A stretch of DNA of 64,000 nt from IMG/VR virus record IMGVR_UViG_3300035665_000023, positions 1-64,000 of that record; one strand, written 5' to 3'. Both the position numbers and the translations under genes were made by a program. Under the pieces are notes generated by a model. That model was not told where the DNA came from and did not search any database. It was given only the letters and a program-made list of their open reading frames with translations. The DNA comes from a virus. Positions 1-64,000 of this stretch are shown here, in pieces. The first letter of the stretch is position 1, and each line of letters opens with the position of its first letter.

Positions 1-2361
1 TATATTTTTACTGACCAATCCAGTAACTCTGATTTCTAGTGCTTCGTTGGTGTCGTCGGCAACGATACTGGCGGATGTGCCGCTCATGGTTCCTTCGCTG
101 TCGCGTTCCACAATCAAGCTGCCTATTAGCGCTGTGCCGTCTGCTGCATCTCTACGCACACCACCACGAATCGTCCACCATGCTCCGGTATTGTCGGTGT
201 CGTTGTAGGCGGCAAGTTTGATACCAAACGACCAAGTGGTTTCGGCGGGCAATGTTAAGCGATTGCCGGAACCGGGAGTGTCACCATTGAGTGTCAGCAC
301 AACATCTGCCGTGGCGTCGGTGGTGGCGCATCGAACTATCAAAATCGTATGTTGCGCATCGCCATTGGCGGCAAAACGTCCCGAAGCGTGACTGGTTTCG
401 CCGTAGCGAGTGGCTTTTGCACGAAATCCGCCACCAATGGTGCTAATGGTGCCGCTGCTGGTGTTGTTGTATCCGCCACCAACGGTGCTGCCATAGCCGC
501 TGTTGGTGTTGCCCTGTCCGCCGCCAACGGTGCTGCACGGGCCGCTGCTGGTGTTGCCAGTTCCGCCACCAACGGTGCTGCTGGTGCCGCTGCTGGTGTT
601 GCCATATCCGCCGCCAACGGTGCTGAGATAGCCGCTGCTGGTGTTGAAAAATCCGCCACCAACGGTGCTGTAGTAGTTGCTGCTAGTGTTGCCCCGTCCG
701 CCACCAACGGTGCTGTTGGTGCCGCTGCTGGTGTTGTTCAGTCCGCCACCAACGGTGCTTCCTTGGCTGCTGCTGGTGTTGCCTATTCCGCCACCAACGG
801 TGCTGTAGATGCCGCTGCTGGTGTTGTTTTGTCCGCCACCAACGGTGCTGCCCGTGCCGCTGCTGGTATTGCTAGTTCCGCCGCCAATCGTCGATCCAAT
901 CCCCGTATCTGTTTCTGCGGTGTTTACTACGGTTACTTGCGACCACGTTTGAGAGGCGGCTCCAACATTGCTGGTCAGCACAAGCGTGACATTGTTCCCG
1001 CTTTGAGTGGCGGTACTGGCGGTTCTAGTAATTCTCGTCCAAGCGTTGTTGTAAAAATAGCGGATTTCTACCGCATTGGCGGTGGTATTTTCGAAGTCAG
1101 CCGCCGGGGAATTCAAAACGGTAACGGTATTGGTGCTAGCGGTGATGTTGTTGGCGCGGCGCACTTTTTGTGCCGCAACATTGTTGGTGCCACCGGCAAT
1201 GGTGCTGCGTGCGGAACGCGACAGATTGTTTTGTCCGCCACCAACGGTGCTGCGACTGCCGCTGCTGGTGTTGCTAGCTCCGCCACCAATGGTACTGTAG
1301 GAGCCGCTGCTGGTATTGGCATTTCCGCCACCAACGGTGCTGCGACTGCCGCTGCTGGTGTTGTCCTCTCCGCCACCAACGGTGCTGACATAGCCGCTGC
1401 TGGTGTTGTTCGTTCCGCCGCCAACGGTGCTGTAGTTGCCGCTGCTGGTGTTGAACCGTCCGCCGCCAACGGTGCTGCTGGTGCCGCTGCTGGTGTTGTT
1501 ATCTCCGCCACCAACGGTGCTGTTGGTGCCGCTGCTGGTGTTGTAAAGTCCGCCGCCAACGGTGCTGTTAATGCCGCTGCTGGTGTTGTTCGTTCCGCCG
1601 CCAACGGTGCTGTATTGGCCGCTGCTGGTGTTGTTCGTTCCGCCACTAACGGTGCTGTAGGTGTTGCTGCTGGTGTTGCCATATCCGCCACCAACGGTGC
1701 TGTAGCTGCCGCTGCTGGTGTTGAAAAATCCGCCACCGATTACACTACAACTTCCACTCGCCACCTGTGTGTTTGCATTTCTTAAAGTTTGTAAATCTAC
1801 AGCATATTGTCCTCTAGCATTTCCTCCAGACACTGTGCCATCTGGCATTTGGCCGACAATAGCTCCAGTGCCTTTTGGACCCAGCACTACTCCAATGTCC
1901 GCTGATCCCGTTCCTGCGGATTCGGCTCTGAGAATTGCAAATCTGGAAAGGCTATACGTTGCAAAAGAAAGGGATAGTCGTTCGTAGTTCGAGGCGTCGG
2001 TAAAAGTGTTGTAGAGATTGAAACGCTGTGCATTTGTGCTGTTGCGCTGCTCAATCAAATTTGTCCCGCCGACAAGCACACCAGACGTGCCAAGCGTCAA
2101 ACCGGAAAACGTAGGCGTATTGCCAGTGCCTAGACCAAGATTCGTGCGTGCCGTTGCTGCGTTGGTTAGGTCGCTCAGGTTGCTTGCCTTGACCAGCAAA
2201 CCGCTCAAGTCCTGGTCGCCGGTGTTCGTGCCGCTTGAAGTGCCCGAGAACGTGCCGGATTGCGTTGCGAGTGTGCCCAACCCAATCAACGTCCTAAACG
2301 ACGATGCCGCCGACAGTGCATCGGTTTTGATTTGACTGAGGTCGAGCGACGTTGCGGACAT
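1..2361 (-). CDS. Tail fibre / receptor-binding protein, 3' end runs off the window (>=787 aa); missing from the ORF track
   Basis: ATG at 2361 overlaps the upstream stop (TAATG). Manual translation gives MSATSLDLSQIKTDA...GTNTGDQDLSGLLVKASNLSDLTNAATARTNLGLG (typical fibre motifs), two blocks of xxNTSSGxxSTVGGG repeats in the same frame, and ...ADDTNEALEIRVTGLVSKNI at the window edge. Confidence 0.85.
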   Translation of the reverse strand, partial: MSATSLDLSQIKTDALSAASSFRTLIGLGTLATQSGTFSGTSSGTNTGDQDLSGLLVKASNLSDLTNAATARTNLGLGTGNTPTFSGLTLGTSGVLVGGTNLIEQRNSTNAQRFNLYNTFTDASNYERLSLSFATYSLSRFAILRAESAGTGSADIGVVLGPKGTGAIVGQMPDGTVSGGNARGQYAVDLQTLRNANTQVASGSCSVIGGGFFNTSSGSYSTVGGGYGNTSSNTYSTVSGGTNNTSSGQYSTVGGGTNNTSSGINSTVGGGLYNTSSGTNSTVGGGDNNTSSGTSSTVGGGRFNTSSGNYSTVGGGTNNTSSGYVSTVGGGEDNTSSGSRSTVGGGNANTSSGSYSTIGGGASNTSSGSRSTVGGGQNNLSRSARSTIAGGTNNVAAQKVRRANNITASTNTVTVLNSPAADFENTTANAVEIRYFYNNAWTRITRTASTATQSGNNVTLVLTSNVGAASQTWSQVTVVNTAETDTGIGSTIGGGTSNTSSGTGSTVGGGQNNTSSGIYSTVGGGIGNTSSSQGSTVGGGLNNTSSGTNSTVGGGRGNTSSNYYSTVGGGFFNTSSGYLSTVGGGYGNTSSGTSSTVGGGTGNTSSGPCSTVGGGQGNTNSGYGSTVGGGYNNTSSGTISTIGGGFRAKATRYGETSHASGRFAANGDAQHTILIVRCATTDATADVVLTLNGDTPGSGNRLTLPAETTWSFGIKLAAYNDTDNTGAWWTIRGGVRRDAADGTALIGSLIVERDSEGTMSGTSASIVADDTNEALEIRVTGLVSKNI
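427..888. repeat. 45-bp tandem coding repeat, block 1 (about 11 units of 15 aa)
   Basis: TCCGCCACCAACGGTGCT...GCCGCTGCTGGTGTT recurs at 427, 472, 517 ... 877. Confidence 0.95.
1234..1740. repeat. 45-bp tandem coding repeat, block 2 (about 12 units)
   Basis: The same unit starts at 1234, 1279 ... 1729; degenerate units precede it. Confidence 0.95.
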
Positions 2362-2603
2362 TACGCAAACCTCTGCTTCAACTCGGCCATTTCTTTGTGT
2401 ATTGCCAGGATTTGGTTTCGCAATGCATTGCGGTCGTCCTCGCAGTCCTTGAGTCGCAAGTTGACAACCGACAAATCAGCCTCAAACTTTTCGATCAATT
2501 CCTCCTTCGCCTTCTCGAAGCGATGGAACAAATAAACCGTTGCACCTACGAGACTGGACATGACCGCACCGCCGAGAATGACCAGCAAGCTTTCCTGTGT
2601 CAT
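2361..2603 (-). CDS. Small membrane-anchored coiled-coil protein (lysis-region gene)
   Basis: MTQESLLVILGGAVMSSLVGATVYLF (hydrophobic segment) followed by heptad-rich sequence; start overlaps the peptidase stop. Confidence 0.7.
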   Translation of the reverse strand: MTQESLLVILGGAVMSSLVGATVYLFHRFEKAKEELIEKFEADLSVVNLRLKDCEDDRNALRNQILAIHKEMAELKQRFA

Positions 2604-3457
2604 GCGAACACGCTCTCTTTCGTCCAGTCGATGTTGCGAGGCCCAGGCGTTGACATATCGGAAATTCCAACGATCGCGGTATACGGATGACCGCACAAAC
2701 GATCGATGACCGTTGGTGATAGCTCGGTCCAAGAGTCGTTGTGCGAATTGAGTCGCCAGATGTAATTGCGACCCGACCGATCCTTGCGAGTGCTGTAGCC
2801 AAGCCATGCCGTCGCATGACCACCACCGTTGCTGAGTGACACGTTTTCCAGCACACCGTTGCTTGCATAGAACGAGTTGTTCCACACGGTTCCTGTGTGT
2901 ACTGCACCCGCACCGCTTGCGAGGTAGTCGAAGATTTGCTGGTAGGACTTGAGCCAACTGAACGATCGAATCTTGAACGTTGATGCCTGACTCCGCATTG
3001 CATCGGTAATCATCGATCTTGCATTCGACGGATATGGCGTTCGATACGGCAGTGCCTTCTCAGGCAACATGCCAACGTCTCTGGCAACCTTCAAACCGCC
3101 GCCGATCGTACTACCGACATCGCGTCCTAAGAGATTGTCGAACCTTTGCGACTCGAGGTAAGCGTAAAGGCTGGAGAACTGATGCTCGCCGCTGTACTCC
3201 TTGAGCCTCATCGCAAGCAGCAGAAGGTACTCGCAGCAGTTCGCAAGACTGAAGCCTTGGCAACTGCCCATGTTGAACTGCTTGTCGTGCCGAACCTTGC
3301 CTCTCGGGTCGATCTGCTCCGGTGCTAGGTAATCGCTCGACGACACTAGGAACGGTGTTGCATCTGCCTGTAGGGCAACTCTGTTCTCCAGGTCGATCCT
3401 GTAGCCCGTGAAATCCTCCGGTGGTTCCGAAAATGTCAGTTCCGCTTGACTCACCAT
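2600..3457 (-). CDS. Papain-like cysteine peptidase (C1A family)
   Basis: Catalytic motifs QFNMGSCQGFS (oxyanion Gln and Cys), GGGHATAWLGY (His) and IWRLNSH (Asn). Confidence 0.85.
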   Translation of the reverse strand: MVSQAELTFSEPPEDFTGYRIDLENRVALQADATPFLVSSSDYLAPEQIDPRGKVRHDKQFNMGSCQGFSLANCCEYLLLLAMRLKEYSGEHQFSSLYAYLESQRFDNLLGRDVGSTIGGGLKVARDVGMLPEKALPYRTPYPSNARSMITDAMRSQASTFKIRSFSWLKSYQQIFDYLASGAGAVHTGTVWNNSFYASNGVLENVSLSNGGGHATAWLGYSTRKDRSGRNYIWRLNSHNDSWTELSPTVIDRLCGHPYTAIVGISDMSTPGPRNIDWTKESVFA

Positions 3458-3828
3458 GCACCTCCGACTCGCAGGAGAAAGCTAGACACGGCACCTCGAG
3501 TGCCGTCGTCGATAACAGTTGGAATGTTAGAATCCAAAAGCTTGTCCAAATCAGTTGACGCATTGATGCGCGCATCATCCAAATCCTTTTTGAGAGTGTT
3601 GTAGAGTTGTTCCTCGTCCTTGATCTCGCCAGCAGCGACCTTGTCCGCTGCCGAGCGAAACACGCTGGCGTAGTTCTTCGCCGTTTCGGCGTGAGTCTTC
3701 TGCACAACACGCTCAATCGATTGTGCCACAGGCTGCGGTACAGGTTTGGGTTGCTGCTGGTAGAGCATGGCACCCATGATGCCAATCAGAATCCAAGGAA
3801 TCCAGCTTGCAGGCTCTTTAGTCGGCAT
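3451..3828 (-). CDS. Membrane-anchored hypothetical protein
   Basis: N-terminal hydrophobic segment WIPWILIGIMGAML, Pro/Gln linker, helical domain; overlaps its neighbours in the operon. Confidence 0.7.
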   Translation of the reverse strand: MPTKEPASWIPWILIGIMGAMLYQQQPKPVPQPVAQSIERVVQKTHAETAKNYASVFRSAADKVAAGEIKDEEQLYNTLKKDLDDARINASTDLDKLLDSNIPTVIDDGTRGAVSSFLLRVGGAW

Positions 3829-4129
3829 CGTTCACCTCTTCGTAGCTAACAGGCTCAAGCTCGGAAGCAACCACGCTTGGTTTATCAATTCCATTTTGCA
3901 GCCAATATTGAATTAACAGTTTGGCAAGCAACATTAGCAACTCGATAACCATTGGATCTATGCCTCGGAGTCTGCGATCGGCTCGAAATCCGATTAACGC
4001 ATCTTCGCCGCAGCCTTGGCAATCAATCCAATTGGACCTAATAACCGAACGAGCAAGCATCCTCTGCGCAAGCGACAGTCTGCTTAGTTTCTTTCGGTCT
4101 TCTTCGTTTACAGAAAAATCCTCACTCAT
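3818..4129 (-). CDS. Hypothetical protein
   Basis: ORF starting MSEDF, directly after the holin stop. Confidence 0.6.
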   Translation of the reverse strand: MSEDFSVNEEDRKKLSRLSLAQRMLARSVIRSNWIDCQGCGEDALIGFRADRRLRGIDPMVIELLMLLAKLLIQYWLQNGIDKPSVVASELEPVSYEEVNDAD

Positions 4130-4131
4130 CG

Positions 4132-4320
4132 CTACGCCTTTGCCGAGCTGGACCGCAGCGACTCGCCAACAATCCACGATCCAATTAGGATCGCGATGTC
4201 GGTAATCTGTTCTTCAGATAGCGGTATGTTCAGCCGCTCCTTGAGCACTACTGCAGCAAGAGCGCCAACTGAGACCCAAAAACGACGAGACTTGAGAAGA
4301 TCGTTGACGAAACTTGGCAT
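4132..4320 (-). CDS. Putative holin (62 aa)
   Basis: LLKSRRFWVSVGALAAVVL...IAILIGSWIVGE: KSRxFW motif and two hydrophobic segments typical of small holins. Confidence 0.65.
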   Translation of the reverse strand: MPSFVNDLLKSRRFWVSVGALAAVVLKERLNIPLSEEQITDIAILIGSWIVGESLRSSSAKA

Positions 4321-4370
4321 AATACAAATCTCTTTTTGCAAAAACTTGAAAAGCGTAATAGCCGAGTTCA

Positions 4371-4397
4371 GGGCGGGCAGCGTGAATCTGCCCGCCC
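4371..4397. terminator. GC-rich hairpin between the head gene and the lysis genes
   Basis: GGGCGGGCAG-N7-CTGCCCGCCC inverted repeat; no clear U tract. Confidence 0.45.
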
Positions 4398-4418
4398 GAA
4401 AACTACAAAAAGCAAAAC

Positions 4419-5291
4419 CTATTCCATTTGAGCGCAAGCCCACCAATCCATGTTGATCTGGATTGCTACAGAAGCAGCGACAGCAACCTTCAGCCCGATG
4501 ATCGGAGCCAAAAAGACGCTATCTGGGAACGTCGCCGCATCAATCTCAGAAGCAGTCAATCTTGCAGGAGCCGACGATGTACCTGCTAGATTACCATCAA
4601 CGTACCACTCCAGAGACTTTGGAACGGCCCTGTAACGGAAACCGAGCTTCTTGTAGGTCGTTCCGCTTGCTGTGAACTTTGCCACCGCATTCAGCTTGGT
4701 CTTGGTTGCACCGTCCTGGTAAGTTTGACCATTAGCCTTGTATGCACCATCCCAATCCGAGGTCTCTGGAGTCAGCTTGACGAACCCAAGAAAATTGGTG
4801 TCCGCCAAGGCACAAACATTATTAGCGGCAGCCGCAAATAATCCTGCAGATGCTCCGTCAGCAGCCTCAGCTAGCCCAATTGCGATTGAATAGTCATCAG
4901 CGGTAATGACATCGACCGACAAGCAAGCCTCAAAGCAAAGATCATTGTTTGCCAACTTAAATGGGGCGCACCTTCCTCGCCCCCACTGAATGACACCCTC
5001 GTCGTTCGCACCAGTTGCATCAGAGTCGATGGCAACAATGCCCTTACGCTCGTCAGTGTCCGCAATCTGATTAATGACAATGCCACCATCTGTGACAAGC
5101 GTCAAGTACGGACCATCGAGCGTAGCGGCATGAAACGAAAAGAAGTCATCAAAAAAACCAAACACAGGATTTCCGCTTGGGCCCTGATAAGAGCTACCAG
5201 TTGGATTCATGTTCGTAGGAGCAGGAAACCCCCGCCACAGCTTAGGCGAAAAAAGCCTCGTCGAAATTTCTTCAAAATGCGTCTGCATCAT
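4419..5291 (-). CDS. Virion structural protein (possible head decoration), about 290 aa
   Basis: Start MMQTHF at 5291; position right after the major capsid gene; beta-rich sequence with FFDDF motif. Confidence 0.6.
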   Translation of the reverse strand: MMQTHFEEISTRLFSPKLWRGFPAPTNMNPTGSSYQGPSGNPVFGFFDDFFSFHAATLDGPYLTLVTDGGIVINQIADTDERKGIVAIDSDATGANDEGVIQWGRGRCAPFKLANNDLCFEACLSVDVITADDYSIAIGLAEAADGASAGLFAAAANNVCALADTNFLGFVKLTPETSDWDGAYKANGQTYQDGATKTKLNAVAKFTASGTTYKKLGFRYRAVPKSLEWYVDGNLAGTSSAPARLTASEIDAATFPDSVFLAPIIGLKVAVAASVAIQINMDWWACAQME

Positions 5292-5346
5292 AAAACCCTT
5301 ACTAAAAACGGGAGTGTCCCAGCTTTGGGTGGGCGTTGTCCCAATG

Positions 5347-5381
5347 AAAAAATGGCGGGCGAATTTAACGTCTGCCCGCCA
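5347..5381 (-). terminator. Intrinsic terminator after the major capsid gene
   Basis: Minus strand TGGCGGGC...GCCCGCCA followed by TTTTTT. Confidence 0.75.
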
Positions 5382-5425
5382 GAGACGTTTATTAAGTCGC
5401 TGCTGACACGATGTCAGCAATGACA

Positions 5426-6544
5426 TTAAGCGGTTTCTGTTACAGCGATAGTGCTGTAGCCACGGAAGTTTCCGCGACGGTTGAAGCAAACCATCTGCAC
5501 CGAATCGTCCATGCAACGCACGCGAACGTTGCTCATTTCTGGGTGCTGGAATGCCTTTCGCTTGCGCATTTGCCGACCAGCGGCATAGTACGCTTTGAAG
5601 GTTGCCCAGTTGACACCGAGAATGATTCCGTCTGTTCGGGCATTGACGCTTCCAGAGTTCGTCCAAGCTGGAACCCAGGTCATGGGAACACCACGGACGA
5701 AAACAGTTCCGCTCCGAGCAGCCATGTCGTCGCCAATGTTGTCGTTTCCGAGCTGGAGCAAACGCCGACCCGCCGCCAACACACTGTGAGTCGTCAACAA
5801 CTCCCAATCGCTGCGCTTTTGGTCAACGATGTCAGGTCGCTGAACAGGCGGAGTAAACTGGCAAAGGTCCATCGAGTTGATGACCTTTTCAACAAAGTCG
5901 CTTCGGCTGACCGTTGTGTACGGGAAGGTTCGATTGCGCCACTGTGGATATGTAGCACAAGAGATACCGCCAACACCATTAGCCCCCCAACCAACCGGCT
6001 CAAATCCGTTAAAGCCTTCAGGAGCGTTGTTTTCGGTAACGCTGTCATTTGTTGCGGTGATCCACCACAACAGGGACGCAACCGAAAATGGAGACTGCGT
6101 TGGTCCAACGGGACCGGGGCCAAACACCAAATCCTCCATGCCCGTGTAAAACGATGTCATCAGGTCACGTTCCATGTCCTCGATGTAATCGTAAATCTGA
6201 CGGCCACCAGTTCGGAAGATTTCTTCGTCGATGTCGTAGTGGTAGTTATTTGTGGTCAACGCCCACTTCAACTCGCCTTGGTCAAGCGTATTGACCCGAG
6301 TCGAAGAGTCTCGGTGATACAAACCAACCGTCTGGAAGTTGTCGTTGGTATTGACTTTCACCTTCCATCGGCATTCCGATGTACTCATCGTGTCTTTCTT
6401 CAGGTTCCCTGAGAAAAGTCGCGATGCGTACTTGTATTCCTGCAACGGCAAGGACAAGTCCTGAGCTGCAAGCTGTTCTTCTCCAGCAAACTTCTGGTGA
6501 ATGCTGTTGACAAAGTCATCAATCTGGTCAATCGATAGTGCCAT
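5426..6544 (-). CDS. Major capsid protein
   Basis: 372 aa, follows portal and scaffold, followed by a terminator; GGISCATYPQWRN resembles the GGIxxxTYxxWRN motif of HK97-fold podovirus capsids. Confidence 0.8.
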   Translation of the reverse strand: MALSIDQIDDFVNSIHQKFAGEEQLAAQDLSLPLQEYKYASRLFSGNLKKDTMSTSECRWKVKVNTNDNFQTVGLYHRDSSTRVNTLDQGELKWALTTNNYHYDIDEEIFRTGGRQIYDYIEDMERDLMTSFYTGMEDLVFGPGPVGPTQSPFSVASLLWWITATNDSVTENNAPEGFNGFEPVGWGANGVGGISCATYPQWRNRTFPYTTVSRSDFVEKVINSMDLCQFTPPVQRPDIVDQKRSDWELLTTHSVLAAGRRLLQLGNDNIGDDMAARSGTVFVRGVPMTWVPAWTNSGSVNARTDGIILGVNWATFKAYYAAGRQMRKRKAFQHPEMSNVRVRCMDDSVQMVCFNRRGNFRGYSTIAVTETA

Positions 6545-6563
6545 TTGGCCAATTCCTTATGTG

Positions 6564-7547
6564 TTAAGACCGTTCGAGTTCCTTGTAAAGTCGGTCTGCC
6601 TCTTCGCGAGGATCGTCGCGAGGTGGTTGCGGCTTAGTAGGGCTTCCACCCAACCGCATTTGACTTTGCCTTGAAATTCTCTGGGTTTGTTGTTTGAGAC
6701 GTTTCTTACCAATCTCATCAGCGAACACCATGTTGGCTACTCGACTGACTAATTGGTCCGTGAGTTCTGTCGAACGACCCAACCGCTCAAGACCAATCAT
6801 CTGAGCTTTAACAGCCACATGAAGGTCTTTTCTGCGTTCCAGTTCCCGCTCAGATTCTTTCCCGGTTTTGCCAAACAATTCAGCGTAACCAAGAGAATCT
6901 ACATAGCTGTCGAACCGCTCTTCCTCAGACTTGGCATTCACATAAGCAAATTGCGACTCCAGACGTTCTAGTCGAGATTCATAATGGTCTCGCAATCGCG
7001 AAAACTCATCAACAATCTCGTCGTCATAGAGATCCTTGCTTAAGGAAACCTCGTACCGATCGCTCGACTTGCTAACAGCAGAATCTTGATCGTCCTCTTC
7101 CTCGGTATCTTGTTTCTTGGAGAATTGACCCTTCTCATTACGAGCAGGTTCTTTTTCGCTTTCAGCCATAGCCTTGCGGCCAGCTTCGAGCGCCTTCTTG
7201 TCAAGAAAACGCAAAACCTTTTCCAACTCATCGCGACTGGCAAACTCCGACAACTCGGAATCATCAATACCGTACGCGGTCATCTCGGCTTTGACTTTGT
7301 CATCAACCCATTCAGGAAGACTTACAGTTTCGCCGGTATCATCGCTGTCGGATTCAACCTCAGCGGCTTTTTCGCCGGATTTCTTCTCGGCGTTTAATTC
7401 TTTTGTTGTTTCTGTGTTGCTTGCAACATCAACGTCTGGCTTTTCTTCGCCTCGACGTTCTGCAGCAACCTCTTCAACAACCGCATCAGCATAAGCTTTC
7501 AAGCCTTCACTGTCCAGTTTTTCCATTTCAACTGTTTCGCTAGGCAT
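6564..7547 (-). CDS. Capsid scaffolding protein
   Basis: Very acidic and helical, RNEKGQF motif, located directly upstream of the capsid gene. Confidence 0.7.
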   Translation of the reverse strand: MPSETVEMEKLDSEGLKAYADAVVEEVAAERRGEEKPDVDVASNTETTKELNAEKKSGEKAAEVESDSDDTGETVSLPEWVDDKVKAEMTAYGIDDSELSEFASRDELEKVLRFLDKKALEAGRKAMAESEKEPARNEKGQFSKKQDTEEEDDQDSAVSKSSDRYEVSLSKDLYDDEIVDEFSRLRDHYESRLERLESQFAYVNAKSEEERFDSYVDSLGYAELFGKTGKESERELERRKDLHVAVKAQMIGLERLGRSTELTDQLVSRVANMVFADEIGKKRLKQQTQRISRQSQMRLGGSPTKPQPPRDDPREEADRLYKELERS

Positions 7548-7866
7548 CTCCGTAACCTCCGTCTAAATCGTGAAGACCACGCATTTTCAAGAATTCATTA
7601 CGTGCGCGGCGACTTGTAAAACGAATTTGACCGCTATCTAAAACAGCAGCCCCTTGTATTCTGTGTCTTCTAATTAGATCCCGAGTTTCGGTGACTTGTG
7701 ATTTCATAACACCACAACCTTCAGACACTAAAGGATTGTGTTCTGCGTAAGTGTTTGCAGCCATTGCTGGACGAGCAAGCCAATCTGATTTCTTTGGAAC
7801 GAGCTGATCTAACTCTTCGTGAGAAACAGTTCTTCCGTTGTATTTGTAGGTTATTCCGCCCATCAA
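7540..7866 (-). CDS. Head-region hypothetical protein
   Basis: ORF overlapping the portal stop and the scaffold start. Confidence 0.7.
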   Translation of the reverse strand: MMGGITYKYNGRTVSHEELDQLVPKKSDWLARPAMAANTYAEHNPLVSEGCGVMKSQVTETRDLIRRHRIQGAAVLDSGQIRFTSRRARNEFLKMRGLHDLDGGYGDA

Positions 7867-9653
7867 CCTGTTCCTTGCAACATTGATTCTCTTTGCTGCG
7901 AATTGATTTGCGGATTACCGCCCATCAAAGTCTGAATCAGAGCATTGTTTCTCGCCTGCTCTGTTCCACCTGCACTTACGTTGCGACGTATCGTTTCTCT
8001 CGTTGTTACTGGCGATTGCCTAACAGTGTTCTGGTCGCCACCAAGCATTTCGGCAGGTGCTGCAAAAGTAATAAATCGCTTAAACTCTGGCCTGTTTTTC
8101 AGTCTGGCAATTTCGTCAACGATGGCTTCGGCATCGATCGATGCTCCCGACGCCTGGAACATTGGCCAAAGCGGAGCGATTTGTTGCAAGACTTGGAACA
8201 ACTCTTGAAGCTTTTGTTCTGGCGTTTTGAAGACCATTGAATATGGTTCGACTCGAAAGTCATAGTCTTCAAACTCTCCATCCCGATAATCTGGCGTCCA
8301 GTCTGAATTAACGCTAATACCACTGTTCTCAACAGGCATAGCAGTCTTGAGTTCAAGCGTTGAGTCCTCCCACATCAATCTCCCTAAATCCAAAACAACA
8401 TCCGAAGCAAACGAAACAACTGCCATTCGCATGTCTGCAACGTTTTTGGAAACGTTTCCGTGAATCAGCTCTTCTTGGCCAAGAGTTGACGCTTGCTGAC
8501 CAAGACCACCCATTGCTTGCAAATTTCCAGCAAATCGGTCGTATTCCGCTTGCAGGAATGTCGCGAGAGCCATGTCTCTTTGATCAATCCCGCCTACTTG
8601 AAATTGCTTAATTTGCTCTGGGCTCCGACCTCTGTACCATCCATTTCTTTCTGATGTCCTGAGTCTTTCTGCGTCGTCTTCCATGCCTGGAGGGTATACA
8701 TTCACCACGCGATGAGCATCGGAATCATCCTCCATGCGACGGTGGAGCCTATTCTGCAGGTCGTGCATACCCTTCAAGTTAATAGCTGGCGATGTTGGAA
8801 TGACATTGTCTGGAGTGTCGCCAAGAGAAAGAAACTTGTACGGACCAGATTGACATCCAATCCATTCTCTTTCGATAAGCGGAGGCAAATCTGCTTGATC
8901 AACCGCAAACGTTGCGATGGAGTTGTTTTCTGCAATCCAAACATCCATCATCCATATCATGTCTTTCAAATCATCGTCTTCCGCGCTTCCCCAATCTGAA
9001 GCAATATCCCGTGCGGCGCCGACAGAATCCTGATGCCGACGATTTGTTGGCTTTAATTTGTCTTTGACTTTCTTGTCGTACCCTGGCTCGTCCATGACCT
9101 TTTCGTAGTCAGCACGATACCTGTGACCGCAATATCGCATCTTGGTCAGTTCTTTGGCTGGCATGTCAAGAATCAGGTCGTCAATGGAAACTCGGTTAAA
9201 CCAAGGCTGGCCTGGGTCCAACCAAACATCTTCTTCAGATTCAAGCATTCCATGAAAACGAGTGTCGGTGTCTCTCATCATTACAACACCGCACCCAAGA
9301 CAGAAAAACGCATCCATGACAATTGCTCGAATTGTCTTATCAAGCGTCATATCGCTTATAAGTTTATTGAGATTTACCTCAAATCGAGCAGCGAACGGCA
9401 AGGTTTCCATTCGCGATGTGGAAACCAAAACTTGCGGATTATTTGCGGCAAGTGCAATAGTGTAGATGCGAGCCGTCTGGTTCATCAGGTTTACGAGCGT
9501 TTTGTTTTCCGCACCTGATTCTGCGTACCAAGATCCAACGTAATCCTTGATAAGCTCTTTTCGAACACGACGAAACGGCTCCATCGCATCACGCGATGAG
9601 CGTATGGCTTTAAGAAGTCTCGCTCGTTTTTCGTCGTTATCTAAATCAAACAT
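7863..9653 (-). CDS. Portal protein
   Basis: 596 aa between terminase and scaffold; Gln-rich C terminus as in P22-type portals. Confidence 0.8.
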   Translation of the reverse strand: MFDLDNDEKRARLLKAIRSSRDAMEPFRRVRKELIKDYVGSWYAESGAENKTLVNLMNQTARIYTIALAANNPQVLVSTSRMETLPFAARFEVNLNKLISDMTLDKTIRAIVMDAFFCLGCGVVMMRDTDTRFHGMLESEEDVWLDPGQPWFNRVSIDDLILDMPAKELTKMRYCGHRYRADYEKVMDEPGYDKKVKDKLKPTNRRHQDSVGAARDIASDWGSAEDDDLKDMIWMMDVWIAENNSIATFAVDQADLPPLIEREWIGCQSGPYKFLSLGDTPDNVIPTSPAINLKGMHDLQNRLHRRMEDDSDAHRVVNVYPPGMEDDAERLRTSERNGWYRGRSPEQIKQFQVGGIDQRDMALATFLQAEYDRFAGNLQAMGGLGQQASTLGQEELIHGNVSKNVADMRMAVVSFASDVVLDLGRLMWEDSTLELKTAMPVENSGISVNSDWTPDYRDGEFEDYDFRVEPYSMVFKTPEQKLQELFQVLQQIAPLWPMFQASGASIDAEAIVDEIARLKNRPEFKRFITFAAPAEMLGGDQNTVRQSPVTTRETIRRNVSAGGTEQARNNALIQTLMGGNPQINSQQRESMLQGTG

Positions 9654-9735
9654 CCACAGCCGAAATGATTACGGAGCTATTCCGAACTTATTTCGACTGG
9701 GTTTTATCTCCAGCCAGAGCTAAATTGACACTGTG

Positions 9736-9915
9736 TCAAACAGTTTTCTTGTTAGACGCTGGCGATTTCGATCCTTCGAGAACCGCCTTTGTTTGAGCAA
9801 GATTTAGAGCAGACTGAGAAAAGTGCAGTGCCTTCTGAGCATCTGGCTGAGCTTTAACTTGGTCAGCCAACTTTGCAATTGCAACATCAATCTTTTCGCT
9901 TAACTCATCTACCAT
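9736..9915 (-). CDS. Small hypothetical protein (59 aa, below the ORF-track cut-off)
   Basis: MVDELSEKIDVAIAKLADQVK...; fills the terminase-portal gap on the operon strand. Confidence 0.55.
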   Translation of the reverse strand: MVDELSEKIDVAIAKLADQVKAQPDAQKALHFSQSALNLAQTKAVLEGSKSPASNKKTV

Positions 9916-9949
9916 CCTACACCAATCCTTCAGGTTTTATCCTTGAATC

Positions 9950-11866
9950 TTACCTACGCAACACATCACGTATCCCATATCGTGGACTACCCGTGTTAAT
10001 GCCGCGTCGCTCTTGTCGCTCTCGCCACAAAAAGCTTCCATATTCTGGATTCTGACCGTTTTCCGTGTCGCTGTCAACTTTATCATTTGCGTGCTCTGAT
10101 GAAAATATATACCAGCAACCAGCCGCCGAAATAGCTCTGTCTGCATGGTTTTTGTTGCCAGCACCTTTGTTTTTTGTCGGAACATGCAAGAGTTTGTCGC
10201 CGTCCCATTCATACTCTCCGCACTCCGTAATCATTTCCTCAGAACGCGGAATGTATAAACCGGCATCCATCGCCATTGAAATGCGATCAAACAAGTCTGC
10301 CTTGTCGGAATCTCTGCGAACTGGCCAACCTACTCTGCGAGTTTTTGTTTGAGATCCGAATTGTTCAGAAGTGCGATAAAACACATTCCAGTACCCGAGT
10401 TTCGCTATTTCATCCGCAAAACCTCCAGAGTTGCCAGCGTCTTCCCAGCCGAGCAAAGCTTTGCGCATCCACACGCAAAGCGCTACCACGGTAAATGCAA
10501 ACGCCCGAGGCTCAACTCCTTTGATTGCGTATTCCAGCACTTGTTCTCCGCTGCTGTTGTCAAGCATGGAGATGACGGAAGGCGTTGCGACTGCTGACAT
10601 ACCGCCCGACGCAACGTCGCAACCTGCTGTATATGGTCCGAGCGGAGGAGAGAAATCTATCCCAGGACGAAACCACAACCTCAACGGCCCATCGTCTCTT
10701 GGAGACAACCCCACAACTTCTGGTCGCTCTTTGTCGATTACTGGTACGCCCTGCCAAACAGGCCGTTTGCAATGCTCTTTTTTCATTCGTTCGAGCAAAG
10801 CAGGTTGGAAGCACTTGCTAGCTGCGCCCTTTGCATCCATGTCAAGTTCACGCGCAATAAATCGAGGTGTAGCACCTGGAAGGAGGCAATGGGAGTCGTA
10901 CCAAGGCGATCGGAACCTCCCTTCAATCACATGCCCTCTTCGTTCGATAGCACGCAACTCGCGAGCATGGGTACTAATGTACTCATCGACAGCTTCTTGC
11001 TCTTCGGGCCTGACTGATTTGGCAATTCCATTTTGCTTGATGTAAGCAAGCTTTGAATGAACTGGATTGTCTTTCCAATTCAAAGAATAGACTCGAGGGT
11101 TATCTGGATCGGTCGCAGATTCGTAGAACACGCCAGCGTCGGCGCCAAACGTTGAGCACAAAAATACGCAATTCGTGACATGCGCCACGCTGCTCATGAT
11201 TTTGTAGTCAACACCACCAGCAATGAACTCTTCAGAGCCTACTTCGTCAAATGCGAACATACTGGTTCTACCACCACGCGCCACGTCTGCTGTTGCTGAA
11301 TACCCAACCCATATTGAGTTTGTCTTCGGCAATCGAATGGTATGGTCGGTAATGTTGCGATCGTACTTATCTAGCATCCACACTGGCAGCTTATCGAGCA
11401 TCGACGACAACTTGTTCATGACAGCCGATGGATCCTTAGAGTCCATCATCTTTTCGTTACGAGAAACCAATCCTGACGAAAAACCATTTTCAAACAATGC
11501 ACGCCGAATTTGCACACCAAGATAGGTGTACGTTCCACCTTGGGCTCGAGACTTCTTCACTGTAGCGGAAACAGGATGACCTTCATTCATTCCTTCGGTT
11601 ATTGTTTCATCCATGCCAACGATAACTGCATCTTGATGGGGCCAAGGCACAAACGGACGCAACTTAATTCTTTCGCGAGGTTCTTCTACCCACAAAGCAA
11701 ATGCAAAGAAGAAAAGAACATCATTTTCGCACGCTTGTATTAAAGCGTTTCGAAATTGCTCGTCTACCAATGCTCTTTCGCGGCAGCGAATGCGCCAGCG
11801 TAGATTTTCCTCAAGTCCGCGAGGAACCAAATCGTAAAAAGGTGTGTTCATGCCAAGATTGTGCAA
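9950..11866 (-). CDS. terL: Terminase large subunit
   Basis: PWPHQ adenine-binding motif, KKSRAQGGT Walker A, FAFDE Walker B, STF coupling motif, GCDVASG and HADRA nuclease motifs. Confidence 0.9.
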   Translation of the reverse strand: MHNLGMNTPFYDLVPRGLEENLRWRIRCRERALVDEQFRNALIQACENDVLFFFAFALWVEEPRERIKLRPFVPWPHQDAVIVGMDETITEGMNEGHPVSATVKKSRAQGGTYTYLGVQIRRALFENGFSSGLVSRNEKMMDSKDPSAVMNKLSSMLDKLPVWMLDKYDRNITDHTIRLPKTNSIWVGYSATADVARGGRTSMFAFDEVGSEEFIAGGVDYKIMSSVAHVTNCVFLCSTFGADAGVFYESATDPDNPRVYSLNWKDNPVHSKLAYIKQNGIAKSVRPEEQEAVDEYISTHARELRAIERRGHVIEGRFRSPWYDSHCLLPGATPRFIARELDMDAKGAASKCFQPALLERMKKEHCKRPVWQGVPVIDKERPEVVGLSPRDDGPLRLWFRPGIDFSPPLGPYTAGCDVASGGMSAVATPSVISMLDNSSGEQVLEYAIKGVEPRAFAFTVVALCVWMRKALLGWEDAGNSGGFADEIAKLGYWNVFYRTSEQFGSQTKTRRVGWPVRRDSDKADLFDRISMAMDAGLYIPRSEEMITECGEYEWDGDKLLHVPTKNKGAGNKNHADRAISAAGCWYIFSSEHANDKVDSDTENGQNPEYGSFLWRERQERRGINTGSPRYGIRDVLRR

Positions 11867-11898
11867 ATTACAATCAACTTAGTCAAACTTGGCAAATA

Positions 11899-12216
11899 TC
11901 AATTTCTTAGACTTCGCTCCAACGCTTCTCCTATCGACATAACCTTCAGTCTCGCCCTCAAAGTGCTTTCATTAAGTCCATAAGCCTCGGCCCACTGTTT
12001 GATGGTCATGCGTTTACCAGCATACGATATGCCGCAGGATCCGCAGCTTGAAGTGTGTCCGCTGCGAAGATGATCAAGACGAACTTCCACGTTCGCGCCA
12101 CAGTCACATTTACATTGGAATTTACGCTTGCCATTCGAGGAAATTTCGCAAATCACCCGCAACTCCCCGTATTTCTCTCCTGCAGCAACATTGATTCGAC
12201 GCATCAACAATCCCAC
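11899..12216 (-). CDS. Remnant of a phage HNH/AP2-type homing endonuclease: N-terminal Cys domain plus C-terminal HTH, no nuclease domain
   Basis: GEKYGELRVI...CKCDCG...LRSGHTSSCG joined directly to YAGKRMTIKQWAEAYGL. Confidence 0.6.
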   Translation of the reverse strand: MGLLMRRINVAAGEKYGELRVICEISSNGKRKFQCKCDCGANVEVRLDHLRSGHTSSCGSCGISYAGKRMTIKQWAEAYGLNESTLRARLKVMSIGEALERSLRN

Positions 12217-12479
12217 TTTCTTCGAGCTTTCCTGAGCCTGCTGTTCGGGTCTTTAGCCGCTTCCGGCCACATTTTCATCTGACCGGCGCTACGAGCACAG
12301 AAAGATTTTCTGCGAGCGGCAGACTTCGGATATTTTAACGCTTGCTCTTTCGAAACGGGTGGTTTGAGATTTGACCCTTCGGCTTTAGCCGAAGCCCTGC
12401 CCTTAGCGTTCAAGCCACCATCTGGATCTTGACCTTCCGCTCGAGACCAAGCAGGGGTTTTGTACTTCCTCTTTGTCAT
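12204..12479 (-). CDS. DUF6321-like basic phage protein
   Basis: TPAWSRAEGQDPDGGLNAKGRAS...ARRKSFCAR...DPNSRLRKARRKWDC. Confidence 0.7.
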   Translation of the reverse strand: MTKRKYKTPAWSRAEGQDPDGGLNAKGRASAKAEGSNLKPPVSKEQALKYPKSAARRKSFCARSAGQMKMWPEAAKDPNSRLRKARRKWDC

Positions 12480-12480
12480 T

Positions 12481-12609
12481 TTACTTGCTCTTCGGTTTTG
12501 GTTTCGGTTGAGTTTTCTTTTGGGGATTCGACTTCTTGCAACTCCCCTTACTGTACGCCTTTTTGCCCTTTACGGGCTCGTAACCTTGCCAACATCTATT
12601 GTCTTTCAT
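12481..12609 (-). CDS. Small basic protein (42 aa)
   Basis: MKDNRCWQGYEPVKGKKAYSKGSC...; CWxGY motif common in small phage proteins. Confidence 0.5.
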   Translation of the reverse strand: MKDNRCWQGYEPVKGKKAYSKGSCKKSNPQKKTQPKPKPKSK

Positions 12610-12704
12610 CCGGCCAACCCTTCATCTGAGTGTTATTTGCCACGCACACCGAACACAGCCTAGCAAAATTGCCCCAAAAACGAAATTACATCAAATACGC
12701 TCCC

Positions 12705-12740
12705 ACCCTAATTGACTTATTGCGTTACGGGGGCTATCCT
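12705..12740 (+). promoter_or_regulatory. Sigma70-like promoter of the resolvase
   Basis: TTGACT (12712)-N17-TATCCT (12735). Confidence 0.55.
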
Positions 12741-12785
12741 TGGAGTAGGAGACTTGTTTTCTGCTTTTTGCCAAGGAGATTTGCG

Positions 12786-13394
12786 ATGACGATTGCCATG
12801 TATGTCCGTGTAAGCACTGAAGAACAGAACGAAGATGGTCAGCGTCGTGAGTTGAAAAAATGGATCGTTGCCAACGGAATCGACTACAAATCCGTTCATT
12901 GGTACGTTGACAAAGCCAATGGATCTACGTTGGATCGACCGGAGCTTGACCAGCTTCGACGAGACGTTCGGAACGGGACCATCAAGACCGTTGTCGTTTG
13001 GAAACTTGATCGCTTGTCCAGAAACGCAATGCAAGGTTACAACCTGATAGGAGAGTGGTGCGACAAAAAAGTACGGATCGTCTCCGTCACTGAGCCTATC
13101 GACCTTAGCGGGCTTATTGGGCAGGCTATTGCCAATTTGTTTCTTACTTTTGCTCAGATCGAAAAGCAAAACATCAAGCAACGCCAAACTGCTGGCATCG
13201 AAGCCGCCAAAGAACGTGGTGTGTACAAAGGCAGGAAGCCAGGAGCTATCAAGGCGGGTGTCAATCTCAAAAAGGTATTCAAGCTTCGCGACAAAGGATT
13301 TACGCAAGAAGAGATCGCTCGAGCAATGGGAATCAGCCTTAGCTCCGTAGGCAGATACTTGAAATTAGAGCAGGATGTAGCACTAAAAGATTAG
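12786..13394 (+). CDS. Small serine recombinase (resolvase/invertase family)
   Basis: YVRVSTEEQ catalytic Ser, DRPEL, VWKLDRLSR, GVYKGRKP and a C-terminal HTH; AAGGAG RBS before ATG 12786. Confidence 0.95.
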   Translation: MTIAMYVRVSTEEQNEDGQRRELKKWIVANGIDYKSVHWYVDKANGSTLDRPELDQLRRDVRNGTIKTVVVWKLDRLSRNAMQGYNLIGEWCDKKVRIVSVTEPIDLSGLIGQAIANLFLTFAQIEKQNIKQRQTAGIEAAKERGVYKGRKPGAIKAGVNLKKVFKLRDKGFTQEEIARAMGISLSSVGRYLKLEQDVALKD

Positions 13395-13397
13395 TTA

Positions 13398-13688
13398 CTA
13401 ATCATCTCCAACCTCGTCAGCGAGCATCCGCCTTAACTCGCGAGCTTCTACAGTTAGCGACTTAGCCAATTTTTCCAATGACTCAACTGCCCGCTGCTTT
13501 ACGTCTTTTTCGACTGCAATCAACGACCGATCTCGCTCACTGCCAGAAAGAGTTTCTACTAACTCAGCCGCTTGTAAATGAAACTCTGTCTTAGTGCATA
13601 CTTTTCCGTGAATCACCTGGGACCGATTAGCAGCGCGTGAAGCCTGCACCTTGTGCCACTCAGCAAGAGATCGAACATCCATTTGCAT
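13398..13688 (-). CDS. Hypothetical protein
   Basis: 96-aa ORF convergent with the resolvase. Confidence 0.5.
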   Translation of the reverse strand: MQMDVRSLAEWHKVQASRAANRSQVIHGKVCTKTEFHLQAAELVETLSGSERDRSLIAVEKDVKQRAVESLEKLAKSLTVEARELRRMLADEVGDD

Positions 13689-13835
13689 CGCTCTTTAATT
13701 ACTTTTTGCACTGGATAAAAATCAAACAATCCAAATCGGTCGTTCAGGAGTCTAACCCAAAGCAACTACGCCGCATGAAGCGAAATTTGAGTTGCAACAC
13801 CATCGACCGCACAAACATCTTAGCATCACGCTAGC

Positions 13836-14249
13836 CTATCTTCTACGCGGCCAGACATAAAGCCGCTGTGTCGAATACGGGCTCCCATAACCGTACGGAT
13901 TGTTGATGCTGTCAGAACTAAAGGGAGAGCCATACCGCCCATAAGGATTGGAAATCGAGTCCGACGCGTAAGGATTAGAACTCAACTCACCAAGATACCG
14001 CCCGCTTCGAGTGTAAATCCTCGGCGGGTTGGTCGCATACGGGTTCGTCCAAGAGTAATCGCTGTACGGGCTCCCGTACCGGCTGTACGGATTCATCAGC
14101 CCATCTTGACGGTAAGGACTTCCGGCACCGTAAGGATTACTCAGCGAATTGTCGTCGTAAGGACCAGCATTCAGATCGCCTAACGAATACTGCCCATACG
14201 ACAACGACGAAAACAACACTACCAACAAGACACTTAACAGAGATCGCAT
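13836..14249 (-). CDS. Secreted protein with SxxNPYGxYGSPYS repeats
   Basis: Signal peptide MRSLLSVLLVVLFSSLSYG, GGAGGG RBS, repeated NPY(G/S)xxGSP motif. Confidence 0.75.
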   Translation of the reverse strand: MRSLLSVLLVVLFSSLSYGQYSLGDLNAGPYDDNSLSNPYGAGSPYRQDGLMNPYSRYGSPYSDYSWTNPYATNPPRIYTRSGRYLGELSSNPYASDSISNPYGRYGSPFSSDSINNPYGYGSPYSTQRLYVWPRRR

Positions 14250-15046
14250 AGATCCACCCTCCATACGCATAATCGAAAACCACTACCCAACGTTCGATCA
14301 ATCTACCAGTATGGACCCAAGAACGCAACAAGAATGTTGTACGCAACAAAAAACGGCATCGCGGCAGGAGGTAGCGGACGCCCAGGGGAGACGGATCAAT
14401 TTCCGGCAGGATGCTAACAAATTTTGCGGATCATCTAATAAAAAATGGGCGGGCTATTTCCACCACTGGTAGCGATGAGCATTTCCAGTGACTTCCAATC
14501 TCTCTACGGCTCCCCCGCATCTCCGTAGTTCATCTGGGAGCGACCCAGCAAACTCACTCCTCGTCAAACACCAACGAAGAAACCTTGATCCACTCCAACC
14601 ACCTCAAACCCCGAAACCGAACAATACTAATCTTACCAATCCACCACCCACACTCCGATACAATCCGACGACGACCACGCCACCTAGCAGGAATAAAATA
14701 CTCACTGTCACCAAGATATATCACAACATCTTCGTCAGGTAACCGCATAAAATCACCATATCAGCATGGACCCGATAGAGCAACCGAAAATGGGTGTGCA
14801 ATGAGAAGGGGCATACGCTGGGAGTCCCGCCGAGCGGGGTGGGGGGTCTGGGTCGTTTTCCGGCGTCCAATGCTTGTGATCGTCCTTGCGGTCCAGTGTC
14901 GGTGCCATCGATCTCAACGACAAACACACGTCAAATAGGGTCTCCAGTCCGCAGCGCTCGAAAACACAGGGAAAACACGCAGGAATCACCGCAGAAAACC
15001 CCCTTCATCAAGCGTATACCCTAGCAGGCATGGCAATGTGGCAGTC

Positions 15047-15772
15047 TCACCCCTCGACCATCTCCGCGAGGAGTTTGCGGATGTCATCGATGGCTAGCCG
15101 TTCCCTGCGAACGTGCTCCCGTTCGTCTTCGAGGCTCGCTGTGGCTTTGGCCGCGACATCGACGAACTTGGTGTAGGCTCGGATGCTCGTTTCCAACCAG
15201 CCCAACGCCGCGTAAGAGGGTGCCGGGGTCAACGCTCGGGACAGATCGACGACCGACCTCTCTCCAACGTCTGTGACGCACTGGAGGCGATTGGCCTGCA
15301 CCCACTGGATCTCAGCGGCGAGGGGAGCATTAGCGGGCAACTTCCCCCAGATCTCCGGCAGATCGCCAAGGCCGACAACCTGGGAATCGGCGTCACCCCG
15401 CGCGCGAGCGCCGGATCCGCTCTTGCCGTCGGTAACGCCGTCCATGCGAGAAGCCGCACCCCCCTGCGTTTGCCCTCTCGGTTCCCCCTCAGTCCGATTC
15501 CCGTCGCCATCCGGTCGCGGAAGCTCTTCCCACGGTTGCGCCGCTGTCGCTTCCGTCACTGTTGATGGTAGCGGTGGGAACATCTCGTCGATCGCGAGGT
15601 ATGCGCGCCGTTGAGCGTCGTCCTTGGTTAACCCGGCATCACGCGCCTCGCGGATCAGCGTGTCCTTTGCGGCAACAACTTCGGACCAGCGGTCTTCAGC
15701 GAGGAGTCGGCGGTAGATGCGGTACTTCAGTTCTACCAGCGGTTCGTTGGCGGTTTGTTCGTTGTCGTCCAT
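15047..15772 (-). CDS. Hypothetical protein, candidate terminase small subunit
   Basis: Start MDDNEQ with GAGGA RBS; helical, acidic C terminus; first large ORF on the packaging-gene strand. Function is positional inference only. Confidence 0.5.
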   Translation of the reverse strand: MDDNEQTANEPLVELKYRIYRRLLAEDRWSEVVAAKDTLIREARDAGLTKDDAQRRAYLAIDEMFPPLPSTVTEATAAQPWEELPRPDGDGNRTEGEPRGQTQGGAASRMDGVTDGKSGSGARARGDADSQVVGLGDLPEIWGKLPANAPLAAEIQWVQANRLQCVTDVGERSVVDLSRALTPAPSYAALGWLETSIRAYTKFVDVAAKATASLEDEREHVRRERLAIDDIRKLLAEMVEG

Positions 15773-15856
15773 GTTCCTCGGTCTTTCAGCGCGCATACCC
15801 CCCCCTCCCCCCCAAACTGGTAAAAACATGCGTTTTCCCAGGGTTTTTGGGGTTTC

Positions 15857-15911
15857 GATAGGTATTGGATACCCTATCCATACCCTATCCATAGGGTATC
15901 TATACCCTATC
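15857..15911. repeat. Iteron-like ATACCCTATC repeats at 11-bp phasing
   Basis: Copies at 15869, 15880, 15891 (inverted) and 15902, plus a partial inverted copy at 15857. Confidence 0.75.
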
Positions 15912-16220
15912 GCCCCCCGTTGGCTCTGCGGGCTGTAGGGGGGCAAGCGAACTGGCTCGGTCAGTCCTGTCGGTGATTGCCTGGGTCTGTGCTTTCGCCT
16001 TGGACGCTTTTCTGTGGGGGGCAACCACACTCCCCGCGTTTCGAAGATCCTACCAAATTTCGTCCCGAACGCAAACTCTGCGGGTGCGGTCCTCGATCCT
16101 GCAGCGACTTCCCCGCCGCATTCCCAGTCAATTTTCCGAAAAAACTTTCCTGGCAAAAAAACCAGCAAAACCCCTGCGAAAACCTCTATTTCGAACAGTC
16201 AAATAGGATTATTTTGGATT

Positions 16221-16256
16221 ACCCTAATTGACTTGCTCTCCGAGATCCGATATTGT
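16221..16256 (+). promoter_or_regulatory. Sigma70-like early promoter
   Basis: TTGACT (16228)-N17-TATTGT (16251) upstream of the plus-strand cluster. Confidence 0.65.
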
Positions 16257-16290
16257 GAATAAAGAGACCGAGGTTGTCTCGGTCAAAAGA

Positions 16291-16322
16291 GTTCTAGCTG
16301 ACCCCGCAAGGGTCAAGGAGAA
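16291..16322 (+). promoter_or_regulatory. Repeated leader hairpin plus RBS, copy 1
   Basis: GTTCTAGC-TGACCC-CGCAA-GGGTCA-AGGAGAA; near-identical to 17441-17470. Confidence 0.65.
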
Positions 16323-16328
16323 TCGACA

Positions 16329-16775
16329 GTGAAAACCATTTTTGAAACACGTTTCGCGAAAGTTGGCGAAACATCCTCGCATTACCAATCAGCAAGGATT
16401 ACGTCTTCCGCCGCCGCTTGCCATTGGGCGAAGCACTGCCTGGGCGAGTATTTCAGCGACAAGCTGGATCAGGAGGAATTCCTGATCGCGATTTTAGATA
16501 CGAAATTTTTCGTTCGTCGCGTCGTCCGCATCACTCGCGGGACGTTGGACGCGAGCTTAGTTCACCCCCGCGAAGTCTTTAGGCCCGCAATTGCAGATGC
16601 GGCCTCGGCGATTTTGTGCATCCACAATCATCCCTCAGGAGATCCCACGCCAAGCCCCCAGGACCACCAAATCACCGAGCGCCTGCGAGAGGCTGGGCGA
16701 ATCTTGGGTATTAACGTCCTCGATCACATTGTGGTGGGCGATTACGCAGTATCGTTGGCGGAGGTGGTATCGTGA
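16329..16775 (+). CDS. radC: RadC-like JAB/MPN domain protein
   Basis: GTLDASLVHPREVFR, HNHPSGDPTPSPQD, LGINVLDHIVVG. Confidence 0.92.
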   Translation: MKTIFETRFAKVGETSSHYQSARITSSAAACHWAKHCLGEYFSDKLDQEEFLIAILDTKFFVRRVVRITRGTLDASLVHPREVFRPAIADAASAILCIHNHPSGDPTPSPQDHQITERLREAGRILGINVLDHIVVGDYAVSLAEVVS

Positions 16776-17116
16776 ACCTCGAACAATTCGTGAGTGCATA
16801 CATTGCATGCGCTTTGTGGTCTTCAGTCGACGAAAATTGCGAGCCGCTAGATCTGTACTCACCTGACGACATCGACCCGCAAACCCTTGAGGTAATGCGG
16901 TCGGACTGCAAAGACTTCATTGAGTCCAATGCGGACCTCCTCAAGGGTCTCGACCCAGAGCAATGCGGGCATGACTTTTGGCTGACCAGGAACAGGCACG
17001 GCGCTGGGTTCTGGGATCGAGGCCTTGGAGATGTTGGTCAACAGCTCACTGAGGCATGTCGACCATACGGCGAATTCAACCTCTACGAAGCTGAAGGGGT
17101 GATCCATGGCCAGTAA
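16772..17116 (+). CDS. Conserved phage early protein
   Basis: GHDFWLTRNRHGAGFWDRG motif; GTGA overlap with radC and GGAGG RBS. Confidence 0.75.
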   Translation: MNLEQFVSAYIACALWSSVDENCEPLDLYSPDDIDPQTLEVMRSDCKDFIESNADLLKGLDPEQCGHDFWLTRNRHGAGFWDRGLGDVGQQLTEACRPYGEFNLYEAEGVIHGQ

Positions 17117-17372
17117 GATCAAACAACTCAAAGAGGCTATTCGACATCCGTACTCGTGGCCAGGAGGCTACGAGATCTCTGCCATCATGTCAGATGGTGG
17201 CGTTCTCTGCATGAAGTGCTGCAAGGAGAACTTCAGCAACATCGTGGATAGCACCAAGAAGGACATTCGGGACGGTTGGAAACTCGAAGCGATCGACTGC
17301 ATCTGGGAGGGCGATTGCAACTGCGATCAATGCGGAAAGAGCGTGGTAGTGTACCCGAGCCACGAAGAGTAG
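17106..17372 (+). CDS. Small Cys-rich phage protein
   Basis: YSWPGGY, CMKC and CDQCG motifs; overlaps the previous gene. Confidence 0.7.
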   Translation: MASKIKQLKEAIRHPYSWPGGYEISAIMSDGGVLCMKCCKENFSNIVDSTKKDIRDGWKLEAIDCIWEGDCNCDQCGKSVVVYPSHEE

Positions 17373-17440
17373 CGACGTTGCGAGGGTGAGGGGCTGATCT
17401 TTTCGCCCCGATCCCCCGCGACGTTGCGGGTGTGTTATGT

Positions 17441-17470
17441 GTTCTAGCTGCCCCGCAAGGGCAAGGAGAA
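17441..17470 (+). promoter_or_regulatory. Repeated leader hairpin plus RBS, copy 2
   Basis: GTTCTAGC-TGCCC-CGCAA-GGGCA-AGGAGAA. Confidence 0.65.
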
Positions 17471-18295
17471 ATGACGATGGTGACCAAGACAAGAAAGCTT
17501 ATCAAGACCAAGGCCGAGCGCATGCTCGCGGACAAGTTGGATTTTCGGGGGAAGTACCTCGATTCGTTGTTGGCCAAGGCGTTGCAGAATCTGAAACTGG
17601 AATCGCCACTGCCCGACGCAGCAAGCTACCTGCGCGCGATGAAGCGACGGCGCGCCGAGCGGATCAAAGCGAAGTGGGGAATGGGAGTCCGCGCATTCGA
17701 GCGACTGCGCGAAAAGGGCAGGCAAATCCTCAGGGATTTTAGCACTGGTTATTCTATGGGCGAGTGGAAAACGATTGAGATTGGCGGGGAGGTTTTTCTG
17801 CGGGTTGACAACACTCGCGAATACGCCACTTCGTCGCGGTACAAAGCAACTCATGGCGACTTGACGATCAGAATCGACCTGCTCAGTCTGCGCAAGATCG
17901 AGCGCATACAAGGTGTGTGGACAATTCGTCGGGCAGGAAATCGCGCCAGTTGGTTGCAAAGCGAAAGCAGCAAGAACCGCTACCGCATCCGATGGGTACA
18001 CGGATTTCTCGTTGGCGCATCGCATGGAGCTAGTATCGAGGAGTGCCGAGCGCTCGAGGAAAAGAAGGCGATCCGAACCGACGAGGGAGAGATCAAACGC
18101 CTGGATCGATTCGTCGGTCTCCAAGACAGAGTGACCGCAGGAGCCTGCGAAGCTGGCGTACTGGCGTTTTGCCAGCGCCACAACCTGGATCCGAGCATGG
18201 GCTACCGTATGGATTACCTTTTGCAATTGGACGACCCAACAGCCAAGCCTTACATCGGAATATTGGCGCGACGGCTCGCACGTAGCCGGGCATAA
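17471..18295 (+). CDS. Hypothetical basic protein
   Basis: Long ORF following an AAGGAG RBS; AGACEAGVLAFC motif near the C terminus. Confidence 0.7.
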   Translation: MTMVTKTRKLIKTKAERMLADKLDFRGKYLDSLLAKALQNLKLESPLPDAASYLRAMKRRRAERIKAKWGMGVRAFERLREKGRQILRDFSTGYSMGEWKTIEIGGEVFLRVDNTREYATSSRYKATHGDLTIRIDLLSLRKIERIQGVWTIRRAGNRASWLQSESSKNRYRIRWVHGFLVGASHGASIEECRALEEKKAIRTDEGEIKRLDRFVGLQDRVTAGACEAGVLAFCQRHNLDPSMGYRMDYLLQLDDPTAKPYIGILARRLARSRA

Positions 18296-18315
18296 CACAA
18301 CATCCAACAACCACA

Positions 18316-18561
18316 ATGGAGGATCTTAAAATGAAGATAGGAACGCGATTAGTGATTAGTGACCCAGATACGATACTAACCGGCGCGGAGGTCGTTGTGA
18401 CTGACACGATACGCGAAGGTCGGTATTTGTGCCAAATTGTCAAATTGCCACAGTCTGACAAATTCAAGAAGTCAGGGAGTTTCTTATTTCATCTCGGTCG
18501 GCAAGTTTACGTTAGCAATGGACAGTACGAACAATCGCCACAACAAGGAGAAAAGCAATGA
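18316..18561 (+). CDS. Hypothetical protein
   Basis: ORF in operon; the alternative start at 18331 has a GGAGG RBS. Confidence 0.55.
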   Translation: MEDLKMKIGTRLVISDPDTILTGAEVVVTDTIREGRYLCQIVKLPQSDKFKKSGSFLFHLGRQVYVSNGQYEQSPQQGEKQ

Positions 18562-18905
18562 CCACAGCAACCGCAATAAGCGAAGCGCGTACGATGGCCG
18601 AACGACTGCTAAGGCTCGATCCCTCGGGAGGGCGCGTGTTTCTGGGTGCCAATGCTCAGAATGGAGTCAGCCATGAAAACTACTCAGTTGACTACTTTGC
18701 CGACAATTCAATATTGATTTGGGCTAAGGGTGAGGGTTGCATCGTCCTTGATGGTGCCCAAACGTACTATCGCGATACGGTTGAGCACCTTGCGCGATGC
18801 CTTGGGACATTTACCAAGGCCGAGCGCGCGGCCATGATCGGCGGCAAGTCGAAATGGATTGATGGCATCCATTGGAGCGCGGACGGCGAATGCATCGGAC
18901 TGTAA
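18558..18905 (+). CDS. Hypothetical protein
   Basis: AAGGAG RBS, ATGA overlap. Confidence 0.65.
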   Translation: MTTATAISEARTMAERLLRLDPSGGRVFLGANAQNGVSHENYSVDYFADNSILIWAKGEGCIVLDGAQTYYRDTVEHLARCLGTFTKAERAAMIGGKSKWIDGIHWSADGECIGL

Positions 18906-18993
18906 CCACGCTACGTTTCGGGATCGCGCTCTGGTCTGGCCAGGGCGCATTCCTGCAACGTCGCAGGAACACAACACCACAAGGAGATTTATT

Positions 18994-19302
18994 ATGGCAA
19001 GGGCAGCAAGTGTATTCTGGGAAAACAATCAGCCGATCAAGCCGATGGGACCGTCACCAGTTGAGCAGAGGCAAGCCGAACTACCCAAGGGTGATGGTGA
19101 TTGGCCTGGAGCTGAACACGTTTGGAGGAAACTCCAAGAGGCAAGCCACTACCTTGCGAAGAACAAGCATACTTATCTCAGCGCGGATCATGTCGAGTGC
19201 ATGGCAGCAATGGGAAGTGGGCATGAAGAAACAATGAAACACCAGTTATCCATCGCCTACGCATACTCATGGGCGACACCCGAACACGAGGCTGCACTGT
19301 GA
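18994..19302 (+). CDS. Hypothetical protein
   Basis: AAGGAG RBS before MARAASV. Confidence 0.65.
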   Translation: MARAASVFWENNQPIKPMGPSPVEQRQAELPKGDGDWPGAEHVWRKLQEASHYLAKNKHTYLSADHVECMAAMGSGHEETMKHQLSIAYAYSWATPEHEAAL

Positions 19303-19520
19303 GAACCATCACACTGTCTGAATACGAAGCAATCCATCCCGATAACCGGGGGACATGGACGACCGAACGAACGGATCTTCCTGACTGGGATAGCATCCGC
19401 GACCAGTACATCGGCAAGCGAACGATGATGGCGGGCGACGGTACTTGCTCGCTGTTGATCGAAGGGCTTAGCTTCGAGATCATCGAGGACGGTAAACAAT
19501 CAGGGGAGGAAGTATCGTGA
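19299..19520 (+). CDS. Hypothetical protein
   Basis: GTGA overlap; MRTITLSEYEAIHPDNRG...GKRTMM. Confidence 0.6.
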   Translation: MRTITLSEYEAIHPDNRGTWTTERTDLPDWDSIRDQYIGKRTMMAGDGTCSLLIEGLSFEIIEDGKQSGEEVS

Positions 19521-19646
19521 AAAAATGGATTTTGGTGGTCGCAATTGTGTTGTCCTGCGGTTGCGCTGGGCAACGAGCCAGGGTAGTAGTCACGAGGGTC
19601 AACGGTGAGCCTTCGGTGAGTTTTGAGTTTGAGAAGGAGACTGGAT

Positions 19647-20009
19647 GTGAGCAAAGCAATCTACAGGATCACGCAAGAGCGAATTGAAAACGGAGTGGTA
19701 ACAAGCGGGCGTATCGCGTCGGCTGAAAAGTGGGCACATGCCTATCGCAATATCCTGGGGGATGTATGGCAACGCGACGTCCTGATCGCAGCCTTACTGA
19801 TGCATGAAATGGAATGTACATTCGATGGGTGCTGCGAAACGCCAGAGGAATTAGCCACGGAAGAAGATCGTTTGGCAGCTATCAAGCAACTGTTGGGCAC
19901 GATGGGAGATCATGCTTTCGATTCTGAGGAGCTGCAGCGCCTGCTAAAGTACGAAGAAGAAATCAGATCTGGCAAGTATGCTGATGAACTTGACGATGAA
20001 GACGAATAG
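19647..20009 (+). CDS. Hypothetical acidic protein
   Basis: AAGGAG RBS before GTG 19647; last gene of the plus-strand cluster. Confidence 0.6.
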   Translation: MSKAIYRITQERIENGVVTSGRIASAEKWAHAYRNILGDVWQRDVLIAALLMHEMECTFDGCCETPEELATEEDRLAAIKQLLGTMGDHAFDSEELQRLLKYEEEIRSGKYADELDDEDE

Positions 20010-20097
20010 TCAGATTACACTATGTGCCTCCTCCACTCCCCTCGTGCAGCCCTCAGCAAGCTGCGGCGCAAGCCTACGCGGGGGGGGTGGGCTTTTC

Positions 20098-20433
20098 TCA
20101 CCACTGCTTTTCAATTGCGTGACCTGCTTCGACGATCATCTGGTTAATGGTCTTGCCTTGGGTCTGCCGAAATTCTCCCAGGTAGCGACCGTACTTCTCT
20201 CGCCGATCCTTGACCGTCTCCAGCGTCCATTCACTCTCCACCGGCATCGCATCAATCAGCCAGAGACGCGCCGCCTTGCCCTCTGCGGTATTCATTTCCG
20301 GCGCATCAATGCCAGCCAACCGCACCCGCATGTTGAGCCTGATGTCAAATCCAAGATCGGTCGCAACGTCAACGGTATCACCGTCGATTACCTTTAGGAT
20401 TGCGCATTTGTACTGATACATTAGATTCTCCAT
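20098..20433 (-). CDS. Thermonuclease (SNase) family protein
   Basis: VIDGDTVDV, RVRLAGIDAPE, KYGRYLG. Confidence 0.9.
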   Translation of the reverse strand: MENLMYQYKCAILKVIDGDTVDVATDLGFDIRLNMRVRLAGIDAPEMNTAEGKAARLWLIDAMPVESEWTLETVKDRREKYGRYLGEFRQTQGKTINQMIVEAGHAIEKQW

Positions 20434-20873
20434 TCGTTCTTTGTGGCTTCGTTGTCAAACGCAGTAACCGCGACAGCCAGCGCAGACCACAAGTGATTGG
20501 AAACACCATAACACGGGCCTGGATCACGCTTCGTTCCGACAGCGCCAACCTTATCTATCAACGCTTGTCTTACATTTGGATCTTTTGCGCGAGCTGTACC
20601 GCACAGGTGCAATTTGATGTCGCGTCTGGGGATTAGCCGCATCCAACTAGCGACCTGATGCAGCCTCCCGATCTGCAACACCGTTTGGAACACCTCACGA
20701 CCAACTGGCATTCCGAAACATTCGACGATCTCGCAGGCAATTGGAAAGCACGTTTGTCCGGTGATCGCTTCGATTGCGTTTTCCGTGTGGAGATTTTCGC
20801 ATCGAACCACACGAACTCCATCGAACCATACCAACGCATGTTCACTTGGCCCAGGATCGATCCCGATAATCAT
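20421..20873 (-). CDS. RuvC-like Holliday junction resolvase
   Basis: MIIGIDPG, IACE, IKLHLCG...AKD, WSALAVA. Confidence 0.75.
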   Translation of the reverse strand: MIIGIDPGPSEHALVWFDGVRVVRCENLHTENAIEAITGQTCFPIACEIVECFGMPVGREVFQTVLQIGRLHQVASWMRLIPRRDIKLHLCGTARAKDPNVRQALIDKVGAVGTKRDPGPCYGVSNHLWSALAVAVTAFDNEATKNEWRI

Positions 20874-21070
20874 TTCAACAGCCTTTCCATAACCGCTCTC
20901 ATCTCCTCGCACAGAATTTCCGGCATCCGTGTGATATTGTGCAGCCGTTTGATTTCGTAAAAAGCTAGCTTGAATGCGGTATCTGCATCTGCACCGCCAT
21001 CAAATTGCCTCATTGCGGCGCGTTCGATGACAATTTCAATGATGTGCTCATCATCCACCTGACTCTCCAA
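20870..21070 (-). CDS. Hypothetical protein
   Basis: ERAAMRQFDGG motif; overlaps its neighbours. Confidence 0.6.
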   Translation of the reverse strand: MESQVDDEHIIEIVIERAAMRQFDGGADADTAFKLAFYEIKRLHNITRMPEILCEEMRAVMERLLK

Positions 21071-21665
21071 TCAGTTTCACGATTGATGAGGATACGCCAA
21101 TTGACCGAACGGACTGCTCGGACAACTTGGCTCGCTCCGGTTCGCACCGAATCAATCTCGGCACCGGCGCAACAAGTTTGCCGTCTACGACCTCCTCCTC
21201 AGACAACCCAGGGACTGGCTTGGCCAATTCCGTAGAAATCCCAGATGCCGCAAACGACTGGTACGCTTTCAGAAATTCCTGCCGCACCCACTTTTCTTCC
21301 TCCGCGCCGGAGAAACGAGAGCAGAAATTCGGCCAACCTCCCAAATTGCGCATAACGGCGTTACAGACCTTGTCCTGAAAGTCGATGGTTTTGTAGCATC
21401 CATGCCTCAGCGCTCGCTGTACGTCATTCCAGGCGGCTACAGAGCGATCTTCTGCCGATGTAGACTTTCCGACCAGCTTTCGAAGGTCGTAAGGCTTGGG
21501 CAGCACGCTCCGCTCCCTGATCGCCAGCAACACCGCTCTCTGAAGGTCGTCAACACTCAAATCCGCCAGCCCCATCAGGTAGCCGTCGTATGAGGCTTCC
21601 GTTGCTTCAACGCCGAACGCTTTGTGGAGCGCGGCGATCGTGGTACGAAAATCTTTGATGTTCAT
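21051..21665 (-). CDS. Replication accessory protein (DUF6475-like, possible helicase-loader partner)
   Basis: AWNDV...GCYKTIDFQD...NLGGW...WVRQEFLKAY; ATGA-coupled to the initiator gene. Confidence 0.65.
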   Translation of the reverse strand: MNIKDFRTTIAALHKAFGVEATEASYDGYLMGLADLSVDDLQRAVLLAIRERSVLPKPYDLRKLVGKSTSAEDRSVAAWNDVQRALRHGCYKTIDFQDKVCNAVMRNLGGWPNFCSRFSGAEEEKWVRQEFLKAYQSFAASGISTELAKPVPGLSEEEVVDGKLVAPVPRLIRCEPERAKLSEQSVRSIGVSSSIVKLIGESGG

Positions 21666-22411
21666 TCCAGCCCCTCCAGTAATCCCATGCTGTTCCGCCA
21701 ACGCTCCTCAAATCTCTCGCCTGCTGAGTCGGTGTTTTCGTCCCGAATCTGCGCGAAGGTCTTCTTCTGGTCTGATCGCTGCCATGCTGCACGATCGTCT
21801 TCCCACCTTTTGCGATTCAAAAACGTTGCGGGCATGCAGGAAAACTCGCCAGAGCCTAGCGGACTTTCGCCGTATTCCCTCGCCGATTCAATCAGTACCT
21901 CAGCCGAGACGAGTTTGACCGCTTTTTGCCAAGCCTTCGCAGCCTCTGCTTTATTCACTCGCCGCACTTGTGGGTACGCATTCCAAAACGCCTCAAACTC
22001 TTCGGAATACTTTTTGACGGACGCTTCTCCAGCACTTTCTTTTGGCTTTTTTGCTTTGGGTTTTTCGTTTGGTTGCCGTTCTAAGAGCCCATGCTTGCGA
22101 AGCAAGGCAAACACTGGATTGTGCGCTCGGCAAGACTCGGAAATTTTTCCGTACTGATATTCGATGAACTTAACTACGCACCATTTTTTACCGCCCGCCA
22201 AGGATATGAGCCGAGTGTCGCACGCCTTGCAGAAATCCCCCCAGTCGACCGCGACACCAATTTGAAAGTTGGCCAAATCCTCGTCTATTTCAAGCACTCC
22301 CGCTGCATCGCATTTATCGAGCATGTACATCCAAGCCAACTTGTACTCCGGTCGCAAAGAGCGAAACCACTTATCGTCCCATTTCAGCGTCTCGGTGAAT
22401 CGCTTGGCCAT
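21662..22411 (-). CDS. Phage replication initiator / replisome organizer
   Basis: MAKRFTETLKWDDKWFRSL N-domain; FEAFWNAYP...KAEAAKAW...PATFLNRKRW C-domain. Confidence 0.8.
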   Translation of the reverse strand: MAKRFTETLKWDDKWFRSLRPEYKLAWMYMLDKCDAAGVLEIDEDLANFQIGVAVDWGDFCKACDTRLISLAGGKKWCVVKFIEYQYGKISESCRAHNPVFALLRKHGLLERQPNEKPKAKKPKESAGEASVKKYSEEFEAFWNAYPQVRRVNKAEAAKAWQKAVKLVSAEVLIESAREYGESPLGSGEFSCMPATFLNRKRWEDDRAAWQRSDQKKTFAQIRDENTDSAGERFEERWRNSMGLLEGLE

Positions 22412-22422
22412 TTGCGTCCTTC

Positions 22423-22824
22423 CTACCGAACTTCAAGTGATTGACTCTGAAAAACGTTCGGTGCCTCACCTCGCCACCAGTCCCGAGTATCCTCGCGCTC
22501 TGGATCCGTTTGGGTCCAAGATCGCCTAAGATAAGGCGCTGTTACCTTAACAACACGGCTTGCCTCGTAGACCGTTACCGTCCAGCTTCCACCGCAGCGA
22601 ACAGGCAGATCCTGCTGCGTGGAAACCATTCGCCACCCCCAGTTGTGCCGCTTGCCGTTGTCCTCATCCATGTACCGCCACGCGATCACTTGGACAAACA
22701 CCGGCTTACACTCGCGATCGTACACCGTGTTCAACTCCAGCATGTCCATCGAGTGTTGCTCGGCGATGTCAACGTCGTTTCCGAAGCAAGCTGAAACGAA
22801 AAGTAAAAGTGGCGTCCGTGCCAT
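22423..22824 (-). CDS. Hypothetical protein (133 aa), possibly exported
   Basis: GGAGG RBS before MARTPLLLFVSACFG; the longer ORF-track version runs into the CRISPR array. Confidence 0.65.
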   Translation of the reverse strand: MARTPLLLFVSACFGNDVDIAEQHSMDMLELNTVYDRECKPVFVQVIAWRYMDEDNGKRHNWGWRMVSTQQDLPVRCGGSWTVTVYEASRVVKVTAPYLRRSWTQTDPEREDTRDWWRGEAPNVFQSQSLEVR

Positions 22825-22920
22825 GCGGCACCTCCGTGTTGTGTGTTTTGCATCGTGTTTTAGTTCTTCGCTACGGTATGGTCTGCGTCTTGCGTCTTTC
22901 TTTGGTAGTAACGCCGGTGG

Positions 22921-23598
22921 ATTGCATCGTTCTTTGGTCCTTAAATTCACTGCGGTTTCGGCGGATTCCCAGCACAATCGTTGTAACCTCGGTTCTTGCA
23001 TCGTTTTTTGGTTGTTAAATTCGCGAAGGTCTGTTCCTTTCGTCTGCTCATCTACTCACCTCCTCTGCATCGCTCTTTGGTCTTTTAATCCGCTGCTGTG
23101 TCAGCGTCCACTTTACAGAAGTTGCGCTCTAACCTTGCATCGTTTTTTGGTTGTTGAGTTCACTGCGGTCATTCAACCCCCAAAATGAAATGTCTGCACT
23201 TGTCACCTTGCATCGTTCTTTGTTTATTAACTTCACTGCGGTGGTTCAGGTTTCCGGTTTTCGGGGATCAGCCTCTTGCATCGTTCTTTGTTTATTAACT
23301 TCACTGCGGTACTGATCGTCACGCGATGAAAAGCGAGAAGCCAGTCTTGCATCGTTCTTTGTTTCTTAACTTCATTGCGGTCCAGCAATTTATCCCGAAT
23401 TAGCCGTCTACAGTCTACTTGCATCGTTCTTTGTTTATTAACTTCACTGCGGTGTGAAGACAAGGTGGAGTTACTCGAATGGGCTGTTGCTTGCATCGTT
23501 CTTTGTTTATTAACTTCACTGCGGTCAAGATGAAGCGAGCGACTGACGAGGTCTTTGTGCCCCTTGCATCGTTCTTTGTTTCTTAACTTCACTGCTAT
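22921..23598 (-). CRISPR. CRISPR array: 10 repeats of 36 bp, 9 spacers of 32-38 bp
   Basis: Plus-strand consensus CTTGCATCGTTCTTTGTTTATTAACTTCACTGCGGT at 22921, 22995, 23064, 23134, 23207, 23275, 23346, 23418, 23490, 23563. Degeneracy increases leftwards (remnants at 22847 and 22889), so the leader is on the right and the crRNA repeat ends ...GAACGAUGCAAG. Confidence 0.97.
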
Positions 23599-23659
23599 AG
23601 CCCTACGTTTCCATAAACGAAAACGCAGGGTTCAAATCACCTTTCGCGAGAGGCTAGAG

Positions 23660-24091
23660 TTAGACCCTGGCTCCCACACATAAGCTCAACGTCTCTTTGA
23701 GGCTTGTGTTCTCGACACGTAGCCGCTCGCATTCCTTCTCAGCGGCGATACACTTTTCCTTCCACGAAGGCACAAGACGCTCTCGCGGCTTCTTATCCAT
23801 TTCTATCGTCTCAGCGATGAGGTCTCGGATGTTGTGCCTTGTCCAGTCATTGCGATCTGGATGCGCTTTTAAAACTGCGTGTAATGTCAAAAACGATGCA
23901 GCAGTATCGCTCAACTCCTCATCTAGGAAATCGAGTTCATTGGTTCCGTGCTCTGCGTGCCATGCCCGAAAGTCCTCGTCTTCGTAGCAATCCGACAGGA
24001 GAGCGACTCTGTCGAATAGCAACTCGCTACCCTTCTTGCGCAACTCCCTCGCTTCGTGCATTTTGAGTTCCCATTTTTTTGCTCTTGCCAT
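23660..24091 (-). CDS. Unknown 143-aa protein between the Cas12f-like gene and the array
   Basis: GAGGAG RBS before MARAKKWE; helical, with a C-terminal coiled coil (EKECERLRVENTSLKETL). Confidence 0.8.
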   Translation of the reverse strand: MARAKKWELKMHEARELRKKGSELLFDRVALLSDCYEDEDFRAWHAEHGTNELDFLDEELSDTAASFLTLHAVLKAHPDRNDWTRHNIRDLIAETIEMDKKPRERLVPSWKEKCIAAEKECERLRVENTSLKETLSLCVGARV

Positions 24092-24153
24092 TTTGTAACT
24101 CCTCGTAAAACGTTCGATAAACAACACAACACTTACAAACTGGGAGCCGCCGC

Positions 24154-25431
24154 TTACGCTGCATCTCCACGCTTTGGATCACTAACTTTCCGCACGCCAC
24201 GCACGCCGTTGGTGGTAGCCTTGGGCTTCTTTGGCGGCTTCGGCTTTTTGCCATACTCAATACCCTCCGATTCACACTTCGACGCTAACATGGTTCCGAA
24301 CTGAAAGTAGTCCCAACTCATTGCCGATATCCTGTCATTGCCAACAGTCGATAAGTACCGGCCCTCTCTGTTTTCGTCCCTGGGTTGAAGATACACAATG
24401 CGACCACATCCCTCACGTATAGCAAGGTTAACAACCTGCTTTGAGACTTCGTTGTTGTACCTCTTGGTAAAATCCTTCCATCTACTTGAAAGTTTCGTCC
24501 ACACCGCATCCGCCCGCCTGCGTCCGTGACCTTTCTGATTCGATCCAGACCATCGATAGTGTGTCTTGCGACTATTTCGTTCTCTGATAATGGCTCGTCG
24601 CGCGTGTTCTACGTGAGCGCCATTGCCACCGAACCGCCACGACCCACGTCCATTGATTGCGACTCGCCACGGACCTGTTTTCGCAGGACGCACATACAAC
24701 ACTCGGTCGGCGCTCAACTTCTCGCGGACCTTGTTCGGCATTTCGTAAGCGATAGAGACAAACCATTTCCCGCGATCATAGATCAGCGAAGACCCCTTCC
24801 ATGCGTATTCGCCAGCGATAATTTTTTCGACAGTGGATCGGACGGACGCACACTTTCTTTTTGCCAACATCAATTCGCACGGCTCAACGACACTCTTCCC
24901 GTCAGCAAGTCTCTCAATGCGAAGCTCGCAAATGTACTTGTCGCCTTGCTTGAACAGCTTGGCGTTGTCGCGGTCGAAGGGGATCGGTTGCGGTCGCGTG
25001 AACGAGGGTAATGACTCGTTTCCAAAAAGAATTGAAACCCACCCAGGGAGTGACCCAGAAGCGGCCTTCCGTGTATTAACCTTGCTCTGCCAAGCATTGG
25101 TCAACAGTCCGCGCGTTCGGACATTAACGCTTGAAAACTCTGCCGACATAATCCGGTAGAATGATCTTGCATCTGCTGATTTCGTTAATGGTTCTTCGAC
25201 TGCCTTGCATGGCCATTGCGGCTTATCGCCTCGTTTTGTTTCTTGCCACGCTTTGTATGCATCGAAATGCGATCGAAGCTTATCCGCCGATCCATTATTC
25301 GCGTGATGGCAAAGCCACACTTGCCAAAGCCTGTTTGTCATGCGTTGACATGCGACAGCAAGCTCCTTCCATGCGTCACGACGCTCTTTTGCAAACCCAA
25401 AGATTTCGATTCTTGCTGCTCGTATCGCCAT
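24154..25431 (-). CDS. Nuclease-dead Cas12f-like (TnpB-derived type V) effector, about 425 aa
   Basis: Cas12f-type motifs ILFGNESLPSF, IIAGEYAWKGSSLIYDRGKWFVSIAY, GHGRRR, VVNLAIREGCGRI, SWDYFQF...KCESEGI. The RuvC-I GIDLG position reads YVRPA, the RuvC-II MEDL position reads YLQP, and the zinc finger and RuvC-III are absent. Adjacent to a CRISPR array. Confidence 0.85.
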   Translation of the reverse strand: MAIRAARIEIFGFAKERRDAWKELAVACQRMTNRLWQVWLCHHANNGSADKLRSHFDAYKAWQETKRGDKPQWPCKAVEEPLTKSADARSFYRIMSAEFSSVNVRTRGLLTNAWQSKVNTRKAASGSLPGWVSILFGNESLPSFTRPQPIPFDRDNAKLFKQGDKYICELRIERLADGKSVVEPCELMLAKRKCASVRSTVEKIIAGEYAWKGSSLIYDRGKWFVSIAYEMPNKVREKLSADRVLYVRPAKTGPWRVAINGRGSWRFGGNGAHVEHARRAIIRERNSRKTHYRWSGSNQKGHGRRRADAVWTKLSSRWKDFTKRYNNEVSKQVVNLAIREGCGRIVYLQPRDENREGRYLSTVGNDRISAMSWDYFQFGTMLASKCESEGIEYGKKPKPPKKPKATTNGVRGVRKVSDPKRGDAA

Positions 25432-25465
25432 TATTCCGTGTTCCCTATCCGCCTTGCATCGTGTA

Positions 25466-25604
25466 ATAAAAGCCCGGCAGGGTTTTTTACGCCCTGCCGG
25501 GCAACCAAAGAACGAAGCGAGTGCTGCATGGCTATCAAAGTCCATAGCTTTTCTCGCTTCCGGTCGTGCAATCGACCGTCACGGCATCAACTGCCGTTGT
25601 TCCC
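25466..25604 (-). ncRNA. Putative tracrRNA
   Basis: Anti-repeat at 25503-25521 (16/19 complementary to the repeat 3' part), three upstream stem-loops, then an 11-bp terminator stem (25472-25502) followed by TTTT. Boundaries approximate. Confidence 0.75.
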
Positions 25605-25931
25605 TTACTGTCCGTCGTTTCGAGTATCAACAACCTCGTACAACGCCACCCGTTTCCCGGTCACGTCGCACTCCCTAACACCAATTTGCCGAATCCGACC
25701 GAGCCGAACCAAGTCGCTTGCCCGTCTCCGAATCGAATCGTGCATACCGCGATTGTCTCCGGTCACGGACAACGCGACCTCGTTAGCCGTTGCCGTTCCC
25801 AACGCTTTGAGCCCTTCCAAAAATTGGAGGCATCGCACATTGAGAACGTGCTTGATATCTGCGTCTGATTGCTTCGCTGTTTGCGGATCGCCATCTCGCG
25901 ATCGTTGTTCAGCCCAGTCGAACAAGTTCAC
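25605..25931 (-). CDS. Winged-HTH DNA-binding protein
   Basis: SRDGDPQTA...GTATANEVA...IRRRASDLVRLGRI. Confidence 0.7.
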   Translation of the reverse strand: MNLFDWAEQRSRDGDPQTAKQSDADIKHVLNVRCLQFLEGLKALGTATANEVALSVTGDNRGMHDSIRRRASDLVRLGRIRQIGVRECDVTGKRVALYEVVDTRNDGQ

Positions 25932-26182
25932 AGGTGACGGATCCTCGCAATTTGTTCCTTTGATCGCTGGCTGTCATCCAGCCCGCGAGCCAGTGCGTAC
26001 AGATCCATTGATTTCGCACATGACGCGACGACCTTGGAGATGCTCTGCACCTTGGCTTCGGCCTCCTCAGAGTTTGCGACCGCATCACGAATCACAGACA
26101 TGCAGGCCCAAAGACTGTCGCCGTTGGTTCGTGTCATCGCATCGCGAAGTCTCTGCTCTTGCGCCGCCTCGAATGCATTCAT
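25928..26182 (-). CDS. Hypothetical protein
   Basis: ORF coupled by overlaps on both sides. Confidence 0.6.
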   Translation of the reverse strand: MNAFEAAQEQRLRDAMTRTNGDSLWACMSVIRDAVANSEEAEAKVQSISKVVASCAKSMDLYALARGLDDSQRSKEQIARIRHL

Positions 26183-27672
26183 GACACCACCTCATCGAAC
26201 AACTCGGCTGTCAGTGCTTCATCGTCAGACGACTCCGCTGTGATGATCACGACTCCTCGGGTTTTCGCGTGCTGATTGATGATCTTCCTCGCGGTTGGAT
26301 CAAGAGACTCGAACGCCTCTTGCGGAATCACGATAATGCCGCACTCAGGAAGCAACTCCAATGCAATGTCGATTGCCAGCTTCCACCGCTCTCCATGCGA
26401 CAAGTCAGCAAAGTAGGTTGCGCCCCGCTTGGTGGTTAGTACCAACCGACCATGTTCGACTCGCAAGGCATTGCATGTCTTCGCGACCAGTTCCGTCAGC
26501 ACTTGATCAGTCGATTTCGCCGCATCTCGAAGCCGTTCCGCAACGCTGCGGTGCTTTTCCGCCAGGGATTTGTGCCGAATCGCATCTTGGTGACGCCGCC
26601 GCTGCTCCGTTTGCTTAACCGCTTTCTCAATGGCGGATTCGGCAAAGGTGAGAGCCAATTCAACAGATGCAATTTCCTCGCTGCTTGGGGCATCGATGGG
26701 CGTGTCGATGATCTTCTGCAGGGCTGCTAGGTCTTCTCGCTCCCTGATCGCTGACGCTAGCTGTTGCTCGGAGTGTTCGTGATCGCGTCTTGCGATTTCG
26801 ATGTTTGGCAATAATTGCTGAATCTTCGCTTCGAGCACACGAATCTCCTCGGCAATCGCATCATGCTGGTCAGACAATTGCCGCAACGATGCCCATCGAG
26901 CCTCCTTTTCTGCGTGCAATAATTCCACTCGCTCGTTTGTGTCGCTGGATTGCTCGGCGACCACCCGCCTAGCCTCCTCCTGTCTCTGTAGTTGCTTGTC
27001 GGCGGATTCCTTCTTGGCCTGCATCGCAGCCAGATTCGCCGCATGGTTCTGTTGCTCCTTTCTGAGCACATCAAGACTGGGAATCTCTTGCTCTGGGTCG
27101 AACTGCTCCCCGTTAAGTAGACCAACGGCAATCCCATCGGCGTGTTCGGCAAGAGCCTCTTCCTTGCGAGCTTCGCGCTCGATGTCGCGCTTGATCTTGT
27201 CGGCGACCGCAACCCAGTCGTCGCCCTCCATAGCCGAGGGAGAAACGATCCCCAAGAAAGCGTCCTTTCCACCAAGCAATTCAAAGAACCTAGATGGGTC
27301 TACCTTGTCTGCAGTCAACGATGCAAGCGCCCGAATCCTGCGAGCGTCTGCTGCCTCGTTGGACTTCAAGCCTGGATCCACTAGGTCGGCAATGGAAAGC
27401 TTGCCCTCAAGAGTGTAGACTTCCAGCTCTCCGGTTCGGCGGGTCGATCGACCGACCGTAACCTTAGCTCCCCATCCCGACACTTCGCCTCGCAAAGCCC
27501 CGTCGCGAACCGATAGCGAACCCTTGCCCGTTGCAATCGTTTCGACTGCCTGGAGGGTGTTTGTTTTTCCAATCCCATTCCGACCACGCAGGACGCAAAC
27601 GCCCCCACCTTCTGGAATTGGAATTGAAACGTGTTCTACTGGCCCGATGTCCTTGATCTCGATTGTGCTCAT
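26179..27672 (-). CDS. SMC/Rad50-like ABC ATPase with coiled coil
   Basis: GRNGIGKT Walker A, long coiled coil, LSHGE signature, IIVIPQEAFESLD degenerate Walker B/D-loop. Confidence 0.85.
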   Translation of the reverse strand: MSTIEIKDIGPVEHVSIPIPEGGGVCVLRGRNGIGKTNTLQAVETIATGKGSLSVRDGALRGEVSGWGAKVTVGRSTRRTGELEVYTLEGKLSIADLVDPGLKSNEAADARRIRALASLTADKVDPSRFFELLGGKDAFLGIVSPSAMEGDDWVAVADKIKRDIEREARKEEALAEHADGIAVGLLNGEQFDPEQEIPSLDVLRKEQQNHAANLAAMQAKKESADKQLQRQEEARRVVAEQSSDTNERVELLHAEKEARWASLRQLSDQHDAIAEEIRVLEAKIQQLLPNIEIARRDHEHSEQQLASAIREREDLAALQKIIDTPIDAPSSEEIASVELALTFAESAIEKAVKQTEQRRRHQDAIRHKSLAEKHRSVAERLRDAAKSTDQVLTELVAKTCNALRVEHGRLVLTTKRGATYFADLSHGERWKLAIDIALELLPECGIIVIPQEAFESLDPTARKIINQHAKTRGVVIITAESSDDEALTAELFDEVVS

Positions 27673-28598
27673 TGCTTCCTCCCAGCTTCAGCTGCTTCTG
27701 CTTTAAGAATTGCTGCCTTCTCCGCATCGGTTAGACCGCCAGTAGCAGCGTGTTTTTCAACTTGCTTTGATGTCGCCGTGTCAGTTCCACCTCGCCGCTC
27801 CGCGATCTTTTCCTTGACCATCTCGGCCTTAGTCTTGATCGGCCCAAAATACTCCTCGATCGGCTCTCCTTCTTTGAGCGCCGTGGAGACGAGACGCAAC
27901 TCATCGATGTGCGCCAGCCCGATGTCGTCTACTCCCTCCACATCGAGGTAAGCAAACACCTGCTCAGGTGTGACTCGATACGTACGTGCAAAGTGTTCAA
28001 GCATATCCTTGCGAGTCTGCTCGACCGACTTGACGTTGCTGTTGGCTACTTTCCTCGCAGCCTCCAGCAGGTCGTTGATGTACGCTCTAGGAATCGCAGC
28101 TTGGATTGCATTGCGACGAGCCTTGGATGCTGTCGCCATGATTGCGTTCTCGATCATGTGCTGTGCGTATCGTTTGCCGTTCTTTTGAACGATCGACGTA
28201 GACGAAATACCGGGAACCCGCACATTCCGCTCGAGATCCCATGCGGTCGCGTGAACCGTCACCGAAGTCTCGGTGATGACTGGCTCACCAATTTCGACTT
28301 CGATGTTGCCCCAACACATGCAAGCGATCTCAGCGAGCCGAACGGACGGACCAGTGACAGACCCGTCTCCCACCGGCTTGCGATACTCAGCACTGCGAGC
28401 GGTTTCAATGTCGTCCTGCAGTAGAGCAATCGCCTCCTGCTTAAATCGCGACACCGACCGTGGCCATTGCCTTGCCGTGGTGATCCGCTTGTCCAGAACC
28501 GCAGCAGCCAATGCAATTGCGTGATCTGGCGTTGCGGTCGGCATTGCAATAGCCGTGCCCACCACTTGGTTGTCTCGAGTAATCAATTCCTGGCTCAT
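27669..28598 (-). CDS. Putative ssDNA-annealing / recombination protein
   Basis: VTGPSVRLAE, AWDLERN and SKARRNAI motifs; lies next to the exonuclease. Confidence 0.6.
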   Translation of the reverse strand: MSQELITRDNQVVGTAIAMPTATPDHAIALAAAVLDKRITTARQWPRSVSRFKQEAIALLQDDIETARSAEYRKPVGDGSVTGPSVRLAEIACMCWGNIEVEIGEPVITETSVTVHATAWDLERNVRVPGISSTSIVQKNGKRYAQHMIENAIMATASKARRNAIQAAIPRAYINDLLEAARKVANSNVKSVEQTRKDMLEHFARTYRVTPEQVFAYLDVEGVDDIGLAHIDELRLVSTALKEGEPIEEYFGPIKTKAEMVKEKIAERRGGTDTATSKQVEKHAATGGLTDAEKAAILKAEAAEAGRKQ

Positions 28599-29446
28599 GT
28601 AAAATCCTCCAAATCCAACTTTGCGAAACGGGGTTGCGGCAACTCAACCGGCTTAGCGTCAAGAAATGACGCCAAGTCGAAATGATTCATTTCATCGACG
28701 AGCATGACCAAACGCGCCTCTGCGTCGTCCAGCCAAGTGTCGGGTATGCGATAAGGTGTGACTCGATAGCTTCCAGATGAACGGATCGCGACAACATAAA
28801 TTTCTGGATCGGCACCGAACAGATTGCGGTATCCGCGCCGATACAACGAAAGACGAACGTCATAGCCCATGCCCGCCGCATCGTTGGCAAAGCTTCTCGT
28901 GTCGGTTTTGTTGGTCGTCTTCCAGTCAATAAGCAATGGACCGGCAATACAGTCCGCTTTCATCCGGCATGGGCCGAGATAATCGTCATCCCAAACGTGA
29001 ACCTTTTCCAGTCCGCCTTCAGCCCGAGCAACATCCAGCGAAGTTCTGCAAAACGTATTGGATTGCAAGTGGTTCCATATCTCAGCCAACGGATTGCGTT
29101 CTCCCGGCTTGAAATAAACAAGAGCCTCATTCGCCGCCTTCCACGCCGTCCAAGCCTTGCCCTTGCAATGGCCGTCGTCGTTCAGGACGTTGGCAGGAAT
29201 CTCCATCGCCAACCCGTCCCATCCACCTCGTTCCGCGCAAAGATGAACAGCAGTGCCAAACTCCATGGCTGGCGAAACTTCCTTTTTCCAACGTGGGTCC
29301 GCTTTGTAGCTGCCCCACCACTCCAGCGGATCCCGCAAATACATCGCAACTTCAGAAGACGACAATTCAGGCCGCGAATGGTAGTCCACGTTTGGATCCA
29401 CTGACGTTAGCTTTTCGAGAACTTCCACAATGCTCATAAATGACAA
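28595..29446 (-). CDS. PD-(D/E)XK exonuclease (RecE/ExoVIII, DUF3799-like)
   Basis: YHSRPELSSS, FGTAVH, KAD...IDWKTT, GYDVRLSLY. Confidence 0.85.
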   Translation of the reverse strand: MSFMSIVEVLEKLTSVDPNVDYHSRPELSSSEVAMYLRDPLEWWGSYKADPRWKKEVSPAMEFGTAVHLCAERGGWDGLAMEIPANVLNDDGHCKGKAWTAWKAANEALVYFKPGERNPLAEIWNHLQSNTFCRTSLDVARAEGGLEKVHVWDDDYLGPCRMKADCIAGPLLIDWKTTNKTDTRSFANDAAGMGYDVRLSLYRRGYRNLFGADPEIYVVAIRSSGSYRVTPYRIPDTWLDDAEARLVMLVDEMNHFDLASFLDAKPVELPQPRFAKLDLEDFT

Positions 29447-29480
29447 CTCCCATCACTAACACGTATCGATAACAAACCAA

Positions 29481-29556
29481 AACGAGGAGCAGGAGTTGAA
29501 CCTGCAACGCGGCTCGCCCGATAGCCGCTGTTTTGCCTGGATTAAACTACCCTCGT
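29481..29556 (-). tRNA. tRNA-like element with an enlarged anticodon loop (pseudo-tRNA?)
   Basis: Acceptor ACGAGGG/TCCTCGT, D stem GTTT/AAAC, GCGGC-N10-GCCGC anticodon arm, T arm GCAGG-TTCAACT-CCTGC; no encoded CCA. Confidence 0.6.
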
Positions 29557-29668
29557 TGCCATTACAAAAACCCGAGCATCCACGCTGCCAACGCCAGGAT
29601 CGAGCACCACACAATCAATCCTGACACAACAAACTGAATGATCGGAACCTCTGCAAACTCATCGTCAT

Positions 29669-30019
29669 TCATCGCGCAACACCTTCGTGCTTCGCAATCG
29701 CCTCCATAGCTCGCTTCGTCCAATCCGTAGGAACGTTGACGATGTCTACGCAGTCCACGCTGGTCGAATACTGCATGCAGCCCAATATCAGCTTCAAGCA
29801 ATACGACAATTCCTCGGCCTCTCTTGCGTGAGGCGGATCAATCACCTCCTCCGTCACCGTCACCTCCGTTTTGACGACCATTTCGCCACGCAGCACCCGC
29901 ATCGCTCGAGGTGCCTCAATACCAAGCTGCACTCGGTTTCCAGAGATCTCCACGACACGGACACTTGCGTCCGGTCCAAGCTTGATCGACTCGCCGTTCT
30001 TCCTTGACAAAACCAACAT
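29669..30019 (-). CDS. csrA: CsrA (carbon storage regulator) with a C-terminal extension
   Basis: MLVLSRKNGESIKLG...VVEISGNRVQLGIEAP...VLRGE; AAGGAG RBS. Confidence 0.9.
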   Translation of the reverse strand: MLVLSRKNGESIKLGPDASVRVVEISGNRVQLGIEAPRAMRVLRGEMVVKTEVTVTEEVIDPPHAREAEELSYCLKLILGCMQYSTSVDCVDIVNVPTDWTKRAMEAIAKHEGVAR

Positions 30020-30044
30020 TTAGGCTGCTCCTTTTTCGTAAACT

Positions 30045-30079
30045 AAAAAACGCCCGGCCTGCACCATGCAGACCGAGCG
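30045..30079 (-). terminator. Intrinsic terminator upstream of csrA
   Basis: Minus strand CGCTCGGTCTGCA-TGG-TGCAGGCCGGGCG-TTTTTT. Confidence 0.75.
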
Positions 30080-30098
30080 ACGGTAGCCCCGCCAGGAA

Positions 30099-30308
30099 CT
30101 ACTTGTTTCGTTGTTTCGCTACCCACTGAACCAAAGCAGGGCGTTTTTTCCCCTTCCAAGCAAATCGCTCCAATCGATCAAGAGCTTTCTCGTCTCCGTT
30201 GATCGCGCGATTGATCACGCTCCAGCCGAGAGACTTGGAAACTCGCCAAAGCAACATGTACTCTGCGCCGAACCGTGTTTTGCTTGACTTGTCCAAATGA
30301 GTAACCAT
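30099..30308 (-). CDS. Hypothetical protein, possible first gene of the leftward operon
   Basis: 69-aa basic ORF ending just before the terminator. Confidence 0.5.
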   Translation of the reverse strand: MVTHLDKSSKTRFGAEYMLLWRVSKSLGWSVINRAINGDEKALDRLERFAWKGKKRPALVQWVAKQRNK

Positions 30309-30444
30309 GATGAAAGACTGTATCGGCGTTCACTAGTGATTGCAACAGCATCCGTTAGCGATTGCGCCTTGATTGCGCCGGAAATGCTTGTGGCGTAACC
30401 AGTTGAAGCTTGGAAAATTTTTTCAAAATGGTTACATTTTTTGC

Positions 30445-30798
30445 ATGGGCGGAACACCTGAACCAAAAAAAACGGAAGCGGTCACAGCACAGCAGCTTTC
30501 TGCGTTAGCGGCTGACCTGAAAGAATTTGCGGCAAAGCTGGAGTTGGCTGCGAAAGTCGCGATGGAGCAAGAAGGTCAAGTAATCGCTTTGTATAACTTG
30601 CGTTCTGCAGTTACATCGGTAACGGCATTGCAGCGGTTCGTCGCAAGAGCGGATGAGCATCGCCGTGCAGCGCAGCTTGGAAAACCCGTTCCGGTTGGAC
30701 AACCCAAACCGCGATCGGCGACTGCACGCAAGCCAACTGTCGCAGCAGCAAAAGAAACGCTTGCGAAAGCCAGACAAAAAAAGAAACCTGGAAACTAG
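30445..30798 (+). CDS. Hypothetical protein with a Lys/Ala-rich tail (possible regulator)
   Basis: MGGTPEPKK...; divergent from the leftward operon. Confidence 0.6.
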   Translation: MGGTPEPKKTEAVTAQQLSALAADLKEFAAKLELAAKVAMEQEGQVIALYNLRSAVTSVTALQRFVARADEHRRAAQLGKPVPVGQPKPRSATARKPTVAAAKETLAKARQKKKPGN

Positions 30799-31205
30799 GA
30801 GTCTTTTGACACCTTCCACTCCGAGGGCATTGCTTGACCGCTCGGCCACAGCATGCACCCTACTGTGCGATCGTGCCGAGCCCAACGCAGAGCAAAGATT
30901 GCCGCATCTCGCACGCTGACTCGTCGCATCAGCAATACGATTTCCTGGCTCTCTGGATCGGCCAGCAGAACATCCGTTTTGCATTGCCGCACTCTTGGCC
31001 GTTTTCCTTTTGCGGCCATGTCGCGACCCATCTTAAACGCGCGAACTGCCGACTCCACTAGCGTTACACGATCCTGTCCTCGCCTGTCCACATACCGAAT
31101 TTCCCACATAGCTGACTCTTTCATAAATGGTGATTTTGATGACAGCGGGATTTTTTTCGCAAGATTGACACGTCTGGTCATCTCTTGACTTACTTTCCAG
31201 TTCAT
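30795..31205 (-). CDS. Hypothetical protein
   Basis: ORF convergent with the previous gene; start uncertain. Confidence 0.45.
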   Translation of the reverse strand: MNWKVSQEMTRRVNLAKKIPLSSKSPFMKESAMWEIRYVDRRGQDRVTLVESAVRAFKMGRDMAAKGKRPRVRQCKTDVLLADPESQEIVLLMRRVSVRDAAIFALRWARHDRTVGCMLWPSGQAMPSEWKVSKDS

Positions 31206-31264
31206 CGCATATTTAGTGCATCTCCTTCGGTAGCCCCGCCAGGTTTTTGACCGAGGGGAGAAAC

Positions 31265-31513
31265 ATGGAAGACATTCTGACGATCGCAGAAGTCGCTGAT
31301 CGACTTCGCTGTTCTGTTTCTACCGTGCGGCAGCATATCGCACGCGGTCGGCTTGCTGCCGTCAACCTTGGGACCGGAGGTCACAAGCACTACCGGATCA
31401 CCGAGTCGGCACTCGCTGACTTTCTCCAGTCAGCCCCTCAATTGGCAACTTCTCTGCCTCCTGCACCCAAGCTGTCTATCAACACTTCGCGATTCATGAA
31501 GCGACTTGGTTGA
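31265..31513 (+). CDS. Excisionase-type HTH protein
   Basis: ILTIAEVADRLRCSVSTVRQHIARGRL...YRITESALADFL; GGAG RBS. Confidence 0.85.
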   Translation: MEDILTIAEVADRLRCSVSTVRQHIARGRLAAVNLGTGGHKHYRITESALADFLQSAPQLATSLPPAPKLSINTSRFMKRLG

Positions 31514-31815
31514 TGATAATGCGAACGAAAACACCGATCGAATTACTCGAAGATTTAGCCTACGAAAGCGAGTCGATCGCGGTCAAAGCTAGATTGGCGA
31601 TTGTCATCGCGCACATTCAGACTATGGAGCAGCAACGGATCGAAATGCGGTATCGGCAAATCGCGGTGCTGCAAGGAATCAAGCTTTTGGCTTCCTGGCA
31701 TTATGACCCAGAAGCGAATTTCGATGATGTGTCGCCAGACGATCAGGTAGCGCATGTTAATGCAAGGATTGTCTGGGAGTGCGATATGGCGTTGCGAGAA
31801 CTTGGGGTGAATTAG
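31510..31815 (+). CDS. Hypothetical protein
   Basis: ORF coupled to the xis-like gene. Confidence 0.6.
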   Translation: MMIMRTKTPIELLEDLAYESESIAVKARLAIVIAHIQTMEQQRIEMRYRQIAVLQGIKLLASWHYDPEANFDDVSPDDQVAHVNARIVWECDMALRELGVN

Positions 31816-31846
31816 GTAAAGAAATAGGTAAAGAAATAGGTAACAA

Positions 31847-31946
31847 GGATCGGTGGACTAGACGACGGCGTTTTGCGCCGAGAGAGCAGAAACGGTATCT
31901 GTAGCCACGTCGGCTGTCTTTGCAGGTTCGAGTCCTGCCCGATCCA
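31847..31946 (+). tRNA. tRNA-like element (100 nt) with atypical D and variable regions
   Basis: Acceptor GGATCGG/CCGATCC-A, T arm GCAGG-TTCGAGT-CCTGC, internal hairpins CGGCG/CGCCG, GCAGA-AACGGTA-TCTGT and AGCC/GGCT. Confidence 0.55.
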
Positions 31947-31950
31947 TTGA

Positions 31951-31975
31951 GACGAACGCTAATCAATTGTTATGC
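31951..31975 (-). other. Collapsed attC (both cores kept, L boxes and stem deleted)
   Basis: GACGAAC-GCTAATCAATT-GTTATGC. Confidence 0.6.
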
Positions 31976-31992
31976 GGTTTGGAGGTTTGATA

Positions 31993-32196
31993 ATGGCACA
32001 ATTTACGTACAGAGACAAGTTGATAATCATGCAGGAGCAAGCCATGTGGATCGTGGCAAACATCTTGCGAGACGAAGCATCATCGGTAGATCACACTTGG
32101 CAGGCTCGAATTCGGAAGCTGTCGGAAGAATCGCGACAAATCGCACAGGAGCTACGCGATCACAACGAACAGTTTGAAGAAGAGGACGACGAGTAA
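31993..32196 (+). CDS. Cassette 1 gene: small helical acidic protein
   Basis: GGAGG RBS, MAQFTYRDK. Confidence 0.7.
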   Translation: MAQFTYRDKLIIMQEQAMWIVANILRDEASSVDHTWQARIRKLSEESRQIAQELRDHNEQFEEEDDE

Positions 32197-32199
32197 TCC

Positions 32200-32288
32200 G
32201 CATAACGCACAAAATCACCGGGTTGCCGCCGGTGAGTATCGATTGAAAAACAGCCGGACGGCAACTCCGGTGCATTTTTTTGTTATGC
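32200..32288 (-). other. attC site 1
   Basis: GCATAAC...CACCGGGTTGCCG / CGGCAACTCCGGTG...GTTATGC, 89 bp. Confidence 0.85.
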
Positions 32289-32348
32289 CATGCCGAACCA
32301 TTTAAGGTTACCTACAGTTGTAGTGCGGCGTTCCTTTGGAGCGATGCC

Positions 32349-32834
32349 ATGCAGTTGTATTTTGACGATCATTATCCAAATGTCCCGAATTACTTTATTC
32401 GTCGTTCGGATCTTCAGCCGCGTCACATGCCGGAGTATTCAGCCGTGTACATCGTTATAGATCGACAACGAAGAGTCGAGTATGTGGGAGAAACCAAGAA
32501 CCTTCGGCATCGCATAAGTGAACACGGCGGTTTTTCACACAACAGCGGTATTGCATGGATCAACGTTGACAGTTCGATGTTGGCTTTTACCGAGTGCTGG
32601 TTTATTGCGACGCTAAGACCTTACAGGAACGGTACGCAACGGAAGTATTTGAAAGATTGCTCACGCTCAGCAGTCGTCGATAGAACGATTCATCGTTTGT
32701 GGGTTGTTGGTCGCCACGTTCGTCTTTGCGACGGGACGAGCGGTTTTATTGATAGGGTTTACGAGTCGTCGAAGCGCATCGTGGTGAATGGCGTTTCGTA
32801 TAGAATATGTCAGGCAACTGTGACATTGGCATAA
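32349..32834 (+). CDS. Cassette 2 gene: GIY-YIG nuclease domain protein
   Basis: SAVYIV...EYVGETKNLRHRISEH...E...IATLRPYRN; the stop lies in the attC2 core. Confidence 0.75.
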   Translation: MQLYFDDHYPNVPNYFIRRSDLQPRHMPEYSAVYIVIDRQRRVEYVGETKNLRHRISEHGGFSHNSGIAWINVDSSMLAFTECWFIATLRPYRNGTQRKYLKDCSRSAVVDRTIHRLWVVGRHVRLCDGTSGFIDRVYESSKRIVVNGVSYRICQATVTLA

Positions 32835-32919
32835 CGCTTGGGTTCACGGGGCCGCGAGGAAAAAACTATGAACAAATCAAACGACGTTGACGCGGCTCCC
32901 GTGCAACCCATTGTTATGC
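32829..32919 (-). other. attC site 2
   Basis: Minus strand GCATAAC-AATGG-GTTGCACG...CGTGAAC-CCAAGC-GTTATGC: canonical 7-5-8...7-6-7 geometry. Confidence 0.9.
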
Positions 32920-33443
32920 GTTTCTGTTACGCAGATCCGCCCTACCTTGGATGTGGCAAGAAGCTGTATGGCGACATGCACGAACAGGCAGCAGATTGGG
33001 ACAACCCCGAGAGGCATAGCCAATTGGTAGAGCAATTGTGCGACGAGTTCCCAGACGGTTGGGCAATGTCGTTGCATAGCCCGAGCCTGCGGACGATTCT
33101 TCCAATGTGCCCAGAGGATTGCCGTGTAGCAGCATGGGTGAAACCATTCGCAGTGTTCAAAGCGAACGTAACGGTAGCGTATGCGTGGGAACCAGTCATC
33201 TTCCGTGGCGGTCGGAAACGACCGCGAACGATGCCAACTGTTAGAGATTGGGTCAGCGAGTGCATTACGTTGAAGAAGGGTTGCCCTGGGGCAAAACCCG
33301 AGGGGTTTAGTATGTGGCTGTTCGACCTGTTGAACATGGAACCGCAAGACGATTTCGTTGATATGTTTCCCGGCAGCGGGAGCGTGCAAAAGGCGTGGGA
33401 CAAGTTTCGCCACACGCCGATGCTGCCACTGGAATACGCATAA
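32868..33443 (+). CDS. Cassette 3 gene: amino-DNA methyltransferase-like protein
   Basis: YADPPY catalytic motif and DMFPGSG SAM-binding motif; the start codon lies inside attC2. Confidence 0.8.
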   Translation: MNKSNDVDAAPVQPIVMRFCYADPPYLGCGKKLYGDMHEQAADWDNPERHSQLVEQLCDEFPDGWAMSLHSPSLRTILPMCPEDCRVAAWVKPFAVFKANVTVAYAWEPVIFRGGRKRPRTMPTVRDWVSECITLKKGCPGAKPEGFSMWLFDLLNMEPQDDFVDMFPGSGSVQKAWDKFRHTPMLPLEYA

Positions 33444-33526
33444 CGCTAGCGGTAACCGAATCGCCGCCAAGAGACTCGGCTTGAGAACTAGGTGACCGGC
33501 GACTTCGGTTCACCGCTTTGTTATCC
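33438..33526 (-). other. attC site 3
   Basis: GCATAAC...GCGGTAACCGAATCGCCG / CGGCGACTTCGGTTCACCGC...GTTATCC, 89 bp. Confidence 0.85.
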
Positions 33527-33546
33527 CAAAGTTTAGAAGGTGAGCC

Positions 33547-33765
33547 GTGGCTGGTTGGCAACCGATTGAAACCGCACCGAAAGACGGCACAAAGATTTTG
33601 GGATGCGATAGTAATGGTGAACTTGCCGTTGTGCATTGGGATCAAAATTTAGTTCGTGGCTTGAAGGGTTTTCAGATTGGAATTGGCGGAGTGAATTGGA
33701 ATTGGTTGCAACATTATTTTATACCAGTAATGTGGCAACCATTGCCTAATTCACCTGATGGATAA
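33547..33765 (+). CDS. Cassette 4 gene: DUF551-like phage protein
   Basis: WQPIETAPKDGTKIL...WQPLP. Confidence 0.8.
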   Translation: MAGWQPIETAPKDGTKILGCDSNGELAVVHWDQNLVRGLKGFQIGIGGVNWNWLQHYFIPVMWQPLPNSPDG

Positions 33766-33849
33766 CGCTCGGATTCACCGAGCCGAAAGGAAAGAGGTAA
33801 ACGAGAATGAGCGATACGAATGAGGCTTCGGTGCAATCCGTTGTTCGTC
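33760..33849 (-). other. attC site 4
   Basis: GGATAAC...CGGATTCACCGAGCC / GGCTTCGGTGCAATCCG...GTTCGTC, 90 bp. Confidence 0.85.
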
Positions 33850-34064
33850 GGCTTTTGGCTAACGACCAATTGAGGAAGATCTACGATGTTGACGAAGATA
33901 CGTTGTGGGAGTGCTTGCGAGTTCTTGCTCGCATGGTGCGGGACAAGACGATTGATGCAGACAAGGCATTGAAGGCCGAAGCAGAGCGAAGTCGTCCACG
34001 GTCTGTAGGAAATCAGTTGTTTGAGGCCGCAATGCGAGATTTTGAGCGAGACGGTATTCGTTAG
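33807..34064 (+). CDS. Cassette 5 gene: hypothetical protein
   Basis: RBS and ATG inside attC4. Confidence 0.65.
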   Translation: MSDTNEASVQSVVRRLLANDQLRKIYDVDEDTLWECLRVLARMVRDKTIDADKALKAEAERSRPRSVGNQLFEAAMRDFERDGIR

Positions 34065-34068
34065 GTCG

Positions 34069-34157
34069 GACGAACGGTAGCCGTCAGCGGGCGGCGAAAG
34101 GAAGATTAACCATGTCGAACGACTCTGCCGCCGCTCCGTTGCACGGCGTTGTTCTAC
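34069..34157 (-). other. attC site 5
   Basis: GACGAAC...GCCGTCAGCGGGCGGCG / CGCCGCTCCGTTGCACGGC...GTTCTAC, 89 bp. Confidence 0.85.
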
Positions 34158-34450
34158 TGCCATGTCCCTTTTGCGGAGGCGAGGCAGTAGAGTGCTATCA
34201 ACGTGACGACCTTGACGATTGGAAGATTGAGTGCAGTGGGTGTGGTGCAGTATCGTGTCCAGATGGGATGCGGTACGACAAGCATTTGGCAATTAAAGAT
34301 TGGAACACGCGAATCGTCAAAGGCGTGCGAACAGTGTTCAGTTACGAAATGTTCGGCAAGATCGGATTCGTATGGATGGCAAGAACCGGTGGGGAAATGT
34401 ACGGCCCATGCTTGTCGCTAGACGAATTGTACTCCGATTTAGGTCAGTAG
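34112..34450 (+). CDS. Cassette 6 gene: Lar-family (restriction alleviation) zinc ribbon protein
   Basis: LLPCPFCGGEA...IECSGCGA...AIKDWNTR; ATG inside attC5, TAG inside the attC6 core. Confidence 0.8.
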   Translation: MSNDSAAAPLHGVVLLPCPFCGGEAVECYQRDDLDDWKIECSGCGAVSCPDGMRYDKHLAIKDWNTRIVKGVRTVFSYEMFGKIGFVWMARTGGEMYGPCLSLDELYSDLGQ

Positions 34451-34536
34451 AACGCTGGCAATCACGGGGCCGCGACCGTGAAAGCCAGCCATCAGAAAAG
34501 ACGTTGACGCGGCTCCCGTGCATTGCTTTGTTCGTC
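34447..34536 (-). other. attC site 6
   Basis: GTAGAAC...GTTCGTC, 90 bp; arms nearly identical to attC2 (TCACGGGGCCGCGA; GACGTTGACGCGGCTCCCGTGCA). Confidence 0.9.
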
Positions 34537-34554
34537 GTCCTTGGAGGTTTGATT

Positions 34555-34818
34555 ATGAGAGTCGCAGAGTTGATTGAAGAGTTGAAGAAGTTACCACCAG
34601 AGTCGGAAGTCATCCTCCAGAAAGACGCGGAAGGTAATGGGTACAGTCCATTGTACAAAGTGGATGGTAATGCCATTTACATAGAGGATTTGGCATGGAG
34701 TGGCAAAGTCGTTTCGACGGAGTGGTCGGCCTGCGATGCATGTTACGAGTCAGAGGAAGAGTGGGAAGCATTTAAGGCGTCGAATCCGCGTTGCTGTGTT
34801 TTGGCACCAGTGAACTAG
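34555..34818 (+). CDS. Cassette 7 gene: small phage protein
   Basis: GGAGG RBS; MRVAELIEELKKLPPESEV...DAEGNGYSP. Confidence 0.75.
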   Translation: MRVAELIEELKKLPPESEVILQKDAEGNGYSPLYKVDGNAIYIEDLAWSGKVVSTEWSACDACYESEEEWEAFKASNPRCCVLAPVN

Positions 34819-34822
34819 GTAG

Positions 34823-34911
34823 GACGAACGCTGGCGATGACCCAGCCCGAAAGGAGATTTCAAAATGTCAGAAACCAGTAATGAGGGCTTGGGTCCATCG
34901 TATCGTTCTAC
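34823..34911 (-). other. attC site 7
   Basis: GACGAAC...CGATGACCCAGCCC / GGGCTTGGGTCCATCG...GTTCTAC, 89 bp. Confidence 0.85.
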
Positions 34912-35161
34912 GTCCAAGCGGTGTGAGTTTGTTTATGAAGTCGAAACAGCACTGCGTTCCGTAACCCATGAATGTCGATTGGCTAATGCCGTAGAAATCA
35001 GTTACGAGATTCGAGATGGCGAAGGTTTTATTCGGATCGTGTCGGTAGAAGATAAAGCGGATGCGAAAGCGTATCGTGCGTTGAGAAAATTGTTTAGCCG
35101 TCCCGACCAGATGAGATTGGACATCGCGCCAGTCTGGGATTCGCGAAATATCGGGCAGTAG
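34865..35161 (+). CDS. Cassette 8 gene: hypothetical protein
   Basis: AAGGAG RBS and ATG inside attC7; TAG inside the attC8 core. Confidence 0.7.
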   Translation: MSETSNEGLGPSYRSTSKRCEFVYEVETALRSVTHECRLANAVEISYEIRDGEGFIRIVSVEDKADAKAYRALRKLFSRPDQMRLDIAPVWDSRNIGQ

Positions 35162-35247
35162 AACGCACAGGATAACCCAGTGCGAGAAAGGAAAGTAGCA
35201 ATGACAGAAGACACTAACGAGCACTTGGGTTCATCCGATTGTTCGTC
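35158..35247 (-). other. attC site 8
   Basis: GTAGAAC...GGATAACCCAGTGC / GCACTTGGGTTCATCC...GTTCGTC, 90 bp. Confidence 0.85.
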
Positions 35248-35476
35248 GGCTTTTAATGTGCTCTCGCGAATGCTTGAATCTGGATGTGACTTGCATAAGC
35301 AATCGGGCATTTGCTGGATACATGATTGGGCTGGTCGATGTTTAGCAGAAGCAAAGACGCTTACCGACATGCGAGAACAATTGGAGCGATTCGACATCGA
35401 AGCACACGAACGTCGCTACAAGGCTAGGTGCGATTGGTATGCAAAAAACAGGAACAAGCTTTTAGGTCGGCAGTAA
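35201..35476 (+). CDS. Cassette 9 gene: hypothetical protein
   Basis: AAGGA RBS and ATG inside attC8. Confidence 0.65.
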   Translation: MTEDTNEHLGSSDCSSAFNVLSRMLESGCDLHKQSGICWIHDWAGRCLAEAKTLTDMREQLERFDIEAHERRYKARCDWYAKNRNKLLGRQ

Positions 35477-35480
35477 GTCC

Positions 35481-35531
35481 GACGAACAAGTATTATATGG
35501 AATTGACCATATCACCGTGTTATGTGGAATT
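35481..35531 (-). other. attI-like site
   Basis: Terminal core (minus strand GTTCGTC) without an attC hairpin, preceded by direct repeats TTAT(A/G)TGGAATT at 35493-35504 and 35520-35531. Confidence 0.6.
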
Positions 35532-35584
35532 CAATATATCCTGGGTTTGCGAGTCTTTGCACGACTCGCAGGGACCGGAAACGC

Positions 35585-35800
35585 TGGCACCAAAACGGCA
35601 CCAAACGAGTGATTTTGATACGATTTCCACAGCAATGGCACCATTGAAAAGCAGCAAAAACGCAGGAAATTGCGAGGATTTTTGCGTTGACATCGTTGAG
35701 GTCACAGATTCGAGTTCTGTACCGCCCACTAGGGAAAACGCTGAGAAAACGAACAAAACGACTGAACGATAAATGGTGCCCGGCACCAAAATTGGCACCA
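35585..35800 (+). other. attP: core equal to the 3' half of tRNA-Val(GAC) (35685-35730), flanked by integrase arm-type sites
   Basis: CGTTGACATCG anticodon arm, ACAGA-TTCGAGT-TCTGT T arm and ACCGCCCA acceptor strand, with no 5' half. Paired GGCACCA repeats at 35585-35605 and 35781-35800; adjacent to int. Confidence 0.85.
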
Positions 35801-35813
35801 GCGATTTTCAGAT

Positions 35814-36890
35814 TTGTTTGAGTTGCTGACCATACGTGTCAATCGCATGGCAAAATCTAGGCTCATGCGTAAACCATTTTTTCGTAAAGCAAGGCAGTGC
35901 TGGTACGTCAAGGATGATCAAGGGCACTTCATACGTCTGGATCCAGACGAGAAGAAGGCGTTCGCGATTTGGGAACGTCTGCGGAACATTGCGGACTACC
36001 AGCACCATGACGCAACGCTGGAGGCGATCTGCGAGGCGTTCCTAAAGCACCATGAGCCGGAGCTGAGTAAGGTTAGGTTTGCTGATTTGACTTGGATCCT
36101 AGAGGAATTCGCTTTGTGGTTCGGCCCGACCCGACTGGCTCGAGAAGTTGGCAAGGCAGATGTGTTGCGATGGATGCGGTCGGAGCGGGATTTGCGAGGT
36201 GGTCGAGGTGTTTGGTCGGCAGCTCGGCAACGGGACGCTGGGCACACGGTAAAGCGAGTGCTGGACTGGGCAATCAGGCGGCAATACTTGCCCTGGTCGG
36301 ATGTAACGGAGATGCGGCTCCCAAGCCCAGAACCTCGGGACGAAATGATTTGCTACGCAGATCACTGCCGTCTAATCGGTGGGTGCAAGGCACGAAAATC
36401 ACGTCCGTTTCGATTGGTGCTAATTGCACTGAGGTTATCGGGGGCACGGCCCGCACAAGTGCGGGAGTTGACGGCTAGCAACGTGATCGGGGATAGTTGG
36501 GTGTTTCGTCGGCACAAGACAAGTGCGAAGACGGGTAAGCCGTTGGTGGTTCGCTGTGGGCCTTGCCTGCAGACCCTGACGCGGATATTGACTCACGCTA
36601 GACCCAGCGGCCCAATGCTTCTATCGGCCCATCGCAAGCCTTGGCCGAAGGATGGGATCGTTCTTCGTTTTCGTCGCCTTCGAGAAGCGGTTGGGCTAGA
36701 CGGGGTCACGGCCTATTCGTATCGGCACACCTACGCGACAGATGCACTGCAGGCGGGTATCTCGCTGCCGACCGTTGCAGCGTTGTTGGGACATGTCAAC
36801 CCGACGATGGTTTCGCGAGTGTATGGGCACCTGGAAAAGCGATCGGATCACCTGAGTGATGCGGTCGCTAAAATCAAACGGGCTGAGTGA
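35814..36890 (+). CDS. int: Tyrosine integrase (true start probably 35847 or 35865)
   Basis: SGARP, HKT, YSYRHTYAT, LLGH and RVYGH catalytic motifs; N-terminal KPFFRKARQCWYV arm-binding-like segment. Confidence 0.92.
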   Translation: MFELLTIRVNRMAKSRLMRKPFFRKARQCWYVKDDQGHFIRLDPDEKKAFAIWERLRNIADYQHHDATLEAICEAFLKHHEPELSKVRFADLTWILEEFALWFGPTRLAREVGKADVLRWMRSERDLRGGRGVWSAARQRDAGHTVKRVLDWAIRRQYLPWSDVTEMRLPSPEPRDEMICYADHCRLIGGCKARKSRPFRLVLIALRLSGARPAQVRELTASNVIGDSWVFRRHKTSAKTGKPLVVRCGPCLQTLTRILTHARPSGPMLLSAHRKPWPKDGIVLRFRRLREAVGLDGVTAYSYRHTYATDALQAGISLPTVAALLGHVNPTMVSRVYGHLEKRSDHLSDAVAKIKRAE

Positions 36891-37131
36891 GATGCTGGGC
36901 TTTGCGAAGAACTTCAAGCTTTCGGATTGCCGCCCGAAGGATGGTGTAGACAACTACGTTTTCGTCAATTTCAGCCGAACCCGAGTACACAAACGAACCA
37001 ATCAATAGCGACCTTCTGTCCTTACGCAGAACGGTCCCGAACACCTCGAACACGATGTGCTGCTCGCCTTCGGAATGGTCGTCAAAAACGACCGCAACAA
37101 CGTCACCAAGATTGCATGGTGTTCGCATCAT
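36874..37131 (-). CDS. Hypothetical protein
   Basis: VAVVFDDHS motif; coupled to the phosphoesterase gene. Confidence 0.6.
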   Translation of the reverse strand: MMRTPCNLGDVVAVVFDDHSEGEQHIVFEVFGTVLRKDRRSLLIGSFVYSGSAEIDENVVVYTILRAAIRKLEVLRKAQHLTQPV

Positions 37132-37994
37132 TTCGCCCTCATTGTCTCGAACTTGACCCGCTCCGATCGTTCATCCCAAAAAAACCGTAGCCAGGCTGAG
37201 CCCAGTGCCTTTGGCCCGAGCATTCGCTCGACTTCCCAACCAGCGTGTCCGTCGCCCCATGCGTCTTTGTATCCTGGGCATCGAACGTGCAATTGCTCAT
37301 CGTGATACAACCCGCCTCTTGAGCTAATCCTTTGGCGCGGAATTGTAAAAGACCACTCATCGTGAGTATGACCCGTTAGCACGATGTCTGCGTCAGGAGT
37401 GAATGTCGCTATTCTCGATGGTTGGAGCGTCCCCTTGGTGATAATCCCTCCACCACCCGACCCATGGTAGTGATAAAGAAATTTGGAATCCTTGATGCGG
37501 CTTTCAGAGGCAATAAAACGAAATACGACCCAACCACCGTAGCCACTAGACTCGACAATGCCTCCTTGCTGTCGCATTTGAGAAACAAGTCGATCGGTAA
37601 GGTCGGTTTCGTGTTGCTTTGCAATTGCTGTTTCATGGTTGCCTCGACCCATAACTGCAAAGTGTTGCAAATATGGCTTGTAGAACTCAGCAGCAGTTTC
37701 GACGATCAAGTCAAAATAGTTATTCCCTTGGTGCTCCGGTCGCAACGCACTTTTATCTGCACGTTTATCCCAACGCCCCTGCATTACGCAGTGCAAGTCT
37801 CCGTTGTCCAAAATCGGTGCGTTGTATTCAACCGCTTCGTCGAGGTGCTTCCGCTCAAGCGCCTGATTGCATTTTGGGTTGTCGTGGTGAACGTCGCTGC
37901 GGAGCAAGACCCATTGCTCCCAGTCCGTCCGTTTTGACACCTCAACCCTGATTTCGACAACATTTTTCGCCAGCTTGCGTAGCGACCATGACAT
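37128..37994 (-). CDS. Calcineurin-like metallophosphoesterase
   Basis: SDVH, NGDLH, GNHE, HYHG and GHTH motifs; GGAGG RBS before MSWSLR. Confidence 0.9.
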   Translation of the reverse strand: MSWSLRKLAKNVVEIRVEVSKRTDWEQWVLLRSDVHHDNPKCNQALERKHLDEAVEYNAPILDNGDLHCVMQGRWDKRADKSALRPEHQGNNYFDLIVETAAEFYKPYLQHFAVMGRGNHETAIAKQHETDLTDRLVSQMRQQGGIVESSGYGGWVVFRFIASESRIKDSKFLYHYHGSGGGGIITKGTLQPSRIATFTPDADIVLTGHTHDEWSFTIPRQRISSRGGLYHDEQLHVRCPGYKDAWGDGHAGWEVERMLGPKALGSAWLRFFWDERSERVKFETMRAK

Positions 37995-38231
37995 GCGTCT
38001 TCCTCCGTGCAAGAGCACCGCAATAAAGGCTTCAATTGTCGCGATTCTGTTGTTAAAATCAAAAAAGTTGCGTTGATGGAAAATCATGAATGAAACGCAA
38101 TAGGCACTACTCCAATTTGTGTTTTTTCCGCGAATTGTGAATAATCATTGCAATTGTCGATTGCTGCAAAAAGTCAAGCTTGCAAATCTCACAGTTTATT
38201 ACCTATCAATTACTGCGAAAATCAGAAGAAA

Positions 38232-38897
38232 ATGAATACGCACTACACGCAAAACGCTTCAGTTCCGAATCATCGTTACGGACTGGTGTCGAGAGCGATT
38301 TTGACAGGCATGGACATTTCTCAGGCAAACAGTTTTGAGCGGTGCGTAATTTTTGGAGTAACTAGCGTTCCATCTCGCGCTCTTATGTTTTCAATTATGT
38401 GCGAGTCTGGTGCGCAATGGGCAAGGATTCCATTGCACATGCTGCGACATGAGGAGCCAAGAAAAACTGACGCTCCAGTGCATTCGCTTTGCGAGCTGCA
38501 GATGTGGGATAATCACGGGTGGGAGTTTTCAATAACCTGCTACGAGTATCTCCGCGACATGTCTTGCTCTTTTATGAAGCGAGATGGTTCATCTGTTCCT
38601 GCAAGCTATTGGTTTACGCTAGATCACACGGAAAACGGATGGAGTCTTTATCCACCAGAACATAAGTGCTATCACCTTTTATTCCTTGAGGACGGTTCCG
38701 GTCAGATCGCAGCTCAGCCAAACAATCGGATTCGATGGAAAGACGACTCGTTTACTAATCACAAACTGCCATTAAATTACCGTGTCATGGGAGAGCAAAC
38801 TTGGCACGCTGAAGTGAGTCGAGTCAATGCGCAAGACACTGCATTTACACAAGAGGATTTAAGTAAACATATCAACAACATAGTTGTGGCGTTGTAA
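38232..38897 (+). CDS. Conserved phage hypothetical protein
   Basis: WARIPLH, LQMWD, YWFTLD, EHKC and AAQPNNRIRW motifs. Confidence 0.75.
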   Translation: MNTHYTQNASVPNHRYGLVSRAILTGMDISQANSFERCVIFGVTSVPSRALMFSIMCESGAQWARIPLHMLRHEEPRKTDAPVHSLCELQMWDNHGWEFSITCYEYLRDMSCSFMKRDGSSVPASYWFTLDHTENGWSLYPPEHKCYHLLFLEDGSGQIAAQPNNRIRWKDDSFTNHKLPLNYRVMGEQTWHAEVSRVNAQDTAFTQEDLSKHINNIVVAL

Positions 38898-38924
38898 GCA
38901 AAAATGTTGCGGCACTTCTGCAAT

Positions 38925-41900
38925 CTATTTCCGTTCCAGCACTTTTCGCAGCTGCCGTAGTCTCTGCACGTAGCTTTCCCTCAAGACGTAGTTATTGCCA
39001 CGCATTTCGTAAGCAGAACCGTACTGTCGCTTGTAATAATCCAGCAGCATGAGACGAGCATCGTTAAAGTCGAGTCCCATCGTGCGGAACTTCTCAATGG
39101 CTTTATCTCGCTCGGAAACCGATTTCTGGAACGACTCGTCGCTCTTGTGTGTTTTCCTCTGCGGATTGGCTAGCGCGGCATACACGACAGCTTGTTTCTT
39201 AGCTTCCCTTTGGTCGAACATCTGCTTGCGTTGTTTATCCGTCAGCAAGTCCTTGTACCCAAAGTCTGGAGTGTTGTAATCCATCGCTTCGAGGTCTTTT
39301 TCAAACTGTTTCTTTCGGTCTTCTTCTGATGCCTTTTTGTACTTAGACCGCGATCCGTGCGTTGAAACTGACACACCGAAGAAAGCTTCCAATGCCGCGA
39401 GAGTACCTCGCTTAAGACCGAGTTCGCTCTCTGCTGCGTATATCTCTCGATAGGTCAGTGGAGTAATGCGACTCCCAACGATGTTGCGATAAATCGCTGT
39501 GGGGTCGTCCTTGTCCGCTATCACGTTGCCAACCGCATCTCGTCCGCTAGCCCATTCCAAAATTGCCGATGGAGCTGTTCCTAACTTGTATCGACCGTAG
39601 TTGATAATAAAGTCTGCTGCGGTCTTTCCACCGTACTGAACGTCATCTCCATAAATCGACTTGATCTCACCCTCGCTCGTCTTCATTTTGCCCGTCAATA
39701 TTCTTGAGGCAAGGACAATGGCTGGCATCAAACCACCTTCGTCTTTGAATCGAGTCTCGCCGATCTTCATTGCAAGAGCATCGCTCGACCGCAAGTCGAA
39801 TTCAAAGGTTGGCATTTCTTCTTCGTCGTCGCCTGCAAGCAAGCGATACGCTACGTAAGCAACCGCCATTTTCGCTGTGTGACCAACCATTGCCTGAATG
39901 TACAGCTTGGCCAATGCGACCCGCATACCCCTGTCAGCATTCCATTGCCCAATCCATTGCGGAGTCACCAACTGGAACGGAACAATGAAGTCAGCTTGGA
40001 TTCGCGACCACGTCCAGCGTCTAGCGAGGAACAACCAATCAAGCCATGGATTGCCACCCTTCAAGCCAGTCCCTCGTCCGCTGAATATGTTGGCAATCCT
40101 TCCTGTCTCTTTGATGTCGTCTTCCGTCCATCCCGTGTTGACCTTAAAAAACTCTCTGGCGGCAAGAGTGTCTCGCTTCTGAATGTCGTACATGTCTGCC
40201 TTCATGATGTTGGAGAACGTGCGGTTGCCACGCTCTGCCATCGCATACAGCTTTGCCCATGTGCGGAGGGGGAGCAAAAGTTTTGTTTCTGTATTCTCGA
40301 GCCACCGAATGATCGCCGATTGATACAGTTCTTCTAATTTCGCCTGAGGACCAGTGACCTGCGTAAAGTCAACTTTCGCCAGTTCGTATTCTTTTGCATT
40401 GGGCCTGCTCTTCAGTCCATCTGCCGATTCCAACGCGAGTCGCTGGCTAAACACTGCAGGTATTGCTTCCATCAGTGCGTAAAAAGCTTTCATCGGCTGC
40501 GAATACGTGTAGAAGAAGCCTTGCCGCAGAACAAAAGACATTTCTAAGCCGAGCATTAGCGTCTTTGGAATCAACGAAGTGGCCTCAAGAATCCCTTGGC
40601 CAATCCACTGTCCCGTGTTCCATGTCGCTCGCTTTGCCTTTTCGATGGCAATCATCGCGTCATATTGCACCTCCTCGATTTCCATGTTCTTTTCGAGGAT
40701 GGCTTTTTCCGTGATAGTACGCTTCTTCAAGGGCACCGGAATACGACCAGCCTTTGCTTCCTCAAGTCGCCTCTGCCAAAACGCTAGCCGCCTTTCTTGC
40801 GCCTTGCGATAACGTTGCCAATACTTCAATTCCTCCGTAGCTTGATACACGGGATTTGCTTCTAGCGCTACTTTCCGCAGTTGCCTCAAAGATCGCAACT
40901 CGGCCATGAGTTCTTCTTTTCGCTCCGAAGTCAACTCTGAGTTTTTCGCGGCAGGAGCCCATGTGCCATCCTCAAGAGCTTTAACGTCAGCCTTGACCGC
41001 ACTTATCTGCCGCTCAAGCATTCGCACCGAAGCATCGAGTCGTTGCTCTTCAGTGAGTGGCTTGCGTCCCTTCTTGGGCTTCGTGGGTGGGAAGATCTTT
41101 TCGTAGTCAGCCTTAAGCTTGTCTCTCACCCTACGCTTCTGTTCGAGTTGGCTACGAAGATCCAACAAATCCTCATCTGGCTCGAGAGGTGTCTTTTCAT
41201 CGACTGGTTTGACAAGTTTCGTCCTGCTCTTTACCGCCTCGTCCAGAGCAGCGATGTCCTTATCAAGCATCTCCAGCCTGTTTTTTGCTGCCGTTTTTGC
41301 TGTTGTCAGAGCAGACTTCAGTTGACCCTCCTTCGATTCAGCGGGAACCGGAAGCGTCTTCTTTAGCTTGTTGAATTGCGAAATCAACTCTCGCTCAATG
41401 CTGTCAGGTGTTGCCCTCTCCTGGCCAGTTGCTTTTGGAAGAAGACCCTTCTCTCGTAGGCGGCGAGCCACTTCTTCTGGAGTAACGCCTTTATTGAGCC
41501 ACTCTTCACTTTGCTTGATAGCGTTAATCGTGTCTTCGATTTTAAGTGATTGCCTAGCCTTGCCGCGAATCGCCCGAATGATGACTTCGACTGGCTCTGT
41601 GTTTAGCGATTGCCAGACACCGTAATCGGACATCGCCTGCATTGTTTCGTATTTCGATATCCCAGGCACTTCGGTTGACAGTTGTTCGTACACAACATCA
41701 ACGACATCCTTCCAATTTTCTTCCTCAGCGCCGTAACCCAACTCAACCGCTGCCCGCATCAACTCCTTCGCTCTTGCTCCAAGTTCTGAATCCGTAGGGT
41801 TGTCGCCAATTGGAGATTCAGGTTTGTTCTTTGAAATGCTTTCGTTCCATGCGTCTCGAATCGCTTGTATTTGCTCTGGAGAAGCATTGCGAAGGTTAGC

Positions 41901-44900
41901 TTTGATCTGCGCTTCTACCTCCAAAATGGAGCTGACGCCAGCCTCTCGTAATGCGGAAACGACATTGTTCGCTGCAGCTTTGATGTCGTTTGGTTGCCGA
42001 CTTGGTGAGTAGCGGATGTCTGGATTGTTTGGGTCGAACGTGCCTCGGTTGCCGGTGGCGGATTTGATCTGGCTCTTATCTCGAACCCAAATTACGTCAC
42101 GCCCCCGTACCTGCCACTTTCCACCATCCTTGTCCCATTCGTTAACTTTCAAATAAACAGGCAGGACTTTCTCGCCATACTGTGCAGCCAACTCCTTGTC
42201 GATCGCAAACCAAATCATCCCATGCATCGGTGTATCTTCAAACACATCAAACTCAGCATTTGTACCATGGTAAACAACCAATGGCTTCCCATCAGCATCG
42301 ACTACCTTGCTGTCGCCGAACCACTTCTTGAACTCAGGGGTATCTGTTTGAGGTCGAAGATTGCGACCAGCCGCAGGACGATTGCCACCGCTCCACAGAT
42401 TCTGAAACACCGAAAACGCATCGGCAACCTTTTTAACTACCGTAGCACGCTTAGTCCCCAGCTTGGGCTTTTCTGGTTCGGGTTGCGCCGCCGCTTCCGC
42501 CTTCTTCCTAGCGATGGTCTCTTTTGCCAGTTCCTCTACAAGTTTTGCGTTCTGCGCTTCTAGCTTTTTGATGCGGTCAGCCAATTGAGCATACTCTTGT
42601 AGTTGCGATTCGGTTGGTCGCTGCTGCACTTCTCGCAAATGTCGCCGAACAAGCCCAGCCACAGAAAAATCAGATGCCAACTCAACTTGGCGAGAAACAC
42701 CCGTCTGACCCCAAATACTCCCAGCTTTCTCCGAAGCTTCAGTGGCTGTCAGTATTTCATCAAGAACACTTTCGCCAGCTTGGCGGCGGTTTTCAAGATC
42801 ACGGATATACCTGCCTAAAACGGCTTCTTCAACACGATCTATAGCTCTTGGGTTGTTAGCCAGCTCCTCTGCAAGACGTGCTGGATAACCTGGGGTCTTT
42901 GCAATTCGCCTAGCAGCTTCCGCCTGCCATTGATCAACCGATTCTCGCTCTGGCATCACCCGTTCACCAAGACCAGCCAAAGCCCGCAATTCGTTCGTCT
43001 TTACGTTTTTTGTACCAGTTGTTTCATCACTTGCGGGCGGAGACGGTTCTCTAACTTGCGGCTTAATCAGCCCTTCCTCTTCGAGACGCTTGTACAACCC
43101 AGCAAGGATGTCGTCCTTTGGTTTTCGCCTTGGTGAGTAGCGAACGTCAGGCAGCGTCTCGTCAAATCGCTTGCTCAACGGGACGACATTTCCAGAGTCA
43201 TCGTAAGTTACAGCATCAGATGATTTGATTTGTGATGGGGTAAATGCAACGTAAGCGTCGAAGTCAGACGTTCCGTCAGTATCTTTGATAATTACCCCGT
43301 CGTAGCCCATCTTTTGAATTGCCTTGACGAGAGTTCCATCGGGATCCTCTTCCTTGTCAAACAACTCCCACGAAGCGCCCTTGCGATCAAGCCATCTCGA
43401 GTTGACACCTTTAGAAACCAACGTGTTAAACTGAGCGTCAGTTATGCCGTTCCTCCAATCCAGCAGCTCACCAAATACACGGAACTTACGTACGCTTCCG
43501 CCTTTTCTTCCTCCCTGCTCTCGATATCGAGACGCCGCCTCTTCGTCGGTCGTAAAAAACGCGGCGTTCCTGCTTACCTCGTACGAACCGAATACAGTGC
43601 TGTTGAATCCCTTGCTAGGAATTTGAAACTCGTAGAAGTTGGAGTGCGGGCTACCGTGGTACAAAACTGGTGACACTCCACCAGCAACTTCGCCAGCACC
43701 TGCAGCCGCTGCATCAACCATACGCTGTGCCTTCGCCATGTCGCCCTGGTCTACTGCGGCAAGATACTTGGCGTCATTATTGCGACCTGGGGAGTAACGA
43801 TAGTCCTCTCGTCGTCCCAGCACAGGATTCTTAGCCAATACCATACCGCCAACTTGCACCACTTCTTCTGCCGATACCACTGGGGTCTGCGTATCTTTAT
43901 CATAGAAGTAAGTGTGACGGATGGGATTCATCCCAATCTCAACCCACCGATCCTTGTTAGTCTCTGCCAGTTTGTAGGCTTGCTGCGCCGTCATCGGCAC
44001 ATACTCGCCTCGCATGGTAGCGATCGTGGACTTGGGCTTACCAGCGGCGATATTCAGAGCGGCGTTTTCGGTGACCCCGAAAGTAACATTTCTCAATACA
44101 GATGTCGGAGTATAGGCGACAACTCGACCGGCACTTCCTTTGTTCAGGTCTGGGCGAGGTTCATGCAAAGAGACTACCCAAACGTTTTCGTCATCGTAGG
44201 CAGGAATATCCAGTCGAGTTTCAAGCAATCTTCCTTTGGCAATGTCTTCAGGATTTTGGATTAGATCTCTCTTTAGTCGATCTCCAGCTTTGCGATCACC
44301 TAATCCGCGAAGCATATCTTCCTTGCTTGCTGGAATCGGCACCTCGTCAAACTTGCGAAGAGGCATTCGCATGTCCACGATCCTCTGATACTGATTACGA
44401 TCGATCAGACCAGCTTTCAGATCCTGTGCAGCTTTCGTGATCTCGGGATCACGTTTTCTCTTTGCTTGACGACTTGGTGAGTAGCGAACACCTTCATCGC
44501 CCGTCTCCTCCATGTCTGCGGCACGACCCTCAGTCCATGTCCACTCAGGCATCAAGCCGATTTTGTTTTCTGCAAATACCGTGTCTAGTACGCTGGCGGT
44601 TTTATTTTTTTCTGCGTATGGACCGAAGTTCAACCAGGAGTTTTGACCGCGAGTCTCGCTAGTCATTGCACCTATGGCGGGTCCGTAGTACAACCGAACA
44701 TGCGCCTGCCACGCGTTTTCCTCGCCACGGGCTCTAAAGCCAGCCCCCTCCATGCTGTGCCCAAATGCGTCGTGTACAGCGCGAAACAAATCGTTAGCGG
44801 CGACTGGGTGAGAAACCCCTTTTTGATCCTTCCACCTCAACCCAGTATCGGCAAGCATTGGGTTGTTTGCTAATTCAGTAGCCGTAATGCCTTCAGTTCC

Positions 44901-47900
44901 GTATCCAGCATATGTGCCGTACACAGCCATCTTCTTGTTTTGACGCAAGTCACGCACGGCAGAAGATGGATTGCCGTCATACGGATCCGTGTCGCCATCA
45001 TAGAAAGTAAACGTGTATCCAGCCTTTACCAACGCATCGTACTGCGACTTCGTTTGACGAATCATGTCGTCATACGCCTCTTTGACCGCTGGGTCATTTG
45101 GCGAATGCTGCATCTCCTCAAACGCTTGCGCAATACGCTTAGCCCTCTCTTCGTCTACCCGGACGTATTTGGCTTGCCGTTTGAGATTGATGCCGTTATC
45201 GCGAGCGTACTGCTCTGCGGCGTCAACTATCCCTGGGTCTGGTCCTGACGCCCCTTGAACAGATGGTGAACCTTCAAGCGGCGTATAGCTTCGGCCCTGA
45301 TCCCGTCCTCTTCCGTCTCCGGTCGATTCGGATCGTCGTCCTGGGGAGTATCTTTGGCCTGAGTCTTTGATGGGGGCTGCTGTGAATTCGGTGTTCCAGC
45401 CTTGCTCTCTGGCGAACTTTCTTGTTGCGGAAATGACGGCTTGGCGTACATTGTCACTCCTTCTTTGTAGATCGGGTCGTCCGGTCCCGCCGATCCGAGA
45501 TGTGTATTCTTCCCCATTTGGATTGCTTTGCCAGCTGTTAGAGGTTGCGTTGTATTCGTTGCCTTCGCTGCGGAAGGATTTTGTTGTCGTAGTGCCACCA
45601 AGGAAGCTTGGATTGCTTCCATGGAGAGCGCTGACTACCTTTTCCATTCTACTGTGGAAGTCTAGGTTATCAATGGAGAAGTTGAGTATTCTGGCTCCAT
45701 TCGGCATGAAGGCTGGAGCGAGATCCGTATCTTTCCCGAATTCCCGAAGCATGGCGTCGTAGAGATCTTTGAATTCCGACCCTTTCCATGCCCTATTACC
45801 TGTGATTTCAAACCCATTTTCAAGAGCAGGATCGCTCGAATAAACAGGTAAATGCCAGTAGACACCATCTTGAGACAGGACATATCCCAAGATGTTGGCG
45901 TACAAATCCAGTTTCTTCCTGTACTCCTCAGTGATGGTCTTGACGCCACCATTGTTCTCCAGCATGACCTCAAACTTCGATTGCGAACCAGCACCGATGT
46001 CACCCTGCCATGCAGAGAATCCGGTGATTGTGACTGGAACATCGAGTCCTACAGCCTTCGCAATCCAATCGCCGTTCTTGAACAGGACGTCAGTAATCCT
46101 CTTCAGATATTCTTTTTTTACGGCATAACTTGCATTATGAATCTCTGGAATTATGTCAAGCGTCTTAGATGGAATAGCTTCCCATGAAAGTTGAGAATCT
46201 TTTATTCCACGACTAACCAGCTTGCCGTAAACTTCCTGCATTGCCGGGGAAATTTCAAGATTGACTACCGGATCCGAACTTGTCTTGTTATCAATCGATT
46301 TGTATATCTTCCTGAGCCAGCTAACAACTTTTTCAAACACAGACCTAAGAGTTTTTGATGTAAATTTCCCGCCCTTAATGTATTTAAGCAGACCGTTGGC
46401 AAACTTTTCTTCGGCCTCAGTTGTCCAGTTGCCATCAACTACACCAGACCATTTCATTGCAACGTCAATGTCAGCGTCAGTAATCCCCTCTCGCATGTCT
46501 TTTGGAATGCTTTTATCGAACAGGAACATCCTTGCTACGTGCCCTAGTTCGTGAATCCCATCTGCAACCGTTGGCTTGTTAAACGCACGCATTAGTGCTA
46601 TGCCAGAATCAGTAAGTTCTACTGACGCCTTAACAGAAGCAGTCAAAGACCTCAATACCCCGTCAGATGGATAGGAAGTATCAGTAGAAACTCCCATCAT
46701 CCCGTAGAACAACTTTTCCATGTCCCACATCATCTCTTGAACGATGGCTGGTTCAACACCCAACGTTTCTGCGACCTGAACCCACGCATCTTCGAGAATT
46801 TGCCTCTTGATCCTGCCTAGCTGATTGGTGTGCTTCCAAGGAACTCCAGTGTTTGGCTCTCTGAAGTAGCGAGACATCGTTCTGGCGACCCACATGTCCT
46901 TGGTAATCGTCTTAAGTTTTTGCCATCGATTCAGGATATAAGAGCCTTGCTTTGGATTGTCGCCCAATGCAAACGCGCCAACTATTTTTAGATTTGGATC
47001 ATTTGGGTTCTTAAGGTCTCTTTTGAGATACTCGTGAACCTTAAGTTTTTTTGCTGCCTTATCTCCGATGACCGAAACAATCTCGGCCCATGTGTGCTCA
47101 GACTCCATCCACTTTATGGCTTTTGCTAGTCCCGATTTACCTCCGCCGAAGTGATCGACAAGCTTGCTAAAACTTCTTGCTGACGCCAAATTGAATGTTC
47201 TGGAGATTTTCTTGAACTTACCAGGAACAAGATTTGGCTCGTTAGGAATTTTTTTGCCGCTAGAAGTTACTCGACTCGACTCAAAAGTGATCTTACCTCT
47301 CGGAGTAACATACGTCGGCTTACGTGGACGCTGCCCATTCATGTCTCTAGGAGCGTTGTAATCTGTCTTCCAGACATGCTTCGGATTGGATGTCATGCCC
47401 GTTAGCGTTCCGTGTAACATCCACTCTTTCAGGACCATTAATCCAATCAACGTATCTACACTTGGTATAGCGTTGGCAGATGAAAACGAACCCATAATGT
47501 GAAGCAGCTTAACTTCATCATCAGTAAGTTTATCCCTACCCTCCGCAGCCATTTTAGCTGCAATGTCCTTGTCTCTTTTAGCCCATTTACTCAACCATGG
47601 GTTCGCCCTATCGATAATGTCAGTGGTATAAAAACTGATATATGATCGGTTGAGTTTTTTCCAAGCGTTAATTTCTAATAGCGTGTGCTTTACGATGGCA
47701 TCAACGGCAGCTTGACGCCCATCGGATGTGTTAAAGTCAACACCTTCTGGAACAACCTTGTTTTGATTGGCATACTCACCAATCCACGCCACCGCAGACT
47801 TTAATGTCTTTTGAACAGCAACCGGTTCTTCACCAGAGAGAATTTTGTGGACTTGGAATAAAGCGTTTTCCGCAGGCATTCCGCCTTTGACTAGCTGTAT

Positions 47901-50900
47901 CCGTGACTTGTCCAATCCCATTGCCTCGGCAATAGAACTAACAGCAGTGGCAACATCCTTAGGGACGCCGAAAACTTTCTCGATAACACCTGGAGTAAAA
48001 GCTTTTTCAGAAAACTCTTCTTTGCCTCTTGCAGGTGCCGCACGACGACCACCCTTGCCCTTCATGGCAACGTTGTTTCGCTTCATCGCCCTTTCGATCG
48101 CTTGGCGTGTCTGCCCAGCAAGCGTGTTTGGGTTGGTCACTCCTGGCTCAGCAAACCGCAACACTCGTCGCACCCAACGACCGATTCTTGCTAGTAATCC
48201 TGGCTTTGCCTTGCCGAGGTCGTTCCAGAACTTGAAGTAAGCCGCCCTGTCTTCTAGGTAGCGAGACAAGCCCTCGTCGTTTAGCAAGTCCTCGTCTTCG
48301 AGCAGACGTTCGTAGTATCCGGCATCTACTTCTTTCATGTCTGCGAGATACGCGACTTTAGCCTTGCCTAGCCCAACCGAATCGTTTTTGCTGACCCAGT
48401 TGTAGAGCGATCTCCATGCCTTGGGTGACGACCGCTTGATTGCATGGAACATTTCATGGGCAAACAAACCCCATGTCATTGCCTTCTCTGGGCGACCCTC
48501 TTTCTTCAGAAGGCTATCCCATTTTTCTACATAGTTCCGAACAAGCCAAATAGTGCGAGAGTTTGGAATAAACAGCCCAGGTACTCCTTGGTCGGGACTA
48601 CCTTCGACCAGCCGAAGCGTAATGCCGATCTTATTGAGTATCTGCTTCTGCTTACGCTCGTCTTCGGTAAAGTCTTTGGACGGGATCTCTTTCCCTTCCG
48701 GCTTTTTGGGGGGACTTGCGTCTTTATCGGATTCACCGCGAGGAGCTGCTTGACGTTTCTTCTTTCTAGATGGTTTTGCTTTTGCAGCAGCGGTTTCGAG
48801 ATACTCTCTGATTGTTGGTTGGCTATTAAGCTTATCTGATATTTCGTCAACAATATCTTCTCGTTCAGTAGCCTTAACATCCAACTCTCTCGCCAAGTCT
48901 TGCAGGTCTTCCTTATTTAGACTGCGAAGGTAAGTCTTTGCTGGCGACTCCTTCGTCTCCTGCTTGGCTTTAACTTCGGGCTGCGCAGGAGCGATTTCTG
49001 GCTTATCTTCTTGCTGTGAAGCGGCTTTGTCAAAATCTTCTGCTGTTACAAGATCGCTTGTCGGCTCCGTTCCTTTCCATGCATACACTGGCGTACCATC
49101 TGGTCGATACATTTGCGTAAGAAGCCCCGCATCAACCATTGGTCGCAACGAACGTGCAACCCACCCACGCGAATCTTTGCCAGGCAATCTGTCAGATATT
49201 TCATTCGCTGCCAGCCAACGGTTTTCTGGCATTTTGTTTCGAAACGTGAACGCAAAAGACTTCTTGCCAGCGTCTTCTGGTCTCATCTCGCCAGACTGCA
49301 CCATCGCTTCCGTAAATTGCTCTGGGGTTGGCTTTTTTTGTTTTCCTGCAGCTTTTGGAGGTTGCTCAGCGGGTTGTTTTTTAGAAGGAGCCTTTTTCTT
49401 AACCGACCTTGGCTTTGGCAATTCCTTCTGACCAGCAAAGTCATACGTGCCAGCAATCATGTCCGCCAGATACGTGTCTACCTTTGGAACACTTAGCGGC
49501 ATTAGCAAACCAACCACCTCGCCGTTAACAGCGTAAACTACCGGCGTGGTTATTTCATTACCTTTCTTCGCCTCTCCGTATATCGTTGCTTTTGGGTGTC
49601 GCTTCAATATCGTGTCGTGATAAGCCTTGCTCAAAAGAACATAATCGCCGCTATCGTTTTTTAGCATGACTTGTCTTTCAGACATGTCTCCGCCGCGATA
49701 ACCGACAACAGTCATTTCATTGCCTGGTTTAATGGTGTTTCTGGTGGGAGCGATAACAGACTCTACCTTCACCTCCCTGCCTATGCCTTCAATTCCAGAT
49801 CTTTTCTTCGATGAAGCTAATATTGCGTCCCTGTCTTTATCGGGAGCCTTGATTAGCACTCGACCATCTGTGTAATAACCAGTAGCCTTCAGAGTTGCTG
49901 CAAGACTTTCACCCTGAGCCACATTCCACAAGCCAGCCAGCTTTTCATTTGAGTACGACATGCTCCCAGAGTCAGTCTGGGTGAACCTCTTGTCATCGTC
50001 TTTGTCAAATGCGCCTTCAAAAACACGTTCCGCTATGTCTTTTGCCTTTTTCTGGTCCGAAATGTTAGACGCCTCAAAGTCCCATGATTTCGAACCAGCT
50101 TGCCTCACGGTCCAAGTGCCGCTATCCTTGGACTTCTCAATGAGTAACACGCGGTCGCCTCGAGACGCTCGAATTGTCTGAGCAACTCCTGAAGCGTTTT
50201 GCTTAATGCTTGTGTACTCTGTGGGCATAGGCTCTGCAGAAGGTTCTGGAAAAACAGGCGACGGCGCTTCGTCCGCCGCCTGCTCCTCCATAGGACTTAT
50301 TTGCCCTTCGGACGGCCTTTGCCCCCCTTCGGTTTGCACTTGCACATTAGGATCACCTCCCCCCTTGGTTCCACGAGCATCTTGCACCTCCTCACGTTGA
50401 CGATCTCCCGACACCGCATCAGGAGACTCGGAAATCTTTTGACTTCCATTCGGAACAATCCACTCCGATTCATCAGCATCAAAAAGACCAAGAGATTTTA
50501 CCTCTAAACCAACGGCACCTTCCTTGGTGTAAACCGTCCCGCCGTACTCCTTGGCCCATTTCTCTGCTTGCTTTTTATCAGATGTCCAGCCCAGGTACGG
50601 ACTGTCGTTTTTACTGGGGTCTTTATTATCGCCTCTGTACAAGGTCGGCGCAGCTTTGGATCGTTCGGCAACGCCATCCACAAACGCCCTAGCGAGTTCA
50701 ACGCCCTCTTTGACGTTGCCGCCTTCGACATTCCCGCCTTCCAAGAAAACTTTCAGGTATCGCTTTAGATTTGAGGGACTGCCCTTCCATGTTCTTATAG
50801 CTTCTTTTAGCTTCTCGCTAACTTCAGGTTGGAAAGAAGGCGTTGGCGCTGACACCGCGTCAACAGGCGTGGGCTCAATTGGATTCTGTACAGGAAACGG

Positions 50901-53048
50901 ATCGCTTGACTGCGGTGGTGTTTGCTGCTTGCGATACGAGATCTTCTTTGCGGGCAACGGAGTCGCTGCGACCACCTCAAACGGGTTTGCGACCTCGGCC
51001 TCCGTAGGCTGCACGTTGTAGCCTGACATCGCCGTCTCCACTTGCGGCTGCTGCACCTGAGCTTCTTGTGGTGCCTGCCGCAACGGAACGTCAAACGGGT
51101 CGGTAGAAGGCGGCATGCCCTCTGGCTGCGACACTGGAGGTTGCTGTGTGGCGGGAGGTATTGCCTGTTCCGATGACGGTGGGAACGGGTCGGTAGAAGG
51201 CGGTATAGCTTCCGGTTGCACAACAGGAGATTGTGGCTGATCCAATGAAGGAACAGCAGGTTGCGGCGTTGCGGATCGCATCCTCTCCATTTCTATCGCA
51301 GCCTGCCTAGCCACCTCTTCGTCGTTAATCAACGCTTCTTCGTTAAGCGGATCAGTTGGAGGTTGTTGCTGAGCATTGGGTTCTGGTGCAGGCGTTTCCT
51401 CGAATGCATCGCTAGGCGGTGGCGTAACCGGGGGCATTTGTCCCGCAACTGGTGGGACAGCTTCGTCAGCTGACGAACCAAGCATGCTTCTTAGTTGCTT
51501 TTCAAGATTTGCAATTTCCTGTTGAGCACTTGCTAATCGATTTTCTTTTGTAGTGGGTTCACCTGTTGCAATATCAATAAGGGTTGTTCCGTTATTGGCT
51601 TCCCTGACAAGTCCCTGTTGTCTAGCGAGTTCTCTCGGGAAAGATTCCCTTTTTCCCGTTTTGACTTCATTAACCACTCTTTTCAGCAACTCTAACCTTG
51701 CCTGAACATTGCTCGGGTCTTCGCTTGTGTCGGCTCCAGGCGGGAGCTGTGGGATGAACGGGTCGGTAGAAGAGTCTGCGCCACGACGACCGCCACGACC
51801 GCCTCGCAACCCAACCAACTCAACGCCCGTTGTGCCAGATTTAACCGCGCCTCCAACAAGAGCCCCACCCGCAGCGGCCTCTGCCCACTGCATGAAGTTC
51901 TCTTTGTTGAACAAGTCGGACTTCGGGTCGTTGATCTCCTTGTTAAGCGATCCGAGAAATTCCTGAAAACCTTCCTGAACGCCTTCTTCTCCAGACGCCT
52001 TCGCTGTATCCCATAAATATCCAGCAGCCGCCCTCCAGCCTTCTCTGCGAGCTATTTCATCGACGCCAGATCTACCAGCAAACGACTTCAGTACACCTGG
52101 AGCGGCTCCAAGCAAAGATTCAGAAAGGCCAGAAGCCAAACCAAGCCCCATTGCAGTCCCTGGAGAGTCGTAGCCAGCTTCTCTACCCTCCATATACATG
52201 CCGCCGCCTTCATGAAGGCCTGTAACAGCAGTTGTGGCCGCAGCAGACCCAAAACGCTTAGCGACCTCTCTTCCAACGTATTGTTTAGCAAGCCCCTCAG
52301 CAGCTTCAGCAGCCATTCCTCGCTTGACATACTCCGCTGCAGCATTGGAAATGGCTTTTTTGATAGCACCTTTGGCGAAAACACCACCCACTGCCCCAAT
52401 AGGAACTGTCGCAACGTCAAGCGGGTCAGGAGCTGGCACAACAGCAGCACCAAGAGCAGCACCAGCAATACCTGTTAAAACCGACTCAGCCAATGATGGA
52501 ACCGCCTCGCCTAAAGTTCCAGCAGCGTAAGTTCCAAAGTTGCTAAAACTACCGAACGCGCCCGTTTTCGGATCTGTAGAGAAAAAATCAATGTTGTCTC
52601 GCGGGTTTTCAGACGCTTGACGCATCTCGTCTTTATACGCCTGGAAATATTGTTGAGCCGAAGGTTCGTCTCCAGCTAAGGAACTCAACATTCCTAAGCC
52701 GCCTTGATAAGTCCCTTGAAGATTGTCAAACCCGCGATACAGCCCTCGCAGAAAAGGATTGCGAGCCTCAAGGTTTATCTTTCCAAAAGCTTCCGAATTG
52801 CGACGGCGAAAATCCTCAATTTCTCTTTTTGCTTGTTCGCGATAAAACAAATCAAGAATTGGAGTAGGTGCTCGCTTCCTGCTATCCATAATTGCCTGTT
52901 CGCGAGGGTCATCATATGCAGGGACAGGGATTTGCTCGGCCCAATTAGAAGTTAGACTTTGATCGTCTGATGCATTTATGTCGCTAGGAAGGCTTCCAGA
53001 ATTCATTTCGTCCCTTATTTGCCGAAAACGATCAAGAATCTCGCCCAT
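38925..53048 (-). CDS. Giant (4707 aa) polyvalent virion/DNA-ejection protein
   Basis: Gly/Ala-rich N-domain (EEGVQEGFQE), Pro-rich linker, ART-like motifs (LYRG..WTS..ESEW; two YHG..F..AxxY domains), two HExxH zincin motifs (AHEMFH, IHELGH), five RYSP linkers, helical C-domain. Confidence 0.85.
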   Translation of the reverse strand: MGEILDRFRQIRDEMNSGSLPSDINASDDQSLTSNWAEQIPVPAYDDPREQAIMDSRKRAPTPILDLFYREQAKREIEDFRRRNSEAFGKINLEARNPFLRGLYRGFDNLQGTYQGGLGMLSSLAGDEPSAQQYFQAYKDEMRQASENPRDNIDFFSTDPKTGAFGSFSNFGTYAAGTLGEAVPSLAESVLTGIAGAALGAAVVPAPDPLDVATVPIGAVGGVFAKGAIKKAISNAAAEYVKRGMAAEAAEGLAKQYVGREVAKRFGSAAATTAVTGLHEGGGMYMEGREAGYDSPGTAMGLGLASGLSESLLGAAPGVLKSFAGRSGVDEIARREGWRAAAGYLWDTAKASGEEGVQEGFQEFLGSLNKEINDPKSDLFNKENFMQWAEAAAGGALVGGAVKSGTTGVELVGLRGGRGGRRGADSSTDPFIPQLPPGADTSEDPSNVQARLELLKRVVNEVKTGKRESFPRELARQQGLVREANNGTTLIDIATGEPTTKENRLASAQQEIANLEKQLRSMLGSSADEAVPPVAGQMPPVTPPPSDAFEETPAPEPNAQQQPPTDPLNEEALINDEEVARQAAIEMERMRSATPQPAVPSLDQPQSPVVQPEAIPPSTDPFPPSSEQAIPPATQQPPVSQPEGMPPSTDPFDVPLRQAPQEAQVQQPQVETAMSGYNVQPTEAEVANPFEVVAATPLPAKKISYRKQQTPPQSSDPFPVQNPIEPTPVDAVSAPTPSFQPEVSEKLKEAIRTWKGSPSNLKRYLKVFLEGGNVEGGNVKEGVELARAFVDGVAERSKAAPTLYRGDNKDPSKNDSPYLGWTSDKKQAEKWAKEYGGTVYTKEGAVGLEVKSLGLFDADESEWIVPNGSQKISESPDAVSGDRQREEVQDARGTKGGGDPNVQVQTEGGQRPSEGQISPMEEQAADEAPSPVFPEPSAEPMPTEYTSIKQNASGVAQTIRASRGDRVLLIEKSKDSGTWTVRQAGSKSWDFEASNISDQKKAKDIAERVFEGAFDKDDDKRFTQTDSGSMSYSNEKLAGLWNVAQGESLAATLKATGYYTDGRVLIKAPDKDRDAILASSKKRSGIEGIGREVKVESVIAPTRNTIKPGNEMTVVGYRGGDMSERQVMLKNDSGDYVLLSKAYHDTILKRHPKATIYGEAKKGNEITTPVVYAVNGEVVGLLMPLSVPKVDTYLADMIAGTYDFAGQKELPKPRSVKKKAPSKKQPAEQPPKAAGKQKKPTPEQFTEAMVQSGEMRPEDAGKKSFAFTFRNKMPENRWLAANEISDRLPGKDSRGWVARSLRPMVDAGLLTQMYRPDGTPVYAWKGTEPTSDLVTAEDFDKAASQQEDKPEIAPAQPEVKAKQETKESPAKTYLRSLNKEDLQDLARELDVKATEREDIVDEISDKLNSQPTIREYLETAAAKAKPSRKKKRQAAPRGESDKDASPPKKPEGKEIPSKDFTEDERKQKQILNKIGITLRLVEGSPDQGVPGLFIPNSRTIWLVRNYVEKWDSLLKKEGRPEKAMTWGLFAHEMFHAIKRSSPKAWRSLYNWVSKNDSVGLGKAKVAYLADMKEVDAGYYERLLEDEDLLNDEGLSRYLEDRAAYFKFWNDLGKAKPGLLARIGRWVRRVLRFAEPGVTNPNTLAGQTRQAIERAMKRNNVAMKGKGGRRAAPARGKEEFSEKAFTPGVIEKVFGVPKDVATAVSSIAEAMGLDKSRIQLVKGGMPAENALFQVHKILSGEEPVAVQKTLKSAVAWIGEYANQNKVVPEGVDFNTSDGRQAAVDAIVKHTLLEINAWKKLNRSYISFYTTDIIDRANPWLSKWAKRDKDIAAKMAAEGRDKLTDDEVKLLHIMGSFSSANAIPSVDTLIGLMVLKEWMLHGTLTGMTSNPKHVWKTDYNAPRDMNGQRPRKPTYVTPRGKITFESSRVTSSGKKIPNEPNLVPGKFKKISRTFNLASARSFSKLVDHFGGGKSGLAKAIKWMESEHTWAEIVSVIGDKAAKKLKVHEYLKRDLKNPNDPNLKIVGAFALGDNPKQGSYILNRWQKLKTITKDMWVARTMSRYFREPNTGVPWKHTNQLGRIKRQILEDAWVQVAETLGVEPAIVQEMMWDMEKLFYGMMGVSTDTSYPSDGVLRSLTASVKASVELTDSGIALMRAFNKPTVADGIHELGHVARMFLFDKSIPKDMREGITDADIDVAMKWSGVVDGNWTTEAEEKFANGLLKYIKGGKFTSKTLRSVFEKVVSWLRKIYKSIDNKTSSDPVVNLEISPAMQEVYGKLVSRGIKDSQLSWEAIPSKTLDIIPEIHNASYAVKKEYLKRITDVLFKNGDWIAKAVGLDVPVTITGFSAWQGDIGAGSQSKFEVMLENNGGVKTITEEYRKKLDLYANILGYVLSQDGVYWHLPVYSSDPALENGFEITGNRAWKGSEFKDLYDAMLREFGKDTDLAPAFMPNGARILNFSIDNLDFHSRMEKVVSALHGSNPSFLGGTTTTKSFRSEGNEYNATSNSWQSNPNGEEYTSRIGGTGRPDLQRRSDNVRQAVISATRKFAREQGWNTEFTAAPIKDSGQRYSPGRRSESTGDGRGRDQGRSYTPLEGSPSVQGASGPDPGIVDAAEQYARDNGINLKRQAKYVRVDEERAKRIAQAFEEMQHSPNDPAVKEAYDDMIRQTKSQYDALVKAGYTFTFYDGDTDPYDGNPSSAVRDLRQNKKMAVYGTYAGYGTEGITATELANNPMLADTGLRWKDQKGVSHPVAANDLFRAVHDAFGHSMEGAGFRARGEENAWQAHVRLYYGPAIGAMTSETRGQNSWLNFGPYAEKNKTASVLDTVFAENKIGLMPEWTWTEGRAADMEETGDEGVRYSPSRQAKRKRDPEITKAAQDLKAGLIDRNQYQRIVDMRMPLRKFDEVPIPASKEDMLRGLGDRKAGDRLKRDLIQNPEDIAKGRLLETRLDIPAYDDENVWVVSLHEPRPDLNKGSAGRVVAYTPTSVLRNVTFGVTENAALNIAAGKPKSTIATMRGEYVPMTAQQAYKLAETNKDRWVEIGMNPIRHTYFYDKDTQTPVVSAEEVVQVGGMVLAKNPVLGRREDYRYSPGRNNDAKYLAAVDQGDMAKAQRMVDAAAAGAGEVAGGVSPVLYHGSPHSNFYEFQIPSKGFNSTVFGSYEVSRNAAFFTTDEEAASRYREQGGRKGGSVRKFRVFGELLDWRNGITDAQFNTLVSKGVNSRWLDRKGASWELFDKEEDPDGTLVKAIQKMGYDGVIIKDTDGTSDFDAYVAFTPSQIKSSDAVTYDDSGNVVPLSKRFDETLPDVRYSPRRKPKDDILAGLYKRLEEEGLIKPQVREPSPPASDETTGTKNVKTNELRALAGLGERVMPERESVDQWQAEAARRIAKTPGYPARLAEELANNPRAIDRVEEAVLGRYIRDLENRRQAGESVLDEILTATEASEKAGSIWGQTGVSRQVELASDFSVAGLVRRHLREVQQRPTESQLQEYAQLADRIKKLEAQNAKLVEELAKETIARKKAEAAAQPEPEKPKLGTKRATVVKKVADAFSVFQNLWSGGNRPAAGRNLRPQTDTPEFKKWFGDSKVVDADGKPLVVYHGTNAEFDVFEDTPMHGMIWFAIDKELAAQYGEKVLPVYLKVNEWDKDGGKWQVRGRDVIWVRDKSQIKSATGNRGTFDPNNPDIRYSPSRQPNDIKAAANNVVSALREAGVSSILEVEAQIKANLRNASPEQIQAIRDAWNESISKNKPESPIGDNPTDSELGARAKELMRAAVELGYGAEEENWKDVVDVVYEQLSTEVPGISKYETMQAMSDYGVWQSLNTEPVEVIIRAIRGKARQSLKIEDTINAIKQSEEWLNKGVTPEEVARRLREKGLLPKATGQERATPDSIERELISQFNKLKKTLPVPAESKEGQLKSALTTAKTAAKNRLEMLDKDIAALDEAVKSRTKLVKPVDEKTPLEPDEDLLDLRSQLEQKRRVRDKLKADYEKIFPPTKPKKGRKPLTEEQRLDASVRMLERQISAVKADVKALEDGTWAPAAKNSELTSERKEELMAELRSLRQLRKVALEANPVYQATEELKYWQRYRKAQERRLAFWQRRLEEAKAGRIPVPLKKRTITEKAILEKNMEIEEVQYDAMIAIEKAKRATWNTGQWIGQGILEATSLIPKTLMLGLEMSFVLRQGFFYTYSQPMKAFYALMEAIPAVFSQRLALESADGLKSRPNAKEYELAKVDFTQVTGPQAKLEELYQSAIIRWLENTETKLLLPLRTWAKLYAMAERGNRTFSNIMKADMYDIQKRDTLAAREFFKVNTGWTEDDIKETGRIANIFSGRGTGLKGGNPWLDWLFLARRWTWSRIQADFIVPFQLVTPQWIGQWNADRGMRVALAKLYIQAMVGHTAKMAVAYVAYRLLAGDDEEEMPTFEFDLRSSDALAMKIGETRFKDEGGLMPAIVLASRILTGKMKTSEGEIKSIYGDDVQYGGKTAADFIINYGRYKLGTAPSAILEWASGRDAVGNVIADKDDPTAIYRNIVGSRITPLTYREIYAAESELGLKRGTLAALEAFFGVSVSTHGSRSKYKKASEEDRKKQFEKDLEAMDYNTPDFGYKDLLTDKQRKQMFDQREAKKQAVVYAALANPQRKTHKSDESFQKSVSERDKAIEKFRTMGLDFNDARLMLLDYYKRQYGSAYEMRGNNYVLRESYVQRLRQLRKVLERK

Positions 53049-53091
53049 TTACTTATCTCCGTGGCTTCTTCATGTTGCCTAAAAAATCAAG

Positions 53092-56000
53092 TCAGGAAGT
53101 TCTTCTTTGACTGGGAGAAGCGAAGCTTTTTTTCCCACCGCGATTTATGCCGTCCTTGTTCTGTGGTTTCGTTTCGTATTTTTGTTTTTTGGGTTTCGGT
53201 TCTTGACTTATGTCGCCCTCATTACTGTTTGCCGGAATTCCTCTCGGTGCCATCTCTGCCATAGCCATCAACTTGCTTTGGTCCTCTTCGCTAAGTTGCC
53301 CGCTGTAGAAATTCACAACAGCACCGTCTTCTCGCTTGAACGTGATTACCCTTTGACCGCCAATTTCTTTCATTGGATGGGAAATCAACTCGACAGTGCC
53401 TTTCATCTTTCTGTTTCCATCTGCTGCTGTCAGTTCAACCATTGAATTATTTTGGTCTTTAGAAGACTGATAAGGTGCAGAATTTGTGCTCCACCACTCG
53501 TTCCAAAATTCGTTTTGTACTGCCGGTTGATCTTTAGGCAAACCAATAGGTTTTTTCTGTTCGAGTAAATCTTTTCTTGACGGAGTTGTCTGCGATTGAT
53601 CAGGAGCAATTTCAGATGCAATTGCATCAATTGTTGGGGAACCCTGTTTAGGCACCGTAGGCTGCGGTTGCGTAGTATTTGGAGGCGCAGGTTTTTGTCC
53701 ATAATCAATTACTATTGGATTTTCAAATCCAGGCACTGGTTTTACGCCAGAAGGAAGTTTAGGTGCCTTACGATTTGCAGATTTCGAAGACTTATTAGAT
53801 TCTCTTTCTTTTTCAATATTAGCAATATATTCGATCGTCGCTCCTGCAATTGATAAGGTCTGAATTGCGGAATTTATATCTGCCTGAGTCGATGCTGGAT
53901 TTCTAATAACTTCAGCAGCTTTTATAGCAATTTCCGTACTTGGCTCAAAAGCACCTTGCGGCGTTGACTGTGGTGCCTGTTGTTGCGGCGCAGACGGTGG
54001 TTGCATCACCGGACGACCTTGCGAATCACGCGGTATCGGCACCACTTGTCCTGCTTGGTTCACCATGTAGCCTCTCGAGGCAAGTTCCTCTGGAGTCAGC
54101 CGTCGTTCTTGAGCGTTAGGATCTCTCCACCCATCCCACCACGCTGGTCTTGCGGGGGGTTGAAATTGTGACTCATCACTGGGTGAAGCGTATGGTTTTC
54201 CGTATCCGTCAACGCCTCGCTTTTTGAGTTTACCTACTTTCTTTAACAACTCTTCAGAGTCTGCATCCCTAAATAACCACCGACCCTTCTTTTTCAATGC
54301 CGCCGTAAACTTTGCTCCCTCCGTTGGTCCTAGTTCAGCAAGAATTTGAGTGTATGGACTCGTATCTCGCGGGTCCATGTTCGCGCCAGCAGGCGGCAAT
54401 CGTTCGCCTTTCGGACCTGTGACTCTAATTCCTGGTTGACTTGCTAAACCAGGAGATGTCGCAATTTGCCCGTCTTGCAGCACAGGCTGCTCGTAAGCCG
54501 GAGGAGCTTCTTGGCGGGCACCTCCTCGCTGAGATAAAATACCTCCGCTAACTCCACCAACACCGTATTTGCCCTTGCGTCCGGATTCCAATTGCTCTGG
54601 CGTTGGAGTCTGCCGAGGTCGCGGCTCACGCATTCGTTGACCTTCAGGCGTATCTGGATTAAACATCTCTTGGTAAGTTCCTTGGTTTTCACCCTCCATC
54701 CTAGTTTCGCTAGCGTAATCCGGTGTCTGCATAACGATGGCGCGATCTTTTTCGCTGAGGTCTTGCAATGGGACAACATATGTTTTTCCGTCTTTTGTGC
54801 GTATTACCGCAACGTCGCTAACTGCTGGATCGCCATCATTGAAATGACGGACACCACGAAGCTCACCTTTGAACGTCTTACCTTTATTGTTAGTCCAAAC
54901 TCTAGGCTTGCCAATTGACGGCGTATCGCGAGCGACTGGCCTTTGATTGTATAGCCTGTTAGCTTCATTGCGTTTCCACTGGTCGTATTCCTTTTCGTGT
55001 GCATCTATCGCATCAAGTACTTTCTGGCCATCCGGACGCTTTGCTATTTCCTTCCTAAGAGCATCAGCGGATTGCTCGTAGCTGATATTTGGGTTGTATT
55101 GAATTTCAGCAGATGGAGCGGCGGGACTTGACTGAGGACCGTTCTGCGCTGGAGCCGCTGGTTGCGCAAGAACATTCTCTCGCCCCCAAACTTGGTTATA
55201 ATACGATGGAGTTGCTCGAGAAATATCGCCAGTTTTTCCCGTAACATTACCCTTTGATGTTGCATCTGTGTACTCGTTAATCACATTTGCGGATCTTCTT
55301 TGATCTTTTAAGCTTCCGTCTGGATGATCAAGCCTAACGACGGATTGTGTCGCTTTACCTCCGGTACTCATAGCCAAGGAGTCCCTTGGGTCTACCTTGC
55401 TGCCGTCACTCATAATGACATAGCCGTGTTCGTCTGTCCGATTGGTTGGTGTCGGGTCTGGCTTGTAATCTGGGTGTGCTGGAGCCAACGCTGGACCCAA
55501 CGCTGTCCAATCACCATTGCGCGAAGCAGGGGGATTCGCCTGAGAACCGGGCTGCACTGGCGTGCCTTGCTGTTGTCTTGCCGACCTTAGCGCCGGAAGG
55601 AAAACATCTTGCATTAGCACCTGCTGGTCTGGTGTTAAGTAATGCTGCCAGCCACCACCTAACCCAGCCATAATCCTCGGATCGCTACCAGGGCCGAAAA
55701 GCATCTTGTTTTGCTGCGAGCCACCCTGCGGTAGAATAGTTTCCTGACTAAAGCTATTCGGATACATATCTTCCTGCATTCTAGCCATCGTCGCTGGGTT
55801 CGGCGCAACCTGAGCCACACCGTCGTACCCAACCTGCATCAGTTCTGGTCCTTCTTCCCCGACCGTTACCGTTTGGCCGGGATACACAGGACCGCCGTAA
55901 CGACGTTCTCCAATCCTTCGTTCCTTTTGAAGCTCGTCAAGCACACTGTTGTACGGATTATCGTCGTCAGCCGCCGCTGCCGGAAGTTGTGCTTGAGGTG

Positions 56001-56682
56001 TTGCGGCCTTGGGTTGTAAAGCGGTAATAGGGGCTCTCAATGCGTTCAAAATATCCTGGTCAGACGGCACAGCGCCATTTTGATTTTGCTCCATAAGCCG
56101 AGTCCTAGTATTGTTCCACGCCTCAAAGTAATCTTTGGGGTTTTCTTGAGCCCACTTATTAAACGCATCAGGCGCTTGACGTTGCTCGCGAACAGCATTC
56201 GCAGTAGATGGGTCCAATGTGCTCGTTCCCAAAAGAGCTTCCTTGTTTCTGAGAATTCTATCTAAGCCTTCTTGTTTCTGTGCGTCGTTAAGTCGCGTAT
56301 TATTTCGCAGTGTATTTTCTCTGTCTATGAGATTTCGTAATTGCCTAGATACTCCATAGCCAAACCCACCTGCATCGATCATCTTTTGGATTTCTGCATT
56401 GTCTTCTTGCCACGATGCCATTGACGGCTGTTGCGGCAAAACTGGGTCAACACCAAACACTGGCTCCGCACCGATCCCTGGCTTGGCTTTTTTCTTTTGA
56501 TCGCCAATGCCGATGCCACCATACGTGCCGCCAGTGTTGTACTTCAGCGGTTGCATTTGCGATGAACGCATTGCGTTATCACGTTCTTGCTGACGCTGAA
56601 CCATCTGCATGCCAGCGTTGAAACGCGAGTCGTCCTTGGTTTGCATTATGCCAGCAACGTCGTGTCGTAATTTAATTCCCAT
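53092..56682 (-). CDS. Large low-complexity internal virion protein with two SHD1-like domains
   Basis: AGGAG RBS before MGIKLRHD; GGPV...VGEEGPEL motif; RVWTNNKGKTFKGEL...VPLQDLSEKDR and a second ...GQLSEEDQ copy. Confidence 0.75.
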   Translation of the reverse strand: MGIKLRHDVAGIMQTKDDSRFNAGMQMVQRQQERDNAMRSSQMQPLKYNTGGTYGGIGIGDQKKKAKPGIGAEPVFGVDPVLPQQPSMASWQEDNAEIQKMIDAGGFGYGVSRQLRNLIDRENTLRNNTRLNDAQKQEGLDRILRNKEALLGTSTLDPSTANAVREQRQAPDAFNKWAQENPKDYFEAWNNTRTRLMEQNQNGAVPSDQDILNALRAPITALQPKAATPQAQLPAAAADDDNPYNSVLDELQKERRIGERRYGGPVYPGQTVTVGEEGPELMQVGYDGVAQVAPNPATMARMQEDMYPNSFSQETILPQGGSQQNKMLFGPGSDPRIMAGLGGGWQHYLTPDQQVLMQDVFLPALRSARQQQGTPVQPGSQANPPASRNGDWTALGPALAPAHPDYKPDPTPTNRTDEHGYVIMSDGSKVDPRDSLAMSTGGKATQSVVRLDHPDGSLKDQRRSANVINEYTDATSKGNVTGKTGDISRATPSYYNQVWGRENVLAQPAAPAQNGPQSSPAAPSAEIQYNPNISYEQSADALRKEIAKRPDGQKVLDAIDAHEKEYDQWKRNEANRLYNQRPVARDTPSIGKPRVWTNNKGKTFKGELRGVRHFNDGDPAVSDVAVIRTKDGKTYVVPLQDLSEKDRAIVMQTPDYASETRMEGENQGTYQEMFNPDTPEGQRMREPRPRQTPTPEQLESGRKGKYGVGGVSGGILSQRGGARQEAPPAYEQPVLQDGQIATSPGLASQPGIRVTGPKGERLPPAGANMDPRDTSPYTQILAELGPTEGAKFTAALKKKGRWLFRDADSEELLKKVGKLKKRGVDGYGKPYASPSDESQFQPPARPAWWDGWRDPNAQERRLTPEELASRGYMVNQAGQVVPIPRDSQGRPVMQPPSAPQQQAPQSTPQGAFEPSTEIAIKAAEVIRNPASTQADINSAIQTLSIAGATIEYIANIEKERESNKSSKSANRKAPKLPSGVKPVPGFENPIVIDYGQKPAPPNTTQPQPTVPKQGSPTIDAIASEIAPDQSQTTPSRKDLLEQKKPIGLPKDQPAVQNEFWNEWWSTNSAPYQSSKDQNNSMVELTAADGNRKMKGTVELISHPMKEIGGQRVITFKREDGAVVNFYSGQLSEEDQSKLMAMAEMAPRGIPANSNEGDISQEPKPKKQKYETKPQNKDGINRGGKKSFASPSQRRTS

Positions 56683-56709
56683 GAAACTTCTCCTTTTAAT
56701 CAAGCGATT

Positions 56710-58740
56710 TTACTGCATTTCCAATTTTTTTGGTATTTTCGCTTCGAAGGCATTAGGACAAGGTTTAGGCTCAATAGAAATCACGGTCTTTCGCAGAATC
56801 TGAGACATGACCTTAGCCTGTTCGTAGCTAGACTCTATGAACCAGCCGACATTGAATTTTTGGCACTGCTCTGCTTTCCAAGAACCCATGCAAGAACGGT
56901 TCCGTTCTTCAAATGTGCCTGGATACATCACGAGTTGACCGTAGCTGATGCGATATCGACTTAACCACTCCTCTGTTAAATCTCGGTACGCCTCTCGCCT
57001 AGCAGTGATAATAAAAGGGACGGTGTAATCTCGAGGAGTTCGTATGGGCTTCCGAGTCGTCATCCATTCTCGATACCTCGGCCCATCGTCGTCGTCACCT
57101 ATCGGGCAGTCGTCGCATAAAACTCCGTCAAAGTCGATTCCCACATTCATCGTTCGAAACGTATAGCCATTATTGAACAAGTTCCAGTCAAAAAGGTGAG
57201 GCATTTCCAAGTCTACGGCACAACCCGTTATCTTTTGTTTGCCGCGATTGGTTGCATAGACGACATAAAAAGGCAAGTCAGTGTTTATTTCTTCAGCCGA
57301 ACGTCCAGTACACGATGAATCATCTACTACGATGATTTCGCCCCCATGCTCAATGCGTTTCCCATGTACACTTGGAACTCGAATGCGAGAACCGCCTCCG
57401 ATGTATCGCAAGCCAGCGGCAGTGATTTCATACAACGGAACACCGAGTCGAATGGATATATCGCAAGCTGCACGCATGCCAGAACGCGGGACGCCAGCAA
57501 TCCCAGCCACATCTGGATGCCTGTCGAGAATAATTTGCGATAAGGTCAAAGTATCTCGAGTAAACTGGTCCCATGTTATGACCGACTGCACCAAATCTTT
57601 ACCTTGAAGCACATCGATGTACTCTTTAATGGCTTCACATCTATTTGGATGGGCAGCGAAATGTGCAATATACGCATCTCGCAAGCCAGCATCAAATTCT
57701 CCTGCGTTGTTATTGTTAAACCACCACTGCCAATTCCACTTGGAGTCTAGTGTTTTGAGCGTTGCACCATTTTTCACTGCTTTTCTAAGTTGCTCTCCCA
57801 CCCAAGTTTGTTCTATGCAATGCGATGTGCCGATATACTGTTCTGGTCTTTTCCAAATGTCACATGCGAGCTTGCGAGACAAAACCACTCCAGAATTAAA
57901 ACATTGAGAAGTGTGTGGAATTCTTTTTCCAGTGACTGCTGCAATCGCCTTTCGGTCCCGCCTAAGCCACTCGGCATCTCCGATCCTTGGTCCGTCATCG
58001 TGTACGCAGATTGTTTCGCTGTACTCGTCAAAAATATTAGGCGCTGTTGGCTTGACAACGCAGTCGGCGTCAAGGAACAAAACTTCGTCATATTGTTGGC
58101 AAAAGTGCCAAGTTCGGAACTTCTCCATGAGTGCCCATTCTTCTGTCTGATTATCCAGACCGATAAAATCCGCTTCGCATCTATCGGCATACGCCTGCAT
58201 CAAAGGCCACGTGAGCCTTGACATCGCGATGTAGTCATAACCAGTTGCCACCGAAACAATACATCGCTTACGTCCCGTGTCTGGCCTTCTGTGCCTCCAA
58301 AGAGCGTAAGCGCGATCGAGACTGCAAACAGGTTTATTAAGCGCCTTGTTCACTTCGTTGTGCAAAACAATAGAAGATTCAAAAAACGCTTGCTCAGATT
58401 CAAAAGATATTGGGTGCGTTTTTTCGAGGCTCGCAAAATGATTTCCGCAACCACATTTACTCCCTACAACCTCATCTTTCCATGCTTTATACCAAATTCG
58501 GCTACAGTCTTTATTAAGGTGCAAGGCTTTCCATCTTTTGCGTCCCTGCTCTTCTTTGAGGCGTTGCGATTCCCTGACCTTTTCTCTGTTCGCCGCACGG
58601 GCTTCGCTTTGCAGCTTTTGCAAACCAGGAATTTTCCATGTGCGCCGTGTCGTCAAAACTGCCTTGGTACATGTGCAAACATACGGCAAGCGACAGTCGC
58701 CAGGAACCTCTTTAGAACATTCTGGGCAAATCTCAAACAT
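56710..58740 (-). CDS. Multidomain fusion: Erv1/Alr-like, GT8-like glycosyltransferase, PRTase-like and HAD-like
   Basis: CGCGNHF...LHNEVNKALNKP; FLDADC, FNSGV, HFA; GVPRSG, IVVDDSSCTGRS; DFDGVLC, ITAR. Confidence 0.75.
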   Translation of the reverse strand: MFEICPECSKEVPGDCRLPYVCTCTKAVLTTRRTWKIPGLQKLQSEARAANREKVRESQRLKEEQGRKRWKALHLNKDCSRIWYKAWKDEVVGSKCGCGNHFASLEKTHPISFESEQAFFESSIVLHNEVNKALNKPVCSLDRAYALWRHRRPDTGRKRCIVSVATGYDYIAMSRLTWPLMQAYADRCEADFIGLDNQTEEWALMEKFRTWHFCQQYDEVLFLDADCVVKPTAPNIFDEYSETICVHDDGPRIGDAEWLRRDRKAIAAVTGKRIPHTSQCFNSGVVLSRKLACDIWKRPEQYIGTSHCIEQTWVGEQLRKAVKNGATLKTLDSKWNWQWWFNNNNAGEFDAGLRDAYIAHFAAHPNRCEAIKEYIDVLQGKDLVQSVITWDQFTRDTLTLSQIILDRHPDVAGIAGVPRSGMRAACDISIRLGVPLYEITAAGLRYIGGGSRIRVPSVHGKRIEHGGEIIVVDDSSCTGRSAEEINTDLPFYVVYATNRGKQKITGCAVDLEMPHLFDWNLFNNGYTFRTMNVGIDFDGVLCDDCPIGDDDDGPRYREWMTTRKPIRTPRDYTVPFIITARREAYRDLTEEWLSRYRISYGQLVMYPGTFEERNRSCMGSWKAEQCQKFNVGWFIESSYEQAKVMSQILRKTVISIEPKPCPNAFEAKIPKKLEMQ

Positions 58741-59866
58741 CTAATGCGCAAACCTCAACTAAATATCTGCAACTTCCCCTGTTGCCTGCGTTCATAGGGT
58801 CAATTGGAACAGTGGTGCAAAAACAAAGCAAATTACTTGAAACTACAGTTATAGGTCCAAACATTGCACACGGTTGGCTGCAATCAGTACTGTAAGCTGG
58901 GAAAGATAATTGAGCCGAACATCCAATCGACACATTCAAATTTAACAAAGTGCCGCCGTATCCATTGCTTCCGCAACTGACCTCTAACGAAAAGTATTCA
59001 TCTCCTAAACAACAAAAACCATCTCCTTCCCATACGCCATCTAACCTATTCCACTGCAACACAATTTCGCAAGGTGCGTTTATTTGCTCCATCTTGTCAA
59101 GGCGAATGCAAGGAACGTCGTCTGGGTGAACATAAATTTTAGCTACTAACGTCGGACCCCATTCAACCGAACCGTCAATACCATCGCACGTGCAAATACA
59201 CGAATTGCATACGCCAAACGGAGCTGACTCTAAAAGATATCTGAAAAACGAAAACTTCCTTATAGTCATTCCGACTTCACTCAGCGAAAAACCAGAATAG
59301 TATCCGTTGGCGAACAAGCCACCATGAACTGTCGAAACAAGAGACAAGACTGCATTAGTTACACCTCCGCATAGAACATTGTCGGTGATAAACGCCCAAA
59401 CAGTTCTTGTGTCTCCAGTCAAACCTATGATGTCATCCTCTTTGAGGATTGCTTCAACACCACCGCTGACTATCCCCAGCCGCAGAACAGAATTGGCTAT
59501 GCCTTGCACCTCGAACTCGACAAAATAGTAATTCTCTGAATCGCACACCAACGGATCGCCGCTTGCTGTTCTATCTACGTTGACGAGCACTCTGTATTTG
59601 TCACCGCTATCAACAACTTCATCGCAAGTGACCAAAGAAGCGATCATACTTCCTTCGGGCACTGGATGCGGGACATTAAGAATGGCAAGTGCGTTTGCGA
59701 CCAAACATCTCGCTCCTCCGCACTGCTCGTCGATAATTGCCGCTGCTATTTCGTAATCGCCCTCTTCGTCGCACCAGCGTCCACGCAGAGGTGTACCAGG
59801 GGTTCTGCCGAAACCATCTTCGTGAATTAAACATGTTGCATCACAGCAACAATTCCACCATGCCAT
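58733..59866 (-). CDS. Cys-rich virion (tail) protein
   Basis: MAWWNCCC start, many Cys, structural operon context. Confidence 0.65.
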   Translation of the reverse strand: MAWWNCCCDATCLIHEDGFGRTPGTPLRGRWCDEEGDYEIAAAIIDEQCGGARCLVANALAILNVPHPVPEGSMIASLVTCDEVVDSGDKYRVLVNVDRTASGDPLVCDSENYYFVEFEVQGIANSVLRLGIVSGGVEAILKEDDIIGLTGDTRTVWAFITDNVLCGGVTNAVLSLVSTVHGGLFANGYYSGFSLSEVGMTIRKFSFFRYLLESAPFGVCNSCICTCDGIDGSVEWGPTLVAKIYVHPDDVPCIRLDKMEQINAPCEIVLQWNRLDGVWEGDGFCCLGDEYFSLEVSCGSNGYGGTLLNLNVSIGCSAQLSFPAYSTDCSQPCAMFGPITVVSSNLLCFCTTVPIDPMNAGNRGSCRYLVEVCALDV

Positions 59867-59876
59867 GAATTATTCC

Positions 59877-60668
59877 CTATTCCTCTTGCAAGCACTCGCA
59901 GTCATTCTCTCCTGCAGGTTCGCATTCGCATGCGTCAACTTCATCTGGGTCGCATTTAGCTTGTAAGATGTAGTATTTGCCCTCTTGAAACAAAACTAAT
60001 CCTTTCGTACCTTCTTCCATGTTAGTAAACAGACCGTCTGGATCGTAAATGTTTGCAGTATGGGGCCAGTAACCAGACATCTGCCTTACGCAAGCCTCGC
60101 AAAATGTTCCAGTTAATGTTTCTAATGACTGAAACCTAAAGATTTTTGTCTCAGTATGAACAAACAACCAATTTATGACCTTACCGTTGTGGTCATAAAG
60201 GATTGATATTTTGTTTGTCAAACACTTTGGATGACCTCCGTATTCTGGAGAGTCGGAAACACCAGAGTTTTGCCCAACTCTCCATTTTACTTCAACTGGC
60301 GACGGAGGCACATAATGCGGGGCATAATCAGCTGTGCCTTGTGTTGGCAAAACAGCAGGAAATATATCTCCTATGCGATATCGCTTCGCTCCACCCGATG
60401 TAACCCTACACCCATATGGCTTTGCAACGGATATTCCAGGTTTTTCAGAATTGTTTTCCTCGAAATCAATGAACTTAAGCATTCTGGGGTCGAAACCTCT
60501 GCAGATCACGTGATTCGGATAATTGTCTTCACATGCAACTTGCAGCATTGCACAATACGGAAAAACTCCGAAAATCTCCAAATCATTATGCTCACCACGC
60601 ACAGGGTTGTACGGTGGCGGTATTGTGAATTCTGGAGTAGGCCTGCGTAGTTTGCGAAAACCAGACAT
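59877..60668 (-). CDS. Putative tail protein
   Basis: Operon context; Cys-rich C terminus. Confidence 0.6.
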   Translation of the reverse strand: MSGFRKLRRPTPEFTIPPPYNPVRGEHNDLEIFGVFPYCAMLQVACEDNYPNHVICRGFDPRMLKFIDFEENNSEKPGISVAKPYGCRVTSGGAKRYRIGDIFPAVLPTQGTADYAPHYVPPSPVEVKWRVGQNSGVSDSPEYGGHPKCLTNKISILYDHNGKVINWLFVHTETKIFRFQSLETLTGTFCEACVRQMSGYWPHTANIYDPDGLFTNMEEGTKGLVLFQEGKYYILQAKCDPDEVDACECEPAGENDCECLQEE

Positions 60669-60669
60669 A

Positions 60670-62670
60670 TTAGTTTGGAGTCAACCATCCTCCTCCAGCA
60701 TCAGCAAGACCAGCTATCATAGATGCCATGTCTTTCCATTCAGGAGCCACGTCTTCGCGTCGTTCCACAAACGAATACAAACCAATAAGCAGTTTGTTGC
60801 GTTCGTCAATCTGGTAAGCCATAAGCCTTGTGTTCTCAGCGGCAACACTTTTCCATCCTTCTAGTCTCCTGACAGATGTCTCCATCAACTGCACGACTGC
60901 CCTATTTTTGTGCTCAGCCAGAGAGTTTGCGTTCTGCATCAGAAGAACCGCATACCTTTCTTTGCCAGAAATAAATGCAGTCAAAGCTGCTTGCAATTGG
61001 CTAAGCAAAGTATGTCTTTCGGACATTTCTGTTTTCGAAACATCTTGCGAAGCTGCGTACTGGCGCTGTATCGACTCCAGAAACTGAGCTTCAATCTGTT
61101 GTATGCGTTCGTAACGCTTTCCGGCGTCGTCCATCTTCCATTTAGCAAAGATGTCTCGCAACTGATATATCCTATCAACCGATTCGATTGTTCTCTGCCT
61201 GATATCCTGCAACTTCGCATACAAATTTGAAGATAGCTCAATCCCGTATTTGTAATTGGCATCTTTCGCAGAGAATATAGCCTGCTTGCCAGCAAGCACT
61301 CGATTTCGTACTTCATTACGCAGTGCGTATATGTTGCTGACAAGTGAAGCTTGGTATCGCAAAACCTCTTGCTGAGCTGAGTGAAGCCTATCCTTTCCGT
61401 CAAGAGTTCGCGAATTCAGCAGCGTGCTTTGTTCGTAAATCCTGTGTTGGTTTTCAAGCTTTTCTCGATTCAACCTGTCGTTTAGCAGCTGTATGTTTTC
61501 ATCCCTGTCTCTGTTATTCCTAGCTGTCAAGTCGCTTATGATGGTCGAAGTGTAAAGCCCTCTACTGACAAGCTGCTGCATTTGAATTGACAGATTCGCG
61601 ACAAACTGCTCGTTGATCCTCGCAAGATCCGCAGCCCCGAGATCCGTAAGAAACTGCCGAGCCAATGCCTTGTGTTCATTGTACTCGTTCTGTAGGCGAC
61701 CCAAAACAGAGTTAAAGTCGCTCGAAAATTGATTAGAAAGCGTACCAGCGTCCGTCTTAAATTTATCTAAATCTACAGCAATGCTTTGGAAATCTGTTTC
61801 AAGCAAAATAAGTATTTCGTCTACCTTGACAACATACTCGTTCACATTTACATCTACGCTTGCCAGCTGTGTGTCAATGTCCGCTGCGTGAGATGTGTAA
61901 TTGTTTGCAAGGAGTGTAAATTGCTGCGTGTAGTCTGCAATGTGACTGTTGAGCACAGTGCCAAGTGAAGTGATTTGCGACAAAACATCTGACAAGTAAG
62001 ACGCAAAGTTTTGATCTAATTCGGTAAGCTTGCTATTGTAATTGTTGATAAAATTAGACAGAAACGTCTCTTGCTCAGAAAACAACGTATTGATTTTGCT
62101 TGCGTTGGCAGTCGCGTTTTGCTCAAGCTCTCCAAGTCTGAGCAAAGTTTCGTTCAGTGCTATCTTCGCGGCTTGCGCATCAAGTATTGTCTGCGTCTTG
62201 TTTTCCTCTATCATCGTTTCAATGGCTGTCATATATGTGTCTAAGTCAGCCAAATACACGCCAGACTGCAAATTTTGCTCTTCTATTTGAGCATTGAAAT
62301 GAGTCTGGGACGTATCAATCATTTGCGTCCAATTCCTGACAATCTGATTGTACCTAAGTTCGTTTGCCGTCCTTGCGTCGTTTGCGGCAATTGTGTAGTT
62401 GTTACAAAGGTCAAGTAGCAATCGCTGTCGTTGCAATCCCTCCTTTCTTAAGCTGAAATAATTAGTCGGAGGAACGGTCGTGTTGTCTTGGGTTATTCCA
62501 GTGACCTCGAACCCCTGGGCAACAAGCCATCCCATAATGTTTTCTGGCACTTGCGAAATGCTTTGCACCACCCACCACACCCCAAGAGCTGGGTTTGGGA
62601 CGCGATCAAGATCAATCTCCTGCTGACTTGGATTTAGAGCTGGAACATTAGGAATTACGTTTGCTGTCAC
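60670..62670 (-). CDS. Long coiled-coil virion protein
   Basis: 666 aa of heptad-rich Gln/Asn/Leu sequence; AAGGAG RBS before GTG. Confidence 0.7.
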   Translation of the reverse strand: MTANVIPNVPALNPSQQEIDLDRVPNPALGVWWVVQSISQVPENIMGWLVAQGFEVTGITQDNTTVPPTNYFSLRKEGLQRQRLLLDLCNNYTIAANDARTANELRYNQIVRNWTQMIDTSQTHFNAQIEEQNLQSGVYLADLDTYMTAIETMIEENKTQTILDAQAAKIALNETLLRLGELEQNATANASKINTLFSEQETFLSNFINNYNSKLTELDQNFASYLSDVLSQITSLGTVLNSHIADYTQQFTLLANNYTSHAADIDTQLASVDVNVNEYVVKVDEILILLETDFQSIAVDLDKFKTDAGTLSNQFSSDFNSVLGRLQNEYNEHKALARQFLTDLGAADLARINEQFVANLSIQMQQLVSRGLYTSTIISDLTARNNRDRDENIQLLNDRLNREKLENQHRIYEQSTLLNSRTLDGKDRLHSAQQEVLRYQASLVSNIYALRNEVRNRVLAGKQAIFSAKDANYKYGIELSSNLYAKLQDIRQRTIESVDRIYQLRDIFAKWKMDDAGKRYERIQQIEAQFLESIQRQYAASQDVSKTEMSERHTLLSQLQAALTAFISGKERYAVLLMQNANSLAEHKNRAVVQLMETSVRRLEGWKSVAAENTRLMAYQIDERNKLLIGLYSFVERREDVAPEWKDMASMIAGLADAGGGWLTPN

Positions 62671-62684
62671 AATGAACTCCTTTA

Positions 62685-64000
62685 TTAAGCGTTAGCCGCT
62701 CTTGCCGTCATTTCAAAAACAGTCCAAGTGTCAGCCGCAGAACAGAAACACCTGACTCCCTTGTCCGCTGGAATAACGATAGCAGCGTTCGCTCCTTGAC
62801 CGTTTAAGAATCCGCCAGTTGCTGGATACAACTTTGCGGAAGTGCCGCTAGTGTTGATTATTTCCATGATATCGCCAGCTACACCGTTTGGAAGCTTTAC
62901 GCCTTTAACCGAACTGTCGCAAGTAATAAATGTCGTGTTGGTCGTTGCTAACGCAGCAGCGTCTCCAGCAACGCTACCATTAGCAGCAACTGGCGTGGCA
63001 GTCAGGCTTGCGAATGTAGCCCAAGAACCATCCCCTCGCAAAAACTGTCTCGCGTTATTACTCAGTTTAGGTAGAAGGCCGTGATATGTAGACGTTGCGT
63101 TCAGATCGGTGTTGTCGTCGGGAATGGCAAAGTCATCTAACTTGATTGCTTTTGCGTCGTCCAAGAACCTAAAATCCCAAAGATTTCCTAACGACAGCTT
63201 TTTTGCTGTTCCGCCAGCAATAATGTACAAGGTGTCGGCATCTGCTGCAGGACTTGCGCTTGACAGAGTAGGAACGTAAATCGCAAACTCAGACCAAAAG
63301 TGCGACCTCAAATTTGCTAAGGTGACTTTTGAATTTGTTGCCCCTTCATCGACAAGGAACAAGTCATCATTGGAAAGTGTTGCACTGGTGACCAAACCGC
63401 CGATATCGATGCTGTTAGTAACAACGGAACCAATATAATTTGCGAGCGCCGTGACGCTTACCGTGTAACTTACTCCAGATCGCCGCATCCAAAAAGTATC
63501 GCCCACCAAAACGGGTGATGCAGCCGATTTGTCCCACATTTCTGTTTCCATGTAGGATGCGATAGTTGAACTAGCAACCTTCTTCGGCGTAGTGCCTTCT
63601 ATAACATAAAACACATCTGCGTCTTCAAGCGGCGTAAGCGTTGTCAATCCTGAAACGTACGACTGGAAATCGGTCCACAGCTTTGTCTCAAGCTCCGTAA
63701 GCGTTGCCTTCTTTGGGGTGGCTCCATCACCAATCAGAAAAATTGAACTAGGAGCCAAAGTTGCAGGAGTTAAACCAGTAAGGTCCAATACGCCAGACTG
63801 AACTCCAACTAAGACGAATGTTCTCAACTGGTCTACGGTCACGCTATAGGTAGTTGATCCTCGACCAATGATAACTTTGTCGCCAGTCGTAACAGGGTTT
63901 CCGCTTGCTGCCGACCAGCCAGAAGCCAGCACATGCGTTGATAGCAAGCCAATATCCAGCTTGTTCTGAGTGCCAGACCTGAATATCAAAAAGCTGTCCC
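62685..64000 (-). CDS. Tail fibre-like protein, 5' end outside the window
   Basis: Frame stays open to the window edge; repeated DxFxx..G..KKxTL units, IKLDDFAIPDDNTDLNATSTYHGLLPKL and FLRGDGSW motifs. Confidence 0.75.
   Translation of the reverse strand, partial: DSFLIFRSGTQNKLDIGLLSTHVLASGWSAASGNPVTTGDKVIIGRGSTTYSVTVDQLRTFVLVGVQSGVLDLTGLTPATLAPSSIFLIGDGATPKKATLTELETKLWTDFQSYVSGLTTLTPLEDADVFYVIEGTTPKKVASSTIASYMETEMWDKSAASPVLVGDTFWMRRSGVSYTVSVTALANYIGSVVTNSIDIGGLVTSATLSNDDLFLVDEGATNSKVTLANLRSHFWSEFAIYVPTLSSASPAADADTLYIIAGGTAKKLSLGNLWDFRFLDDAKAIKLDDFAIPDDNTDLNATSTYHGLLPKLSNNARQFLRGDGSWATFASLTATPVAANGSVAGDAAALATTNTTFITCDSSVKGVKLPNGVAGDIMEIINTSGTSAKLYPATGGFLNGQGANAAIVIPADKGVRCFCSAADTWTVFEMTARAANA

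Follow-up and report, generated by a model that had tools for sequence, protein, structure and literature searches.

A phage-borne CRISPR locus with a truncated, nuclease-dead Cas12f-like effector and a conserved partner protein

A temperate phage of planctomycete bacteria carries a compact CRISPR locus that is probably a working derivative of the type V-F (Cas12f1-like) systems, one which binds DNA under RNA guidance without cleaving it and is used in the conflict between the phage and mobile elements or defences. A complex of crRNA, tracrRNA and effector would recognise double-stranded DNA beside a 5' motif with T at position -2, form an R-loop and stay bound without a cut. Its targets would be, within integrative elements of Pirellulales genomes, the early leader (int-alpA RNA) and the genes for integrase, DUF1580 and primase-helicase and, further, a type I restriction hsdR gene; in this way the phage would silence or halt competing or parasitic elements as well as a defence gene of its host. 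A second protein, here called the partner, would most likely work with the effector as an adaptor or co-repressor and, in the most tentative step, may perhaps act on the basic tail now found in place of the lost effector domain. An analogue of the proposed use would be that of ICP1, a phage with a CRISPR system that cuts and is directed against PLE.

Natural CRISPR systems that bind rather than cut are known, namely Cas12k, Cas12m, Cas12c and sigma-linked dCas12f, and to these the locus would add a large phage-borne branch. Unusual are the partner of unknown fold in nearly every locus, the immune-memory-like turnover of guides without adaptation genes in the phage, and the natural targets, which are the start-up modules of integrative elements and a restriction gene. 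If this reading is true, programmable silencing is a means by which phages act against satellites and defence islands, one can test directly what accessory proteins do in dead Cas12 systems, and a natural DNA binder of 425 aa with a simple PAM is at hand for CRISPRi-type tools.

The locus and its effector

The window, the whole stretch of 64,000 nucleotides that was analysed, is part of a virus record of 73,017 bp (IMG/VR: IMGVR_UViG_3300035665_000023) rated complete (CheckV 100%). The phage genes include those for portal, terminase, and recombination and replication functions (PHROGs), and since the complete record also has an integrase gene (35814-36890) the phage is temperate. All parts of the CRISPR locus lie on the minus strand, where the original prediction had placed them (Table 1), and the insertion among recombination and replication genes that it described is confirmed by the PHROGs annotation of the neighbours (exonuclease VIII-like, Holliday junction resolvase and replication initiator). 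In related loci the gene order is either effector, partner and array or effector, array and partner. None of the eight flanking ORFs, which cover the locus neighbours only, has a sigma-factor match in Pfam and no Tn7-like tnsB, tnsC or tniQ was found among the ORFs scanned around the locus, in line with the earlier statement that sigma and Tns genes are absent.

Table 1. Parts of the CRISPR locus, with positions in the window
Feature	Position	Strand	Description
tracrRNA	25463-25585	-	Two conserved stem-loops, variable single-stranded anti-repeat (TCGTTCTTTGGTT), 11-bp terminator hairpin followed by a U run
Orphan repeat end (last 10 nt)	25453-25462	-	Immediately behind the tracr terminator; the effector ATG follows 21 nt later
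Cas12f-like effector, 425 aa, nuclease-dead, C-terminally truncated	24154-25431	-	Basic disordered tail 394-425
Partner, 143 aa	23660-24091	-	Acidic six-helix domain 1-100, WK linker, long C-terminal helix 110-141
Leader, 61 bp	23599-23659	-	Between the partner stop and the first repeat
CRISPR array	22847-23598	-	11 repeats of 36 nt, 10 spacers of 32-38 nt

The top matches of the effector in both sequence and fold are the type V-F1 Cas12f1 nucleases (AsCas12f, PDB: 7wju, 8j12 and 8dzj; OsCas12f, SpCas12f1 and CnCas12f1). Its closest sequence match in the PDB is AsCas12f (phmmer, E 7.4e-16, effector residues 104-392), and the match to Cas12f in PADLOC has an E-value of 1.9e-31. HMMER aligns each of the AsCas12f motifs that the original prediction had listed to the residues named there. 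A structural comparison with Cas12f1, proposed at the time as a check, agrees: the effector model (AF2, pLDDT 89.8) matches AsCas12f (8j12_A) with a Foldseek E-value of 7.3e-20 and a TM of 0.58. The ORF from its first ATG would span 24154-25545 and encode 463 aa; the 425-aa start at 25431 fits the relatives, most of which begin there.

The Asp of RuvC-I in chain 8j12 (GIDLG) is aligned by HMMER to R248 and the position is acidic in none of 96 relatives, so that its proposed loss is borne out. The RuvC-II Glu, likewise said to be replaced, lies opposite R351 in the gapped HMMER alignment or opposite L348 in an ungapped one. Neither residue is acidic, though D352 adjoins the position, and an acidic residue at position 348 is found in 1 of the 96 relatives. 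The chain ends about 33 residues past RuvC-II and the last aligned Cas12f helix, and the tails of the relatives beyond residue 393 have a median of 32 residues. Two CxxC pairs after residue 380, as in a zinc finger, occur in 0 of 96 relatives; 138 further representatives also stop shortly after the last Cas12f helix, five of them with a single CxxC within the last 120 residues. Neither a zinc finger nor RuvC-III is present in any of the 96 and 138 relatives read, as had been described for this effector. With R248 at RuvC-I, the complete acidic triad that would speak for a live nuclease is not seen, and because the RuvC triad (D, E, D) and the C-terminal zinc finger are missing we regard the effector as a Cas12f derivative and not as a Cas12f nuclease.

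Could the targets nevertheless be destroyed, by a rearranged catalytic site or by a nuclease in trans that cuts the bound DNA? We consider this quite improbable, as the RuvC-I position is never acidic, the RuvC-III region is missing in all relatives read and the all-helical partner matches no nuclease family or fold. The points that speak for it are the semi-conserved acidic residues 352 and 356 near the RuvC-II strand (acidic in 77 and 74 of the 96 relatives), the catalytic-site rearrangements in TnpB clades that the accessible part of PMC10691335 describes, and a turnover of spacers resembling that of an immune system.

The effector family is large and uniformly truncated. It comprises 574 representatives (50% identity) at E <= 1e-3 and 170 at E <= 1e-30, and the effector homologues form 101 clusters at 90%. 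An array was linked to the effector in 8 out of the 8 viral effector loci examined. The dN/dS of the effector against its closest relative, L011, is 0.059. The effector is thus under strong purifying selection and not decaying, and the earlier description of an intact ORF, as opposed to a pseudogene in neutral decay, stands.

The partner protein

The original prediction had singled out the neighbouring 143-aa gene, and the partner is indeed present in 29 out of 30 informative loci, counting those whose sequence extends 1.5 kb or more past the effector; it is found even where effector identity falls to 30%. By tblastn it adjoins the effector gene in 25 of 36 loci, and by profile in four more. 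The partner homologues form 74 clusters, and in 24 of these the longest-contig size matches that of an effector cluster when compared by eye, a hint of co-occurrence. In a partner-anchored search of viral contigs with one pattern (alignment A4), 0 of 30 stretches were confirmed as loci. The sequence GAGGAG lies 8 nt ahead of the partner ATG, and the partner has a dN of 0.115 with saturated dS. One 245-nt contig of a metatranscriptome run (X23) falls inside the partner gene; it may be DNA carry-over and was not counted as expression, and gaps in the cover of the locus by this run carry no meaning.

The partner is predicted to be all-helical (AF2, pLDDT 94.3). Searches of Pfam, NCBIfam, PADLOC and PHROG gave no family match or noise only, and the best E-values against the PDB were 0.069 in a profile search and 2.3 with Foldseek. 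A wide search with VIA-align reached a best Z of 4.1, which is below the meaningful level for helical models, and the scores against the ESM Atlas were 0.88 or lower.

Instead of passive blocking, the bound complex might recruit a further activity, with the partner as an adaptor docked at the place of the lost zinc finger and RuvC-III that brings RNA polymerase, the replisome, a recombinase or a nuclease of the host or phage to the target. Precedents are the C-terminal domain of sigma-E in dCas12f-sigmaE and TniQ/TnsC with Cas12k. The co-inheritance of the partner fits such a role, as do the opposite charges of its acidic N-domain (-7.9) and the basic effector tail (+8.8), the [VLM]Rx[VLM]R motif present in 43 of 96 effector tails, and the position of the locus among recombination and replication genes. 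Moreover, the accessible part of PMC10691335 presents models of sigma-linked dCas12f in which a sigma-factor domain replaces the missing zinc finger and RuvC-III. We nevertheless hold recruitment to be rather unlikely, as no family or fold with enzymatic activity or with binding to DNA or polymerase could be recognised in the partner and no other neighbour is conserved, the six tested window genes recurring in at most 5 of 36 family loci. A prediction of the effector-partner complex scored 0.00 in two runs, with control complexes not folded, and weighs neither for nor against a contact.

Guides, spacer turnover and targets

The tracrRNA is conserved upstream of the effector in 10 aligned loci. 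RNAalifold finds 28 pairs, of which 15 have compensatory changes on both sides, and the minimum free energy is -56.5 kcal/mol (z -5.8 against 200 shuffles); the 5' end may reach 25604. The longest stretch (8-13 nt) that could pair with the repeat of its own locus falls in the same variable segment of the tracrRNA in 8 out of 8 loci, and judging from these sequences a locus-specific anti-repeat base-pairs with each repeat over its 3' half. Owing to its 9-nt loop, the tracr terminator is missing from the sites given by the promoter and terminator scan. The orphan repeat end, which repeat detection also picked up, is kept together with the next 12 nt in L011 and in L012, and was not seen in more distant loci. 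The 20 nt following it have no second copy in the window.

Initial repeat detection found 10 copies at 22916-23599, and a search with the 36-nt repeat pattern found 11 units, R1-R11, at 23598-22847, with 3, 0, 0, 2, 0, 0, 5, 11, 8, 5 and 13 mismatches to the consensus. The ten good repeats of the original prediction are therefore there, and a decayed terminal unit (22847-22882) had been missed, the array being given there as ending at 22921. The last five repeats are decayed and all keep the ending ...GATGCA; every repeat in the related loci ends in GATGC(A/G)AG. Tandem Repeats Finder reported nothing at the array, as expected with unique spacers between the repeats.

New spacers enter the arrays next to the leader. 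L011 and L012 have the leader sequence described here in front of their arrays and, at a dS of 0.007, differ in the newest spacers: two and one leader-proximal spacers, respectively, are private, and older ones are shared. In a lake run (X20), a strain 95-99% alike has differences which cluster in S1, S2 and S6. Cas1 (Pfam: PF01867) and Cas2 (Pfam: PF09827) were not found in the 73-kb record, with positive controls. L061 has the repeat end followed by the first 15 nt of the L011 spacer a6, yet no effector within 3 kb.

These features also bear on the idea that the locus is a decaying remnant, or a decoy which soaks up host Cas12f guides as an anti-CRISPR. The accessible text of PMC12669027 mentions a suggested anti-CRISPR role for a dead Cas9 variant of a phage. 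The decay part of this idea is already contradicted by the dN/dS of the effector, and the whole is scarcely credible given the uniform architecture over 574 representatives, a tracrRNA of its own that shows covariation, and arrays of its own that change. Against it, too, is that the repeat sequence had no match in 702 sampled genomes of the host order.

The search of the spacers for targets and a PAM, which had been proposed along with the original prediction, gave matches in Pirellulales genomes. Spacer S5 matches at 30 of 32 positions in one genome (G352) and at 24-28 of 32 at four further places, each from spacer base 1. An Rfam int-alpA RNA (RF02996, 38.7-44.3 bits against a cut-off of 35.8) encloses every S5 site and lies upstream of either Phage_integrase genes or an operon of an unknown gene, DUF1580 and D5 primase. 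S1 matches two Phage_integrase genes (31/37) and S9 a cellular-type HsdR (type I restriction) gene (32/38). Furthermore, lake contigs contain S2 (31 nt, 1 difference), S3 (37 nt, 2 differences) and S9 (33 nt, 2 differences) with non-array flanks. In L011, spacer a3 matches a DUF1580 gene (31/33), a4 a Prim-Pol/DUF3987 gene (31/37), and a5 (33/35) and a6 (29/36) one integrase gene, 440 bp apart, so by their matches the spacers of L011 appear to target the same kind of integrative element as those of the window phage. Matches of L011 a1 were treated as chance because they fall in unrelated genes (PQQ_2, PSD-family). The array of L016 gave five weak places (E 0.002-0.004).

Most spacer matches fall short of perfect (81-94%), the elements matched being homologues rather than identical copies. 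The S1 and S9 matches have E-values of 2e-4 to 2e-3 per genome, with 301-401 genomes searched, and 6 of the 16 listed places (which count G352 twice) are chance-like, running across a repeat-spacer border or ignoring the spacer ends at E 0.002-0.009. As chance-like places reach similar E-values, S1 and S9 rest on the exact fit to the spacer ends and on third-codon mismatches, and S9 further on the lake contig. The weight of integrases is partly a detection bias, since a search for near matches finds conserved genes only. Spacers S4, S6, S7, S8 and S10 had no match, and no spacer targets the phage itself. The best matches in GenBank phages (37 nt, 86%, E 0.06) and PLSDB plasmids (E 0.7) were disregarded, the first 24 nt of S1 had 0 matches in IMG/VR, and the best match in the five records behind related loci (E 0.046) lay off the spacer borders.

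T is found at -2 in the best match of 7 out of 8 spacers, and the repeat end that flanks the spacers inside the array has A at that position. The protospacers within element genes are antisense in 5 of 5 cases. RNA polymerase would thus arrive from the PAM-distal side, the orientation in which dCas12a blocks weakly, so simple obstruction may explain only part of the effect; this bias is a further point for recruitment. The matches to the int-alpA leader, integrase and hsdR fit the original suggestion that competing elements or host genes are silenced, and we infer binding, the absence of cleavage, silencing and the contact of effector and partner.

A fixed regulator for lysogenic conversion, similar to TldR, whose guides control host genes for the benefit of the prophage, is highly improbable here: the ten spacers are all different and turn over between near-identical phages, and the matches are mostly to mobile-element genes and not to host housekeeping promoters. 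Such a role would be in keeping with the phage-encoded TldR repressors in the accessible literature, the cellular-type hsdR matched by S9 and the guide of an array-linked dCas12f in a Chitinophagaceae genome, said in the accessible text of PMC13472631 to target an efflux promoter.

A bolder version of the binding-only reading is possible, if doubtful. Here the locus would be a distinct, phage-specific type V subtype in which a dead Cas12f and an obligate new-fold partner, docked on the zinc-finger/RuvC-III stump, couple binding to a cellular machine. It would be an adaptive anti-satellite and anti-defence weapon of temperate phages against the integrase/AlpA/primase start-up modules of resident integrative elements, gaining spacers without its own Cas1-Cas2.

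Comparison with known systems

We assign the locus to type V-F by the homology of the effector to Cas12f in sequence and fold and by the adjacent array and tracrRNA with an anti-repeat. Like Cas12f1 systems, it has a small effector, a tracrRNA with an array, a repeat handle resembling ...ATGCAAG and, as the spacer matches suggest, a 5' PAM containing T. Unlike them, it is carried by a phage, has the conserved 143-aa partner, and its effector is without the RuvC-I Asp, the aligned RuvC-II Glu and the zinc finger/RuvC-III.

The accessible text of Hoffmann et al. (Nature 2026; PMC13472631), the source of the Chitinophagaceae example, describes a cluster of array-linked nuclease-dead Cas12f proteins proposed to be repressors. 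This cluster shares the C-terminal truncation that removes part of RuvC and the adjacent arrays with our locus. The accessible text names neither a phage origin nor a partner or mobile-element targets, and by description, on which alone the clades were compared, the two may be one or distinct. The novelty left unverified in the original prediction thus holds in part: array-linked truncated dCas12f is already, if briefly, in print (accessible parts of PMC13472631 and PMC10691335), whereas a phage-borne dCas12f with a partner or with integrase or int-alpA targets was not found in print outside the supplements of these two papers, which may list the clade.

The dCas12f-sigmaE of Flagellimonas taeanensis (PDB: 9n9c, 9n9m) has, like our effector, a dead truncated Cas12f fold (Foldseek E 1e-15 and 6e-15); a PDB sequence search did not find it at E <= 10. 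Its output needs a second protein, a further likeness to the role proposed for the partner. It differs in its single chimeric guides without a tracrRNA (accessible text of PMC13472631), as opposed to a tracrRNA and a changing array, and in the ECF sigma gene with a C-terminal extension in its operon, none being present among the locus neighbours scanned.

TldR proteins are, in the accessible literature, RNA-guided repressors with a truncated dead RuvC, some of them phage-encoded. They derive from TnpB and use one omega-RNA-like guide, in contrast to the CRISPR array with tracrRNA found here. For our effector Cas12f is a better match than TnpB, and NCBIfam guided_TnpB scores 38.9 bits against a cut-off of 100. 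Cas12m (V-M) and Cas12c interfere by binding without target cleavage (accessible parts of PMC11013384 and PMC12669027), as we propose for this locus, and belong to other lineages with larger proteins and no partner. The fold match of the effector to Cas12m (E 2e-7) is much weaker than that to Cas12f, and the one to Cas12k (E 4e-8) is weaker too.

Locus layout and the putatively nuclease-dead effector

CheckV rated the 73,017-bp virus record in which the window lies as complete. Its PHROG matches include portal, large terminase, exonuclease VIII-like, Holliday junction resolvase and replication initiator proteins and, together with the only tyrosine integrase of the phage, they indicate a temperate tailed phage. 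The locus is encoded on the minus strand, with recombination genes upstream and the replication initiator downstream. An SMC/AAA-like ATPase is encoded two genes upstream of it; homologues are found near the effector in the related loci L011, L012, L014, L034 and L035, and it is a loosely recurring neighbour outside the core module. The window also holds an ORF of 4,707 aa, the next ORFs having 1,203 and 676 aa.

Positions of the features in the window
Feature	Positions	Strand	Details
4,707-aa ORF	38925-53048	minus	
Tyrosine integrase	35814-36890		PF00589, E 1.9e-15
SMC/AAA-like ATPase	26179-27672	minus	
Non-coding stretch	25463-25604	minus	
Anti-repeat	25500-25512		
Orphan repeat end	25453-25462	minus	identical to the final 10 nt of the repeat
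Effector ORF	24154-25431	minus	425 aa
Partner ORF	23660-24091	minus	143 aa, GAGGAG ribosome site
Leader		minus	61 bp, between partner ORF and array
Repeats	23598-22847	minus	eleven repeats of 36 nt, with ten spacers of 32-38 nt between
Repeats R7, R9 and R10	22995-23169		

The effector has no match in Pfam, and in NCBIfam only a TnpB match below threshold. The proposed Cas12f ancestry is supported by the PADLOC Cas12f model (E 1.9e-31), by phmmer against PDB sequences, where residues 104-392 match AsCas12f (E 7e-16), and by structure alignment. phmmer also aligned all AsCas12f motifs listed in the original prediction to the residues named there. The AlphaFold model, built from 96 relatives, has a mean pLDDT of 89.8 with disorder confined to residues 406-419, and its top Foldseek matches are AsCas12f (E 7e-20), OsCas12f, SpCas12f1 and CnCas12f1. 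Next are the sigma-linked dCas12f structures 9n9c and 9n9m (E 1e-15 and 6e-15); Cas12k and Cas12m match much more weakly.

R248 stands opposite the RuvC-I catalytic Asp, and none of the 96 relatives has Asp or Glu at this position. The RuvC-II Glu falls opposite R351 in the gapped HMMER alignment and opposite L348 when read without a gap, and at 348 one of 96 relatives is acidic; acidic residues are common just after RuvC-II, at position 352 (77/96) and position 356 (74/96). Beyond the helix ending near residue 390 there is only a basic tail with a net charge of +8.8. The tail has a median length of 32 residues across the 96 relatives, none of which has the two zinc-finger CxxC pairs, and the C-terminal ending is likewise short in the 138 further representatives examined. 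The RuvC-I Asp is thus replaced and the zinc finger gone, as had been proposed. Compared with the closest relative, L011 (88% protein identity), dN/dS is 0.059 at a dS of 1.27, which contradicts neutral decay and points to an intact effector gene that is not decaying.

A collection clustered at 90% holds 101 effector relatives, 100 of them at 34-100% identity and one at 28%; in a library clustered at 50%, 574 reach E<=1e-3, of which 170 reach E<=1e-30. Ten loci of relatives come from viral contigs, 24 from metagenomes and two from MAGs (Planctomycetaceae and Pirellulaceae), and a CRISPR array is found beside the effector gene in all eight viral loci examined.

The observation is real and its first reading is supported. 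Assignment as a Cas12f nuclease was rejected because the catalytic features tested are absent, and we therefore class the locus as derived from type V-F. The available text of the 2025 classification (PMC12669027) lists V-C, V-M, V-O and V-P as binding-only subtypes. Hoffmann et al. 2026 (PMC13472631) mention, in the part available, truncated dCas12f proteins that form a cluster of their own and are encoded close to CRISPR arrays, exemplified by a Chitinophagaceae genome in which an efflux promoter is the target. In the available text of Altae-Tran et al. 2023 (PMC10691335), a Cas12f branch is inferred to have lost activity together with RuvC-III. The available portions of these three papers make no mention of phage carriage, a partner, spacer turnover, or integrase or int-alpA targets. 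No paper on such a system was found in the accessible text of the wider literature; the supplementary data of PMC13472631 and PMC10691335 may include the clade.

Guide RNA and partner protein

Across ten loci, 120 nt located 5' of the effector are kept. The structure predicted by RNAalifold comprises two stem-loops and a terminator hairpin as well as a single-stranded stretch, with two-sided compensatory changes in 15 out of 28 pairs; in the window, the fold has -56.5 kcal/mol (z -5.8). The single-stranded stretch varies between loci, and in 8/8 loci the longest complement to the locus's own repeat (8-13 nt) falls within it, while most cross-combinations with the repeats of other loci pair over only 5-9 nt. 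Covariation, locus-matched anti-repeat and fold score bear out the tracrRNA-like RNA. The window anti-repeat pairs over 13 nt with the older ACCAAAGAACGA repeat form, found in the decayed repeats R7, R9 and R10 (ACCAAA(A/G)AACGA), and over 10 nt with the current consensus. Therefore, either the repeat has diverged from its tracrRNA over time or this RNA can accommodate a bulge in the pairing.

An orphan repeat end lies directly 3' of the tracrRNA terminator and 21 nt 5' of the effector ATG. Together with the next 12 nt it is conserved in L011 and L012 only. Arrays are found upstream in L003, L004 and L021, and the orphan end could be left over from such an array, or it could be a one-guide unit. 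In the branch of Altae-Tran et al. (PMC10691335, available text), the loss is inferred to have come before the array was reduced to half a repeat next to the tracrRNA; the window likewise has such a half repeat, here alongside a full array.

Homologues of the partner form 74 clusters. One adjoins the effector in 25 out of 36 loci (tblastn), and a profile search adds four more (L006, L008, L026 and L034), so that the partner is present in 29 of the 30 loci whose sequence extends 1.5 kb or more past the effector; in the sole exception, L003, the contig end cuts the array side. Six other genes near the locus in the window were also traced, and each turned up in at most five of the 36 loci. Close relatives have the gene order effector-partner-array; in distant relatives, with effector identity as low as 30%, it is effector-array-partner. 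The partner is under purifying selection (dN 0.115, dS saturated). In its model (pLDDT 94.3), six helices form an acidic N-terminal domain (net charge -7.9), which a conserved W-K linker joins to a terminal helix of 30 residues. Family, sequence and fold searches gave no credible match. A single 245-nt freshwater metatranscriptome contig lies inside the partner gene (23694-23938) with one difference, a weak signal that may be DNA carry-over.

Spacer turnover and targets

The six repeats nearest the leader carry 0-3 mismatches to the consensus and the five distal ones 5-13, though the latter keep the ...GATGCA end; this gradient is the usual polarity of an array growing at the leader. The leader has the predicted length, and the ten predicted repeats were found, plus a decayed terminal eleventh that had been missed. 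L011 and L012, with effectors apart by a dS of 0.007 and identical leaders, share three older spacers in the same order; two leader-end spacers are private to L011 and one to L012, which has one more inside. In X20, a lake metagenome run of another year, a strain 95-99% alike to the window differs mainly in spacers S1, S2 and S6. These comparisons suggest that the array is alive and its spacers turn over. Cas1 and Cas2 are absent from the phage, and the repeat has no match in the sampled genomes of the host order (401) or family (301).

Spacers were searched against these 401 and 301 genomes around the two MAG hosts. The window spacers have no self-target in the phage, GenBank phages and plasmids gave no useful match, and five window spacers are without a match. 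S5 matches 30/32 nt in genome G352 and 24-28/32 nt at four more places in G414, G454 (two) and G568, all five alignments beginning at spacer base 1; G647 matches over the same bases. All these sites fall at one position within the int-alpA RNA (Rfam: RF02996; 38.7-44.3 bits against a gathering score of 35.8). A Phage_integrase gene adjoining a tRNA gene follows 30-50 nt after the RNA, except in G352, where the RNA precedes an operon that encodes an uncharacterised protein, a DUF1580 protein and a D5-type primase-helicase. There, a complete type I R-M system (hsdR, hsdS, hsdM) adjoins the int-alpA-led operon (L041, G352:C76, 4780-19357), and the element matched by S5 is a defence-carrying integrative element of Pirellulales.

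S1 matches the catalytic region of two integrase genes end to end (31/37 nt), with mismatches at third codon positions, and S9 matches an HsdR gene (32/38 nt). In lake runs holding the phage, contigs match three spacers over stretches bordered by sequence unlike the array: S2 over 31 nt with one difference, S9 over 33 nt with two, and S3 over 37 nt with two, the last of these midway along a contig of 5.9 kb. The L011 spacers appear to aim at the same kind of element: a3 matches a DUF1580 gene (31/33), a4 a Prim-Pol/DUF3987 gene (31/37), and a5 (33/35) and a6 (29/36) one integrase gene, 440 bp apart, with a6 matching two further integrases. The share of integrases is inflated, since near-matches reveal conserved genes only. 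The targeted integrases are 36-62% identical to each other and unrelated to the phage's own (best E 0.1), so the targets form a separate integrative-element family with integrase, DUF1580 regulator and primase-helicase, an architecture which we take to resemble P4-like satellites. Such matches to integrative-element and hsdR genes fit the proposed role, in which the system would silence competing elements or host genes.

In the bacterial locus L061 (G654:C9, ~1501-1525), 10 nt matching the end of the L011 repeat run straight into the first 15 nt of a6, and no effector gene lies within 3 kb. This could be a coincidence, what is left of an array or the vestige of an old prophage.

Target motif and orientation

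The genome searches gave 16 places (G352 twice), of which nine fit from spacer base 1 (8/15 after deduplication) and six look like chance. The three bases 5' of the best protospacers are CTC (S1), TTT (S2), GTG (S3), GCT (S5), TTC or TTT (S9), CTC (a3), TTG (a5) and TTG (a6), so T is found at -2 for seven of eight spacers, taking the best match of each; the array itself has A there. Cas12f nucleases use a 5' T-containing motif, and the presence of one here argues for recognition of double-stranded DNA.

All five protospacers within element genes are antisense, and therefore a polymerase transcribing the gene would run into the complex from its PAM-distal side, which is the weak orientation for dCas12a. 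The S5 and S9 protospacers are in the strong orientation. Given the antisense gene protospacers and the constant partner, the system may do more than block.

Follow-up and report, generated by a model that had tools for sequence, protein, structure and literature searches.

Clusters of integron attC sites without an integron integrase (CALINs) have been known in phages since 2023. In the parts drawn on here, Qi et al. 2023 (PMC9892861) report 17 CALINs in 10,705 NCBI phage genomes, recombination by IntI1 of five of the six phage attC sites tested, and the proposal that phages gain cassettes countering host defence. Their example phages are those of Tetrasphaera, Polaribacter and Pseudoalteromonas. 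A sequence-only reading of the present locus had stated that integrons are described mainly from chromosomes, plasmids and transposons; this has to be qualified, since phage integron parts are already published in that work (PMC9892861). The locus reported here lies in a stretch of 64,000 nt (the window), positions 1 to 64,000 of the 73-kb phage record IMGVR_UViG_3300035665_000023. It shares with the CALINs of Qi et al. 2023 (PMC9892861) IntI-less attC clusters in a phage genome and DNA methyltransferase cargo, but the published examples have 2–3 attC sites, whereas the window has eight full sites and two end sites. The same parts of that article mention no planctomycete phage (its supplementary tables may list more), no comparison of related phages, and neither inverted polarity nor start codons inside attC; they state no match between phage and host attC families except for the Vibrio capture cases.

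Sedentary chromosomal integrons (the Vibrio superintegron type, here those of Pirellulales) have the same attC family as the phage, sites highly similar within a lineage, a chimeric-core footprint and single-gene cassettes. They differ from the phage array in that the host arrays have intI or intI remnants, host genes lie on the top strand (23 of the 25 decided units), and the listed gaps between host sites are mostly 400–900 nt, against a viral median of 289 nt. Loot et al. (bioRxiv 10.1101/2022.09.11.507474) showed that IntI1 can insert cassettes in E. coli at non-att genomic sites, termed attG, which would offer a possible route for a host IntI to seed a phage array; a further likeness is that viral arrays close with a half core, xxxxAAC, followed by non-attC-like sequence. 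The PeSLs of T4-type phages (PMC2839356, PMC4122927) are stem-loop repeats that likewise flank single accessory genes of hypervariable regions and are associated with gene shuffling, but they are described there as composite promoter-terminator motifs.

Layout of the array and anatomy of its sites

Region 31951–35540 of the window is a CALIN. It probably belongs to the accessory region of a temperate phage with a Pirellulales-type planctomycete host. That the array sits in a genuine phage is supported by several markers in the record, namely a terminase, proteins of portal-like and polyvalent type, and an integrase accompanied by an attP-like region; 46–50 nt of identity to tRNA-Val are the one clue to the planctomycete host. 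The sequence-only reading had described eight hairpin elements of 89–91 nt between nine single-gene units; the site coordinates and the ORF list agree with it. The features are given below, with site scores from a covariance model, R1, that was itself built from the array sites.

31847..31946, + strand: tRNA-like gene directly left of the array (Rfam tRNA, 28.1 bits)
31951..31975, + strand: left boundary, degenerate site (R' core GACGAAC, 11 nt, R'' core GTTATGC)
31993..32196, + strand: cassette gene 1, ORF of 67 aa, no family
32200..32288, + strand: site S1, 89 nt (bottom strand on +), R1 79.4 bits, fold z −5.3
32349..32834, + strand: cassette gene 2, GIY-YIG nuclease domain protein, 161 aa (PF01541)
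32829..32919, + strand: site S2, 91 nt, R1 91.1 bits, loop with SD-like motif and ATG (32868) of gene 3
32868..33443, + strand: cassette gene 3, putative DNA methyltransferase, 191 aa (DPPY motif; PF02086)
33438..33526, + strand: site S3, 89 nt, R1 76.9 bits
33547..33765, + strand: cassette gene 4, ORF of 72 aa, no family
33760..33849, + strand: site S4, 90 nt, R1 77.2 bits, loop with SD-like motif and ATG (33807) of gene 5
33807..34064, + strand: cassette gene 5, ORF of 85 aa, no family
34069..34157, + strand: site S5, 89 nt, R1 83.5 bits, loop with SD-like motif and ATG (34112) of gene 6
34112..34450, + strand: cassette gene 6, Lar-family restriction alleviation protein, 112 aa (PF14354)
34447..34536, + strand: site S6, 90 nt, R1 86.2 bits, moves together with gene 7
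34555..34818, + strand: cassette gene 7, ORF of 87 aa, no named family
34823..34911, + strand: site S7, 89 nt, R1 78 bits, loop with SD-like motif and ATG (34865) of gene 8
34865..35161, + strand: cassette gene 8, ORF of 98 aa, no family
35158..35247, + strand: site S8, 90 nt, R1 84.3 bits, loop with SD-like motif and ATG (35201) of gene 9
35201..35476, + strand: cassette gene 9, ORF of 91 aa, no family
35481..35540, + strand: right boundary, half core GACGAAC followed by a fixed end element
35577..35813, + strand: attP-like region, GGCACCA repeats and a tRNA-Val(GAC) 3' fragment (about 35685–35731)
35814..36890, + strand: phage tyrosine integrase, 358 aa (PF00589, 50.7 bits)

Read on the + strand, the sites begin with AAC, end with GTT, and have bulges at positions 16 and 23 separated by a 6-bp stem. 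According to Nivina 2016 (PMC5027507, as far as drawn on here), an attC bottom strand has AAC in the 5' R' box and, in the L'' arm, bulged bases at positions 16 and 23/24 that flank a 6-bp stem. S1–S7, which share a common hairpin fold, follow these rules on the + strand, so that the attC geometry proposed from sequence holds and the minus strand had been correctly chosen as the attC top strand. In S2 the bulges are C and T, in the 3' arm. Two canonical features are absent: the bulged base at position 16 is C instead of the usual G, and the central spacer is almost fully paired (2–3 and 1 unpaired nt versus 5–6 per arm). Taken singly, four of the eight sites (S1, S2, S3 and S7; z −3.1 to −6.2) fold better than all 200 shuffles; S4, S5, S6 and S8 have z of −0.9 to −2.6. 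Compensatory changes were found at 15 of 24 modelled pairs, a covariation score as high as that observed was reached in none of 500 shuffles, and in the 73-kb record R1 matches only the eight array sites. These results support the view that the sites behave as integron attC sites.

Two of the earlier gene calls were confirmed: GIY-YIG for gene 2 (Pfam 25 bits, cut-off 22.6) and Lar for gene 6 (Pfam 44.8 bits; TIGR03655 42.7 bits, cut-off 39.6; also phrog_599). The DNA methyltransferase call for gene 3 stands in a weaker form, with a DPPY motif present and a PF02086 score below the cut-off (17.1 versus 22 bits). Homologues of gene 3 occur in 76 viral loci; those outside cassettes start at the ATG inside a GTTATGC core. 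The assignment of gene 4 to DUF551 was dropped, as the gene matched no family in Pfam (E ≤ 5), NCBIfam or PHROGs.

The tRNA-like gene scores below the Rfam gathering score of 29, has an insertion of about 37 nt and was not called by ARAGORN. It is kept beside the array in two related phages (L069 and L003) and is probably outside the mechanism.

Core footprint and cassette turnover

In all nine gene units, the 7-nt cores on the two sides of the gene are exact reverse complements of each other (p = 2e-4 for random pairing of the window cores), over four core types (ATGC, ATCC, CGTC and CTAC), and in five units the match extends to 9 nt. Within the sites themselves, the cores do not match in six of eight (S3–S8). 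Both patterns had been noted in the sequence-only reading and were found as described. The same complementarity across the gene was seen in every one of the 15 adjacent site pairs of the window and two relatives (L002 and L003), and in five of five units of L069. At least 202 sites of the window family occur in other IMG/VR loci, whose contigs may include host DNA; in 36 such viral loci 103 of 125 unique units, with 42 different cores, are complementary, and 81 of these 103 reach at least 9 nt.

Each unit is interpreted as one mobile cassette. The + strand is the attC bottom strand, the one that folds and recombines, and crossover would take place in the AAC at the 5' end of every site. On this reading a cassette comprises, in order, the attC hairpin, the GTT core and the gene, and its end lies in the next xxxxAA.

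Three related phages share flanks with the window but carry other cassettes. In L002 and L003 the flanks are 83–85% and the integrases 89–90% identical to those of the window, and none of their cassette genes matches a window cassette. L069 has cassettes 1 and 7 in common with the window, in a new context: gene 1 (97% aa identity) is followed by a different site, and gene 7 (98.9%) has different neighbours both upstream and downstream, with S6 identical except for three letters in the variable part of the R' core. Single sites recur elsewhere as well, each with 92% identity: S3 in L002 between other genes, and S8 in L003 joined to another gene. L089 and L090 share a gene at 96.6% identity; of the attC bodies around it, the upstream one is 95% identical between the two loci and the downstream one 58%. 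In the pair L068/L131, the gene is 98.5% identical and the attC bodies differ on both sides; therefore, exchange also took place at the GTT side, or attC bodies were replaced. A gene order and content fixed among relatives, which would speak against cassette exchange, was not found: content varies in L002, L003 and L069.

Cassette-skipping junctions, which had been proposed as a check, were found in lake metagenome contigs, where they fall at AAC cores and join cassettes differently. Logan contigs from four lake-water runs contain five in-register R'-to-R' joints (31954>33442, 32201>33762, 33440>33763, 34071>35161 and 34822>35481), which come from short contigs with a shorter side of less than 30 letters in three of five, and may stem from other organisms or repeats. 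In the first joint, the AAC core of the left boundary, an element identical in L069, leads straight into the S3 body. Run X24 has the right-boundary element directly after the R' cores of S1 and S7, and in run X16 cassette depth ranges from about 2 to about 880.

Host integrons and the source of the integrase

A model search found no IntI gene in the 73-kb record and none over the cut-off in five other array-rich viral records, four of which are incomplete; the identity of the enzyme is therefore inferred. The phage does have an attC array, as the sequence-only reading claimed, but as a CALIN without its own IntI rather than a complete integron, and most likely served by a host IntI. R1 sites number 96, 32, 5, 40 and 19 in five planctomycete genomes and 0, 2 (weak), 0, 0 and 0 in five non-planctomycete genomes. 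Several of the planctomycete sites adjoin true integron integrase genes, which in one genome score 417 and 396 bits, above the curated cut-off. Among 81 genomes of the order Pirellulales, R1 sites occur in 12 of 15 with an IntI-like gene versus 13 of 66 without (p = 1.9e-5). At the noted loci with R1 beside intI, the complement of the R1 strand points away from intI in nine of nine. All host loci had been selected from the best-scoring R1 matches. Host cassettes are single genes with the chimeric-core footprint seen in the phage. The adjacency to true intI and the varying content of relatives agree with the earlier claim that the sites are recombined.

It could be argued that the phage tyrosine integrase or another phage enzyme recombines the sites, with the right boundary as its attI, in a self-contained and merely integron-like system. 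About 330 nt separate the integrase gene from the array end; the gene shares the strand of the R1 sites and is placed relative to them as intI is in six host loci, and the right boundary is indeed a fixed end with variable cassettes beside it. We nevertheless regard this as highly improbable. The integrase scores 23–24 bits on the IntI model TIGR02249 against a cut-off of 265, which rules it out as IntI; its best PDB relatives are Xer-like, and it has a typical attP-like region with repeats and a core whose 46–50 nt match the 3' ends of tRNA-Val genes from planctomycetes at 100% identity. It is an ordinary tRNA-Val lysogeny integrase, and the attP-like region is outside the cassette system. 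The L069 array ends with the same right-boundary element beside a helicase gene, with no integrase within the 9.7 kb examined; a relative of the phage integrase occurs in only 2 of 79 other viral loci, within the stretch examined; and the identical site family adjoins true intI in hosts. The right-boundary element, which is not attC-like and contains two similar repeats, may by its position be attI-like or attG-like. The end types of other viral arrays differ.

Based on the above results, we suggest that the array is very probably a phage CALIN whose mobile cassettes are most likely cut out, inserted and swapped by the IntI of the host that the phage lysogenises or infects; the chromosomal integron of that host would have the same attC family. 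The idea that phages exchange cassettes through integron recombination is thus supported.

Inverted polarity and start codons in attC loops

Judged by the longest ORF, 12 focal and 79 other viral units have their gene on the R1 strand, and 0 and 5, respectively, on the opposite strand; in host units the counts are 2 and 23 (Fisher p = 8e-18). Polarity was ambiguous for 41 of the 125 viral units and 10 of the 35 from hosts. The opposite-strand ORFs of hosts carry real domains, e.g., ADP_ribosyl_GH at 208 bits. Phage cassettes are therefore inverted relative to those of hosts, their genes being carried by the attC bottom strand. In 9 of 18 focal, 84 of 197 other viral and 1 of 20 host sites, the loop contains an ATG whose ORF extends beyond the site; none of these 20 host sites has an SD-like motif in its loop. 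About half of the phage attC loops thus appear to hold the ribosome site and start codon of the next gene. Translation would then start in the attC loop, and the 3' arm of the hairpin would encode the first 12–16 residues of the protein.

Both features bear on the possibility that the array is a piece of a host chromosomal integron captured passively, in the style of Vibrio anguillarum phages, with neither a phage-specific pool nor ongoing exchange. The attC family is the same as that of the hosts, and temperate phages are known to have captured fragments of chromosomal integrons (Qi et al. 2023, PMC9892861). However, a captured piece would hardly have the opposite gene polarity (91 versus 5 in viral, 2 versus 23 in host units) or loop starts that are common in viral sites (93 of 215) and rare in host sites (1 of 20). 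The viral cargo is phage-typical (Lar, GIY-YIG and HNH nucleases, DNA methyltransferases, a Mom-like protein), and four related phages have arrays that share a position and differ in content. Passive capture is accordingly a very unlikely explanation.

Least probable is that the hairpins act mainly at the RNA level, as translation start modules, stabilisers or terminators, and are shuffled by homologous or illegitimate recombination. This would fit the SD-like motif and ATG in half of the loops and the formation of the hairpins in mRNA, expected because the genes lie on the same strand, and PeSL-type shuffling is a known phage precedent (PMC2839356, PMC4122927). Yet homologous recombination between repeats gives no reason to expect cores that are specific to each cassette and pair across the gene while the rest of the hairpin pairs within the site. 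Nor would it lead one to expect bulges at positions 16 and 23, or the same family beside host intI with genes on the other strand; neither promoter-like nor terminator-like motifs are enriched over shuffled sequence. To our knowledge, PeSLs lack both AAC/GTT chimeric cores and the attC bulge geometry, and they have no link to host integrons. A regulatory role of the hairpins is compatible with the integron-cassette explanation.

The presence of integron sites of host-chromosome type between phage genes suggests that these genes are swapped by the host's integron enzyme, and the exchange may be ongoing at present. Two features of this system seem to be new: phage cassettes that are inverted, and attC loops that would carry a ribosome site and start codon.

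Structure of the sites and complementarity of their cores

Region 31951–35540 of the window contains eight sites of 89–91 nt (S1–S8), which lie between nine + strand ORFs of 67–191 aa (cassettes 1–9), so the division into eight hairpins and nine single-gene units made by the sequence-only reading is borne out. The sites fall within the length range of attC sites (57–141 nt), with sequence-variable loops of about 25–40 nt. All eight have AAC/GTT triplets in inverse 7-nt cores, xxxxAAC at the start and GTTxxxx at the end; AAC, G8 and GTT are the alignment columns without variation, and the RYYY consensus is only loosely kept in the cores (e.g., GCAT, GACG, GTAG). S1–S7 share one hairpin fold. 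When single sites were folded against 200 shuffles, four of the eight beat all of them (z = −0.9 to −2.6 for the remaining four). In the eight-site alignment, compensatory changes were found at 15 of 24 modelled pairs, and none of 500 shuffles reached the observed covariation. An Rfam scan of 29000–38500 gave tRNA-type matches only; Rfam has no attC family. We built a covariance model, R1, from S1–S8. It matches the eight sites of the window, six in L002 and four in L003 (two related phage contigs), all on the gene strand, and finds no further site in the window or the last 9 kb of the record (E ≤ 1).

According to the excerpts of Nivina et al. 2016 (PMC5027507), the recombinogenic bottom strand of attC carries an AAC triplet within the 5′ R′ box, cleaved between A and C. 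The L″ arm has extrahelical bases at positions 16 (usually G) and 23/24 (a conserved T), the 6-bp stem between them is required, and the central spacer has 5–6 unpaired nt per arm. On the + strand of the window, the 5′ arm reads xxxxAACG, then come 2–3 unpaired nt and three stems, each about 6 bp long. In S1–S7 two single-base bulges, C and T, interrupt the 3′ arm, with an intervening stem of 6 bp (7 bp in S3); in S2 they lie at positions 16 and 23, counting from the 3′ end. S8 has the same bulge layout in the alignment, and it is absent from its minimum-energy fold. Because the AAC position, the bulges and the stem match the rules of Nivina et al., the + strand is the attC bottom strand, and the minus strand was correctly taken for the top strand by the sequence-only reading. 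Two departures from the rules are seen on the + strand: position 16 has C instead of the usual G (position 23 has the conserved T), and the spacer is almost fully paired, with 2–3 unpaired nt on the 5′ arm and 1–2 nt on the 3′ arm, the rest being a 5–6-bp stem. Since host sites matched by R1 look alike, the paired spacer is a lineage trait.

The cores within each of S3–S8 do not match, as had been noted for six of the eight sites. Nevertheless, in all nine window units GTTxxxx left of the gene is the exact reverse complement of xxxxAAC right of it, with four core types; this earlier observation held, with p = 2e-4 under random pairing of the window cores. The complementarity reaches 9 nt in five of the nine units. 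Taken together, the window, L002 and L003 keep to the rule in 15/15 adjacent site pairs, and a third related contig, L069, does so in 5/5 units; the last unit of L002 has one core mismatch by eye. In other viral arrays, among the matches listed, 103 of 125 units showed exact 7-nt complementarity, extending to at least 9 nt in 81, with 42 different cores. Host arrays followed it in 22 of 35 adjacent pairs, and some of the failures are probably due to missed intervening sites. The chimeric cores are the footprint of site-specific exchange at the cores, as expected of circular cassettes with the crossover in the triplet.

Host integrons, the phage integrase and the array ends

R1 was run on five planctomycete genomes reached via tRNA-Val loci and gave 96, 32, 5, 40 and 19 matches at E ≤ 0.01, in arrays; five genomes from outside the planctomycetes that share the tRNA fragment yielded 0, 2 (weak), 0, 0 and 0. 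The planctomycete genome G001 encodes two IntI above the curated cut-off (417 and 396 bits); both full-length genes lie at contig ends, and the arrays beside them are not readable. IntI-like genes or remnants directly adjoin R1 sites in G001 and in a second planctomycete genome, G002. Among 81 genomes of G001's order, 25 had R1 sites, 15 had IntI-like genes (E ≤ 1e-40) and 12 had both (Fisher p = 1.9e-5). IntI above the cut-off was present in 10 of the 81, and nine of these had R1 sites. An array beside an integron integrase was found in host genomes only. R1 sites adjoin intI or its remnants at nine noted loci (genome:contig G002:C3, G001:C31, G001:C85, G064:C86, G070:C45, G076:C1, G060:C53, G028:C82 and G038:C3). 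The layout is divergent at six of them, and at the other three intI has the same direction with the array 3′ of it. As the complement of the strand matched by R1 reads away from intI at all nine, this is an independent mark of the R1 strand as the bottom strand. The window sites and the attC sites of host integrons are one family.

The record is rated complete by CheckV (73,017 bases). Its phage markers include the large terminase subunit (phrog_5989), a portal-like protein that narrowly misses the cut-off (28.7 bits) and the polyvalent protein listed here with the recombinase beside the array:

35814–36890, + strand, right of the array: tyrosine recombinase of 358 aa (PF00589)
38925–53048, − strand: polyvalent protein of 4707 aa in a single ORF; domains: ART-PolyVal ADP-ribosyltransferase (91 bits) and mycobacteriophage L5 gp82

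Polyvalent proteins are of a kind found in phages and conjugative elements. Other features of the record include a CsrA homolog (29669–30019, − strand; PF02599, 65.9 bits), and tblastn found CsrA-like genes in 8 other viral loci with at least one R1-family site, among the loci listed. A tRNA at 29480–29557 (− strand; Rfam 38.6 bits) was given by ARAGORN a four-base anticodon, 'cggg', and no amino acid; it has a 9-nt stretch against 6 in the model. A 676-aa protein (56710–58740, − strand) has a weak Erv1/Alr sulfhydryl oxidase match (23.1 bits vs. a cut-off of 27.6).

The recombinase beside the array is not an integron integrase. On TIGR02249, the curated IntI profile that spans the IntI-specific extra domain, the phage integrase scores 23–24 bits, far below the cut-off of 265, and aligns with profile positions 252–304 only. 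Against IntI4 in PDB 2a3v it gives E = 0.0068 over 58 residues, and Xer-like chains match better. The sole tyrosine recombinase match in the 73-kb record is that of 24 bits on TIGR02249, and no intI was found beside the array. The reading as non-IntI agrees with Cury et al. 2016, in an excerpt of which phage-type integrases beside a few attC sites are not counted as IntI. With eight full and two end sites and no IntI in the record, the array is a CALIN (two or more serial attC sites with no nearby IntI).

Between the array and the integrase lie GGCACCA repeats and a stretch of 46–50 nt. In MAGs of Pirellula, Pirellulaceae and Planctomycetaceae the 3′ ends of tRNA-Val(GAC) genes are 100% identical to this stretch, and those of Omnitrophota 93.8%. 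Together with the integrase, the repeats and the tRNA-Val stretch make up an attP and integrase module of the ordinary kind. No close relatives of this integrase were found in the genome contigs searched, so the planctomycete host is a probable one, assigned from the tRNA-Val fragment. On 8-kb stretches around 36 tRNA-Val loci R1 gave one weak match (E = 0.42), with no integrated phage copy there. Some Pirellula/Pirellulales contigs (L020, L023, L026) have a second tRNA-Val 3′ fragment without a full tRNA, and in two loci (L018 and L010) integrases 26–30% identical to that of the phage adjoin tRNA-Val. tRNA-Val appears to be a common integration site.

The left boundary of the array is GACGAAC, 11 nt and GTTATGC. 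One metagenome joint shows that in other genomes its AAC core leads on to an ordinary S3 body. A tRNA-like gene (31847–31946, + strand) immediately adjoins the array on its left; its variable region carries an insertion of about 37 nt. The gene is conserved in both L069 and L003, scores 28.1 bits with the Rfam tRNA model, just below the gathering score of 29, and is not called by ARAGORN. The right boundary is a half core with an element of about 55 nt that has two similar repeats and is not attC-like; it is conserved in L069, and the cassettes beside it vary. Other viral arrays, among the matches listed, likewise close with a half core whose complement is the last GTT core, and the sequences that follow are of several kinds, none of them attC-like. 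Several end elements recur (in L086, L089, L123, L106; L003, L068, L131; L113, L062), e.g., TTTGAATTATC...GTGATATC; GATAGATTCTCC...GGGGAGAA; AATTTATTAACCTGCGC..., each with internal inverted or direct repeats, and they may be distinct attI-like sites. The intI-proximal end in hosts (L058 = G002:C3; L179 = G001:C31) is a full attC-like hairpin with a flank conserved between the two genomes (GTTCAAG TAAGCCGC...). The phage end element is unlike this sequence and, given that hosts have an attC-like site and its conserved flank there, is no copy of it. Candidates for its identity are an attI belonging to a different IntI lineage and an attG-type non-att insertion site, such as those described in the excerpt of Loot et al. 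(bioRxiv 10.1101/2022.09.11.507474).

Cassette turnover and the probable side of the crossover

The site family is common. R1, run on pattern-scan candidates from IMG/VR, whose contigs may include host DNA, matched at least 202 sites in at least 79 viral loci, and the array stretch was present in 24 lake-water metagenome runs (0.54–0.90 of sampled words).

L002 and L003 have integrases 89–90% identical to the phage integrase, and both of their array flanks are 83–85% identical to those of the window; between the flanks they match the window in the hairpins alone. L069 has in common with the window the left gene, the tRNA-like element, the left boundary and cassette 1 (97% aa identity). Then follow three other cassettes, cassette 7 (98.9% aa) and the same type of right boundary beside a helicase gene. 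Fixed gene order among relatives had been named by the sequence-only reading as evidence against integron recombination; cassette content differs in L002, L003 and L069, and cassettes are turned over among these related phages.

The comparisons also indicate which hairpin travels with which gene. Site S6, upstream of cassette 7, is the same in the window and L069 but for 3 letters in the variable part of the R′ core, and both neighbours of this unit differ. Cassette 1 in L069 has kept the left boundary and has a different downstream site. Between the loci L089 and L090 a gene is 96.6% identical, its upstream attC body 95% and its downstream body 58%. The pair L068/L131 stands against simple linkage: the gene is 98.5% identical, the attC bodies differ on both sides, and the loop-encoded leaders, two different ones, join at GTTCGTC. 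Unrelated genes can also have similar attC bodies upstream; an example is S8, seen in the window as well as in L003 and L069.

For four of the lake-water runs, Logan contigs were aligned to the array stretch. Depth varied widely between cassettes of a single run: in X16, it was about 5 for cassettes 2–3, up to about 880 for cassette 4, about 2 for cassette 8 and about 50 for the integrase flank. The skipped-cassette junctions that had been proposed as a check were sought, and five in-register R′-to-R′ joints between different sites were found (31954>33442, 32201>33762, 33440>33763, 34071>35161 and 34822>35481), all on short contigs and three of them with fewer than 30 letters on the shorter side; joints from an R″ core to an R′ core with unknown letters in between were left out. 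Excised circles, which had been proposed as a check as well, left no junction in these contigs, where none would be expected to show. The five joints share 5–7 letters, always including AAC. In the run X24, loose ends pass straight from the R′ cores of S1 and S7 into right-boundary sequence. We regard these joints as support for, not proof of, exchange at the cores.

In a canonical cassette, with attC downstream of the gene, the crossover would lie at the + strand GTT core. This possibility was rejected, as the bulges are on the 3′ arm. Also against it are S6 and the L089/L090 site, which move with the downstream gene, the clean metagenome joints, 5/5 of which are R′-to-R′, and the loop-encoded starts (see below), which stand in two reading frames relative to GTT. 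We suggest instead that the enzyme is a host IntI, which would work in trans on the + strand in its folded form and cleave the 5′ AAC between A and C. The moving unit would be attC, then the gene, ending in the next xxxxAA. Some exchange may also occur at the GTT side, or attC bodies may be replaced.

Inverted polarity, putative translation starts and cargo of the cassettes

Based on the longest ORF, 23 units of the host arrays are opposite to the R1 strand, 2 are on the same strand and 10 are ambiguous. Two of the opposite-strand ORFs have strong Pfam domains, ADP-ribosylglycohydrolase (208 bits) and DUF7010. In the window, L002 and L003 together, 12 units are on the R1 strand, none is opposite and 3 are ambiguous. 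Other viral units after duplicate removal, among the matches listed (125 units, 36 loci), gave 79, 5 and 41, respectively. The contrast between phage and host polarity has a Fisher p of 8e-18, under a longest-ORF rule that leaves many units ambiguous and with host loci picked from top-scoring matches. Phage cassettes are inverted relative to host cassettes, with the gene on the attC bottom strand.

Five of the eight window sites (S2, S4, S5, S7 and S8) have an SD-like motif and an ATG in the loop. The ORF opened by this ATG crosses the 3′ arm and the GTT core and continues as the gene, so that the hairpin arm encodes leaders such as MSDTNEASVQSVV. The window, L002 and L003 have loop starts in 9 of their 18 sites, each accompanied by an SD-like motif; among the matches listed, 84 of 197 other viral sites have one, 66 of them with the motif. 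In hosts, one of 20 sites has a loop start, and that one is without the motif. The attC loop itself appears to supply the translation start of the following gene, and translation would start in the loops. A scan for promoter and terminator motifs gave no excess over shuffles. Two ideas on the inversion can be offered: a cassette with its own start module might need no integron promoter, and, when the gene is on the bottom strand, the non-template strand exposed in transcription might be the strand that folds for recombination.

The GIY-YIG and Lar genes named in the sequence-only reading were both recovered: window cargo includes a GIY-YIG nuclease domain protein and a Lar-family restriction alleviation protein. 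Its DNA methyltransferase stands in part, as a methyltransferase-like protein with a DPPY motif but weak Pfam support and, in a PDB sequence search, no real match; its DUF551 protein was not supported. The remaining six window proteins are small and without a named family. Proteins 1, 4, 5, 8 and 9 have no PHROGs or Pfam match, and protein 7 has weak matches to unnamed PHROGs only. A peptide-pattern search found no close relatives of the Lar and GIY-YIG proteins in viral contigs. Among the matches listed, 86 other viral cassette proteins include DNA methyltransferases (N6_N4 in 2, C-5 in 1, and further PHROG methyltransferase families), a Mom-like, two PAPS-reductase-like and a queuine tRNA-ribosyltransferase-like protein, and HNH and GIY-YIG nucleases; most of the 86 are without a family match.

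In viral contigs, 76 loci are homologous to the methyltransferase-like gene. R1 sites flank only the 8 closest homologs (79–83% identity) and none of the 68 more distant ones. The homologs outside cassettes (loci L190–L258) start, with M(K/R)FAYADPPY, exactly at the ATG inside the GTTATGC core (32913–32919), and the stop codon of the cassette gene lies inside the GCATAAC core (33438–33444). Stop codons are inside the xxxxAAC core in five of the nine window cassettes. The position of the cores on start and stop codons is a hint of how cassettes might arise from phage genes.

Integrons are known as bacterial gene-capture platforms. The general idea of integron parts in phages has already been published by Qi et al. 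2023 (PMC9892861), whose excerpts report a screen of 10,705 phage genomes with 3 integrons, 1 In0 element and 17 CALINs, methyltransferase cargo, and recombination by IntI1 of 5 of the 6 phage attC sites tested. In the literature searched, mostly titles and abstract openings, we did not find inverted cassette polarity, translation starts inside attC, planctomycete-phage arrays, large hypervariable arrays compared among relatives or a match to a host attC family.

On balance, we lean towards the view that planctomycete phages keep their own pool of inverted cassettes apart from the host pool. The upstream attC hairpin would serve as a translation start module (SD and ATG in the loop, a leader from the L″ arm, and some cores over start or stop codons), and the host IntI would be hired to shuffle accessory genes, including those for DNA modification and anti-restriction.

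The array represents an environmental phage lineage with large, fast-turnover cassette arrays that use the host's own type of recombination site, and its annotated cargo comprises DNA modification and anti-restriction genes and homing-type nucleases. The methyltransferase-like cassette, in which the cores coincide exactly with the start and stop codons of a gene common in phages, bears on how cassettes form, and the attC loop, which appears to supply the translation start, bears on how they are expressed without an integron promoter. In an excerpt of a recent preprint, chromosomal integrons figure as reservoirs of anti-phage defence cassettes. If phages do have a pool of inverted cassettes of their own, it would be the phage-side mirror of bacterial integrons stocking such cassettes, and new cassettes would be made from phage genes.
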